From Tubulanus polymorphus (lineage: Eukaryota > Animalia > Nemertea): 64,000 nucleotides of DNA. The position numbers were made by a program, and so were the translations under genes. The notes under the pieces were generated by a model. The model did not search any database. It was not told the origin of the DNA and saw only the letters and a program-made list of their open reading frames with translations. The stretch is from NCBI RefSeq assembly GCF_964204645.1, contig NC_134028.1, forward strand, positions 7,316,001 through 7,380,000, read 5' to 3'. Positions within the stretch are counted from its first letter, which is position 1, and every line of letters begins with the position of its first letter. Shown in pieces: positions 1 through 64,000 of the stretch.

Positions 1-380
1 AAAAAGTACAAACTAGATTTTCTAACCGCGGTCTTGACTCCGAAGCTGCGAGTTCACTTCAGTTATCATTAGGCTCAAGAACTTTTACTCGGTATATCTC
101 CTCGGGCGGGCACAGGAAAACCCTGTTAGCCTAGCCGTACGAAACTGTGGTTAATGTGCTGGTTAGTCTAACAACAGTTAGCACTACCAGAGTTTTCCTG
201 CGCACACCCCTGGTGCTTTAATGGTTAATCACTACGAACGGTCTTGTTAGGATCGCCTGTGTTCTAAACTCGATTCTTATTCATACCTTTATCCAAAATA
301 AGCTATTTGTTGTATTTCTGGTGCGGACAAATTGGTTTGTTTCAAGGACGAGACCTATACTCCTGGCTACGCCTTTAGAA

Positions 381-775
381 AAAAATACTAAGAATTATTC
401 TCAATCGGTATAGTAATGTCATGAACATATCTGACCACCAATTTGGTTTAAACAGGACCACTTTACCGAGCTCTTCACCGAAGTATTAGATACAACATGT
501 TGGAAGGTAGTGTACGGCCTCAGTTCGCTTCTCTGATGCAACAAAAGCATTTGATCAAGTTAATCATACCACCCTATTTTCTAAAATGATCCGTAAAGAT
601 TAATATCCTCTTTGCATTGTACAACTTTTGACTTTTGGTACAATACTCATGATCTTAGGATAGAGTGGAACACATACTTACCGTCGATTTCTTTTAATAC
701 AAGCAATGGAGTTCGGCAGGGTGGCTGTGGTAGTTTCTGTCTTATTCATTCAATGTCTATTTAATGACTTATTTT
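381..775 (+). mobile_element. Degenerate CR1/L2-type LINE reverse transcriptase fragment
   Basis: Frameshifted RT motifs in the expected order: HQFG (~436-447), DATKAFDQVNHTTLFSKM (~535-590) and SNGVRQGG (~702-726). Followed by a (CGAA)n tract at ~776-795. Confidence 0.75.
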
Positions 776-2458
776 GAACGAACGAACGAACGAACCATCC
801 ATAATGTAGTTCACTTAAGTTCGCAAAAGTAGCATCGCTGAATAGATCCCCAGGCGTCATTTGGAGAGTTCATGCACTTCAAGACGCGAGTAAAAAGGTG
901 TTTCTTAGAAGCTGAAATATTCTAAATTATCTCGAGGAAAAAAGAAAGCTAGCAATAAACCGACAAATGAACTTCGACGTATTATCAGAGTAACCAATGG
1001 CAACATTGGGATCTTGTGATTATCAACATCTCGCAGGAGATGCACCTGCAATTAGCATCTTAAATAAGTTGTAATTGGCGAAGAGTCAAATACAAAAGAA
1101 AGCTATTCTGGAGAGACCTTTTGGGACGTTGATCTTAGTAGAATTAAATACACAGCACTCACAGATGAGAGCCTTCACTGAGTCGTAGACAATTACATTC
1201 TTTCCTTGATGACAGATCTCATAAGAAATTGTGAAACCTTAGTGCAGCATTATGGAAAACAGCCATGCTGTTCATTGAAATGGAGGTCATCTGACTTGAC
1301 AGTCTTTACGAGTTCAATTGCTCTGGAGATTTACTCACTCGACTGTAAAACCCCTACTAAGTGTCTTTTAATGCCAACGATATGAATTTTCATGGTACTT
1401 TGCTGTCAACTTGCATGTACGTACGTCTGAATCAACAAATTGATGATAATATACCAGTGCAAAGCAAATACAGCAAGCAAAGCGTTGTAATTTTCTAACC
1501 GTATTAGTAACAGCCCGAAGATATTTCATCAGCACAATGAAGTCATAGAAGCGTTGTGTGTTTACCCGCAGAACGTTGTTCGAATTATTCACACAGCCAC
1601 CTTCCAGCCAACCTCCGTAGTCGATTCTATACGTATTCACTCACGGAGATAGCTTTCAAGTGCCGGCTGAAAAACCTGACAAAATTCTCAATTCAGTTTC
1701 ACCACGCATCGGAATGGTTGATTCCGAGATAACAATTACTTGGTAGGTTTGTTGTTCGGAAATTTCAAAGATTCTCAATGGACACATTGCCAAAATCTGG
1801 TTCAAAACTGTCTGTGGACCAGGTTAACAGCTGTGCGTTATTTTTTACACGCATCTTTGTCAGTTTGATATATGAGAGGTTTATGTGCTTGCGGACCCAA
1901 TGTCCTATATTTCTGCTGTGGGTAAAAAGGACGGCAGTAAACATATGCAACTGGATGCTTATCGGTCGACTGCTTGGTCACCGACTTCAAAATCAGATAA
2001 ACCGTTACTCGGCCGCGACCGACATGTTGAAAAATCATTCAGGGTAATTGTGGATATCTGATAAACTACAAATCGGATTAACGTAGCCTTTGATCAGCAG
2101 CTGGTGGTCCCGCGCGGGCTGTTTCACCTCACCCGACGTCAAACTCACAACCATAATGATTATTTTCAACAGCGAGGGATTAATGTTACATCGAGATGAA
2201 TCGAGGATTCACTGCAACTCCGGCGGAAATCCCCGCTGCTGCTTAATCCGGTTGTCAGTGGGCTAATCTACCCGCAAGTGACCGAAATGATTCACCATTA
2301 ATCACACTAATCTCCCTCATTACGCAAATTGATCTTCGAATATCCAGATTTTCAAATATCCAGAAATTCAGTTTCACGACCCTGGAGTGATTAGAAATTA
2401 ACTGCTGGTTAAAGGGTGAGGACGTTTTTGTAATTCTGGGTTTTTCAACAGATGTTGT

Positions 2459-2706
2459 TAGGGGTGGAACTATGGCCTGATTCTGGGAGGTGTTTGCACC
2501 CCAAAATAGGGCATATCATATAATCAAAAGGTCATCCTGAAAGAAAGCTCATTAACTCATTTTTGCAAATACGGAGAACAAGCTTATGAATTTTGAATCT
2601 TAGTTATCACTTGGATATTTTTGATTTTCCTCTAAAATGCCAGGGCAAATTGACATTTTAGGAGGGGGTGTGCACCCTCTACGCCGTACCCTTGGATCCA
2701 CCCCTG
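2459..2706. mobile_element. Non-autonomous DNA transposon, (C/T)AGGGGCGGATC...GATCCGCCCCTG-ended family
   Basis: Ends tagggg.../...ggatccacccctg with gttgt on both flanks. The internal cccaaaatagggcata motif is shared with the copy at 60544-60804. Related ends occur at ~14148, ~50656 and 55442. Confidence 0.55.
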
Positions 2707-2899
2707 GTTGTCTGGTACATTGAAACGACGCCGTCTTAACTCTGGTGATCATCTTTAATTGTACCCCGTTTTACACGAAATGCCGAAAATGAAGTTTATA
2801 CTCCTTTTCGTCAAATTAAACTTCGAAAGTCGCCATAGATATTGACGTTACGCTGCACGGGTGATGGCGATGATGTTCTTTCGCTTGTAATGTCGTCGA

Positions 2900-3214
2900 G
2901 TGTATGGAGCAGTTCTATTATCTACTGATCTCGGAGTCGAAGCTAATTACAGAACATCAGTGACCAAGACTACCAGCTTCTTCTTCATGTACAGTCAATA
3001 TAAGACTGAATCAGAGGCTGTTGACCAATTCACATCGACTACATTGACACTAAATTGGCACCGGTACATTACATTCTATTCATTTGTCTTTCGATCGAGA
3101 ATTTTCTTTTCACGATGCAGTTTTACAGAAAAAAATGACCTCTCATCCTACGACATCCGCCAAATTGCCTTAGTTGGATCTTTTTCCAGCCATGGGTTCT
3201 GGACGAGTCAATAG
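2900..3214 (+). mobile_element. Possible decayed DIRS-type retroelement methyltransferase-domain relic
   Basis: TDLGVEANYRTSVTKTTSFF...ESEAVDQFT...LNW...FYSF loosely follows the DIRS N6-MTase pattern DLFA...K...F.S....E.VDAFT..W...YAFPP; the catalytic FPP is absent. Judged by eye only. Confidence 0.35.
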
Positions 3215-6200
3215 ATCTACTAACTATTAGGCAATTCTAATGATGCCGTAGAGGATTAAGGAGGCGGCTATTCGTGAGTTACAAAACTGAATCGTCATAT
3301 CTTTCTAGTTAGTATCCAAAACGTCGGAGTAAGATATACTCCAAGCTAGACTGTGAGAAAGGGCTTGCAGGTTTTGCAGCCATGTGCTTTTTCGGCATGA
3401 CCAGGTCATATTGGTTGGCAAACGTAATAAGTGATTTAAACATGACAGACCCTCAAAGTTCGTGAATCCCTGATTATTTTTACTAGTTATGTATGGCAGG
3501 TCTCCAGCACTGGTTGACAAGCAAACTACGACCTCTACATAAACACCTCGGCATAAAACTGCCTCAATCGGCAAACAGTCTTTGCCCTAAATTCGGACCA
3601 AAATGTCAAATTCAGATCAAAGCCTCGGCGACGAATACGATGGTAGGCCTATAATTGAATCAAGCCTCACATCGCAAATCTTCACAGCTTCAAGATGTTT
3701 AATTCAGAAATCTTCCTTCAGATGACAAAAAAGCAGCATGGATATTAAGGGTCACTATAGTATTCAGGGTATATACGTATGGAAGATACAAAGCGACTAG
3801 ACGTGATGTAGATTAAATTGCCATTCGCTTTTATTGGTGTATTATCTTCCTGTTCTCTAGAGGGCTGATAACGACGTGCTCATACGAATACGAAATCAGC
3901 TTTGAAAAATTCGTCCTCTCGCACCCACAGGAGACCTGCCACGTATGATTTCATCTTTAAGCCGACAAATGAGAGTCGACATCTAATCCCATCTAATACC
4001 GCAGCCCGGTCGAGCGACGACCGCGATTTAGATCTAAGACCTCTCCGAATTGCTAGTCAGACAAAGATATCTTGTCACTTTAATCAGTTCAAACCAATTT
4101 TTGAATTAGGACCAACATTGCCGACGAAGAAAACATTGACAGCTTTAAATGCCTCCAGGGAGGAGTAGACTGCGTCCTACCTCCTTCCAACAAGCTATTG
4201 AGTTGCCCACGTTGAAATCTTGTTGACTACATTCAAAACCATTTCTACTAATCGTGAATTTTTTTCCCGTGTCAAAGACAAGGTTAAAGAAACTAATATA
4301 TTATCTGAGATTCTTACTGTAACTGGATATATTTAGCATATCAATCGAGTCCAAAGCTTATTCATTGACTTTGATGTGCTGTGCTTTATGTTGGGTGCCG
4401 ATTTTAGTTACTTTTTAACTTTTGACATGATTTGCTGATCCGCCTGCAGACGATAGTTTCACAGTCGATTAATTTCAATGCCATGTTTCGCAGGCAATCA
4501 AGACGTTTAACGGTAATTTCCTCGAGTTATCCCTTACATTATCCGTTTGTTGGGGGCTAATCCTGTAAAATATCTCCTTTTAATGGTATTTTCCAATAGC
4601 ATATATTTTCATCGGTATAAAAATCTCGCATATGCTTTTGCAGTTCACTATCTTATGAAATTTCCATAGCTGTCAGGATTGGGATGATTCATCGGCCGAG
4701 TTAATGTGACTAAATTTACATATTACCGCACAGTCCATTAATCATATACAATTCGATCCCACGATCGAAACAAAAACTAAATCGTCCACTTATTTAAATG
4801 TCATTTAAAACGGCTCGGCAAAATTACCTATTTAATGAAGACGCAGCTGTAGTGAGCGAAAAGTCTCAAGTTGTCGCGAGTTGCTCATGAATTTTCATTT
4901 CTTAATCTTTGCAGAATTGCAACAGAAGCGAAATGAATCTTCTCTAGGTCAGAACTAGAAATTGTTATAAACTGTAACTTTTTGATACATCACTACATGA
5001 ACCGCACTAATCCTTTTTCATATACATTTTTGACGCCGTAAAAACCGTTACAATGATGTTTATATTTACCGCGTTATTTAAGGAGTTCTGCGTCAGTCGA
5101 TGTGCACTACGTCATCAATATTGGCGTTTTAAAATGATGTTACAATTGTGAATTTTGGCGTTCATTTTGAAATCAAATATATTTTATAACTCTCATTTCA
5201 TTTTTGATCAATTTTAATAATCATTTTGAGAGGATGTGCACTACGTCATCAATATATCGGAGCCGGTCAATTCAATTGAATTATCGATATTCAAATCAAA
5301 AATAACTTTATTGATCCTTGATGTTATATAATTTATATCATATCTTTTATTGTCGACAATATTAAGCGATCTCGATATATGTGTTATTTTTTCAAGGCAT
5401 CAATAGTCTTTTAAGTTAAAGTTTTCTTGTTTGATATATACATATACTTTATCCTTCACGTCTCCTTCTCGCCGTATAGAGACGGGCTATAATTCTAGCC
5501 CTGGGGGTCCGGTTTCATGAAGCTAATCAGCATTAATTTCAACCGTTGAATGAGCAGGTTGTTATTAGCAACTAACCATAATATTGTTTTGCGCGGCCCC
5601 CGGTCCCTGAAGCAACATTATAAATTTGATAATTATTTTCAAGGTTTATATCGCAAAGTTCGCTACTCGATAATGGCTCGGCTTATTTTATATTAGGGAA
5701 TTTATTCATTTATAATCGACGGATTATTTTTCTATTTGATTTGATTTTCGTGTCCCATATAGAACCCACCACACCTGCCGGGATCGAAAAAGTAGGTTTG
5801 ATTTTAAATTCCAAGTACAGGTAGCTGCGTGATCGGCGTGGAAATTTCGATTCCGGTTCGTTTGAACCAAACTTCCAACCATTCGTATAGCTAGTCGTAA
5901 CTAATAACCGTACGCACTATAGTTCGGTCTTAAAGCATTTCGCAATGTCGGCCATCTTGACACAGGTACGAACTACAGTGACCGCGCTCAATCCCGTGGT
6001 CGACCATTTCCAGACTATCTCTGACTAAATGAATTTGGGTTCACAAATAGTCGACTTACTCCGATATCGAAGTTTAGACCGGCTGAACCAGCATTACTGG
6101 TTGGGGTTGATTTTGTCGGCTACCTATATCACTTTATTCTATCTTTCACTATAATATCATTCCAAGTTTCATTAATCACGTCGCTGCTTTTTCTTGCCAG

Positions 6201-7935
6201 CTATATTGGGAACTAGTATAGCACTGCAGTGTCATACGTGTGGTCCGCCGACAGTATCAGTAAAACAGTGCCAATATGATTTCAAATCATACCAACCTCA
6301 AAACTGTACCAACGATCAACCTTATTGCATGGTAAGTGCCCCAAGAGTGAAACATAATAAAAAAACTGAATTTGGAACTAAAAATGCGGAACTTGGATTT
6401 AAAACTTTTCTACTTTTGGGATGAAAATTACGAAAAAATGGCGCGACTTTTTCACGATACTAGCACGCACCTATGGGAATTTACCGTCTGAATTCGCACT
6501 TTTCGGCAACTTTTCACGAAATTCATCCATCGTGTTAAAAAAGTACCGCATTAAATGCACCATTACCTACGCTATGATTTACAGGTTGAACGCTGGAACA
6601 TAAACGGGAAAGTTCAGAAATTCATCCGACGCTGTGAGAAAATGTGCAAACCAATGAGAAAAGGTGGAGAAGGTGAGTACGGCGAACCAATTTATATCAA
6701 TTTATGAAGACCACTGCGTTCCGTAATGGAACTCCGAGTGAGAGGAAATTTCATCATTTCGCCATAAAAAATATGACGAAATACTATTGGTTTCAGCTTC
6801 GATACAATTGCAGCTACCGCTGACCATAATAAGCGCAGCCACGTAGAGCGGCGACGATCAAAAGAACTGTAGATTGGCTTGGCGTATAGCCGAAGTCGGG
6901 TCGGCGATCGGCAGTTTTTAGACGATCCATATAGCCAGATAGCCCGTTTTGCCTTAGTGCTACCATAGAACCGCGATCACGCGGAGTCGATGTGGCCCGG
7001 TCCTAATTGTCATGGATCAGGCCCTAGTCAAATTTGGCCCGTACCTAATTAGAGAGCGCGTTCACACTTCAACCACTCACTCGATACTAAACAATGCTCA
7101 AACAAAGTGAAGAAGTGAAGTGAGTCACTTCAGAACCAGTTGCAATTCACACGCAATAATTTGACCCGTACCGAAATTTGGCTCGGGCCTGGTTCAACGT
7201 TTTTGGTCAAGCTAAATCGGCACGGGCCCATTTAGCATCCGTGTGAACAGTGTTGTTCCGGGCCAAAAATGCTCGTGCGATTGCGGCTACGGACTTGGTT
7301 TTGAGTTTCTCGATCTCTGAAATATCATATCAACTTTAGAAAAGTTTTCAAGAAATCATTTGGAAAATTCTAAAATGCAGATCGTTTATTCCCGTCGATT
7401 AAGCGTGCAAAAATTTCGAAGTATTCATGGAAGCGCATCTCTGAATGAATTTCTAAATTTGGCTGGTGTGAAAAGAGCATGATTGGTTTCGAGAGGCGTT
7501 TTAGTTTAATATACAAAAAGCCCAGCTGGCGAGTTCCCATATAGATATCCCTGAATAAATAGACAAAACTATAATCTGTGTTTTATATCTTCCGGAGATA
7601 AACCTTCATGACATAAAACATAATGACATCAGAATTAATTTCTGCTTTTTTTTCTCTGGGAACTGATATAATGGTGTGCATTATTCCTTTTGGCACAAGC
7701 GCTGTAGCTTTTGGGGAATGGTCACTAGTGCGCTAGCATCTCCCTCCCTGGAACTATTAAAATTCCTATTTTTTGTCCATTTTCAGAGAGATTCGGAGAA
7801 CACCGTAGCTGCTGCCAAACGGATTTATGCAACACGGACAATTCAGCTCCTAAAGTAGTGACAATTCCGTCGGAAATGATATCACTTCTGAGCATTTGCG
7901 CCATTCCAGCGTTTTTAGCCAAACTCTGGTATTAA
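6201..7935 (+). CDS. Ly6/uPAR (three-finger, LU domain) GPI-anchored protein; exons 6201-6331, 6585-6672, 7787-7935; start exon unresolved
   Basis: Spliced product ..ILGTSIALQCHTCGPPTVSVKQCQYDFKSYQPQNCTNDQPYCM/VERWNINGKVQKFIRRCEKMCKPMRKGGE/ERFGEHRSCCQTDLCNTDNSAPKVVTIPSEMISLLSICAIPAFLAKLWY*. It has 10 Cys, the LxCxxC start, the CCxxDLCN end and a hydrophobic GPI-type tail. GT-AG phases are consistent. Confidence 0.8.
6968..7290. mobile_element. MITE with CCGCGATCAC termini (other copies ~27195-27473, partial ~37055-37185)
   Basis: Termini ccgcgatcacgc ... gtgcgattgcgg. Internal tcaaatttggcccg and cactcgatact motifs recur in the other copies. Confidence 0.6.
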
Positions 7936-9002
7936 AAACAAGATAATTTGTATACGTTTATACATCGCCAGATCCAGACTGGAAATGCTCGATATTCTGA
8001 CGTAATGCGAAGCCAGCCATCGGTGAAAATTTCATTTAGTTCATCAACTCTTTTTATGTCGTAATTGAATACCTATTAAATGGAGACTATCGATCTGCCA
8101 ACCGATTCTATCGTTTGCTATGCCTGTTGTAATTACCGCTTGTATGAATGATTTCTAAAATAAATGGATTTTTTATTTGACGCATTTATCGCACAACTGT
8201 GCGCACAACTGTAAAAAAGGTGTGACCTGAGGCCTTATATTGCATATTTCTTCATAATCACGCGGTGGGGAGTTAGAAATTTTGATGAGTTCTTACCGAT
8301 GAAAAGTATATTTACGATGATGATTGTGTAGGACATAATGCCTGATTGAAATTAAATTAATAATCAGATAATAAACTAAATTTTCTCTACAAATACTCAA
8401 GGCCGTACAAAGCGGTGGCAGGGGAAAATTCAAATGCTAGGTGCAGGCCTGATATGCCCAGTGTTTTACTATGTACGGTAGGCTAAATCGGACAAAATTC
8501 GTTGGTTGCCGAAAGGGAGCAAAGTATTTCTTCGACCAGATATAGAAGTTCTACGGTTACTGGCTTAAAAAACTAGCTTGTAATCAGAAACCGGCACTTT
8601 TCACTTAGCGTCCTTGTATTCGTTTTTGGGTTATCTATTTCATCACCATATACTTCCGGTAATGAAAGACGAATCGACATCGGTCACGTTATGAGAAAAG
8701 TTGTCCCCGGTACACTGGATGATGAATAATTGAATGCCGAACGCGTAGGAAATTTGCACATTTCTGCAATCAGTTGGCGATCTCATTACCTGCTGGGTGA
8801 TGTCGAAAGAGATAAATCCAACACAACGCAAATTGCTGAAATACAGATACATATTATCTCCATCCGTAAACGAACCATCGTTTTTTTCAGGTCTCACGAT
8901 AGTGAAGATGACAAAACATTTTACCTTCATGTCAGCAACAAACAATAAAAGACCGTTCACCATTGACACTATATCCGTGTTTTGTGACAATAATATAACG
9001 AT

Positions 9003-9138
9003 AATCCCTCAATAAAGACGAACAAATAAAGTCCGAAATGTTTCTTTGAGCTAGTAGTTTTAGTCGAAACGTCGAATAAACTACCGGCTCAAGGAAATAT
9101 TTTCGGACGTCTTTACTTTTTCGTCTTTATTGTGGATT
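9003..9138. repeat. Imperfect fold-back palindrome (~60-bp arms)
   Basis: aatcc-caataaagacgaa...gtccgaaa...ttgagc-gtagttt pairs with aaactac-gctcaa...tttcggac...ttcgtctttattg-ggatt. Confidence 0.7.
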
Positions 9139-12100
9139 CTCGATATAGTAATAGACCGTTATAATGACACTGTTAGGACCAACGAATTTGGTGTTATAAA
9201 GAATGGTTTTTTCATTGAATTTGAGTTGGATCGGGCAAATTTGTTCACTGAAAAAATTAAGCCGCTAATTAGAGAGCAATGGCATAGACCCTTTCGCTGG
9301 GGACTACTTTTATTGACAATGAATTCTCCATGGGCAGTAAATCTTTGTTTATATTGACTTAAATTTCAATGTCAATTTATATGCATTTCGAATGAACAAA
9401 GACCCATGAAACTAATATCTGTTATGAAGCTAGTAGTAAGAGCTACAGGAGGATGGCGTTATAACCGACTTTGACTGTATCTAAAAATACGTATGTGTGG
9501 GATTGGGCAGAAAAGCTAAAGAGGTTGGGGCGAGGAAGGTAGGCCTATGCGGTCAGAGACGATTCATTTATCGTGCGAATCTTCGGCGAAGAATTATACC
9601 CGGTAGTCACACCACACACGGTGAATTATATCCTGTTGTCACGAATCGAACATTTCGTCGAGCCATTTGCCGGCGGCGAAATCACGCCGAGGTCTGCCTA
9701 TTTACTTAACAAAAATCGGCAAGCCAGAAAATGTCCGCATAATTGGATTAGTAAAAAGGAGAAAAAAGACTTTGGAGTGCGTACATGAAATCCTCATATA
9801 TATTTGGCATATCAAATACACATACCGAATATATGTAAGTCACTGCCAGTTGTCGGTATGAAACATTCTTTTTATATATTTTCTCCGGGAGGACTCACAA
9901 AGCAACCATATCTTTGAGGGATTACATATTCAAATGTGGAAAATCTCCCTTGGAATAGAGTGAACTGGGCCCGCTCCAGATAGTGCGGAGAGTCGTTTTA
10001 GAGTCCATGCCTCGAGGAAGAGGCGCGAGAGCACTAGTCACGCTCTGACGTGTTGAACACGATGATAAGTTCAAACCCATGAAATACATAATCTAAAATA
10101 TCAAAAACGAATTCTATCTATCAAGAATTAGAATCAAAATACACGTTCTTTTAAATTCTGTATCAGTGGGATTTGAATTCTGTATATAGTGGATTCTGTA
10201 TACATAAATAGTTGGTTTCTTTTGCCGGTATGATTGCATCCTCTTCTGCTCGCAGACGGAGGGCGAGCACGTGAGATCGCCAATTGCTGAGGTGGCTCGC
10301 GAAGCGTATGAATTTTTCTCGGGGGAATTCTAATTTCATAATAAATTTGCTGTGCGCTTGGTTCGAGAACGGACGCGAGGTAAACGGCGAAACAGGAAGA
10401 AAACTGAAAATTACGAATCATCGGATGTGAATAATTTTGGAATGGGAGGAAAGACAAAGGGGTTCGATGAGCAATTATGTATTTACCTCGATGTGATGAC
10501 TTATGGTAGCAACTGGTCAGAATGGCATAGCAAAGTTCGCAAGACATATACTTATTGTTGACGTTCTCTCTTTTTAAGCCTTTTTAGTTACTTGGAGTAG
10601 GAATTTTTTCAAGAAAGGGAAGGTGAAGAGAAAAATTAAAATCTAAATAGGCGTTTCAAAATGGTAAGGTCAGGGAAAAATCAAGATATTTCGTTTATTA
10701 TTTGCGTACTTTCCACGTAAGACCTCGGAAGGACTGCAGGAAAAAATAAAAAACGGTGTGAAAATTGTGATGAATTTGATAAAAAGTGATGGGAGAAATG
10801 AAAAAGAAATCTAACCCTTTCGAAAAAAAATCCTTTTACAAGTTACTAGATTGAAAATCAAGACGGACATAACAAAAAAATAACAATCTTTCTCAAATGA
10901 AAAATTCTGCTGAGAACACGAAGGACTATAAAAAGATTGATGATTTTTGTGAAAACATTCATTTCATAGACTGTGGATAGTGATGTTCATTTTCTGTTTG
11001 TTCATCCTATTCTCTGGTATGATTTAACTTACCTTTTCACGTTATCAGTAGCGCTACCACGATCTTTTTGTGACAGACACACTCAGTTCTTGTGAATTAT
11101 GTATGAGAATCCGAACACCATCGCGAAATATAAATGCAGAATTATGACAACCGGAGGCCATAGCGGCAAATTTTCTCGAAATAATCTTGCGAACCTAGAT
11201 AAACTCGTCTCAAGAAAGATATTCTGGGAAAATTAAATTTTACATTTTAAAGGGTTAAAATCAACATCTATATTAAGATTGTCATATTTAAAACCAGATT
11301 GAGATTATGATTATTTGTTAAAGTGCGTGTAATAAAATTTCTATTGAATATCGTCATGAAACGTGTTGTATCGTGTTTCATCATATTCCAGAGTTTCGGG
11401 TCGTGCAAAAATGAGTTGTTGCGCGAAATTGCCAAGAGTTAGAAACCACGTTATAAAACAGTTCTATTGAGATATAGATAATAAGCTGATTCGTGCAAGT
11501 TTTAACGTACTTTTTAAAACGACGTTCGCTCCGATTATGTTCGGAAACGTCGAAAGATGAAAACAGCTTCAGGCATCGTGTGGGACATGAATATAAAAAC
11601 AGCACGACCTCAAGACTCAACACACGATTCACGACAAATCCGTCGCATTGTAATTATTCCAAAAATTCAATATGAAATTAAACGGTAAAATGAAGAATAA
11701 TCCGATCTGTAAAGAGCGGCTTAAAAAACAGGATGAACACAGTAATAATCTGTACCCATTGGGCTATAACCCCCCCCCCCCCTCTCTCCATCCCGCCTCG
11801 TCGTTTTGTGATGTGTGACAAAATTATGTCCTAGGGACGGATCTAGGGAGTGAGAGGGAGCGGGTCGACCCTATCCCACTAGAAGTGACTCTTTTTTATC
11901 AAGACAATGATCCAAAAAAAAGCTTTGAAAGCTTTGAAAATAAAACAAATTCGACGCTCATCGTCATGGATACTGCACCTTTTCAGATTCATTTCTAATA
12001 ATGCCCGGTTGATGGATGGGCGGGAATTCGGATATAGCCTTCAGCGTGATTACTTGCTCCAATGAAAGCCAAGCCCTTCACGTGTACCTCCACTCTGCAC

Positions 12101-12718
12101 CATGTTCCTGTGTATCCAGTTCTGTCACCCAATTCCCTTCTTCGATACTTTATCAAGTTCTGTATACGGATACTAGTTCAACATAAGCTCGGACAAAGGC
12201 AACAATAACAAAAATCCTTAAGTGATAAGTATTCTATCAACTGTTATTTATTTCCTGTCTTAGAAAATCGGATGCGGATTTTCATTAACTCATTATCGGT
12301 AAAACTTTGGTAAAGTCTCCCGGGCCCTAGAAAACGTATTGACAAATAGGTCTGGTTTTAAGTTACCGGTATCATATTGGTTGTAGAACCAAAATGCGCT
12401 TAGACTGGTCTTAAGCTTACTTTTGCTACTGGACCAAGAGTGTTTTTATCTATGGGATCTTACTCATTCCTAGTTACAATTGCTCTGAATAGATCTACAA
12501 TTGCGGTCAGAAACGCATCTAGCAGCGCACTCTAGCGTCCGTCTTCTGTCACTAATCGCTGTTGATAAGGCAAACCAGGAACCTTTAACCGAACCTGAAA
12601 ATATCATCACAATTATCATAACGGCTGCCGACTCGTTAACCAATCAACTAGGCCACAGTGCGTGACATCACATCAAATTCTTCAATAAATGCTCGGCTCG
12701 CAAAAGTCGAATATCCAG

Positions 12719-12891
12719 GGCCCAGTGGTACAGTCGTGACTGGTCTCAAGGGGTCGCTTCCATAGTCGATACTTAAGTCCAAAACTCGTCTTAAATCTTA
12801 AGAATGGTTTTAAGTTGTTAGCTTGGCTATAGAAGTAATTTGGTCTCAGACTGGTCTTGAATATAAGCCGTGACTATAATGCAACTGGCCC
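12719..12891. mobile_element. PIF/Harbinger-like MITE (GGGCCAGTTGC termini), immediately downstream of the PAN-gene stop codon
   Basis: ggcccagtgg...gcaactggccc termini. Same internal ggtcttaa/ttggctatagaa motifs as the copy at 38489-38607. Confidence 0.65.
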
Positions 12892-12893
12892 CA

Positions 12894-15118
12894 TCAGATC
12901 CACGGTAAGATGCATTGCAGTGCTGAGTAATAAGCGCAATGTCGGTGTGACCCACCTGTTTTTGAGCAGACCTGATGCGAATATCTGGATGGAGCTATTT
13001 TCCACTCCCAACTCGAACGGCTACACCCAATACAAAATTCGAGTTTCTTCACGTAGTATATCGATTGGCATGTCTTATCTTCGGAACAGAGTTTCGCGCA
13101 AGCGCTCATTGTCGCGTTTCGCTCGAAGATTCGTACACATTCTCTAAATTGGCGGCGAAGCATACATGCGAAATCAATCAGCTGCGGGGTCAGTTGAGCT
13201 AGATCAAATCCAAATGGAATAGAATATACTTTGTTTCAGCGGTATAATAATTTCTTTTTCATAAATCGAAATTGAAATTTATTCACACTCATCGCCTCAA
13301 CGAGAGGTATACAGAGGGACATCAAGAAGTATTTACAATTTGTAAAACAAATCACGGTTAAACACACTCAGTGCCACCTGTCGGATTCTTCTTGTCGTAA
13401 AAAAAAACAAAAAGCTCGAAGAAACATTGGCCAAGTAACAGTCGAATTCAACCCTCGTTGAACATCAGCATATACCTCCTCTTGGCGCATATCAGACACC
13501 GATCCAGGACTAGAATGTTGGGATAGTTGGTAGAGGATAAGGAAATACAAAAAATATTTCCACTTGGAAAAATGCTGTTTAAGAATACACACACCCTCAC
13601 TCAACCGTGAAGTAGTGTTTACCGCACCTCTAAAAATCATTTTCGATGATATAGATACGTTTAAATGTTTCACGAGACCTTCAAAAGTATAAGGCCTTGG
13701 ACGTGAACCCGTTCAGCAACTTACTTCTATAATTATCCGATAATCCATACATACACATTGCTCCATCGATTATTAAGTTTTTATCTGTTTTCTTACAATA
13801 TTCACTCACTCTTGCAGGCTGCGTTGATTTTTTAGAAGTCTTGCATCGATAGCTTTCATCGTCTTGTTTAACCACGCTTATGGATACACATTCCCATGGT
13901 TCATTCGAACAATAATTCTCACAAACATTGAGCGCGTCATCAATGTCGTGTACACCGTCCAGTGCGTACTTCATCGAATGGAGAGCATTTCGTTCACAGA
14001 ATATCGGTACGCACAACCGTATTCTTATTTCATCTGTGTTTAAATATCAAAATCATTGATTGATCGGTCATTTGATTTATTCTCATACGATTTATTCTAC
14101 AAAATATCACGATGAGCTTTAAGGACTCGTCCTGAGACTGAAGGCTGCAGGGGCGGATCTAGGAAATTTGGAAGGCTAAGGTCCAGAAGAAACGGAAAAG
14201 ATAATTTTCAGATAGAGCAGCCATGTCACAGGCTACAAGCGGAGTTCCACCCTCGGTGTTAGATATTTTCTAAGAGATTTTCCTCGGAAAAATATGCAAT
14301 GGATGAGTGACAACTCTACGGGTTTCAACCATCTTTATCTTGACTCGTCAAGGGAAACGTAGTGGGAAGGCAAGGGTCCACGCGCGCTGGCCCTAAACCC
14401 GCCCCTCACTCAATCCGCCCTATGATAACTATTATTACACAAGCATGGTAGAATCATAGGAATATTGAAGGAGGAAAAGGGATAGTTATTTATAGCATCT
14501 ATTGATGAGCTGGTGTTTATAGAAATTCAATCCATGAAGCGAAAGTTCACTCGCAAATAGTTTTAAAACGCTTTAAAATATACAACTGTGAGAACGAAAA
14601 GGTAATGATTATACCTCTGATAAGAGCGACAATAATGGCGGCATGACGCAGGACGACCGTCTGGGATTTCTATTTCTAGGATACTGTAAAAACTGGACCT
14701 AAATATTTACGAATGTCAATCAAATTATGTAAAGTGTGATACGATCAAGTGAAATAGCTTCCTGATTATAGTGAGTTTTCTTGTCAAGATTTGAAAATCA
14801 TTGAAGAATATTTCATAGCATCATTGAGAACATCATGGATACTGTCCAATGAAACCGTTATTTTAGTCAAAATGTAGAACTAATCATTGTGGCAGGGATT
14901 TCAAATCCTGAATTTCGACTAAAATTTCGGTGGAATGAATATGAATTTCTCATTTTTACAATTAAAACGATTGATTCTACAAATCATTAAGATGAGATAT
15001 CAGCTTACTAACCTGGCCAAGTGGAATTGAGCTTTTTCAGCCAAGATACATTTTCATCACCGCCGATCGTTATCGAAACAATAAACAGTTCAAACAATCC
15101 AAACACGAGTCCAAACAT
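12894..15118 (-). CDS. Secreted cysteine-rich protein with two PAN/apple-like modules (~239 aa); exons 15013-15118, 13725-14033, 12894-13198
   Basis: Hydrophobic N-terminus MFGLVFGLFELFIVSITIGG. Two phase-1 introns (donors GTTAGT and GTAAGT). Modules VCENYCSNEPWECVSISV..YRC and ACAKLCSEDKTCQSIYY..EFC match the PAN CxxxC..C pattern. Total 720 nt, in frame. Confidence 0.6.
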
Positions 15119-17053
15119 AATTGTCGTTTATCTCGCGAATTACTTGATCAAACAGTGAATGAACTAAGTAATAACTAGTTAATGCAGGTTCACGTTCACG
15201 TTCAGTACCCAGTTCCACAGTTCAGTGCCCGGTTCCACACTCCTCAAGTTTGAATCTAGAGTTATAATTAGTTCATATTCCAATCCTTTGATCCTAAATT
15301 CAAATTCTGAGTAAGCAATAGCTACTGGATCCAGAGTTTCTGGAATGTGTTCCCTGATGAACGTCTTATCGCACGGCAGAGGGAGGATCCTGTGCCCGGC
15401 CAGGTCGCTAGACACGGAGGATTATCTGTTAATTGAAGCTCAGACGCATTTAATCTCCTGAGATTTGGGTAATAAAGTCTCGGGGCCACACACATTTCAT
15501 CGAAGAAAAAAAAACATCGGTTTAATCGCACACGTCGACTCCGCTAGGCGGAAAAGTGATTATTTGGTCTACGGCTTGGGAAGAGGCTGGTGATGCGCAA
15601 TACTGCGAATGCAGGGATGACAAAATATTAAAAAAAAACCACCGCGCACACAATCCCGTTCTCAGTACGCCTGATGATTGTCTTTAGACGAAACTTTGCG
15701 CAAATATATATACTATTCTATTCAAGAATTCTCTTTTTGACTCAATTATTGTGGGATTGCAAAATCAGAAAAAAAGGAATTTTTATGATTAGAATCAAAA
15801 TTCTATTCATATATTGGTACAAGACTATCTTCAAGTGTCAAATAAATCAATTCTGTAATTTCAATTACAGCGGAACCTCGTTACAAAGATGGGAACCGGA
15901 GAATAGAAAATGTAATTTCGTTATAACCGGTAGTTTGTTATCCATGTGAAGTATGAAATTATTGAAATTGTTCTATGGGACGTATTTGTAGGATTGTAAT
16001 ATCAGAAAAAACATTATGAGGTCGTTAAAATGAGGTTCCAGTATACAGAAAATGCTTGCATTTGTGATTTGATCTTCCTTTTCTTATCTTATGGTGTATT
16101 AAATTCAGTATAGCTACATGTACACACAACCGAACTAACGAATCAAAATTTCTAATATTGTTACTTTTCCGTAATCTACACATTGTCTGGCCTATTTCCT
16201 TCAAACCTATTTTTCTTTGACCGGAGTACAGGTGTCTTTCCAGGACGAGAATTTACCATTTTCAATTCCACGACCACTATTGGATAACCTTACGCAGGGC
16301 TGCCAACCTCAGAAAAGTGCCATCAGTATCAAATTGAATTTTTTTTCAGTGACATTTCATTGAAATATGGAAGAAAATGTTTAATTAATCAAGACCTCAG
16401 TAACATCTCAGGAAGAACTGAAAATCAGGAACAGTTGGCAGCTATGCTTATGTAGGTAGATAATTCACGTGGATGAATCCTGACAGTATAGAAATATTTG
16501 AAATTAACACAAACGTAAAATCAATCGAACATTTATTGATCATTCTAGATTAGTACAACTAGAAAACAATGGACGGATATATTTACTGCAACGAAGTTAA
16601 CATACATGTATAGCAGAAGACAGACCTCGCTTAATATACTAATTAATACAGAAGACCTCGCTTAATTCGGAGATTATTTCGGACTAATGAAATTAAGAGA
16701 AATCCGTATTAAACATCGTACATGTATATTATACACCTTCATTTAATGTACTGCAGGATGAAGTGAAACCAAATTAAGGTTATCAGTCCCAATAGAGAGG
16801 GGTTTTTGGAGAATTCATTCATCGGTAATGATGACGCACTCCTGTGCAGTGTCATGAAAAAATTTCACAAAAATCTTATACAGCGCAAGTCCTAAAATAA
16901 CTAATAGAGCGAATGAAAATAAATTGTTTTTCATCAAAAACCTTGAAATTGAACCTAGAGGGGTAGATCCGGGTTGGTACCTGCATAAAACAACTTAGAA
17001 CAGTGGAACTGGGTCGTTTACATATGACCCGATTTCGAGTTTATTCTCCGTAT

Positions 17054-20000
17054 TTAGAAATCGTTATCGCTATCGTCGGCTGGCTGGTTTTTCGGTCGTC
17101 CACTGGCGGCGCCCCCTATCTCCAGTTCGCTGTCGCCATCATCGTCGTCATCAATTTCGATGTCCGAATCGCCGCTTAGGTCATCCTCGTCTTCCTCTTC
17201 GGATTCATCGTCGTCGTCGTCGGACAGGTCGGCTCCCATCGAGCCGAACTGTCGCTGCCCGGGCGGACCTGCCGACGTCGGTTTCACTGCTAAAAAATAT
17301 TTCCATTTTTTCCGATATTAGGAATTCTAAATTGATATTAACTATTATCAAAAACAATGGGGTGGATACAAAACCAGTTACTTATCCCACCAGATGGCAT
17401 CACTAATAGTAGGTTAAGTAGAATCGACAGATTATGTCCTACCAGCAACGTTTTAGGTGTTGAACTACATGACTGTTAATTACTAAATTCAATTCTGTGA
17501 AATCTTCTTAAATGTAAGTTAAATGCCTTAGGAACTTTGATGCGTTAAAAAATCCAACTTAAGAAATGGCTTGATTTACTTAAATAGGTCATAATGTATA
17601 TACAGGGAGGCTACTTTATGCCCATTTACAAATCCCCTGAGTTTTCCTTGATTTTTCCATGTGATTACACAAAATTGAGTGAATCAGAGAAATTTCTAAG
17701 TTTAAAATGTTATTTATTCATTTCTCATTGAATCATGTATCGATAAAGCAATACATGGTCAATAGCATTATCCGAATTCCCTGATTTTTCCACATTTCTG
17801 GTAAAATTTGTCATCAAATTCCCACAGATTTCCCTGATTTTCAAAAACGTGCTGACCGAGAGCAGAGAGGTGCTCCAGATCCAAGGAAGACAGTCAAATA
17901 AGACTATTGATTTACGCATGAGAAATGTTGGCTTGATTTACCTTCGACGCGTTGTCTTTGTCTGTTATGAACCGGTCGATCTTTGGACGTTCCGAATTCT
18001 TCATCGGATTCACTTTCTCCCTCATCATCATCAACGAGTCCTGAACGCAATAAATCGGTGAAATTATTGAATTACTCGCGATGAAATCGGTCGTTATCGC
18101 AATGGAAAATTTTTATACAAATTTCACATTTAACAAGTTCTAAATTAAGTGGAACCTTGTTATAACAACCTTCGATATAACGATTTATCGGTGATTACAA
18201 ACTTCGAATTTCATCCGAAATAGGAAAATTTTAACGATTTCATACGGGATATAAGAACAAACTATCGGTTATGATGAACAGATTTTCTCAAGTTCGTTGT
18301 GGCGAGGTTACACTGTGATAAAATTCACCTGTACGACAGCATTTCATACAATGGAACCTCATTAAAATGACCACAATAACGATTATCAGTTCTAACAAAC
18401 CAAGATTTTCTTTTCAAATACGAAAATATCAATAATTTCTATTGGATCTGAAAAACTATCGGATATAAGGAACAGAAATTTATTTTCTGTGCGCTGTAAT
18501 GACTAGGTTCCACTGTATACGTAGCCAAATATCTGTGATGAAATAAGACAGCGACATTTTACCTTTAAAATCATCCTCCTCCTCGTCACGTGCTGCCACC
18601 TGTATGTGATTATCTTCACTCTTCAGTTTGTCGGCCATACGACGCAACGACATCTCCGTTTCCTAGGCGACAGAATCAAAACGATTCATATTAGTTAAAT
18701 AGTTACACCGGCAGCGATATGGTCGAGGATTTTACTGAGTCACTTAAAAAATGCGTGACAATTGTCCTCCAGACAACTGCTTCAGCCATTTTTCAATGCC
18801 TTGTCAAGATTGTAGTTAATTTGCCAAATTTGCCGAGGAAACTTAAGAATTTCTTAACTTTAGAAAAACTATTAGTTGTCCGGGGGCAGTATTGTCTGGA
18901 TACCATATACTTCTTACCTCGAATCGATCTTGTTCGGTTTTCGTGTAATCCTCGTAGAGCTGTTCGAGATACGCTAAGTTCCTGAATCGTATGAGATATT
19001 GATCGTACAGTTTCGTGAGGTCCTCCTCGAATTTCTCGTACTCGTCCATGTACGCCGGACGCACACTCTGCAATGTCTGCAGTCGTTTTTGATTTCGATC
19101 CAATTCCAGGCGACGCTTCTCGATTTTCGCCTCGAGGTTCGCCTCGTCCGACGCGACGTTGTTGATCATGTCGTTCGTTTTAGCCATCTCCGTCTGAAAA
19201 ATCGAAAAAAAATCATTCTTACTCAACTTTTCAATTATTGGTAAAATGCATGTTGAAACAAGCCACAGGCGACAACGGTTCTCGGGCTCATGCCTGAATC
19301 TTGGACTCCAAAATTACCATGCGTTATTCCCCATTGCGTTTCGGATATATTGTATCTAGGGCCAAAAGCTTGTCAAAATAACTTTTTGAATTTCGACCCC
19401 ATTCCTCAGTCATGAGGTCACTTTAAGGTCATGTTGCTGAAAAACAAGAGTTTTTAGTGACTGGGCACTGGGGCCATTCTTTGCACCTGTACAACTAGAC
19501 CCCCATACCAACATTGTACCCAAGTCTCATCAAGATCGACCCACTATTAACAAAGCGCAGACATACAGACCAGACATACAAACTGACTGACAGTCTCGTA
19601 ACGGAAGCCTGCGAACCAATAAGAAGATAAGAATGCTGTTGATCTGGAGTTATGATTTTCTTTACTTTCTCACCTCTCAATTCAATAACCAGTCTCAATT
19701 CAAACATATTCACTGACCCTCTTCATTTTTTCAAATTTCTCCGACCCACCTCAATTCAAATATTTCATTTCTAACTCAGACACCAGGTCTAGAAAGTTCA
19801 CCAAATGGGAAATTATGATTCGATAACTTACCTCAACAGCTTTTATAGAATCGGTCAAACTTCTTTCGACTTCGTTGATTTCTAACGGACGAGCGATCAC
19901 GGCCGATCGGACCGCTCTCAAATCAACCTCTTTGCCGAGTAAATCGTACAGCGACGCCCCCTTACTGGTAATCTGAGAAGCTAACAGTCGGGCCTGTTTC

Positions 20001-21659
20001 AAGTCGTTCAACTGAAAAGTATACATCCATAACGTAAAACTACCGGTAGAATAATGTTGTTAAACTATAAAAACTTCTATGGACAAGAAAATCAGTTGGT
20101 TAGGCTGCAGTCACCTCAAATAGGAACCTATCTAAACACATTCTAAATTTAATTCAAATATTACTCAATTCGATGGGGTACTGGCAATGCTACTGTGATA
20201 ATTATCAAGGATTCAACGAGTAATTACTTGATCTTCCATGCATAAATTTCTTCTCTAGTTCAATTAAAATCAAACTTGAGAACAATTTTGAGCTTCGACC
20301 CAAGAAATTCTTTTTACCCGCGATGAAATATCGAACGATAACTGACTCATATCGTCGTCATCGTCGTTCGTCTGTTCGTTAGGATTCAATTTCGTTTTCA
20401 TAGCGTTATACAGAATCGACGTCACTTTCAGCATCTCTTTCACCGCGTAGCCGTCCGCCTGGTATAACTTCTTCGTGTTCAACTTGATGTGCGCCTTAGT
20501 CGCCTAGAAAGTGGAGCAGAGATAAATCGCATTGGATTCGAAAATAAGATTTTCCAGCATTTAGTTTCTGTAGAAATTCTGGTTGAGTCGAGGTGCTCCC
20601 GAAACTCTTCATTCTGCGGTCGTAATGTACGTACCATGAATTGAGCGACGGATTTGATGAAAATCACTCTGTCCTGTTCGGTGTCTACGTCGGAGGGTAA
20701 ATCTTCATTTGGATCATATCTAAGAGAAAGTGACAGAAAAAAATTCTAAGTTTGTAACATCATTTAGTTCCTGATTGGCTGGCAATGTAAACAAGCTCTG
20801 CTTTATTCTAACGGTCAATTTGGAACGATGGTAGCTGGGGCGGCGTTGGAGTTAACTTAATGTATCGTGCAATAGCATTGCTAGCTACAAACAAGTCGAC
20901 TGTCTTCGACGGACGAGTGCTTAATCTTGATTGTTCCAATTGATCCATCAAAGTGATGGAAATAGTAATAACTGAATACGTACATGTATAATGTATTGTA
21001 ATATTGTAGGCCTAATAGTAATATTGAAGTTCTGCCAATATTCTGTAATACTTATAAGCGAACAACCTGTACTGCTGTTCATGCTTGATTGCTCTATTTA
21101 TTTTTTAACCACATAGAGGGCAAATAAAGTCTAAACTATGTCAGTTCACTAGGAGAAATAAGCCTTCTTGTTAGCGCTGTCTGAGCTGCCGTCTCCATAA
21201 GTTTTGATCAAACCTGGTATATCCGAAACAAGGTTTGCACAAAAAAGAATGAACGTAACACCCAAACTACCAAGCCACATAGACAGGACACTGTCTGTCT
21301 TCTATTTCGCTTACGTTGACTAAACGATTTTTTTTGGGGCGTTAGCTTACTTACCGTTTCACCAGCCATTTTAATACTTCGGCAACTAAACCGAAGTTTG
21401 GTGTGCGGAAATTTTCCATGGAGATCAACCGGGGATAACCAAGAGCCCGCATCATTTCAGTGAAATCTGAAAAAGAAGGTGGAAATCTTGGAAGTCAGTG
21501 CATGTAGTTGACAGGTTGTGTAAAAAAGCAAGGGGTTTTTGCTCTTTTTTCATGTTTTTCCCTTTTTTTGACTTGTTTTTTTTTCAGCTTTATGCCTGTC
21601 TTGTCAAAATTAACCATCAAATAAATGGAGTTCTTACTTCTTAAATCACGAAACGACAT
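17054..21659 (-). CDS. CLUAP1: Clusterin-associated protein 1 / IFT38 (430 aa); exons 21638-21659, 21355-21466, 20635-20719, 20318-20503, 19832-20011, 18918-19193, 18563-18662, 17942-18040, 17054-17286
   Basis: [65 protein letters not shown] and [14 protein letters not shown] motifs, with an acidic tail ending DSDNDF. All introns GT-AG; 1293 nt in frame. Confidence 0.97.
18148..18517. mobile_element. Two adjacent Tc1/pogo-like MITEs (CAGTGGAACC...GGTTCCACTG ends); related copies ~15868-16043 and ~24532-24690
   Basis: Recurrent agtggaacct...aggttccactgta termini, with TA visible on several flanks. Confidence 0.55.
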
Positions 21660-22040
21660 TTTTGCAGGCGGCAGCTCTGAAGACGAAGATGAAATTCAGA
21701 TGATTCTTATTTTGAGCTGTCGAATATCCTCCAATCTGAAAAATGCGGAAGTAAACAATCTCTAAGGAGAACGGGTGGCTCCGAGAATATCAGAATCAAA
21801 GGATTTGAATCAGTTTTCGTTATCCAACAGGCTATTTTTAGAAGAGATTGAGTAGTTCTTGTCCAAACAAATACTTATTTCCTTTCATTCTAATATATGA
21901 GTATATGATATTTCAAGTTTCTAAAATTTTCGGAGTCGTTTGCTGGCGATAAATAGTTGTACCGTGAGTCCTTGACCTTCTGACCCTTCCTGAACATTTC
22001 GAGAAATTATCTTCGAGTTTTACTCATTTTCACGAACACG
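21660..22040. promoter_or_regulatory. Bidirectional promoter region between CLUAP1 and ATP5PD
   Basis: 381 bp separate the divergent ATGs. Contains an ETS-like GCGGAAGT (~21745) and a B-box-like GGATTTGAATC (21801-21811). Confidence 0.65.
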
Positions 22041-23716
22041 ATGGCTTCTAAGAGGATCGCTAAGTCTGCAGTGGACTGGGTGAAGTTCGCCGAGAAGGTC
22101 CCCAAGAGTCAGACCGATTATTTCCGCGCTTTCAAAGCGAAATCCGACCATTTCGTCATGAAGTAAGTCACAAATCAATCTAATTCAATTATTTTATTGG
22201 TGGTTAATCGGTCGTGTGTGACCTCAGTAAGTAACTTGATCGTTAGTAGCTTTTTTAATCATCTGGGTTAGTGGTTTGTGAACATATGAATAGAATATGC
22301 TTGCGATCATTTACTATTCTTAGACTTATTCCGACCAGCATTTTATGAAACTGTCATTATTGTTTTCTAAATTCTATAATTAAAGGGTACATGCTCATCC
22401 CGAAAGTATTCAAGCGATTGACTTCAGTTTCTACAAGAATAAAATCCACGCCGCAGGACTGGTCGCAGAGTTTGAAAAAGCTGTAAGTGTCGTACTAAAG
22501 TACTCAAGTATTTCATTTCATAATATTACGAGAATCCCATAATAAGACGAAAAAACCGAAAATGTTTTTCTTGAGCTAGTGTAGTTTATACTATATACTA
22601 ATCGTCATCTTCAGGAATACTGTGAGATACTACAGAAATTGTGAAATATATACAAATCCAGAACAAAGACGATTGATACAAACTAAGAAATGATAACTTA
22701 TTTCATATTCTAAAAATGTTGAATGTCAATCATAGAAAATTTTGTTTTGAATTCAGTATTGATTATTTGATGACATCAATTTTGTTTCGAGTTCATGAGT
22801 ATTTATGATTTTTGATGACCTGTATTTCAGTTCGCTGGTTTGAAGGTTCCGTATCCAGCCGATAAGAATAACATGATGGCCGAAATCGACAAGCAGGAGA
22901 AAGAAGCGGTAAGTTTAACCCTTTCAGTGCGTCTACATCGCACAGCGGTGTATTGATGTAATTAGTTTTTATCTCTATTGAAAAATGGCGGCACCTGTCA
23001 AACATAGTGAAATACTAGTAACTAACGATACACCGCGCCGCGGTGTAGACGCACTATAGTGGTATTCCCGTAATTCAACACACTAGGGTGGAATTTTTCA
23101 AAATTTTCAAATTATCTCCAGCACTATAGCATATTGGTTAGTCAGCGTTAATCTAATATACGTCGATGGAGCGCGCCTGCGTCAAATTGAACAATTGAAA
23201 ATGTAAATTTTTCGGTACCTTGTTTCAGGAAGTACGAACGCAAGAATTCACGAAAATGTTGCGCGAAAAGATCGGCGAGGCTAAAACTCACGTAAGTTTC
23301 TTCTGATCACGGATTCGTCTCAATTTTGATATGATACATTCAATTACCGGTAAGATGTAGCGTTTGTGACTCAAAATTTAGAATAAGTCGAGCTGAATGG
23401 TGATAAGAAGTAAGGTCCGAAACCAAGGTCTTTATCTCAGAATTTTAAATTTCATTACGATTAGAAAACCTCATTATCTGAGCCCAGCTTGTCATACGCA
23501 AATTTTAACATTTTTTTTTCTCGAAAACTCATTAATATTTTCGGATTGAATTTTCAGTTGGCCGAATACGACCTAATTCCACCGGTGAACGAATTGACGA
23601 TGGAACACATCGTGGAATACTTCCCGCACGCCGTTCCGCAACCGGAGACCAACCCGACCTTGTGGCCGCATAATCCGAAATCGCAACCAGCCACAAACCC
23701 TAATCTAATCCTATAG
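22041..23716 (+). CDS. ATP5PD: Mitochondrial ATP synthase subunit d (172 aa); exons 22041-22162, 22386-22482, 22831-22908, 23229-23291, 23558-23716
   Basis: MASKRIAKSAVDWVKFAEKVP..FRAFKAKSD, IDFSFYK..GLVAEFEK, LKVPYP and IPPVNELTME..FP..PTLWPH motifs. 519 nt in frame; AATAAA at 23931. Confidence 0.95.
22918..23150. mobile_element. piggyBac-like (TTAA-CCCTTTCAGTGCG) non-autonomous element; related pieces ~29375-29550, ~39346 and ~53085-53320
   Basis: ttaaccctttcagtgcg terminus. The internal ctctattgaaa..ggc.gcacctgtcaaacatagtgaaat recurs inverted at ~29420-29463. Confidence 0.55.
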
Positions 23717-24699
23717 ATAACCTATATAGATAAAAAAATTTTTAGAAGTTATTCGTAATTTAGGAAGGAACGTTCAGATAAATTAATCAATATTTGTACA
23801 CTATCAGTTATGCCAACGACCAATATCTAGTAGTGTAATACGCTTCAATATTTTCTGTGTGAATTGATTAACAACTTAGTTTGGGAAATGAATAACGGTT
23901 TGTTGTAGATATACAAAATATAAAAACATAAATAAAAAAGTTGTTTGAATTATGTGCCGCTTTTCTAGCCAATTGTTATTTTTTGGTTCCAAGGGAAGTG
24001 GAGTCATGGCTAGAGACAATACAATGGAAACTTGTTCATGTTAGGATGATTCCTGATCTGGCAATATCATTTATGGCTGCTGTTGATTTATGTGGTGAAG
24101 GATATGGGTAATGAACCACAGGAAGTTATTGAATGTCATTGGAGGAAATGTATGTATGTCCATGGTTCATGGTTTTGGAGCTATGTGCTTTTTCCATGTG
24201 ACCTTACTATGTATGAGTTGGCGAACAAGACACCTGACGGACTCTCAAAGTTTCTAAATCCCTCCACTAAATTGGTTGGCAAATTATGACATCACATCTA
24301 AGACCTCTACCTATTTGAAATTCAAAATGGCAGAGTGCAGCAAATGGGCTTGGATTTCTGCTGCCTGGACCCACCTATCTAGATATTCAATACATTATCG
24401 ATATTCTTCCAGTTTTCGATTGTCTGGGTGTTCAGGATAGACCTTGCCTTGAACGAAGTTTGGCTGCCTACAAGTGATTGAATTCATAGGATAGGATTAT
24501 GCATTTGTGTAGCACCTTATAAATAGTAGTTCAGTTGAACCTCATTAATAGGAATCTGTTAAAGACAAAACCAGTTTATTACGATGATTTCCATCATGTC
24601 CTAGCTAAGATATTCATATTTTTTCTAGACTTGGATAATACAAAACCCATTTAATAGACAATTTCACTTGTATTAACGAGGTTCCACTGTACTATTATT

Positions 24700-24800
24700 G
24701 AAGGCACTCTCCAAAATCAGGCCTTTGAATGCTGGGAGAGAGTCAATATCATGAAGGGGATCGGACAGGGCATTCCACTCATTCATAGGTTTGAATTTTG
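24700..24800 (-). mobile_element. 3' remnant of CR1/L2 LINE ORF2
   Basis: MNEWNALSDPLHDIDSLPAFK resembles the conserved ORF2 C-terminal EWN.LP..I....SL..FK motif. Confidence 0.45.
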
Positions 24801-26551
24801 GGATGTGCTCAGCAAGCACAACAGGCTTTCTGGAATAGTCAAAAAAGATACCGCAAACGCAATGCTGCAAAAATATACAAAATTCTTTATCGTATCCATA
24901 ACGGTAACAGTTATGATAAAATATCTTTATTTTCCATATACGCGTTCAATTATTCATTGATGTATATTAATGATAATATATATTCATAGACTCTGCCCAC
25001 ACACTTAAATATTTCAAAGCCAACAACAATAATTACTGATTCTATAACACGGCATTACGCAGCAAACGCACATGGAATGGTTTAAAATTTAAACTAAAAA
25101 AAGAGAAGAAAAGAAAACGACTGCCTAATCCACAATATAGCTCACTAGCTTAAAACAAAAAGTACCGAGGATGGAAAAAATGTTACGTATCTCCGTGAAG
25201 CCATCAACGAAATATCGTCTCTAATCGCTGTTCGATCTTAAAAGGTCAAATTTATCCAACAACCGTAATTGTCGGTAATTTCCGGAATCCAAATGCCACG
25301 CTTGCAGGAAAACTGCTAACATGCACCAAATTCCCCGACAGGGTGATGGGACATCTATCTACTATTCTATCTTATAAAACATTACTTCTACTCAAATAAT
25401 GAGTAACATTTATATGAATTAAATAGTAAAACCCCGCTTAATCCGGATCAGCTTACTCCGGATTTTGGTCTAACCCGGAAAATATTGTATTCGTTCACTT
25501 ATATACCGGTACACGAAAATAACTTTTAATCTGGATTTCCCGTTAACCGGATACATTTTTTTGGTCCCAAATGATCCAAATTAAGCGGAAGGAATGTTTC
25601 ATAAGATAAATGGTCTTTCATATGCCCCAATCGGCATGGATATGGCGAACCCTTTCGAAATCCCACTGGAAAATGAAGAAGCCTTAGCTCCTACAAATGT
25701 AGTATGCATTTCTAGGGGGTGAAAATATAACAACCCTCCGAATACGCAAATTTCATGGATGGCCACTTACTTTAATAAACCACATATCACCTAAAAATTA
25801 CGTAAGATAAAGCATGGACTCTAAAACGAATTTCGTTATAGTTTTAAGAGTACCACACAAAGTGAAATGAAATAAAAGACGAGAAAATATAAATGAAGAA
25901 TAACGACACTCAAATTACGATGAAATAAAGAAGAGTAGAGCCGATTGATTGTCAGCAGTTGCTGAATGGATCCATTTGACCCGGCACAATATTCACAATT
26001 CCAACACGCACCATACGTAGAAATGTTTTTGAGTCAAATGAAAGATAAATCACTAACGATTTGTCGTTGGACCTCCACATAGTTTGAAGTTTTAGACGTA
26101 ACCTGAAAACAGTCAGTTGGTCAGCTTTCAGAAACGTGGATCTGAAACCAGCCGCTGGTTCAAGCTTTAAGACGTGGATCCAAAGACAGGTTTAAGACCT
26201 CCGCCCGAAACCAGTCGCATAGACAAGGTTCCTTCACACACTGGCCTTTTGAAAATAAATTACACTGAATTGTCAAACTTTCAATCGAGGAAGACCTTCA
26301 TTCTATTCGTCAAAGACACTGATAAATCTAACTCAGGGTCGAGGAGATGGTTGTAGCAAAAATAATAATTCATATGTCTGCAAAAATACATTTGTCACAT
26401 CATCTGTTTCTAAAATATGTGTTTAGTCAACGCCCGTACTCTAGGAAAAGATTAACTGTACCTATTTAGAGTGGGTCCAATTTTTTGGCTGACTATCCAC
26501 TAATACATACTGGTACCTACATGAGACATTCACTTGTTATATCAATTACTT

Positions 26552-26596
<45 letters not shown>
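26552..26596. repeat. (AATC)n microsatellite
   Basis: About 11 perfect AATC units, read directly. Confidence 0.95.
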
Positions 26597-27981
26597 CAAT
26601 ACAGTGTACTTCACCATACTCTCGGTGCTTGTCAACTTATGAAAAATCTGGGAAAGTTGAAGAATTCTAAGATCTAGAATTTTCAAGAGTTCTAAAAAAT
26701 ATCCAGGCCGAAATATTCACGGTCTTCATTATACAGTAGACTCCGCCCAAATCGGATCCAATCAACTCAGATGTTTGTTTAAATATTTTTCGTAACATTC
26801 TTAACATCCAATTCAGATATTACTCAAGTTGGACACATTTTTACGGTTCCGTATATGAACTTGATTGACTTGAAAGACTTTCAATTGTAGTTTCATTTAC
26901 ATCGATAATCTATCCACAAAATAAATAAACAACTACTATATTCAAATATGATAGAAAAATAGTGAAACTTCATATATCGCATATTTACCATCAGTCATGT
27001 GAAAGCTACCCATAAAATAGTCATAGTAGTAGTAATATACATTTCTTTACAGTAAAAAAAAACACAATGTCAGGGAATAGCGTAGCATTTGTGGGGGACC
27101 TACACATCATAATCATTGAAGATGTCTCAAGGGCCAGGTATCCATTTGAAATTGATGTTGAATTCTGAAACGATAGCCTAGGGCCAATTTTATAAGCCGC
27201 GATCACACGAGCATTTTTGGCCTGTGCAACGCAAAATTATTCCCAGAATAACTGTTAACATGGGTGCCCAATGGGCCTGTGTCGGTTTTTAGCACAGGTC
27301 AAAATATTGCATGTGAATCGAAACTGGTTCCTGAAGTGACTCACGCCGCTTTGTTAAAGCATTGTATTCAGTGTTATACGTATGAATTAATTAGGCACTG
27401 GCCAAAATTTTACTCGGGCCTGATCCGTGCCAATTTGGCCCCGGCCAAATCATCTCCGTGTGATCGTGGCTCTAGACTAAACCGGAGGACTTACTGAATT
27501 GAAACTGATAAAGAGTTAACCTCTGTCGAAGACACGTAGTATCAGTCTAACTAGCCCCTGGTACATCATATTTCGAAAAAGATACTCCCTTCAACCGCTG
27601 CGATGTACTAAGCAAATCTAAAAATAAACTTACTACCTCGCACTAACTAAAATGCCCCGGCACAACGGTATGTTATTACTTATAAACATAGGTGGATGTT
27701 GAAGCGCACAACATGAAAAGTTCTCTTTCCAAACTGTTCGCAAGTGATTGTATTACGTGTATCACGAATAGCTTCGCTTTTTCTAATTTGCCCGGTAAGT
27801 GATGCGTTTTTAGATTATTATCGCCATACTGCCTCGGTAAAACAAATCTATACATTGACTAGTTAACGTTCACGTCTTTTTATAAAGTTCACTCTCAGCG
27901 AGATACGAATAAAGCGACCACAATTTAGGTTATATATTCAGCAGGCTTTCAACATTTCCCTAGTAAGGCGGCGGTTCGTTC

Positions 27982-30900
27982 TCAAGACGGGTTATCCACG
28001 TGACCTTCGTTCATTATCGGAAGTACCAGATCGTCCATATTCGGCAAGACAAACACTTTCTGCAAATATTCATAAAAAGACAAAAATGTTTAATCGAATC
28101 ACAATCAAACACAGTTGGCGCCCTGGACCCAGTTCTACAGTTATGAGTTAAGAGTTAACTGTGGAACCGGGTCCAGAGAACAATGTCCTAAGGCGATAAA
28201 TCTAAACGAAGGATATTGCGATGAAAGTGATTTGAATGAATGTATCAGGGGAAAGTTTTATAGACTGGCACTACCTCTAAACCAGGGTGAACTCTTAATT
28301 CAATTTCAATTGATTTAGCTACTGGGTTAAAGTTAATACCAGTCCGTAAAACTGGCCGCCGATTGATGGCATAAACAGAATTGCTTCATCCCCAGGGAAG
28401 TGTTTTGCGCATATCTGAGCTCCTTAGGAGTAATTCTAAAATACAGTTTCCATCTGACTATTAGTGTGTCATAAATGGTGAGTAGAGAGTACAACGCGGA
28501 AATTGCTATTTCATATTTCGCGAATTCTCACCTGAAATTCCAGTGCTAATTTCTTTTCGATCCATTCGGTGATATGAGTAACAGTCACGGCTCTTTCCCC
28601 GACCTTCGGTTTCGCCGATATCCACAATCGCGGATTAGTTCGAAATCCATACCTGTCGACATAGTACGTAAATCATAATCGATGGCCTACACGGTTAAAA
28701 CTAGTCTCTGCTGGTCTTAGTTTCAGAAGGATTTTCCTATGTAGTCATTACACACGCAATCAAGTAACAAGTTTAACTTTTTTCCTTCAACATTTCATCG
28801 AGAATATGTAAGAAAATGTTCAAATTATCAGTCATCAAAATTATGACCCTCAGTTACATCTTTCATGCTGTACGCATCAAACAAATCAAGTCAGTATTTT
28901 TCGGGACAAAATAGCAACAAAATACTGAAAATCAAGAACGGTTTGTAGCTCTGAGCAACTACCATATACGATGACTAAGTCAAAACTTAGTTCGCGAAAA
29001 CTGGAATTTTTTTTGTAATTCATACTTACCACAGTCTATCGGTAGGTGGTGGAGGTATGTTGACGGTTAGTACCCCGACCAAACTATGAACCTCGACGCT
29101 CAGTATTATAGGCGTGTTCGAAACTTCCTCCATCGCTTTTTTGATGTATTTGATCTCCGTCGCTTGTTGGAAGTATTTCGACTGCGTTATCTTGTCGACG
29201 ATGCGCAGAAGTTTTTTCTGCGTACTGTTCGCCGGCTGAGCATTCGCCGCTTGCCTGAAAGAGTTGAAACGCCTTAAAACCCTTTCGGTGCTGACTAATA
29301 AATACCAGAAAGTGCTTGAGATTAATTTGAAAATTTTCAAAAATTCCACCCCAGTGCGTTGAATAACGGGCATACCACCTAGTGCGTCTACACCGTGGTG
29401 CAGTGTATTGTTATTCATTTATATTTCACTATGTTTGACAGGTGCTGCCGTCTTTCAATAGAGATAAATCTAACTACTAATAACACTAATAACAAAGTCT
29501 ATCACTGATTTATACACCACAGTGCGGTGTATTCGCACTGAAAGGATTAAATATTTCAGTTATGTTATACGTACTCGTCGGCTGCAGTTGGTATCGTGTT
29601 TTCCTCCGTATCACTGTCCGAAGATGACTCAACGCTGTCTTCCTCGTCTGAATGCGTGATCGCCGACCTGTAGATTGGAAAAATAGCATTCACATCTAGA
29701 CGGTATTTTCACGTGCTAAGAAAGTGAGGTATTTTCAGAGGGCCCAGTTTCACAAAAGGATTAACTCTTAAAATCAATTTATCATCTTCATTACTTCAGT
29801 TAACGTTAGGTATATCATTTTTCATAAAATTGGCCCAGGCCATCGGGAAGGATTTGACAGATCTGCATATTACGACGAATGAACTATATTCATATTTAGA
29901 CCACTAACGAAAACAGCTGAGAACTCATTTCCTACTTTTAGCTGAATATTCAGACCCGAACTTAGGGGCCCAGGGACACAATGCCCACTTGGGAAGTGGT
30001 TTCAAATGCTCGACAATCTAACAATTTCAATATTCAACGCGTCTTCATAATTTCCCTCAAAAAGTTCAAAAACGTGTAAAAAGTGCTGATTTTGGCGAAC
30101 AACAATGGCTGCCAGTCTGCCATCTTGATTCTGACAGGGCCAGTTTTTGGGCTGAAGATGTGTCTAGGGTAGATACATGTAACCAAATATCAAGACATTA
30201 CCTTTGAAGTGTCCTCAAAACTTCCCAAAATAACTGGATTCCGTCTACGGACAAACGATGAACGAAAAGTGAACGCAATAGCCCGCTGGGACTAAAGCCC
30301 CAAGTGGCCTTAAAAACCACGAAAGGCTTCCAATACCTGTTGGTCTGTCGAACGTTTTTTTCACGATGTTGTTGGCTCTTCTTGAATTTCATCAGGTTCA
30401 CCTTCGTTTCCAAGGTCATGCGGAATCCGCCGTTGTATGCGATGTCGGCGTCGAACCACATGCCCCTCTCATCCAGATACGGTTTACTGGCGCGACGCAC
30501 AACCGGCATCTCCGTTCCTAATTCGATTTCCGTAATCGTCAACTCGTCGATAAAATATGGCACCTGAAATGAATAGCGTAGACACGTGAACCGGAACCAA
30601 ACTATAACAGACTACTCCCTATTCTCGACTGTTCAAGCCAGTAAACTGCTCGCCTGCACCAGCAAGACTCTAGGACAATTGGTCCCTGGACAACTGCAAG
30701 ACAAATGCCAGTTGCTCAAAAGTTGGGTAAAGATAACCGGCAGATACCATAGTAACAATGAACTTTAAATTAACAATATGTCTACTATCCACTGGTTAAA
30801 TCTAACTGACTTTTGAGCAACTGGACCCACCAGCAGATGGCTGGGAGGTCATCAAAATTGAGTAGATTAGATCAGTATCCCTGTATTCTTAAGTATTTTC

Positions 30901-33900
30901 CCTTTCCCCATTATTACACAAGCCACTAAATGTCAAATCAGATTTTTCTACCTAGGCCAACTTCGGTTATCAGAGTTAGTCGACTATAGTCGAACTTAAC
31001 GAAACCAAATGTCAATTAGTCCGAACTAGGCCTATGGCCCGCAAATGGTTGCTGTAGTTGTGACATCCTTCCAAGATGGCCAACACCGTGAAATACGTTA
31101 CGACTGAACTATAGTACGTTGGGTTATTAGTTCTGACCACTAGTCGACTAGCTGTGAAAAACGAAGTTCGCCCTGGCTTGTGGTAAATTTCTAATTGAAT
31201 CATGAAGCTTCTCCAGCAACTTACCCGAATTTTGCTGAGTTTCTTCTGAATTTTCTCCGACACCTTGTCGGCGTAGTATTTGTCGCGTATGAAATCGTAG
31301 AACGTTCGCGTCAACAGCGCGTTGAACCAGAACATCTGCGGATCACAAGTGATCTGCCCGACGATCGATGCCGAGCCGCCGCCGCGCTGCATGTCCTTGA
31401 TCATCAACGAATACGACCGCGACCTCGACGTCGTTGACGCGTCCGCGGGAATAACCTTCGCCATCGATCGCGCGTATTCCTGCTGCAATACGGTCTGCTC
31501 GTCTTGCGTCGTCGTCGTTGCTGTCGTCGCGTCTTTCGCGCCCGGATCCGAGCACATCGACGAGATCGAATCGGTCGAGTTTTGTCGACAGCGTTTGAAA
31601 TCGGCCGAAACGCTGCGCGTGAGAATATCGGCGAGACGCGTGTTCAGGTGAACGCCCGCGGCCGCTGCCGAGAAGCGACGATACCACTCCTCCTTCTCGC
31701 GGTTCGTACGCGCGAATAAATACAACAGCACTTCGTCGCACGCTTCTTTGGAAACGAACTCGAAACCTTTCTCGAAATCGGCGTCGTCCAGTGAGCTATG
31801 CGTCGACAGCGGCGGTGATTTCGTCATCGTCGCCCCCGCGTTTACGGCGTTTACACCCGATTGCGTTTGTTTGTTGATTATCAAGCAGATCGGATATTTC
31901 TTGCTCCACAGACGCTTTTTGACGAGGTCGCCGGGCACGAGGCGCACCGTGCAACCTTTCAGGTCGTAGTAACGCTGGTGGATGAATTTCGGGCTGTGTG
32001 TCGTCTCGTCCCACATGGCGCGTTTCGGCACGTTGTGTCGCGGCCGTTGGAGGCGCAACGTCGCGTTCTCCAATGTCAGAAATACCGAGTTCGTCTGATT
32101 GATGTGGTAATCGTCCGGGTCGTAGTGAGGCAATTCGTTCATCCAACCCTACAACGAAATTACATCCGTTATATCTTGGTGAGCAGATTACATTTTGCAA
32201 AACACAAGTTCATGCCAGGGATCCAACAAATTTCATTCTTGGAAATTGCTCTTCAGGCCTATTATAATTGATCAATTGATTATACTGTAGTTCATAGTGC
32301 AGATTTTGTCACATAGCTTCTAAATGAATGACCCTAACCATAATAACCCGTTATTGGGCAATGAACAAAATACTTGGTCCAGTTCCACAGTTGTGAGATA
32401 GAGTTGAAATTATTTCATTTTCGATGAGTTAACTCCGAGTCAGATTTTAACTCGCAACTGAGTAACTTGATCCTGAGTGATTTTGTCATCTAGAGAGCCT
32501 TGAAGTGACATGAAAAGTTTGCAGAAATTGAATTGTCAGTGAAGGACAAGTGGCCTACGTAGGCCCTTTTCAGGAATAACATAGGCCAACTCCCAAATGA
32601 TTATGTCCGAGACGACAAAGAAGTAGTCGTGTTGCCAATATTTCCATCTTTTTTAGGTTTTATTTATCTACGTACATCTACTTTATAAATGATGAAGTTG
32701 GCCAATAAACTACATATGTATTATCAGAGATTGTAATCCGAGCTCTAGGGAAATTTTCAAATCTATTCTAGCTGCTTGCCATGTGGGTAGTGCTATGTGG
32801 GTGTTGTCTGTCCATTAACAACAGGGGGAAGTAATGAAAAATTTTTGTGGCATAAATACTATTTGTCATACTTGCTAATGCATTATTATTCACAGCCCGC
32901 ATGCTTTTCTATTATTTTGTTGCATCAAATGAACTATTTCATGTACGGTCCTAAATTCTTAACTCTATACAGGGATTGGAGAAGTACATCTTGTCACGTT
33001 ACTTTGGGGCCCTCTTCACTAAAGCCGAGATTTGAAAGGTTTTGCCACCTCCTGAAACGTTGCGTCTCATTTCAGTTTTCTACATGTAGTTCTGTCCAAG
33101 TGGTCATACACATGTCATGTAACAAGTGTTAATCAGGTTTCTGTATTACAAAACAACAGAATTGCATTAGGCCTATAAGCGGGTATGATACAGGTATTGC
33201 TTGTTATAGAGCAAATGTTTTGAAATTTTTTGAAGGATATTAAATAAACTGACATATTTCCTTGTATTCACACCTTTGATTTCGTTATCTAGACGGTTTT
33301 GTAGAGAGATATTGTACATTCGTTCAATCTCACTGTCGTCGATTAACAACATTGTCTAGTTTCCATGGTGACAATGTAAATAATTTGCCAGACTATTCAT
33401 TTGGATCCCAACTTTGCAAGGGAATGAACTTTTCTATGAGGTACATGATAAGTCAGGAAAAGGTTAATTGCTATTAATTTTTTTAGTGCAAGTTACCGTT
33501 TTCAATTAACAACAACGTCTAGTTTCCACGGTGATTATGTAAATAAATTTTTCGGATTCGATTCAGTCGGGTCCTAACTTCATCATTTGCAAGGGCTTGA
33601 GGTAAACCAAGGGTTCTCTGAGGTATATCACATGTCAGGAATGGAAGGGTTGATTGCTTTTAATTTCTTTAACAACATCAGGGGCCAGTTGCTCAAAAGT
33701 TGGTTAAATATAACCGGTCGTTAAATACCATAGTAACAATGAAATTTCAATTGTCACTACGTCAACTATCCACTGGTTAACTCTAACCGACTTTTGAGCA
33801 ATCGGCCCCAGCACGATAACATACACACAACAACGAATGCGGCCCCTTGAAATTCAAGCATACGGAGGACACTGGAATGGGTTAAATCGAAAATTCGAAT

Positions 33901-35560
33901 ATTCGGTTATACGTACCCTGAAATTAGCGTCGGAATTGCGATTCTCCTTTATTTCCGGCACGACCAGCGCCGGCAGCTCGTTCAGCGGCGGTACGAACTT
34001 TTCGAACGGCTCCTTCGGCGTCGGCTCTTTCATTAGCCACAGGTAGAACGCGATTGAGGTTGCCGCGACGACCGCGCCGACGATCATGCCGGCGACGTAC
34101 GGCGGCCATGGCACGATCAAATACAAAAACAACAACGCCGAACTGACGACGACGCGACTCAACGGGAAACGCGGCAAATCGGTTACGAACTTCTGTTTCA
34201 ACGTCGCGAACGCGAATTGATCGCTTTGATCAGTAGTAGATGTAGTAATCACAGACGGCTCAATTTTACGGTCATTTTCACTCGAAATTTTATTCTTATC
34301 GTCTTCCTTTCTAACGTAAATATCAGACCGCGATGATTTCTGCCCGGGCAGCAACGGCGGCGGCCGAACGGGCGATATTTTTCTTTCTTCGGCAGATTTT
34401 CGATAACTAGTTGTCGTATCATTATCTCTAGTTGCAGTGGTAGCTTCGCATGATTGATCGCGCGAATCGCTTGATTGATCTGATCGGTCCGGCGCGTCGA
34501 TAGCCGGAGCGTCGTCTTCCTCCGGCGTAGCGCAAGACAACAGACTAGACATTGTCATGGCAACCGTCGTCGGTCGGCCGGCGTCTTGAATCGCGCCGGA
34601 ATCGGCTCGATCCGGTGGTCGAACGGCCGATTGAGACGACGAATCTCGTTCGGTATTATTCGATAACGTCATATTTCCCGCGTCGTCGTTTTCCAGCGTG
34701 TGTGAATCGCGCCACAACTCCGCGTTGCTACCGGTCGAGTTTCCAAGAAAGTCCTCCAACGGCTCCGAACTGAAAATATCGTCGAAACTTTTATCGTGAT
34801 CGGAATCGGATTTCGTTTTCGTCTTCGGCGACGGTTGATGAGGTCGCGGCGGAGGCGGTTTTTTCTTCGGTTTTTCAGCAGCCGTCGCGCCGCTACTTTC
34901 GAACGAAAGCAAATTCTCGATTTCGGTTTTCAAATCGAGCAGCGGTTTTTCGACCGTCGTTGTCGCCGCCGCGGTCGCCACAACTCGAGGCTTCGACTCC
35001 ACCTCATCGGCCGCGACCGCGTCCTTAACTCGCGACGGCGATTCGTTCGAATCGGTAGCATCGGCCGCGATTCGAGACGCTGAACCCACGTTCAAACCGC
35101 TGTCGCTTAATTTGCGCGGTCGAAAATTCTGAACGACTTTGCTGTTGACCTCGCTTTGTCGACGCGGTGACGTCGGCTGAGAATTCGGCGACTGAAGCGG
35201 CGAGAGGCTGTTGATCTTCTCCGAAATCACGTTCAACGGATCGGCGATTTTTTCCTTGATCTCGTCGAGTAAGTTGCTGAATTTTCCCGAATTTTGTTCG
35301 CCGTTGTTCTTCTCGCCGCCGGCGACCGGAATCGAGCTCGGGCGTTTCTGCGATTCAGCGGCGGCCTTTACAGACGACGTGGTCACCGGGGCTGGAATCG
35401 TCGCCGCGCGTTTGCGCTCGAATTTCAACGAATCAGAAATCGAAAACAGATCCTCGTCTTCGCCGTCGGAATCGTGCAAACTCGGGTTGAAACGAATCGA
35501 GAAATTCGGCACGTCCTTCGTCGATCGACTCGGTAAGAATTTGTCCTTTCGCGAAGCCAT
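27982..35560 (-). CDS. TEX2: Testis-expressed protein 2 (PH + SMP/TULIP lipid-transfer protein, ~1103 aa); coding exons 33917-35560, 31225-32148, 30337-30563, 29575-29667, 29030-29254, 28532-28652, 27982-28059
   Basis: Disordered N-terminus and a TM hairpin (LLFLYLIVPWPPYVAGMIVGAVV). Motifs GWMNE, RLWSKKYPIC, LYLFARTNREKEEWY, KIQKKLSKI/VPYFIDELTITEI, VNIPPPPTDRLW/YGFR and KVFVLPNMDDL. 3312 nt in frame. A likely 5' UTR exon ends at the donor ~39862. Confidence 0.95.
33682..33808. mobile_element. PIF/Harbinger-like MITE with CAG TSD (second copy ~30706-30827)
   Basis: TIR gggccagttgctcaaaagttggtta / taaccgacttttgagcaatcggccc, with cag on both flanks. Confidence 0.75.
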
Positions 35561-36584
35561 TTTCTCTTCGGCGCGCGTCGTTAGAAGTCCGATCGGCGAG
35601 TATTTTGTGACGAACGTTGAGAATTCATTTCACGCGATAGAAAAACCTGTAAAACAAAAAAAAACGGAGCTTAATTGAGATGACTCTTAATTTCAAAAAT
35701 AGCATTTCTGCTTTAAAGCCGGACTCGGGTCGCACTAAAATCCGATCATCTGAGTCTTAAGAACACTCATGTCACATCGAGAGGTCTAGTCACTGATTCG
35801 TTCATCGGGTCTTATGTACACTCAGGTTACCTGAGATCCACGATCATTGTGAACAGAACGCTTAAGGGTCAAATGCCCTCTAATTCCTACTTTTTGAAAT
35901 TTACCTTCAAAATGATACTTTAGTACATAGATGATGACCTGGGATCAGCCTTATAGAAAAAAATCACTTATTTGTGATATGTTTGTAAATTCGCTATCGC
36001 TACGACCTTACACTTTACTACATTTCGTTTTGACCATAGGGTGACCACAAATCCTTAAAACTTTCGAATTCCCCCCCCCCCAATAAAAACAGAACTTTCC
36101 CTGTGTTCTGATGAATGGCAGTATTAATACAGACCAGAGAGTTCCTATCTTGACAGACTCAAGTAGTAAACTAGCCCAGTAAACATTCCGCTAATACATT
36201 ATATGAGAATTTTAAAATATACCATACCGGTCTGAATGAACTTTGTTAATTGGTAAAGTTTTGATCACAGGCATGATAACCATCAAAAACACAATTCATG
36301 GGGGAAATGTATATAGCCAAAATAAACTGTTTGATATTTTTGCAAAAAGTAAACACTTGCTAAATTTTTCGAAAGTAATCTTAAGCACGGAGACTCGCTA
36401 TGAACCCTGACATAGTATATGTACGCATTGACTATCATCTTCAACAATGACCCCTGTAGACAAATAACAACGAGAACAAGATTTCAACAGTGATCACCAC
36501 CAAAAACCTTCCTCAATCCGCAATCATCTAAGGCTTTATAGCCAGACCCGATCATAGGCCCGTAATCATAACATACTGGAACTG

Positions 36585-36693
36585 AACCCAGTTCCACAGT
36601 TGTGAGTTACAGTTAACTCCGAGTTAAAGTTAGTTCATTTTCGATGAGTTAACTCGAAGTTAAATCTTAACTCGGAATTGTGGAACTGGACTC
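36585..36693. mobile_element. MITE with CCCAGTTCCACAGTT termini (copies ~15207-15332, 28126-28172, 32376-32473)
   Basis: Palindromic cagttccaca...tgtggaactg ends with repeated gagttaactc motifs; CWG flanks. Confidence 0.65.
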
Positions 36694-37528
36694 CAGAATT
36701 TCTACTACAAAAAAAAATATCACCGATTCAACGCAGCCTGCTGAAAATATTCTATGAGAGATTATTCGTTCGCCTAATGAATATTTGGTTTCCGAATCTC
36801 AATTGAACAAAAACAAGGCAAATTTATGATATTTGAAATGAAATTATTCCAATCTGCTGCAATAATTTGACTGTACACACAGTTATTGAGTAGACACGCG
36901 GGATTTCAATACACACCGCATCTGAAATTGGAATGTGACAGTGAAATACGTAATCTAAATTTCAACAGTCACGATTAGATTTGCCAATTATGCATTCTAT
37001 TCCACTCCGACATGATCAAGTCAGTGAAGTAGGAAATTCGATCACACAGAGATGATTTGGCCCGGGCACGATCAGGCAAGAGTCAAATTTGGCCCGTGCT
37101 CATTAAGAGAGCGCATTCACACGGTAAACTACTCACTCGATACTGAACAATGCTTAAACAAAGCGAAGCATGTACCACGACTTCTGAAACATGATGCAAA
37201 ATATAAAATTCCCACTTTCCATGAATTTCCAAAACCTGTATAAGGACCCGGTTCAAAACGCCTCACATATTTACCTGCGATATACCTATCCATCATATGA
37301 AACCTCCATCCAGTAGAAATTACTACCACTGTAATCATTAGTTACGTAATCTGCAGGATGGTAATGTTTTATTAATGTCTCATATGATTATCATAGGTTT
37401 TCCAAATATCAGTCAGCTGTTGTCATCAGCGCAACCAGCACTATAGCCGGCTTAGCTTTATGCCACTAGACTGTCAGCTGACGAGCCCTATATGTGGAAC
37501 GTGGTCAAATATCGGTTGATGGATTGGT

Positions 37529-37689
<161 letters not shown>

Positions 37690-38488
37690 GAGAAACAGGG
37701 TATTATTTTATTCATCAACCTAAGGCATAGGCCTATAGGGCCTACGTCTTGACAAAGGTTCCATTTTTTTTCATACTCGTCTGATGCACGTAAGAACCGA
37801 ATTGCCATTTCACGAGGTTTCTATTTCAGTGACTCACTGATAAACAGAATATTTATGAATCTAAATTTAAAATCGTACGATATTCTTATTTGCAGATAGA
37901 ACGGTGACCTCAAACTTTCTGAATACGTCAGTTCGCTGATCTGCACATACACACAGTGACATGACGCAGATTGATAATCTGTGACGAAAACAAAGATACA
38001 AATTGAAATCTCTTAGACCATATATAGATTCGAGTGTTACGCATGAACAGCATGGCTACTTTTATTTGACTTGCTTTCCCCTGATTTTCACCGACTTTTC
38101 CTTAACATGCACATTGTTTTCCCTGACTCCATGATCTGTTCAATTAACAGGGTCTACAGTGACTGTTTGATGATTCTACGCGCGATCATAGCATCTCAAT
38201 CAAACTGCCCCGACTATTCCCTGAAGCTTTTTTTACAAAATTCCCTGACACTAGTTCCCGGATTTTTTTAGAGAAAAGCAAATTCCCCTGACTTTTCCCT
38301 GATTTCCAGGTAAGTGCAACCTGATAAAGGACAATCTGTAAAAGCGATGGCAAATTTGTAGACAAGCTCTATCGATCTATGGTCTAGCATGCTTGCTACG
38401 TACGGGACCCGGGTTTGAAACGCGGTGAGTGCCTCCTAATCGTTACACGACAAACTTCGATCAAGCTCGACTATGGAACCAGCCCCAG

Positions 38489-38607
38489 GGGCCAGTTGCA
38501 CAGTCCTGACTTAAGTCCAAAAGTGGTCTTAAATTGTTAGATTGGCTATAGAACAAAGTTGGTCTTAGACTGGTCTTAAGTCTAAGCCATAACTATGCAA
38601 CCGGCCC
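38489..38607. mobile_element. PIF/Harbinger-like MITE (GGGCCAGTTGCA termini)
   Basis: gggccagttgcacagt ... actatgcaaccggccc; same family as 12719-12891. Confidence 0.65.
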
Positions 38608-40004
38608 CCGGAGTTTACTAGACAACATTTCGTTCAATAATGAGGGCGATAGATAAATTGCACTATTCTAAACAAGGCGTGTACCCGGGTATTCAAATAT
38701 TGCACGAAGACCACTACAAAACATGAAGTCAACGTCGTTAGAAGTTATAACCAAGCTGAGAAACGGAAGGGTACTAACACAATTCGTTTTCAGCTTATCT
38801 GCGAATACGCTTAGAACAATGACCACTCGCCTTTAATTTTTAATTCGACTTTAATTCGACTAATATTCAGCTCAAACAAAATCATATTTGAATTTACTTT
38901 TCTCCCTTTTTTACCATGGCTGTGCGTTTCCGAATTACCAACTAAAAATCAGCACTAAAACCTGGCGTATGTCCAAAATTTATTCCAGTCCTTTCATCAT
39001 TATTCATGAATAATTACATTGTACTATAGGCCTACTGCGCAGGTATTTATCACTCAAAGGGGTACTTGACACAATTGAAAAATTTAGATCTTTTTAATAT
39101 TGAATTCAATAGCACATGCACGGTACTCTGTAAATAGGACACTCATTGTGTAATATATATGTTGTATCTTCACTGCATAGAATTGCAAAATACCAAAAAT
39201 GGTACCAAATTCAATGTATAGTTTTATGTATTTTAGATGATTGGACCATAAAAAACCATAAAAATTTCAGGAGGGTAAAGTAGCCAATAAATGCATTAAC
39301 TGGGAAGGCAAGATTATTAGCAAATCATGGTCTCTAAAGACTGTTTAACCTTCTCAGTGTGTTTTCACCGCAGTATTTTATTGCAGTTTACGCAATGATT
39401 AGGAGAAACAATGTATCATTTTTTCAAGCCTCAAAATAAATCACTTTCGCTTTCAAATTTTGTGAATTCCTCTTGGATCCTTGGGTGAACATTGTCGAGG
39501 ATATGCTGCGACAGCTGCGGCTAAGAGGTGAAAATCTGACCGATTTTATCTTAGTGCAAGAAAGAGAAGTGCCATACAGTCAAACACTCCTCTCCCTCAT
39601 CGACATAAGATTAAGGAGGATTAAAATATTGTACCAGTAGCTGATGGAAATTACATTCTTAATCTTTGCCTGAAAGGATTTTTTTCAACGATCTGCAATT
39701 TGTTCGTAGAAAGTCAACAAAAATGAGAAACTGCTGGATGGAGACTTCGTGATTCAGTGACGACGACGAGACAAACTGTGCATGATTGATCTAATCATTC
39801 ACAAATCGAAGGCAAGCTGATTTCTTCTTCTTCCGTATAGCCTACTGCATCAATTCACTTACTTGTACGCGCATCCCGTCCAGAAAAATCAGGCTCGAAT
39901 TTCGGTCACGACTACCGGGATAGATTTCGACCAGAAGAACCAATCTTTCTGCTTTCGTTATAAAATCCGCACGATAATAGGTTCCAAAAACATGATAAAT
40001 CATA

Positions 40005-40100
40005 AAATCACCACTTCCGGGTTGGGCTATGATGATGTAGGCTTAGGTGAATGGGAAATAACCTAGACCTTTTAAAGGCGTTTAGGTTCGAATCCCATGC
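40005..40100 (-). promoter_or_regulatory. Probable TEX2 promoter
   Basis: ETS-type CCGGAAGT (cacttccgg, ~40012-40020) lies ~150 bp upstream of a GTAAGT donor (39862). A B-box GGTTCGAATCC is at 40085-40095. Confidence 0.45.
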
Positions 40101-40684
40101 ATCGGACTTATTTAATGCCCATTTATTACTGGTCCAAACTAAAATAAATGTATCAGTCCTCGTTGAACGAATAAAAAACGATTGTTACTTTAGATATAAT
40201 TTATAACTTTATTTCATTATGCCCCTCAACTGATACATCAAAATTTTTCATTTACTTCAAGATTAACTCTTTCTTAAGCTTTCACCCGTTAGTTTTTCTC
40301 TCAACGATACACACATACATACATAGTATAACCAAATTGTGAAATTGTTAATTTATCAAGAACAGATATAAATATCAGGTAATAGAGTTCTGCCCCTCTA
40401 GAATTCCATTTTAGAAGTTGGTAGTTCATAAGTCTTCACTTTTTCCGGAAACCACAATATCCCCCATGTACATGTACTTAAAAGAGGTCTGATATAGATT
40501 TCTTTTTTCTGTTTGTTTGTTGCTGTTGTTGCAACGACCATAAATAAATAAGATATACAACTTAATATTTACACATCAACTTAAGAGAATAAAATATATA
40601 TTTGCTTTTCATAAATAACTAAATAGGCCTATCGGTGTGTTTTACAGCAATCGAGACAACAGAATATGTATATATGGGTCACCA

Positions 40685-41025
40685 CATCCTCCCTCGGCAG
40701 GGATTCGAATCCGATGGCATCGCTAGACTTGGCGGCCACGGCACGAAAACCCTGCCGCACTAGACCGGGTCTCAGGTACATGCACAGGTTTGCCACACAA
40801 AAACTTGCGGTACAAACCAGATTGCCCGTTGTATGATCGCCGAGGCAAATTTTACGGAAAAACTTTAAACGGAAAAACCTGCGCTAAAATAAAACAGGAT
40901 TTCTGATTGGTTTATAATGACATGATCAAAGCTGCGCATATAGCTGTGCACTCGGGTTAGTGCGGCAGGGTTTCGTACCATGGCGGGTCTCAATGCCATC
41001 AGGTTCGAATCTCCGGAGGATGAGG
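40685..41025. mobile_element. Inverted pair of tRNA-like (B-box) SINE heads, or a single palindromic element
   Basis: 40685-40770 (gggattcgaatccgatggcat...aaaccctgccgcacta) is the reverse complement of 40950-41025 (tagtgcggcagggttt...atgccatcaggttcgaatc). A partial third copy is at ~45710-45775. Confidence 0.6.
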
Positions 41026-42598
41026 TCAGCAGGGAGGAGAAATGATAAACGAGTTTGTGTGCTTTGAACATTGCGTAACAGAACAAATAGATCAGGCGCG
41101 TTTTTGTTTAGAAAATGATTATAATACACGCGACAAAATAATAAACTAAACATTTCATAATATAAACAGAAATATAAAACGAAAATATGTCTGAAAAAGA
41201 ATAGAATTACGAACACATTTGATAATAATCGTAAATAAATAATCCAGTGATAAATATCTAGGACCTGTTCCAGTGTATTTGTATTCTTTAAAGTACTAGG
41301 TGAAACTGCTGAAAACTTTGAGCGAACACAACACATATCTGAAACTCTTAATTCAAACACTAATCTTTTAATTACTGACATGAGTACTTAATCAGAATTT
41401 GTTTTGAAGTGAGAAAAAATAAATGTGCATTACAGTATCTTAAATTCATTACCGGTATATCATTAAGAATGCATTGAAAAATGGAAACATGGTTTCATTT
41501 CTTATTAACAGTTGTGTCCAACCCAGTCAACAAAACAGAATTTTGTTCATAGCTATCATAAACACAAAACCAACTGATCACTGGTAAAAGTGAGACGGTT
41601 TGAAATGAATATGACCTTATAATGATTACAAAATAAGATTCATTTTTGAATTTTTGCGCTAAAAAAATCACATCACAGCATACAGTCACAAGTAGCGGGT
41701 TTAGGAAAAGTTCGTTGGAATCCAGTAAGAAAGAAAATACTAAGACTCGGTAACACTGACATTCAAAATGCGGAATTAATCTGTTTCCATCCCACAAACC
41801 GATGAGCCCCACCCAGGCTATTATTCGCAGGATTGAGAAGTTTCTTTTCAAAAAGTTTTTAAGAAGATTAAGGGGGTCGAGTCTAAAAGGCAGTATTCTT
41901 CAACCAAGAAACTTTGTCATTACCGAGATTCGAACCCATGAACAACAAATTTACAGGATACGTACGTACGTGAACACCTGACGAATTAAGCCACTACGGC
42001 TCTCAAATTAAATCAGTATTACTCACGATCTAAATGGTAACCTTTACAAATATCAGGATTTTCCGCTAGTTGGCAGCTCAGAGCTTGTTCATGGTAAATA
42101 AAATAAAGTTAGCCGAGGCTTATTCGAAAGAAAAAGGGGTAACTTTTAGCACATAACCTAGAAATGAAACCGTCTGGTTTTCAAAGTGAAAAATTGCATA
42201 GAAATAAATAAATAAATGGATGCGGGTACATAAATAAATAGAATCTAACGAATAAATATCACGCTTGGATTGACAAATGTAATAATGATGATATCATGAA
42301 TGATTTAATAACGAGAACCAAGAATCAAACCCCCCAAAAAAAGGCAGCCACTTAACACGGAACGACATTAATTGACATAAGTGAAAGCATAAAACATAGC
42401 GATAATTCGTGATAGCATGATACAGGGAGCTGCTTATTATATTTAGGCGATATTTTGATCAAATATTTTGCACATTCAACGCAGCGTTTGTAAGACCTAT
42501 ACATGTATACAGACTGTTCACCACCAAATTCTCATATAGTTTCAGTATATATACAGAATCACAGAAATTCTAGCGTGAAGTTTTTCGGGGGAGAGATC

Positions 42599-45500
42599 TC
42601 ACTTCTGTTCACCGCCAGTCTCCGCGGCGACGTCCGTTCCGACCTCAACGGCGACCTTGTCCGTCGGCGATTTGTTATTTTCGATCGACGCCACGGAATC
42701 GGTCGTTTCGGAATGTGCCACGTCGCCGTTCAACTGCGGCGCCGTCTTGTCGCCGTCCTCGTACAGCTTTCGTTTCGGCTTCAATTTGGCCTTCGCAATT
42801 TTATCAGCAGTTGATTTCGTATCGGATAATATTTGCATATGATGTTTGTAAATTTCTTCGGTACTTTCAATTTTACCTAAAAGCATACACATTTCCGATT
42901 GAGGTAAGTCGCCGCGCTTTGCAGATCAATGGAAATTGTAGAATATATAAGCTACTACAGACTTACCTGATTGTAAATTGAAGGTTCTTCCTTTCGATGT
43001 ATCTTTAGGGGGTGGTGACAACCAACTAACTATTGACCCGACTAAAGGCACTTGACGTAACAAACCCTAAAATACCGTAATATGATATCAATAGATGAAT
43101 GCGTGAAATGCTATTTCTAGACAGAAATGTACATACGGTATGCTACACATGTATCATTTTCAAAAAATTATGGCAAATATTCAACATTCTCCAATGGTGG
43201 CCACTTTTGACTTGCTTATTCCCCTACTATTCCCTGACATACATGTTGTTTTCCCTGACTCGATCTGCTAAGAATCGATCCAATTAACACAGTGAAATAC
43301 GCAAGATATAGATGGAAACTGTTTAATTTTACGCGCAATCTCAATAAATTTCCCTGACTTTTAGCCGTTAAAACTCCCTGGCTATTTTAAAGAAAAGAAA
43401 ATTCCCTGACTCCCCTGAATTCCTCCGACAGGGATCCGAGCCAGATGCTGATTAGTATCGAGATTCAGCAACAGTATGAAACCCAGCAAAATCTTTGTAA
43501 GGTTGGACAGGTCTTTCAGACTACTGCCATCCCTACGAGGGAGGATGGGTTTAATAAGGTCAAGTCTCACAACGTCGATATCAGATATGAATCCCTGCGA
43601 GGGAGGATGACACTCTTACCTCTTGTAACAACTTGTCCTCTTGTTCTTTTTCTAAATCTTTATTCGCTTCTTCGATTCCTTTTTTGATCATTTCCGTCAT
43701 TTTTTCTAACGCCTAAAAATCGAATCGAAAAAAAAAACAAAACGTAACAAAATCGGATATCATCAAAATTTTCGACCGCGAAATTCATTCTGTTCAAAAT
43801 GAATGACAGATATAAAGCTTACCTTTGAGGATTCTTCGACTTTTTTGCCGATGCTACAAACTAAAGCAACCAATTCCTCTACGTCGGTAGCCGGCGTGAT
43901 GAGTCCAAACCGAATGCATTTCAAACCATCGGAACTGATACCTAGCGACAAAAAACAAAAATCTTTTCACAGCACCGATGAAATCAGTACCATTTCAACT
44001 AAGAACTTGGAATAACCGAATAAGAATGGATTTTAGAAGGATTCTTGAAGGAATCAAGGAGTGTTAGGGACCCTGGAGTCAAACTCAACAGACCAGAAAT
44101 GTGGCAATTGATCCCAATTATCAGATATTTTTTACAATAGAGCGATCTGATATGCCCTTACCTAGACAGAAGGCATTATCGTTTGACTGCAACTCGGTCA
44201 GTAAGTCATGGTTTAGGGAGTTGATTTCCTGAACACCGTGGCTCGGTAAATTATCAATTAACGGCGTCCACTCATTTGGAATGTACCTAAATAACGGATG
44301 AATACATACACAGAGAAATTGATTAGCAGACACGATTTCACCGGGTTATTGATTTCTTATACAGTGTTCCTACAGATCAGTCATTCCAGAATTCATGGAC
44401 TTTTCAAGAAGAAAATCTAAAATTTCGAGGAGCGTATGCATGGCTTTCATATCTCAAGTACAGTTAGACTCCTCCTAATTCGGTACTGTTTATCTCAGTA
44501 AACCATTTAATTCAGTGGACTCTGTGTGTATAATAACTTGGCCTAAAACCTAAAAATTTTCTAATTGCCAATTTCTCAAAATTCAAGGGCCCGGTTTCAT
44601 AGAGTGAGTATCAAAGTTATCCCTAGGGGTAAATCTTCAATTTGGGTGACAACCACCATAGAAACAATGAGAAACCATGGTTATAACTGACAAATTTCAA
44701 AATGTTCCCAGGGATTATCTTTCTTCCACCTCTATGAAACCCAGCCAAGGAGTTTTCAAGGACTTTTGGGCATTTTGCTCAAATTCAAGGACCTTGAAAT
44801 ATATTTTTGGTTTCAAGGAATCAAGGAGTTGTAGGGACCCTATTATAAAACACCTTTTGCGGTACACGAGTCGCATTCAGCGGACTCCACTCAAAGTCAG
44901 ATCTTAATGAACTGCGAAAATTCGGTACTTACTGAATAGCCCCGAGTCCGGCCCAATCCGGCAAATCGACAACTCTCACGTTGTCGTGACCGGCGACGAT
45001 TTGGTGGAAATTTTCGCGTTCGCGCAAAGTAGCGTCGAGAATTTCCTGCAAGTCAAAATACGCGCAGATTTTATCGACTAACTGGAACCGGCAATTTCGG
45101 CACAGTAACTATAATGAAAACTCGGTTTTTGTTTCGGATTTAAGCCCGGGTACTTACGATTTGATGATGAAAACATTTCACGAAGTCTAAAATATGATCT
45201 TTCGTTGTTCCATTGGCTGAAAAATTTTGAAAAAGACACTCAATATCTATTTGTAAACACTGATTACGTACGTGCTCTCAGGTGACCGGTTCTAATGTTG
45301 TTTTCCTTACCTTGTACTGTTTCTAATGAAGCGAATCGTAAACAAATTCCGACGTTTTCTACATCGACGGCCGTTAAATTTACATTCGCGTTTTCGCGGT
45401 TTAACGTATCGACTAACTGTAAAAACAATTCAATAATTATTCAATTCTGGAGAGCTACGAAGGTGGCATCAAAATTCACTATTCCCAGCTGGCATCGAGA

Positions 45501-48500
45501 CTCAGCCCCAGAGACCCCCGCCCTAATGCACTCAGCGTGCAGCCAGCAATACTTGGAGCCAAATTGGAAACCACATTTCAATTTAGTATTGGTTATTTTT
45601 TTCATTCCTACTGAAATTCCTACCTATTTTTTTCATTCCTAATGAATTTGATTACACATGTACAAAAGACAATCTGATTGGCACTGAATGGCAACTTATC
45701 GGCAGCTCAGCTGTGCACTGGGTCTACTCCGGCAGGGATTAGATGCCATCAGGTTTGAAAAGCTGCCAGGGGAGGCCGCAATATCAAACGATTAATACAT
45801 ACATACCCATCTATTCAATGCATTGTAATATCGCGATAAATGCTGATCATCAACGATGGCAGAATTCTGACCATCTGCAAATGAAAAATACCGCCGAGCA
45901 TAATAGAAGAATATGTTAAAATACGATTCAAAGTGCTATCGAAAAAGTAATTCATTTACCTGATTTGGTGACATGTTTTCTATACCTGAACACGACAGTC
46001 GGACTGGCGATCTCAAACACTCTCTAAAATCAACAAAGCGAATGTTAATCCAACCACGCAGGACCCACTTTCGCGCGAGCTAAATATTTTGTAACAACTT
46101 ACAAGTGCATTGACGGCTTTCGCGATCAGAGAAGTGAATGTCATTTCATCATCGTCCGAGTCTTTCAAATCGTCCGGTTTTTCCAATTTACCTTTCTGTA
46201 AAACATCATCACAACGGACCCTTCACAAACTATCTCTTTACAATGATGTTAGAAGTATTATGCTATCTATCCTTCTTTTTAAATTTGCTGTGTCATAAAC
46301 ATTTGATCTTTACTTTTGTAAATGAAACAAATTTGTTCCAGTGAAATTCAAATATAACTAATTTTATTAAGAACAGGCTATACTGAACTGATAACCAGCT
46401 GCTATCATATTGGCTTTTGTTCTGGACTACAGCAGATTTGCTGTTAAAACCAGGCACCCATAAGCAAGGAAGATTCACTACCTGCCACTTATTATCCACG
46501 ATTTTGATCAGACACTTACCAATATTTCGATGGTCGGAATCCAACGCAATTTCTCTACTAAGATGGCAGCCTGAAATTTTCAAAAATATCTCACTGATCA
46601 ACATCACTCATCAAGCCTCAGCCGGTAGTTTGTTGCGCTATCCCCGTACTCCCACATATCTTGCGCGATCAAGGTTTCTTTCTTGATATCAAAATAGGCA
46701 TTATCCCCCTTATTTATTTGATTGGTTTAGATTTGGATTGATTTGCTTTGATTTGGTGTCTCTTACAAACCCACCACACCCGCCAGGAGCGAAACAGGGC
46801 ATTTGATTTTGGACTTAGGAATTGAAGTACAGACGTAGTTGTGTTCAGCGGATGAATTTATAGAATTTTTCATTTAAATCTAAATAGATAGTTGGAAATT
46901 TCTGCTCCGGTTCTCGTAAAACAATCTTCCAATGAACCTGAACCGGCAACAGACTGGTCGGGGTTAACTTAGTTCGAAAGAATCTTACCAGTTCTATACA
47001 GTGTTTGATTCGCTCAACGATTCCTTCGTGTCCGATTGTTTGTAAACAAACCCACAACGGAATGCAATCTAATTTGTTCTTGATCGTGTAGGACGAGAGA
47101 CCGGCCAAATGAACGTTCGCCGCGTCTGTTTGTCGGAAAATCGTCTGCAATGCTCGATTAAGGATCAATTCTAACTGGTTTACTCTGGAATCTTTATTCG
47201 ATTGTCTCCGGGATCAGTGAATAATTTCAAAACCTCATTCAGAAATAATACAGCGGCAGTGTTCTCTACAAGTGTTTTAGAGAGGCGGCTAACCCTAACA
47301 CCCCTTTCATTTTTACATCCCCCCTCTGAGAATTAGGGTCACCCCTTGTATCTGCTGCTCATACCAGAGTGGAAGTCAATATTCCATCTATGCCAATAAC
47401 TGCTTTGAAATATATCGAGCTTATGCGATTAAAAGAAAATTACCGGTACACCAAAATAAAGCTTCATTGTCTGTATTTTTTGGGGGATCGAAAGCCTTGC
47501 TCCTTCAGCAGCCATGATGTCATACACTTAACAATCTATGCAGCCCCTTTAAAATTCAAGCATATGGAAAATACTGGGTAGTGTACAGTGATTTTCACCG
47601 TGGTCCTATGGCTTTGCCTTGACTTGAGCTACGGTAATCTCATATATCAAAACAACATATATTTTTGTTAAAAACGGCTCTATATTGTTTCAGGCCTCAG
47701 CCCAAAGATCATTATTGCAATTTTAAGTAAAAGTTAAGATGTACAGATGACAACGGCTATCCCCATAAACCATAGGCTCAGCTGACCTTGAGTCACAGTG
47801 GAGCTAAAAACAGGACAATGTGTGTATGGTCTAGTTTAAAGAAACTGATTTAAAGTTAAAATAATGCCAGAAGCTTCGAGTGATTTATCGATTCTAAGCA
47901 GACTGAAACCAATCAATCGCTTCAGCCCGTGATATCTATCTGACATCTACATAGAATAACAATAAAAGGATACAGCATATGGAATAGCCGGCAACGAAAG
48001 CCAGGTTCCCAGATGAACAGTCATACTGTCACAAGTAGCAGCTGGCATGACAGCTGTCGGCACAGAGAACCAAGTCAAAGTAGCTAATGTATTCCTGAAA
48101 CGAAAGTGTTTGAACAATTGTACTTTTGCACAGATATCAAGTTATCATTCACAGCTCCTTCAACTTCGAATTTTCATAAGTAGCAGAGAAATATCGTCGA
48201 ATTCGGACATGTACGCCTGCTTAAAAGCCTAGCGATCGATAAGCACTGCCGCAAACCTTGGAACAGTGTCATTGAGATATCAAAGAAAATGCCAAAAATA
48301 ATCATTATATTGGGAGGGTATGACTCATAGTAACAATTTTCTAATATACTTGAGAACATATTCCAAGATCAAGGTAACAAATATCGAAAATCAGGAAGGG
48401 TTCCGGTTCTAAGTTCACGGGGCTGGGGTTGAGAACCACGACACTTACCCTTCTAAATGCAACCAAATGTTATGTGTTTTGCAAACGTCTTGTAAAACCT

Positions 48501-51500
48501 TAATACGGTCGACATCACCTATTACCGGCGTACCTGCGGATAAAATGCGAATTCGAAAGGTGAATTTCGGAAAAAAGCTAGTCTTCTTAATAAACGTGTT
48601 TCATCACGATACTCACCGACGCAAGCTATGAGTAACGAAGGAATTCTGCCCGAGTTTTTATCATCGGCGATTTGTTTGTTCAAGAAGTCGATATCCTGAC
48701 GAAATAAACAAGAAAAACGTATAAAACGCGTGTAAATGTACAACGCTACCCGGTAACACGAGATGAAATCAGAGTGCGTCTGCTAGTTCTAACTGCGTAA
48801 ATGCGTAACTTTGCACGACTTAAAAATTAGAAACATTAGCAATATTGCGCAAATTACGTAAATCATACAGTTTAGTTACTGGTCAAAAGTGATGAGTGAA
48901 TGCAAGGGTTAAAGTTCAAACTCTACGCACCGAGAAGAATCCGCTTAATTCAGATCATTCGGAACCAACAAAATTCATCCAGTTCATGGGAAATCCGGAT
49001 TAGAAGTCATTTTTTAGTATATTAATGAACAAATGGACTGCAGATATTGACTGTATATACAACCTACACAAATGTGAACCCAGGCGACGCATAGGTTTCA
49101 ACAGCGAAATCTTGTCACACCGACTTTCGAAATACGTTGAAAGCCGATTGCAAATATAATGGCTGCTACCATTTTGAGAGTTTGCTTAAAATCTCATCCA
49201 GCCAGTTAAACACCTGTCTCATACTTTACACAAAATATACTTCTTACAAGACTTCATAATTGTATTAATAGTAATTTCATCGAAGGAGAATACAAAGAAA
49301 CGCTTGATTATAGAGGCATGAATGGAAGGCATATGGTGTTTTCGTATGGATTCAATATATACGAACTCGATGATCGCTCGAGTTGAAATCAATGAACAGC
49401 AGTGCGTACATTGTGATTGAGAGCTGTTGAGGGTAATAAAATACAAACGGGTCAAATTGCACACGATTGATATACAGTGGATACTCTGTATAGTAGAGAG
49501 TATATACTCTGTTATATTGATTGAACTCGAATCAGATAATAATGATTTATCGGATATAACAAACTGAGAATTCCGTCCAAAGTAAGACAACTTGATTGAT
49601 TTCATACTGAATATAGAATAGTCAGTTATTTCTGTTTCCCCTTACGTTTGTTGTATTAAACGAGGCTTCAACATGGCAGTAGTACGTACCATTTTTTGTT
49701 GATGATCCGAAGTTGGTTTTCCGGGCACAACGCACAGACACGACAACGGTAATCCGAGCTGGAATAACAACAAAAGGATTTTTTCAATTATCTACAGAAG
49801 CAAGTCTGGGAAAATTCTTTTCGCCTGCACAAATAAGCAAATAAGATATGACTTGAGAAGTTACGGGTAATAACAATTCATTCTTAACAGTCTGGCCATG
49901 ATGAATTTGAATGTACTGGTAGACGGCTTGAACGGACCTCTAAGATTCTGATTACACCAAAACTGTGTTGACCTCAGTGCGTGAGAATCGTTCATTGTAA
50001 TCAATCCTTGACCTGCACAAAACTTCTTTGAACAAATGGACATACCAGTAGGTGTATACAGGACACAGAGATCAATGTAAGACAATTTCATGGAGCAGCA
50101 GCGTATAATACGATAGTACAATAATTGTATCGTAACAGACTCAATAGAACTTTGATAACGAATTGCAAGTACGTGAAACAGCCCGCTTAGTCGCCAGACC
50201 CAACAGTTATTCAAAGAATCTGAAAACCTGAAAAATACCTGTGAACAGAGATGTTGCCCAATGCCTGGATATGCTGCGGCTGAGATATAAATGACCGGAG
50301 GCTGCGAATAGAGCGCTTCGAATCCAGTCGTCGCGTATTTCGGATAATTGTGATGAAGAGCCAATCGGCAAACTCGAACGAGTCCTTCGCTTTCGTCGCA
50401 CGAGAAATAAGCAGACGAATCTTTAAACCTAATAAACAAAAAATACGCTAATATCGACAGATGTCTATAAACTGAAAATTGTTAGATATATGGTTCTGAA
50501 GTATAATAGCTAAACACAGTTATATATGGGTTCTACTCGAAGAACTTTTTTGCTCCTGCGCATACTAAGGTATGTTTAGGAATAAAAAGGTCCAACCAAG
50601 ATTCAAGTTTACTCAAAACATCAAGGGCAAATCGCATAGTCTGGCTTTACCAACTCAGGGGCGGATACATGGGGTGTTGTGCCCTTTTTCATTTTGTCAA
50701 CAAAGATAAATGGTGTGTTTAAGTGCAGATGTACACCTAACGTTGCCTTTTTGGACATCAATGTGTTCAAGTTCACTTTGATGTCCAAAATCGGCCTCTG
50801 AATCCGCCATTGCAATGTGGGCCCGGAAGTTAACTCAATTGACCAAAAGCTGATATGATGAAAGTTGAGTTGAACCCATAGTCAAGGAGGCTTAAAGTTC
50901 ATTCAGGCAGATACTTTCACCCTTAATCGGCCACAATTTTGGACCAAATGAGAAGTTATACCCATTCAGAGTTAAGTATCTTAAGTATTAGGGGTCTTTT
51001 CTTTAGCGATTCACTTCAAATGACGATTTACCTAAATAATCTCGACATCCATAGTTTCGTATCGGACAGAATGCGCGTGCTTAGTTTCTGTAAATGGTTC
51101 TCGTTTAACATGGATATATACGCGCCGATTGTGTGAGATACGACCGCTACTTCGGCGTCTTCGTCCATCTTCTTGAATAACGTTTTTCTGTAAAAAAATT
51201 CAGTATTCGATATTCATTAATCTATCAATCAATCAGCTCTCTGGACAATTAGTTAATAAACAGGTTCCATCAGGGGGTAGGTTTTTTTCTGATCTATAAG
51301 GCAGTTGTTCCGAAGATTTAGCTGAATTAACCTATTTCTGACAGAAGTTTGTTGCCACAATCATTCTTTCCAGTCGCTACAAGTTATCTCATCGACGGAA
51401 GGGCTCACCATCGAGGATGAAACAGTTTGATTACTACACGCTGACCACCGATAAAGGAACTACCTGATTGTTATCTCGGAAATATATAACATTGAGGACC

Positions 51501-54500
51501 GATTTGTTTATTTTCTCTCCCTAGAAATCCGGGAGAGGCAGCCATTTTGTCCCGTGATCTCTCCGCAATCACACCGGCCGGCAGATAGGAGCGAATGGAC
51601 TCTCCGAACTCTCTACAAATAGTCACCTGATCAATGAAATAGAATGGAAATGGAGCGTTCGGATCAACGGTACTGCATTAACGAATCGGCCCTGAATGAT
51701 CAGCTATGAAAATATATCTCATGGTAGTTGTGGCGGAAAACGAGATATCTAATAATGGCAATGATCGTGACAGAAATTTATATGACAAATATTTCAAAAA
51801 CAAAAATATATTCACAAATAGGGGGAGCCATCATTGGATCGAGACAAACACCGACAACATAACTACGACTGGACAGGGCTCAGTGGTGAACTCACACTAA
51901 TTTTGCGCCGGTATTCTCTTTATCGCTGTAATTTTCATAGACGATCAAATCTTCTAAATGTCGCAGGATGTCGCCGACGGTTTTTCCCCTGAAAAAAAAA
52001 AAAACGACACGATTCAATTTTCTCTTCGATAGAGGATCATGTTTAACGGCACGATATGTTAGAAAATTCATTGATCGAATAGTCATTTTGAATCCACTAT
52101 ATCAAACACCAGGACCTAGGAATTCAGCATAGCACGTTTTGGAACGAATTACAATAACAATTGAAAACCATCCAAGACTAAACTTACATACACCGCCGTA
52201 TGCAAATTAACAAATGTCAACAATACCAACAATTTTATAAAAATTCCAAGATAGTGAATGTGCCATTCTACCATTAGTACCTACGCTAGTATAATTGAGT
52301 ACTCAGCAGACTGATTCATCATCAATCAAGGCCGCGACATAATGAATATGTCAAAAATTTGGTCATGAGTCACAATAGCCAACAACTAAATATTGAACTT
52401 ACTTTCCTTGTAAGGGTCCCGGTATATGTTGACTGCGCTCCGATTGATGCATCTCCGCACGTTCCTGATCCCATTTCCTTCAAATACCGAGAACATACAA
52501 ATCAAGCTCTGGCTTTAACCACGCCTATTGAGAAGGGCAAGTCTAAATAGGGCAGGGCTAGGAATTCAATGAGGTCCGTGCCAATGGTTCTACTATTCCT
52601 CAGTTGACTAATACTTTGGGAAATCCCAGCATCGGTTCCACACAACAATACAATACAATAGAACTTTATTGAACTCTAAGATTTTACAATAAAAAACATT
52701 CGAGTATGAAATCAATTAAGTCTAAATGTCTGTACTTAATTGACTTATGCTCGAAAATGGTTTTGAGTCAATGAGGAAACCAGTGGCATCCATATCAATT
52801 AGGAAAACTCTAGATTAAAAGCTACTTCTCTTTCAAAATTGAGCTGCCACCTAGATCTTTAGCCCCTCATATCAGAAATTTCGCAAATCATGCCCAATCA
52901 GAAATACCCGTATAGATCGATCTTTGGGTTTCACATATTTCTAATCGATCGAGAAATTATGGATCGATTTTAACTGAACCAGAGAAGAAATCGGGCTTCG
53001 TTCTCCTGCCTGATGCACACTAGAAAACTGCTGGATCCTCACTCGCCAGGAGCAGGATCCTCGATTGCTACACAGCTGAACATTCTTTCAGTGCGGTGCA
53101 TAAGTCGGTGAGGAACTTTGCTAGTACACCACATTGTGCAATATTTATTGATGTACTTAGTAACTTATTGAAAGATGGCACAAACTATAAAATACGTGTG
53201 TTGAAATATTGGTAAGGATACACGCAACGTAGTGTAGATGCAATAAAGCCGTATGCCCATTAAACAATGAACTGGGGTTGAAGTTTTCAAAATTTTCTTT
53301 TCATTTCCGGCACTCTAAGGGTAACAATAAAACAGCACAGAAAGGGTAAAGTTATATTGCATCGTAATCGAATTGTAATGGCTTACTGTTGGATATTGTT
53401 CAGCATCGATATGTTTTTTCTTGCTTGTTTTTCCACTTGTTTCATCATCGGATCAGCCATAAACAACTGAAAAAATACATACATTTCAACTTTATCACAG
53501 GCATGTATTATCTGACTGAGACAAGCCATTATACGTGTCGTTCTGAAAAACTAAGGCTTTTAAAGCGGATATTTTGCCAACACGGCATTATTTGAGTTAT
53601 CGTTATTTTGCGTAATTGCGCATTCTGATTGTTAACTGACAGAACTTATAACAAACCCTCAACCTAAACCTCTTATTAACCCTGTTCCTAACCCTTAAAT
53701 CTTAGACCTACCAGGATCGTTATTCAAAAACATTTCAAACATTTAAAAATCGTAGGTCTATATGTATTTTATGGGCGTTTACAAGAATAATGCCATTTGC
53801 GAGAAAATATCCACTTCCATTATCTTCCTAAACAAACTGATTTAGGCCTAATAGCTAACACATACAAAAAATTGACACGTTATGAATGGCGGATATCAAT
53901 AATTTATCATAAATTGTCACCACTGATCTGACAACCACCTTTCCAGTTGTTATTTTTCTGACTATGACTTTTTTATCAACTATCACCAACAATACAAAAA
54001 GAATACTTTATGCATTTTTGCTATTGTGGATAGGTCATGATAACAGTACTTTAGTAACAAGTTTATTAGTCAACAAAATTGCAACAGTTTGTACATGGAT
54101 TAAGATCGTCAGGTGAGGTTTTATAGGTATCAAATAAACTACGAATCTGTTGCGCGTTGATCACAACAAAAATTAGACGGATATCTTAAGAGACAATGAA
54201 ATGCTAGGCAAATTACTCGTCAGTCAAATTGGCTGACGAAGATTGCATACAAAAATGACCTTCCCATTCCTGACTGTGGTTTGTGAAGAAAATATCCGAT
54301 TGTGAAACTAAATCAGTCAGAGTCAGGTTACTGACTAGTATAGTGTAGGCCTACGTCGTCTCATTCAATCAAAACTTACATCTCTCATTTTCGCTTGTTT
54401 ATCCAATGCGTCAGATTGATTAGCTGCCCCGCAACGACCCGATTGGTCATGATCTGATTTATTCGTGTCCGAACTAGTCGAAGTTCTACTCGTCGTCCGG

Positions 54501-54721
54501 CGTCGAGGAGGAACTGCCACTGAAGCCGGGTCGCTTTCGCCGGTTACGGGGCCGTTATCATTCGCTTTCGGCCTCTCGGTTTTCTTACTGTTCACCTCAG
54601 CGTCGGCGCTGACATTTTGACCGAGCTCTATGTTCATTTTGTTGTCGATCTGCTCGTTTTGCGGCGAAATTACACTCTTTTTTACATCATCGCGACTCGA
54701 AGCGTCATCGACGGCGGCCAT
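42599..54721 (-). CDS. PDXDC1: Pyridoxal-dependent decarboxylase domain-containing protein 1 (~904 aa); 23 exons: 54380-54721, 53387-53466, 52403-52477, 51896-51988, 51032-51187, 50239-50428, 49690-49758, 48617-48695, 48449-48533, 47974-48094, 46989-47144, 46520-46570, 46103-46195, 45960-46023, 45807-45874, 45311-45416, 45158-45216, 44933-45045, 44162-44286, 43823-43941, 43620-43712, 42967-43066, 42599-42876
   Basis: HIPGPLQG, EGLVRVCRLALH, PVIYISAAAYPGIGQHLCSQLGLP, IWLHLEG, CDSMT, GLLRQVPLVGSIVSWLSP and KGRTFNLQSGKIESTEEIY match human PDXDC1 as I recall it. 2715 nt in frame; all introns GT-AG. Confidence 0.93.
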
Positions 54722-55554
54722 ATTTGAATCATCGACACGCAAAAGGTTGAAAGCCTGTTTTGGTCGATGGCGAGTGACGTCACTAGTACAAATTCCGAGC
54801 GGTTCGAATCCCACAATACGCCAAAATCACTACGGCCGCTCTGAGCGCACATCGCATTTCAACGTTGCCGTTTAATAATTGTAAAATAACTAATAATAGT
54901 TTAAGTTTTATAAGGGTTAGAAGTACATTGTATTTACTGCTAGTGTATGTATATATCATGTACGGTTGCGAGAAATCCCTGCCCTGGTTAAACAGTAAGT
55001 CCACTAAATCTTTAAATTTTAAGTTGTTTAATGAAACTATTATTGTTTTAAATTGTTAAAACTGCAAACTATGGTTGTCGAAGATGCACCTTCTTCACAT
55101 CCTTTGAAATCCTGGATAGCATCGCTGTCGGCAAAGACCTTCAGGTCTGTCTTCAACGGCACATCGCTTTGGAACAAGCGACTACTGTGTTATCAAATCT
55201 GAACTAGGTAAAAAAATGTTCCCCAAAAATAAAGACAAGTAAACGGATTAATTTGAGGTTTGAATGTTTTTGTTTATTTGTTGGTTCAAATCGAACCCTC
55301 GTCATCCTGATCTCCATAAATCTAAGAAAAGTATTCGCACACTTAAAACAATAAAATACGAGCAATAAGCAATAACATCAGACTGGAGTAAGTAACTTTA
55401 CTTAATTCACAGATACAATCCTACACAAAACAATAGCTATTCAGTGGCGGATCCACCCCTCTATTTTTACCGATGTAGCCGCAAATCTATGCGTTACTGA
55501 GTAAAAACCGAATGAAATGCTGGATCCGCCCCTGAGTGCAGACAAAATGATCGA

Positions 55555-56540
55555 CAAAGACATACAGAACTCTAAAACAACAGTTAACAATTTAAGCAAC
55601 GATAGACAAAACAGATAGCTGATTACTTTACAAACCTGTTGTCAGAACCTTAATTATTTTTACATGTACATACAGAGGACTGTTAACAATTCAACCAATG
55701 AAATTGCGATAGAGATACAGAACATACAGCTTTAACAGTAAACAATGCAACCAATGAAATTGCGATAGAGATACAGAACATACAGCTTTAACAGTAAACC
55801 ATGCAACCAATGAATTGCGATTAACTAAGACCTACGAGCAATTATCAAGTTTGATAATTGCTCGTAGCTAAGACATACAGGACAAACAGGACTAACTTAA
55901 TTGCGATAGACATACAGGACATACAGGATTAACAGTAGACAATTCAACCAACGAATTGCGATTAACTAAGACATACAGGACTAAACCACAGGACATACAG
56001 GACTAACAGTAGACAATTCAACAACCAATGAATTGCGATTAACTAAGACATACAGGACATACAGGACTAACTTAATTGCGATAGACATACAGGACTAACA
56101 GTAAACAATGCAACCAATGAATTGCGATCGCGATCACAAAGACATACAGGACAAAACCACAGGACATACAGGACTAACAGTAGACAATTCATTAACCAAT
56201 GAATTGCGATTATTTAAGAAATACAGGACTAACTTAATTGCGATAGACATACAGGACATACAGGATTAACAGTAGACAATTCAACCAACGAATTGCGATT
56301 AACTAAGACATACAGGACTAAACCACAGGACATACAGGACTAACAGTAGACAATTCAACAACCAATGAATTGCGATTAACTAAGACATACAGGACTAACT
56401 TAATTGCGATAGACATACAGGACTAACAGTAAACAATGCAACCAATGAATTGCGATCGCGATCACAAAGACATACAGGACAAACAGGAATAAACCACAGT
56501 AAATTGCGATAAAAAAGACATACAGGACTAACTGCAGTAA
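55555..56540. repeat. Complex modular tandem-repeat array inside the element
   Basis: Shuffled modules GACATACAG, TAACAGTAGACAATTCAACCAATG and AATTGCGAT. A 56-bp duplication at ~55693/55749 and a ~337-bp higher-order duplication at ~55886/56223. Confidence 0.9.
55832..55867. repeat. 36-bp perfect hairpin flanked by a 7-bp direct repeat
   Basis: CTACGAGCAATTATCAA-GT-TTGATAATTGCTCGTAG, flanked by CTAAGAC at 55825-55831 and 55868-55874. Confidence 0.9.
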
Positions 56541-57312
56541 ATATATAGGGCCTTAGGAATGCAAAATTCATTCATTTTGTCATTTGTAAACATTCCACAA
56601 CTTATTTCATTATGTCATTTCCAGTTTTCAAAGGGAATTTTCTTAACTTCAGATGCCTCGAGGACATAAACATATAGAAAGATCTGTCCCAAAAAAATGT
56701 CAAGTGTCTTTCATAGTGCAATGGGCCCTGGTTTCCACGTTTATATATCACATATAAAATTCTACAGAAACAATCAATGAATAAGTGAAAATTTACGAAT
56801 AACAAACAAGACATTCAAGCAGTTGAGTAAGTTAAAATGGGACCAATCTATATATATATTATATATGGATTATACAATTTAATCAGGGACAGCCTTGAAC
56901 CGAGGTTGATGTGTCCATACACTCTCTTCATACACTCTCTGAACATGCATGTATGTATACTGCTGCCAATTGATGATAAGTCAAGGATGTTGAAGTTCTA
57001 GACATGGTCAGAATCATCCAGAGACATCGGCACGCATCACAATAACTGATGATTTTGCAGTAACCTGTAACATAAAAAATCAAGCGGTAATCTATTCACA
57101 AAATATATTTTCCTGAAAGAAAAAACCTGAAATAGAGCACTATAAACACCAGTGCATATACATCGCTTCTTAACCTTATATATAATCGAGTAAATATATA
57201 GGTGACTAAGTGACGGTCATTATAGGCTTCTACGTTCACCATGGGAAATGAAAATATTTCTAACGTCAGGGATTCATTCGAAACCCGATCAATAATATTC
57301 TATACAAACTAT

Positions 57313-60089
57313 TTAGGAAATCGGGTCACAATGAAAACAAAACCACCTGATATGTTCAGGAGGAGCCTCATTGATTGGAGCACATTTCCAATGATACCAT
57401 CTATGGCAATTATCACATTCAATTGAGAATGTGGACTTTTTCTTAGGATTAGCATTGCAGTTTTTGTGGCAGACAGGGCAGGTTTCAGCAACTAACTGAG
57501 AAGGGGTTTTTTCAACTTTTGATGACAAAAGATTATCTAGTTTCAATTTTGCTAGGTTTTGGAGGCCTGCATTTCCAGGTTGATCTATAAGAATTTCTAA
57601 TTCTTTTTCAGAATTGGAATTATTGATTTCTGTAATAGGAGAACTGTTGAGATAATCATCTCTATTATTATAATCGATTACAATAGATTTTTTCTTATGA
57701 TGATTATGTTCAATACGAATGTGCTTTTGAAGGAATGTTTCACTTGCATATGAATTAATAACCCCATCTGCCCAACAAATAGCACATGAGATAGGTTTCA
57801 AAGATGAATGAGAAGTGGATATGTGCCTATCTAGTTCCCTGCGACATGAACAAAGATATGGAGGATTTATTTTGTCTTTAATACAAAAGGAACAGACAAT
57901 ACTTTTTTCAAATAAAACAGACTTCGAGTCATTTTTAACAACTGGTATTGACTTAATATCTTTTGGTTTGGTATCTTTTGATTTTTTTGGTAAGGATGAT
58001 TTATTCTGACTTAAAATATCTGCTGAAAATTCGATATCATTGCCAGGATCTGGATCAGTGGAGTCTATGGTTTCAATTTCTGATATTTTAGCTTTTTTAC
58101 CTAGTTTGATAGCAGCATTTTCAACCATAGCAGAAAAGGATACACCTCTGTTAGCAGGTCTAATTATCTTTCGCCCTCCGTGTCTTGCATTCTCAGCATC
58201 TTTAGGCATTGTAACCTTAGGGCAGTAAGGGTCTATCACTTCAAGTTCAGGAAGGTTTATGGCAACCTGATTGTCCTTGATTGGACCCTCAGCACGCCTA
58301 TGAGCCATATTGTGAGGTTGTCGTTTGGCAGGTCGTCCGCTTATTAACTTAATTCCACAGTGGCTTTCATTATGTAAAATACTTAGAATGTGCCCTTTCC
58401 GAGCAGCATTGATATCATTCGAGCTAGCAATGTGGGAATGATCTTTTAACTTATCAATGAGGGTAGATGAAACAGAAATATTTTGTCGAGTAAAATTGTA
58501 AGTTGGCAGAGGCTCCACAATGTGGAATTTATATGCATCAAATAAATCTCTATTGTAGCATCCCTGAATATGAAAACAAAGCTTTACAGCATAAATCATA
58601 CCAATACCAATGAATTTCTATAATTTCATTTCGAGAAACATATTACTCACGTTCTTAGTCTGATAAAAAGGAGTAAATAATTGAGGCTTTAAACAAATAG
58701 CAACACCAGCCACATCAATTTTAGTCATGTACTGGAAAAAAAAGACAGATTTGTGCATGCACAGCCTTTAGGTAATTGTGAAATAAAAGTGACCAAACTA
58801 ATATTAAATCATAAGTTCTTGAGATGATATGTACCTGGTCGAATGTGAAAAAGGCTCTTTGATCTTCACAACAGAATTGTTTCCTTGTATGATGCGCAAC
58901 GTCAAAACTGCTATACTGGATTGAAGGATACAAAAAACTGTTAAAATATATCTAACTTTATAAAGATAAATCACGTACAAATCACTTAGGAAAACAACTT
59001 TACCACTATTGTTGAATCATCCCATGCTCTTGCTTGATCATCCTTCAATTTGTTTTTTGCTATCAGCTATCAATATGATTCATTAATTCAATGCAAGGAT
59101 TTTGAATAAAGTGGTTTCGTATTCAAGTTATAAAAACTAATTGCAAATCATTCATTTTCTAGGATATCAATGCTAAATGATTACCTTTCGTCGATGGACT
59201 GCTCTACTTCTTTGCATCTTTTCAATCTCATATGGAAAGTATTGAGGGCACCTGATTAAGAATCATTCATTATTTCCAGTACAATCATAAAATTCATGTA
59301 GTTTGCATACCTGGTAATTGGATAAAATAATGCAATTCTACGTACATTTCATCTTCATTTTTCAATAGCAGTAGTTCCATTATCCTGTTATTTATGAACT
59401 GATTTCCCTTACGGCTGGGGTGTAACAAGTCAGTCCTAGATCACAAAATTTAGAAAAAAACAAGTTAGTTTAAATCGCGAAAAAATGCACATAACCTACT
59501 GGGCTTATTAAAATTAAACGATTACTTACGGTGAAAGGAGATCTCTTGAGAAGTGAAAATCAACGAACTTTACACCAAGTGTAAAGCATTCGCGGTGCAG
59601 CATTTCATTGTAATGAAATATTTTTGTGTCAGCATCGAAACTTTAAAAAAGAAAGAAATTTAAAAATCATTACATCGATCATAAATATAGTACTTCAAGA
59701 AAAATCTATTCTTGATACTTACTCATCACATCGAGGAAAAAGAGCTGGTACAATGATGGTCCCAGTACATTTATAGAGCAACAATCGAATTAATTCAACG
59801 TGTCTTCGCAGAACAATCTCAAGCGGGACATCACGCGTCATATTATTTGTTCCAACATGGACGATTAGTTGTTCCACATTCAGCATCTTCACCTTTTTCA
59901 ATTCTGTAATATACAACTAATCAGTAACCCAATGAAAATGAACAATATAAATCAGTACTGAACCGAGAAATTACCTTCCATCAATGTTTCAATGGTTCCT
60001 CCGGGGCACACGATCCTTGTCCATTCAAATAAGCCTACACCATCTAGCCCAGCATACTTTAAAATGCTGTCTGCTACGAGACCAATACG
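57313..60089 (-). CDS. Element-encoded SGNH/GDSL hydrolase + 2x C2H2 zinc finger + PHD finger protein (>=679 aa); exons 59975-60089, 59723-59903, 59530-59640, 59346-59435, 59185-59251, 59004-59066, 58835-58915, 58651-58731, 57313-58563; start exon unresolved (candidate 60440-60484)
   Basis: SGNH blocks I LVADSILK, II CPGG, III HVGTNN and V TDLLHPSRKG. C2H2-like CSFC..HISTSH and CAIC..HIRIEH. PHD CPVC..IECDNCHRWYHWKC..WFCFHC. Eight GT-AG introns (71-118 bp) with matching phases; 2040 nt with no internal stop. Confidence 0.85.
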
Positions 60090-60543
60090 CTACAAAAAAG
60101 ATTATTTGTCAGTCTCAGGCCAATATCACAGGGAGGTGTGAGAGAGCACACTGGTTACTGTAAGACCCTACTACATACAAAAGAAGTGACACATATATGT
60201 ATATCAATGTGATAGAATTGATTGAAAAAATTGTGCATAATAGTAGCTAGTGCCCAAAAATAGAACACAGTGTTATTGAAGTGAAAATTTCTAAAATCCT
60301 CTGAAGCGGTGCTTATTTGGTAGCTACATGGGTATTCTAATTGAATAAGCATAAAGATAAGCGTGCACACACAGTAGCCTATGCATAAACAAGGGCCAGT
60401 TTCACCTTCACCTAAAAGTCCTGCAGTGTGAAGACTAACTTGTTCACCTAAACCACCTCTACCAGGCTGTGGAAGGCCTAACATCAGGCACTAAATTAAA
60501 AGATTCCTCTAAATCAAATTATCTATAAACATCCTCTTAATTG

Positions 60544-60804
60544 CAGGCAGACTGATTCAGGGAGGGGTGCAGCCCAAAATAGGGCATACATATCAGTATC
60601 ATATATAATTAAAAATCAAAAGGGCACCAGATCATCAGAAAACATAATACCTATATTTTGAAAGTAGGCCTACAGAGAACATGTTTTGGAATATAAGCTT
60701 TTTAAAAATACTTGTTGATATTTTTAATTTTTCCTTTAAATTTCATTGCGACTTAAAAGTTTTAAGGGGTGTACACCCCTGTATACTCTCCTGATCTGCC
60801 CCTG
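60544..60804. mobile_element. Nested host MITE (same family as 2459-2706) inside the large element; another short one at 55442-55534
   Basis: cagg...gatctgcccctg ends, internal cccaaaatagggcata, aattg on both flanks. Confidence 0.55.
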
Positions 60805-61106
60805 AATTGCCACTTAACAAAATTTCTCAGCTTAATTGTTGGCTAACTAGCTCAGTGAAACTGGGACCAGACCTAATGCATACACCCTCAGTGGCCAGGG
60901 CCAGGATTAAACAGTTAGGCTACGTATATAAATAAAGGAATGAAAAGTACTTATCCTGAAATTGGTTAGGCTATCTATCTGCAACAAGAAATACATTTTC
61001 ATTGACTCTGAATACAGGGAACTACCATTCTTCTGTTTCGAGGCCTTAAAATTTATTGTTTATTTTTTGTTGCTGGATTTGGAATGGTTGTTGGAATATT
61101 TAAGGC

Positions 61107-61654
61107 CTAATGTCTATTTATTAATGAATGAGACCTGTTTTTCTTGGATATTTTGCTTACTTTTTGGGGTACATACCTCATTTATGTCTTAACAGAATGC
61201 CAAAAATCGCGGACAACAACTGAATATCCGATATATTTCCAGTTCTGTACCATTTAGATGGATTGGCAAAAAGACTCCTTAAGTCCAGTTGAATGAGAGA
61301 GAAAATCCTCCATTTTGTGAAATTTCTTGAATTTTTACATTGTCACCATGCCTACGAAATGAAGTTATTTTTCTTGTGGGGTCTCAACAACTAAATCAGG
61401 GTGGCGTAGGCATGGTAACAATGTTCAAATCCAAGAAATTTTACAAAATGGAGGATTTTCTCTCTCATTCAACTGGACTTAAGGAGTCTTTTTGCCAGTC
61501 CATCTAATTGGTACAGAACTGGAAATATATCGGATATTCAGTTGTTGTCCGCGATTTTTGGCATTCTGTTAAGACATAAATGAGGTATGTACCCCAAAAA
61601 GTAAGCAAAATATCCAAGAAAAACACGTCTCATCAATTAATAAATAGACATTAG
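61107..61654. repeat. Long inverted repeat: 250-bp arms (61107-61356 / 61405-61654), 48-bp spacer
   Basis: The arms read as near-perfect reverse complements, e.g. ggcaaaaagactccttaagtccagttgaatgagagagaaaatcctccattttgt vs acaaaatggaggattttctctctcattcaactggacttaaggagtctttttgcc. Confidence 0.95.
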
Positions 61655-61688
61655 TAGGTGGTGACTGTGTACGGGCAACATAGGCCTA

Positions 61689-61723
61689 TACCCAGTGGCA
61701 TGGCAATGGCATGCCACTGGGTA
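61689..61723. repeat. GC-rich hairpin (14-bp stem, 7-nt loop)
   Basis: TACCCAGTGGCATG-GCAATGG-CATGCCACTGGGTA. Confidence 0.8.
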
Positions 61724-63346
61724 CCCACTACTGCACTATAGTATACTGCCTACGGCTACTGCGACTGGTGGTTCGGTTGGCAGAAATTACTTGTTAACAT
61801 GGGGGGGGGAGGGGGGAAGTAAGCGTGGATGAAGACAAATTAATTTAGCCGAGTAAGTAGCAAGCAAGTAAAGTAGTGGCAGTACAGTAGGCCTAGCGAC
61901 AATGTGAGTGTGGTGGTAACGTGGCCGTGGTGGCAATAACAAGACTCCAAAACTGGCAAAAGCCAAAATTAAAAAGCCCTGCCGCCGCGCGGTCGCGACG
62001 CCTCGCCTGCACCACCGTGTACGATCCTCGCGGCGTTCACCAGTGTTACCCAGTGAGTTTTTTATAATCTTGCAATCTACCTCTTTTTTCAAACCAATAT
62101 TCCCACCAACTGGTCCGGAGACAAGCTTAACACGTTCGGAAAACATGATTCACAATCTTTTAATCAACAGCCAGCAAGAATACACTTGACAGAAAATTCA
62201 AATTCAGCGGTTAACCGTTAAAAGTGAGTTGTTTAGCTGTGGGAGTAACAAAAAGGCGATCTTGATGACGTCACTAGCCATCGACCAAAACAGGCTTTCA
62301 ACCTTTTGCCATCGACACGGTGGCAATTTAAAACGGCTAATGTTGAATGAAACTTTCAAAGCGGTTCGAATCCCCAATTAAGAAAACGGATAACCTGACG
62401 AATTGAGCTTCCAGAGTACGCGGCTCCGAGAATATTACTGACAGCGCTCTTCCCCAATTATGAAATAGGAAGACTCCGAGAATAATCGGTTCAAGCTCTC
62501 CCCCGTCGACAGGTCCCTGCGGACCGGTTGTGCTACCGTCACAAAAATTTCGTTCTCTTTTTCCATTCTTCATCCCTAAATAAAGAAAGGCATATTTTTA
62601 GTCGTCCTCATCTCAAAGCAGAACGGGCACACCCACTAAGACGAAGGGCCGTGTAACAGGGCACCCAGGTCTTTCAGAGCTGGCCCGCGAATTCGGAGTT
62701 GAAATTTCTCTTAGAAAGTATTTGCACCAAGACTTCATTTACCGTATTTCTTGGAAATTGCACCAAAATGCTACGCTCCAACAATCGGCTGTCCGCCAGC
62801 GGACCTGCGGTCCAGGGATCTACCCCTGCCGCTTTTTGGAAAATTATCCGCCGCGCATGACAATCGAAGAGTCATTGGAGTCACTTATGGAGTGATTCAG
62901 CAACTCGGGACATCGGGCTAACCACCAAGGTTCCCTCAGGAGGGGCAGATTTAGAGGGCCCCAAGGTCGTAGTGACACTAGTTCGAAAGAAATGTTTTGT
63001 CCTCTCAGATCCGTTTTCAATTTTCCTGAATAATGAATCTTGCTTGAAGTATTGTCCAACATTATAAATAAAAGTTCTTTAGATATAATTTCACAATTAA
63101 TAAGTGATGATCCACGTTGGAGCGCGACATTTCTACTGCTTATCCATACACTTTAAGATTCCCACCATGCAGCTGCGCTAAAAACCCGGTGTCTGCTGGC
63201 GCCCTACGAGAATCAGGGCCGATATCCCCAGTCACATTTCGGTTATTGATGCAGCTATCACCTCTGATTTACATTTGAATCATTCGTAAAATATTATTAA
63301 TAACAGTTGATGTGTTCGAGGTTACTCTGGTAGGCTTAGCGATTAA

Positions 63347-63367
63347 TGGGGGGGGGGGGGGGGGGGG
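63347..63367. repeat. Poly-G tract (~21 nt)
   Basis: Read directly. Confidence 0.9.
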
Positions 63368-64000
63368 TAGAGATCGTAATCACGAACACGCAGTATCTTC
63401 TGTGCTCATCAAATTTCGGATAAGTCTCTATTATAGCCACCGACAAGGCAGACGCCGTTTGTTTGATATTAACAAGTAGTTCATCAAACTCTTAAACAAA
63501 GGGATCGAGTTTTTCTCCTGGTAGTCTGTAAAAAAACTCCTGTTATAACATTGGAGCGACTAAATAAAAAGAGATTTGAATGTAAGAGGGTGTGATATCA
63601 TTACGGGTTTTTCTATCATTACGGGTTTTGCATGATTCCGTTCAACAGAAACACCATACTGACAAATTAGGTATCTTCGGGAAGCTTAAACCTTGAATTT
63701 CGTTTCCATGAGAACTGGTGTATTTCCTTGTTTTTCCTTCAAACTTAAAATAGGGATTGACCCTGTTATTTGTTTCCTTGTTAACTAGCCACCAAGGTAA
63801 CTAACTGGTAATCTACCTTGAATTTGTTAGAATAACCATTGTAGTCTGTCTGGTGATATCGCACTCTCGACATCAAGGGAAATCATGTTTTTGAAAATGA
63901 AAATTGTTGTGATTGCGATTACGTCAATCCAACGCATTTGTAGATTTGAAAAACGGTTGTATGATGTGAATTAAACATGAAATCAATGGTTTTTGACTGA

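Follow-up and report, generated by a model that had tools for sequence, protein, structure and literature searches.

The transposon at positions 54739-62309 of the window, the 64,000-nucleotide stretch of Tubulanus polymorphus DNA analysed here, is very probably an internal-deletion copy of a multi-copy nemertean family that is likely Mutator-type and young. In a single frame, the full-length gene of this family would encode an SGNH esterase and a Ulp1-like protease (both predicted), a GATA finger, a predicted DDE transposase, and SWIM and PHD fingers. We put the probability of this reading at close to nine in ten. The window copy has both ends and a 9-bp target-site duplication (TSD). Residues 233-1785 of the parent protein are gone from it and are kept in sister copies.

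The element is 7,571 bp long (54739-62309). Its 3' TIR (54739-54782) lies downstream of the gene, has the inner end TGACGTCA and matches the 5' TIR (62266-62309) at 43 of 44 positions; the inverted match stops at 44 bp and extends no further inward. The TSD, CATCGACAC, flanks the element on the left (54730-54738) and on the right (62310-62318), with a chance of ~6e-6 for such a 9-mer match at the base composition of the window. Neither the TIRs nor the duplications are assigned a strand. The 44-bp TIRs and perfect 9-bp TSD of the original prediction are therefore confirmed, and the insertion it called recent is likely a young copy. A tRNA scan of the window found no tRNA genes.

The element carries a minus-strand gene with ten coding exons, GT-AG introns throughout and an open frame of 701 amino acids. 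The 22 codons of coding exon 1 (62081-62146) agree with the N-terminus of the sister-copy model P0095, and this exon likely carries the true start; its GT donor and phase fit exon 2. Exons 2-5 (60089-59975, 59903-59723, 59640-59530 and 59435-59346) encode the SGNH/GDSL esterase domain. Exons 6-9 (59251-59185, 59066-59004, 58915-58835 and 58731-58651) encode a linker without family assignment that is identical to the RefSeq protein P0002. The last exon (57313-58563) contains five codons of the upstream part, the deletion joint and a C-terminal region with Cys/His fingers and a PHD finger (~57328-57480; Pfam, E 3e-5), and is 99% identical to a T. polymorphus protein of 1,995 residues. The product consists of residues 1-232 of P0002, identical, followed by residues 1786-2196, with 408 of 411 residues identical. 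The gene had been described as intact: its ten exons, splice sites and open frame stand, but a deletion at 58546-58549 has fused two separate parts of the parent gene. Both domains named in it, SGNH and PHD, have Pfam support. As predicted, this copy has no DDE transposase ORF; searching 2,141 frames of the window with a profile built from the transposase core of this family gave none (best E 1).

P0002, the 2,196-residue parent protein, is annotated at three T. polymorphus loci. Near-identical pieces occur at 18 or more annotated loci, a copy number counted on RefSeq loci alone, on sequences of eight different lengths, and three of the loci are full length; many sister-copy gene models are truncated. 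Aligned to P0002, 16 of another 18 Tubulanus proteins reach at least 96%, and the remaining two (P0095 and P0019) do so outside skipped exons. In the parent, the transposase is located between the SGNH and PHD parts within one protein. The in-frame joint in the window copy (58546-58549, minus strand) removes 1,553 residues, or 4,659 coding nucleotides, containing the Ulp1-like protease, the GATA finger, the D-D-CxxH-W-E transposase core and the SWIM finger.

Sequencing data from outside the assembly reach this missing DNA. At 58546, 57 raw reads from a different sample and study depart into it (agreement 0.98), and in translation their sequence matches the part of P0002 that immediately precedes residue 1787. 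In all three further runs, contigs continue from both breakpoints (58546 and 58549) into the missing DNA, two of them for ~2.7 and ~2.1 kb. Deletion joints of other copies were also seen, at 58472-59809 (4 reads) and 58622-59616. These data bear on the idea that the family is transposase-less or two-component by design, with an SGNH-ZnF-PHD accessory protein as its sole product and a separate element moving it. The window copy is indeed without a transposase and its 701-residue frame is open. However, an in-frame joint is expected in one of three cases by chance, other copies are deleted at different joints, identical exons border the transposase in three full-length loci, and reads and contigs run from both breakpoints into transposase DNA. 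We consider this design refuted by the full-length loci and the breakpoint reads and contigs, with next to no probability remaining. The original prediction was right that the copy is non-autonomous, but the two-component design fails, as the transposase is in the parent gene itself; nor is an esterase/chromatin-reader accessory factor the only protein of the family, since full-length copies encode the 2,196-residue protein including the transposase. A Pack-MULE or two-component system was also rejected, because what the copy carries as cargo is its transposase gene, reduced to both ends.

The deletion was likely made by error-prone repair, which would have left the 2-7 extra letters at the joint as filler, and the frame would have been kept by chance. 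Alternatively, the assembly may have collapsed a full-length autonomous copy at this point. Among the reads and contigs listed for the four runs, none crosses the 58546-58549 joint of the window copy, and the 57 reads leave it where the depth is ~90. A minority joint of a multi-copy family, though, gives neither a loose end nor a joint when aligned to itself; extra letters of this kind are often present in repair joints, and the reads show genuine deletion joints in other copies. An assembly error is therefore very unlikely, and we treat the deletion as real. The four runs aligned to the window revealed no splice joints and are uninformative about expression.

Conservation in the family supports the domain assignments. 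D1343, D1435, C1454 and H1457 of P0002 are invariant in all ten sequences covering them, and W1531 and E1566 in all 12. D1343, D1435 and E1566 constitute the DDE triad of the family, which the deletion removed from the window copy. The four SWIM ligands are invariant in 11 of 11 covering sequences. H607, D624, Q680 and C686 (invariant in 9 of 9) correspond to the His-Asp-Cys triad and oxyanion Gln of the Ulp1/C48 proteases. The family profile matches yeast Ulp1 (E 0.0019), SENP5 (E 0.018), GATA fingers and the TAF3 PHD finger; the Ulp1-like region had no Pfam match in the family members searched.

The MULE signature comprises a (C/D)-x-x-H 15-45 residues after the second D, a W before the E and a TSD of 8-10 bp; for Mutator/MULE elements, TSDs of 8-11 bp and TIRs of 14-500 bp are reported. 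C1454-H1457 sits 19 residues past D1435, inside that range, the invariant W1531 precedes E1566, and both the 9-bp TSD of this copy and the 44-bp TIRs fall within the MULE ranges. The D1-D2 spacing is 92, versus 60-84 in arthropod MULEs in a published survey. The Pfam MULE profile PF10551 matches none of 12 family members; PF21056 (ZSWIM1-3 RNase H-like) matches five (best E 0.042) and SWIM three, all below the cut-off. MULE transposases are expected to show an RNase H fold carrying an alpha-helical insertion, of the kind seen in IS256/ISCth4. A structure model of P0090, a 39%-identical homologue, resembles DDE enzymes at low confidence (pLDDT 58). ISCth4, of the MULE-related IS256 family, has the top query TM-score among the matches listed (203 residues, Z 8.1, rmsd 6.8), and Hermes and RAG1 align with Z 7.0 over 200 residues and Z 6.2 over 223 residues, respectively. 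Integrases, an OTU enzyme and a designed protein have Z 8.0-9.1 over 82-114 residues, and Foldseek with this model gave no match at E 0.001 (E 0.008).

The Mutator/MULE type originally proposed is supported by the 9-bp TSD, the TIRs, and the D-D-CxxH-W-E core and SWIM finger in the parent. Because the deleted part has MULE anatomy, reads run into the missing DNA and the hairpin described below is separate, the element is likely a non-autonomous MULE derivative. The family could instead belong to Rehavkus, a sister group of MULEs, whose published description agrees in the 9-bp TSD, short TIRs, single ORF and PHD finger, and in the minisatellite preceding the 3' TIR. In a published alignment read by eye, however, the two Rehavkus cores visible in full carry D-x-x-H and lack T-x-N-x-x-E; the Tubulanus family has C-x-x-H and T-x-N-x-x-E, like the adjacent MULE row. 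SWIM fingers, which the Tubulanus family has, are listed under MULE groups but not under Rehavkus, and minisatellites are known in Phantom MULEs too. A place in Rehavkus is thus unlikely, and MULE proper is the preferred assignment. Two other superfamilies were rejected. The predominant TSD of hAT is 8 bp, versus 9 bp here. AcademH, considered for its TSD length of 9-10 bp, carries a RecQ-like helicase gene; the full-length protein has no helicase match, and the window copy has no room for a second gene.

The unusual feature of the parent is a putative SGNH esterase with an apparently intact Ser-Asp-His set, N-terminal in a transposase gene. PF13472 matches the sister-copy protein P0004 (E 1.4e-9), and a fold search also supports SGNH. 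S28, G50, N78, D160 and H163 of the 701-residue product correspond to SGNH blocks I, II, III and V (Asp-x-x-His), in frame, with Ala replacing the usual Gly in block I. Among transposons, this type of esterase is known mainly from RNA-copying ones. A profile search found SGNH in none of 20 transposase relatives from limpet, priapulid and others (best E 0.1), using gene models possibly incomplete at the N-terminus. Conversely, the family's DDE and protease profiles match none of 59 non-Tubulanus SGNH proteins (best E 0.17); both searches reach weak relatives only and leave distant fusions possible. In the Mutator/SGNH literature searched, no fusion of an SGNH esterase and a DNA transposase was found; the terms SGNH and esterase are absent from the main text of the MULE/DDE surveys examined, and among the matches listed for an esterase domain in the transposon literature, the titles point to LINEs. 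Most likely the esterase was captured as an accessory domain and is a relative of LINE ORF1 esterases. It would be expected to deacylate a host protein or lipid, aiding the element alongside the protease.

Alternatively, the domain may have no catalytic activity and be either a mere passenger or, like Oskar OSK, a pseudo-enzyme that binds RNA or lipid. Among sequences with solved structures, the nearest to it are those of Oskar OSK (E 0.002) and of a LINE ORF1 protein (E 0.013). The three full-length RefSeq models begin at a Met in exon 2, downstream of the catalytic Ser, and so are without the Ser-bearing block, and a 1,995-residue isoform is wholly without the esterase. Transposition in the lineage appears to need no SGNH domain, because none of the 20 relatives carries it. 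On the other hand, the window retains each of Ser, Gly, Asn, Asp and His in frame, and exon 1 gives a start upstream of the Ser. A Ser-containing start is known from four short models of other copies (P0004, P0010, P0095 and P0097). An idle domain is thus a real but doubtful possibility, and we favor a working esterase.

A broader and decidedly tentative proposal is that, on repeated occasions, cut-and-paste transposons in marine invertebrates took up a LINE-type SGNH esterase as a functional component. The nemertean MULE would be one such instance, independent of the others, in which the esterase is fused in front of a deSUMOylase-like protease, a transposase and a histone-reading PHD finger. 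If so, the esterase would serve mobile DNA at an RNA-free step, for example by deacylating a silencing factor or a membrane, and the in-frame derivative in the window would make an esterase-PHD protein able to act in trans.

Two repeat features lie within the element, neither with a strand. The predicted repeat array near the left end is present as a modular minisatellite before the 3' TIR (~55685-56525), with TRF periods of 56, 77, 166 and 171 and a 178-nt repeat pair that is 99% identical. The region 55559-56525 holds 15 of the 18 plus-strand ATTGCGAT copies and 19 of the 20 GACATACAG copies of the window. The minisatellite likely represents subterminal repeats, which the transposase may bind. 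The giant hairpin predicted near the right end is also present, with ~250-bp arms (61107-61356 and 61405-61654) that are 96% complementary, but it is not the element's own part. It is a foldback MITE of a separate, far more abundant family, nested in intron 1 (61110-61651; 542 bp, 247-bp arms with 10 mismatches) and bordered on both sides by a repeated TA within CTAG. Read depth over the MITE is ~19 times the element median, 882 reads have mixed flanks, and one read-derived contig shows the element without it; a role for the hairpin in the design of the transposon family was rejected on these grounds. Rfam gives three miRNA-precursor matches within the hairpin; none reaches the gathering score, and any long foldback explains such matches.

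The element is inserted next to the likely first coding exon of a PDXDC1-like gene (54383-54721, minus strand), which has 113 open codons and a GTAAGT donor. Exons downstream match PF22937 (E 2e-12) and PF00282, and we infer that the first exon is joined to them. Measured from the TSD, the element likely sits 8 bp upstream of the PDXDC1 ATG. In the proposed mechanism, the transposase of a full-length copy would bind the 44-bp ends and probably the minisatellite too; as has been shown for the MULE Muta1, the element would have been excised and then inserted at a cut staggered by 9 bp. Targeting to promoter chromatin is likely the work of the PHD finger and would account for an insertion 8 bp upstream of the host start codon. 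The MITE would have entered intron 1 either later or earlier than the deletion. This copy could provide a test case for MULE ends rewiring the promoter of a conserved host gene.

As a deletion derivative with a nested MITE, the window copy itself is ordinary transposon biology; the novelty lies in the parent's esterase. For LINE ORF1 proteins, it has been suggested that the esterase may target the RNP to membranes (PMC4120745). An esterase that fronts the DNA transposase gene of a young family and is absent from that family's close relatives offers a natural with/without comparison free of RNA packaging.

The architecture had been considered unlike that of described DNA transposons. This holds for the N-terminal SGNH domain, which we did not find in the literature searched; Rehavkus is already known to combine a C-terminal PHD finger with a minisatellite that precedes the 3' TIR (PMC6446971), and Ulp1 and PHD domains are described in Mutator transposases of hydra and lancelet (PMC2836005). 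With animal Mutator/MULE elements (PMC2836005; PMC6446971; PMC5499845), the Tubulanus family shares the 9-bp TSD, TIRs, one ORF, the D-D-CxxH-W-E core, SWIM, an Ulp1-like protease, PHD, gene-adjacent insertion and non-autonomous deletion copies. It differs from those compared in its N-terminal SGNH esterase, in the place of the protease, which precedes the transposase core, in a GATA finger within the region likely to bind DNA, in its nemertean host and in its size (2,196 or more residues, versus 313-1,136 in the arthropod MULE survey). Rehavkus (PMC6446971) shares the 9-bp TSD, a TIR in the 26-400 bp range, PHD, the minisatellite and a spiralian host, and differs by the CxxH and TxNxxE motifs and SWIM finger of the Tubulanus family, as in MULE proper, and by the esterase.

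The relatives comprise proteins from Patella caerulea (13, so multi-copy) and Priapulus caudatus and six ENA proteins. They are 31-42% identical over the transposase core, and the long ones have the same order of protease, GATA, DDE and SWIM, most with PHD; they differ in the SGNH domain, seen in 0 of 20 gene models with possibly incomplete N-termini. The ORF1 esterases of CR1/L2 LINEs (PMC4120745; PDB 4c1b) share the SGNH domain at 25-37% identity. In 22 of 24 matches of at least 300 residues, SGNH is placed deep in the protein or at its end, and PHD is also present in 3 of 59 matches. The Tubulanus domain, in contrast to CR1/L2 ORF1, is N-terminal, intron-split and in a TIR DNA transposon, and the parent protein has no reverse transcriptase match. 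Another related system is texim of fish Helitrons (PMC4021074), an intron-containing, CR1-esterase-related SGNH hydrolase gene carried by a DNA transposon; texim is a separate gene beside a rolling-circle element, whereas the Tubulanus SGNH domain is fused to a cut-and-paste transposase.

The element at 54739-62309 (7,571 bp) is bounded by two terminal inverted repeats (TIRs; 54739-54782 and 62266-62309), inverted copies identical at 43 of 44 positions, and by the 9-bp target duplication CATCGACAC on both sides (chance ~6e-6). Between them lie a repeat array (about 55685-56525), a hairpin with 250-nt arms (96% complementary) and a spliced gene with GT-AG introns on the minus strand, so that every structure named in the original prediction was recovered. 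The gene has a 701-aa frame over 10 exons once a first coding exon borrowed from a sister-copy model (62146-62081, minus strand) is included. Profiles of the family's own transposase core and protease detected no transposase remnant in the window (best E 1 and 1.3 over 2,141 frames), in agreement with the claim that this copy lacks a transposase. The further interpretation is supported in part; its transposase-less family did not hold, as sister loci encode a 2,196-aa parent protein with a transposase.

This parent was reached through the last coding exon (57313-58563), which as query had a single match among 4,118 longer candidate proteins, one of 1,995 aa from Tubulanus polymorphus (99% identity). 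Its cluster has 11 members, including 2,196-aa proteins of three loci. The 18 loci named for the family lie on sequences of 8 different lengths; of 18 Tubulanus proteins compared with P0002, the 2,196-aa RefSeq protein used here for residue numbers, 16 align to it at 96% or more, and the remaining two do likewise outside skipped exons. The exon model of the window copy is identical to P0002 over residues 1-232 and agrees with it at 408 of 411 positions over 1786-2196; the 1,553 residues between are lost in frame. This identity points to T. polymorphus as the host. In a run from a different sample and study, searched with 56560-61356, 57 raw reads leave the window copy at 58546 (agreement 0.98) and enter sequence that translates to P0002 just upstream of residue 1787. 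In the three other runs, contigs depart from the window copy at 58546 and 58549, the latter side entering P0002 residues 233 onward, and two of them extend about 2.7 and 2.1 kb into DNA missing from the window copy. Since reads and contigs run from the breakpoints into the missing DNA, most family copies in the sequenced samples carry the transposase. Among the records listed, no read or contig spans the window joint at 58546-58549, which would also be expected of an assembly error; we give that explanation a small chance. Other deletion joints in the family, at 58472-59809 (4 reads), 58622-59616 (1 read and 1 contig) and 60518-60814 (5 reads), indicate that it sheds internal DNA at various places.

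The hairpin (61107-61654, in intron 1) has a different history. Read depth on its arm, where one arm collected both arms of each copy, was 1,322, about 19 times the median of 70 in 28 element bins. At 61107, 882 reads have mixed loose ends (agreement 0.34), and in one contig the sequence at 61654 directly follows 61109. The hairpin is therefore a separate 542-bp MITE (61110-61651, 247-bp arms) with TA on both sides, and it is missing from at least one element copy. The loose ends of the 882 reads before 61107 suggest that this MITE family inserts strictly at CTAG and duplicates the TA. We conclude, with a probability of about 0.88, that the window copy derives from the parent element by deletion and has a MITE nested in it.

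The protein region missing from the window copy includes a predicted transposase and a predicted protease. With P0002 residues 1300-1790 as query, six long (36-42%) and three short (31-40%) relatives were found in Patella, Priapulus and ENA records; the Patella clusters hold 13 proteins. Asp1343, Asp1435, Cys1454-x-x-His1457, Trp1531 and Thr-x-Asn-x-x-Glu1566 are invariant in all covering sequences, as are the SWIM set (Cys1754, Cys1756, Cys1768 and His1770) and the protease set (His607, Asp624, Gln680 and Cys686). By its sequence, this D-D-CxxH-W-E core fits the MULE signature in PMC5499845. The D2-E spacing of 131 is within the usual range, and the D1-D2 spacing of 92 exceeds the reported one (PMC13359780, section 3.2). 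In the PDB, the family profile matched GATA fingers, the PHD fingers of TAF3 and BPTF, Ulp1 (E 0.0019) and SENP5 (E 0.018). Some results weigh against the assignment: the Pfam MULE profile matched none of the 12 family members tested, the structure model of P0090, a 39%-identical homologue, is weak (pLDDT 58), and its Foldseek matches, mostly DDE enzymes, include none at E 0.001. In a wide structure search with this model, only ISCth4 (Z 8.1, 203 residues), Hermes (7.0, 200) and RAG1 (6.2, 223) aligned over at least 200 residues among the matches listed, and matches of shorter alignment equal or exceed their scores. ISCth4 belongs to IS256, the MULE relative in bacteria (PMC7780238). Between the protease and GATA regions, the parent protein also has a Ser/Thr/Pro-rich peptide repeat (P0002 ~790-925), which lies outside the window copy.

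The esterase domain is retained. P0004, a short sister-copy protein with the SGNH domain, matches PF13472 above the cut-off (E 1.4e-9), and its structure model resembles GDSL/SGNH structures (E 1e-4). Across 62 aligned SGNH segments there is almost no variation at the Ser, Gly, Asn and His positions, and the window copy keeps all of them (Ser28, Asn78, Asp160, His163). The 61 SGNH relatives comprise 2 from Tubulanus and 59 at 25-37% identity. Of these 59, 3 have a PHD finger, and in 22 of the 24 long ones the domain lies away from the N-terminus, an arrangement like that of LINE ORF1 proteins (PMC4120745); among proteins of solved structure, Oskar OSK and an ORF1-encoded protein are nearest in sequence. 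We infer a LINE origin of the esterase. That the esterase region has introns suggests either that it gained them or that it was captured from a texim-like gene (PMC4021074). None of 20 transposase relatives has an SGNH domain. The three full-length RefSeq models begin downstream of the catalytic Ser and one isoform skips the SGNH domain, so that a full esterase-transposase protein, of ~2,254 aa, is a prediction. The boldest reading, that cut-and-paste transposons have more than once recruited a working esterase, is less likely than not. A MULE-SGNH fusion was not found in the published literature searched.

The insertion site is close to a gene. The duplication ends 8 bp ahead of the ATG of a 113-codon exon, which has a good donor site; the exons downstream are PDXDC1-like (PF22937, E 2e-12). 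MULEs typically insert close to genes (PMC6446971, section 3). At 54383-54738, the insertion puts 7.6 kb between the likely PDXDC1 start codon and upstream DNA, with the element gene in the same orientation, and a 153-codon open frame (54826-54368) starts inside the TIR region and enters the host exon. The palindrome TGACGTCA, which we take to be a CRE-like site, forms the inward end of both TIRs (54775-54782 and 62266-62273), the sole two such sites in the window. An identical 14-mer, resembling the Pol III B-box consensus, occurs at 54799-54812, 60 bp inside the element 3' end, and at 62361-62374, 42 bp into the opposite host flank; allowing up to 2 mismatches, 4 matches were found against 0.16 expected. 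Perhaps the end of the element imitates a promoter motif of the host or takes its place; alternatively, the family may prefer sites with such a 14-mer. Elsewhere the window contains two minus-strand host genes, CLUAP1 (18796-20059; PF10234, E 3e-35) and one for a PH/SMP protein (29029-35629; PF23065, E 9e-5) that we assume to be TEX2-like, Cys-rich open frames (12897-14046; one with a weak PAN-domain match, E 0.0016), two inverted copies of an 89-nt sequence separated by 6.3 kb (22968-23056 and 29380-29468, 87%), several other repeats present as two dispersed copies, and a TA microsatellite of 157 nt (37530-37686).

The ends, the duplication, the deletion, the parent protein and the nested MITE are the observed parts of a transposition mechanism. 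End binding, excision through flanking hairpins and staggered insertion would proceed as in the MULE biochemistry outlined in PMC5499845, and the window copy would be mobilised in trans. The repeat array may provide transposase-binding sites (compare bioRxiv 2024.12.02.626372 and PMC5499845). The PHD finger could guide the choice of promoters, the protease could act in deSUMOylation, as suggested in PMC2836005, and the predicted esterase may remove acyl groups. In this manner of working the element resembles a MULE, and by its sequence features it is likely to be one. Its outer anatomy is like that of Rehavkus (PMC6446971, sections 6 and 8); the core motifs of the family, judged by eye against a published alignment, instead resemble those of MULE proper.
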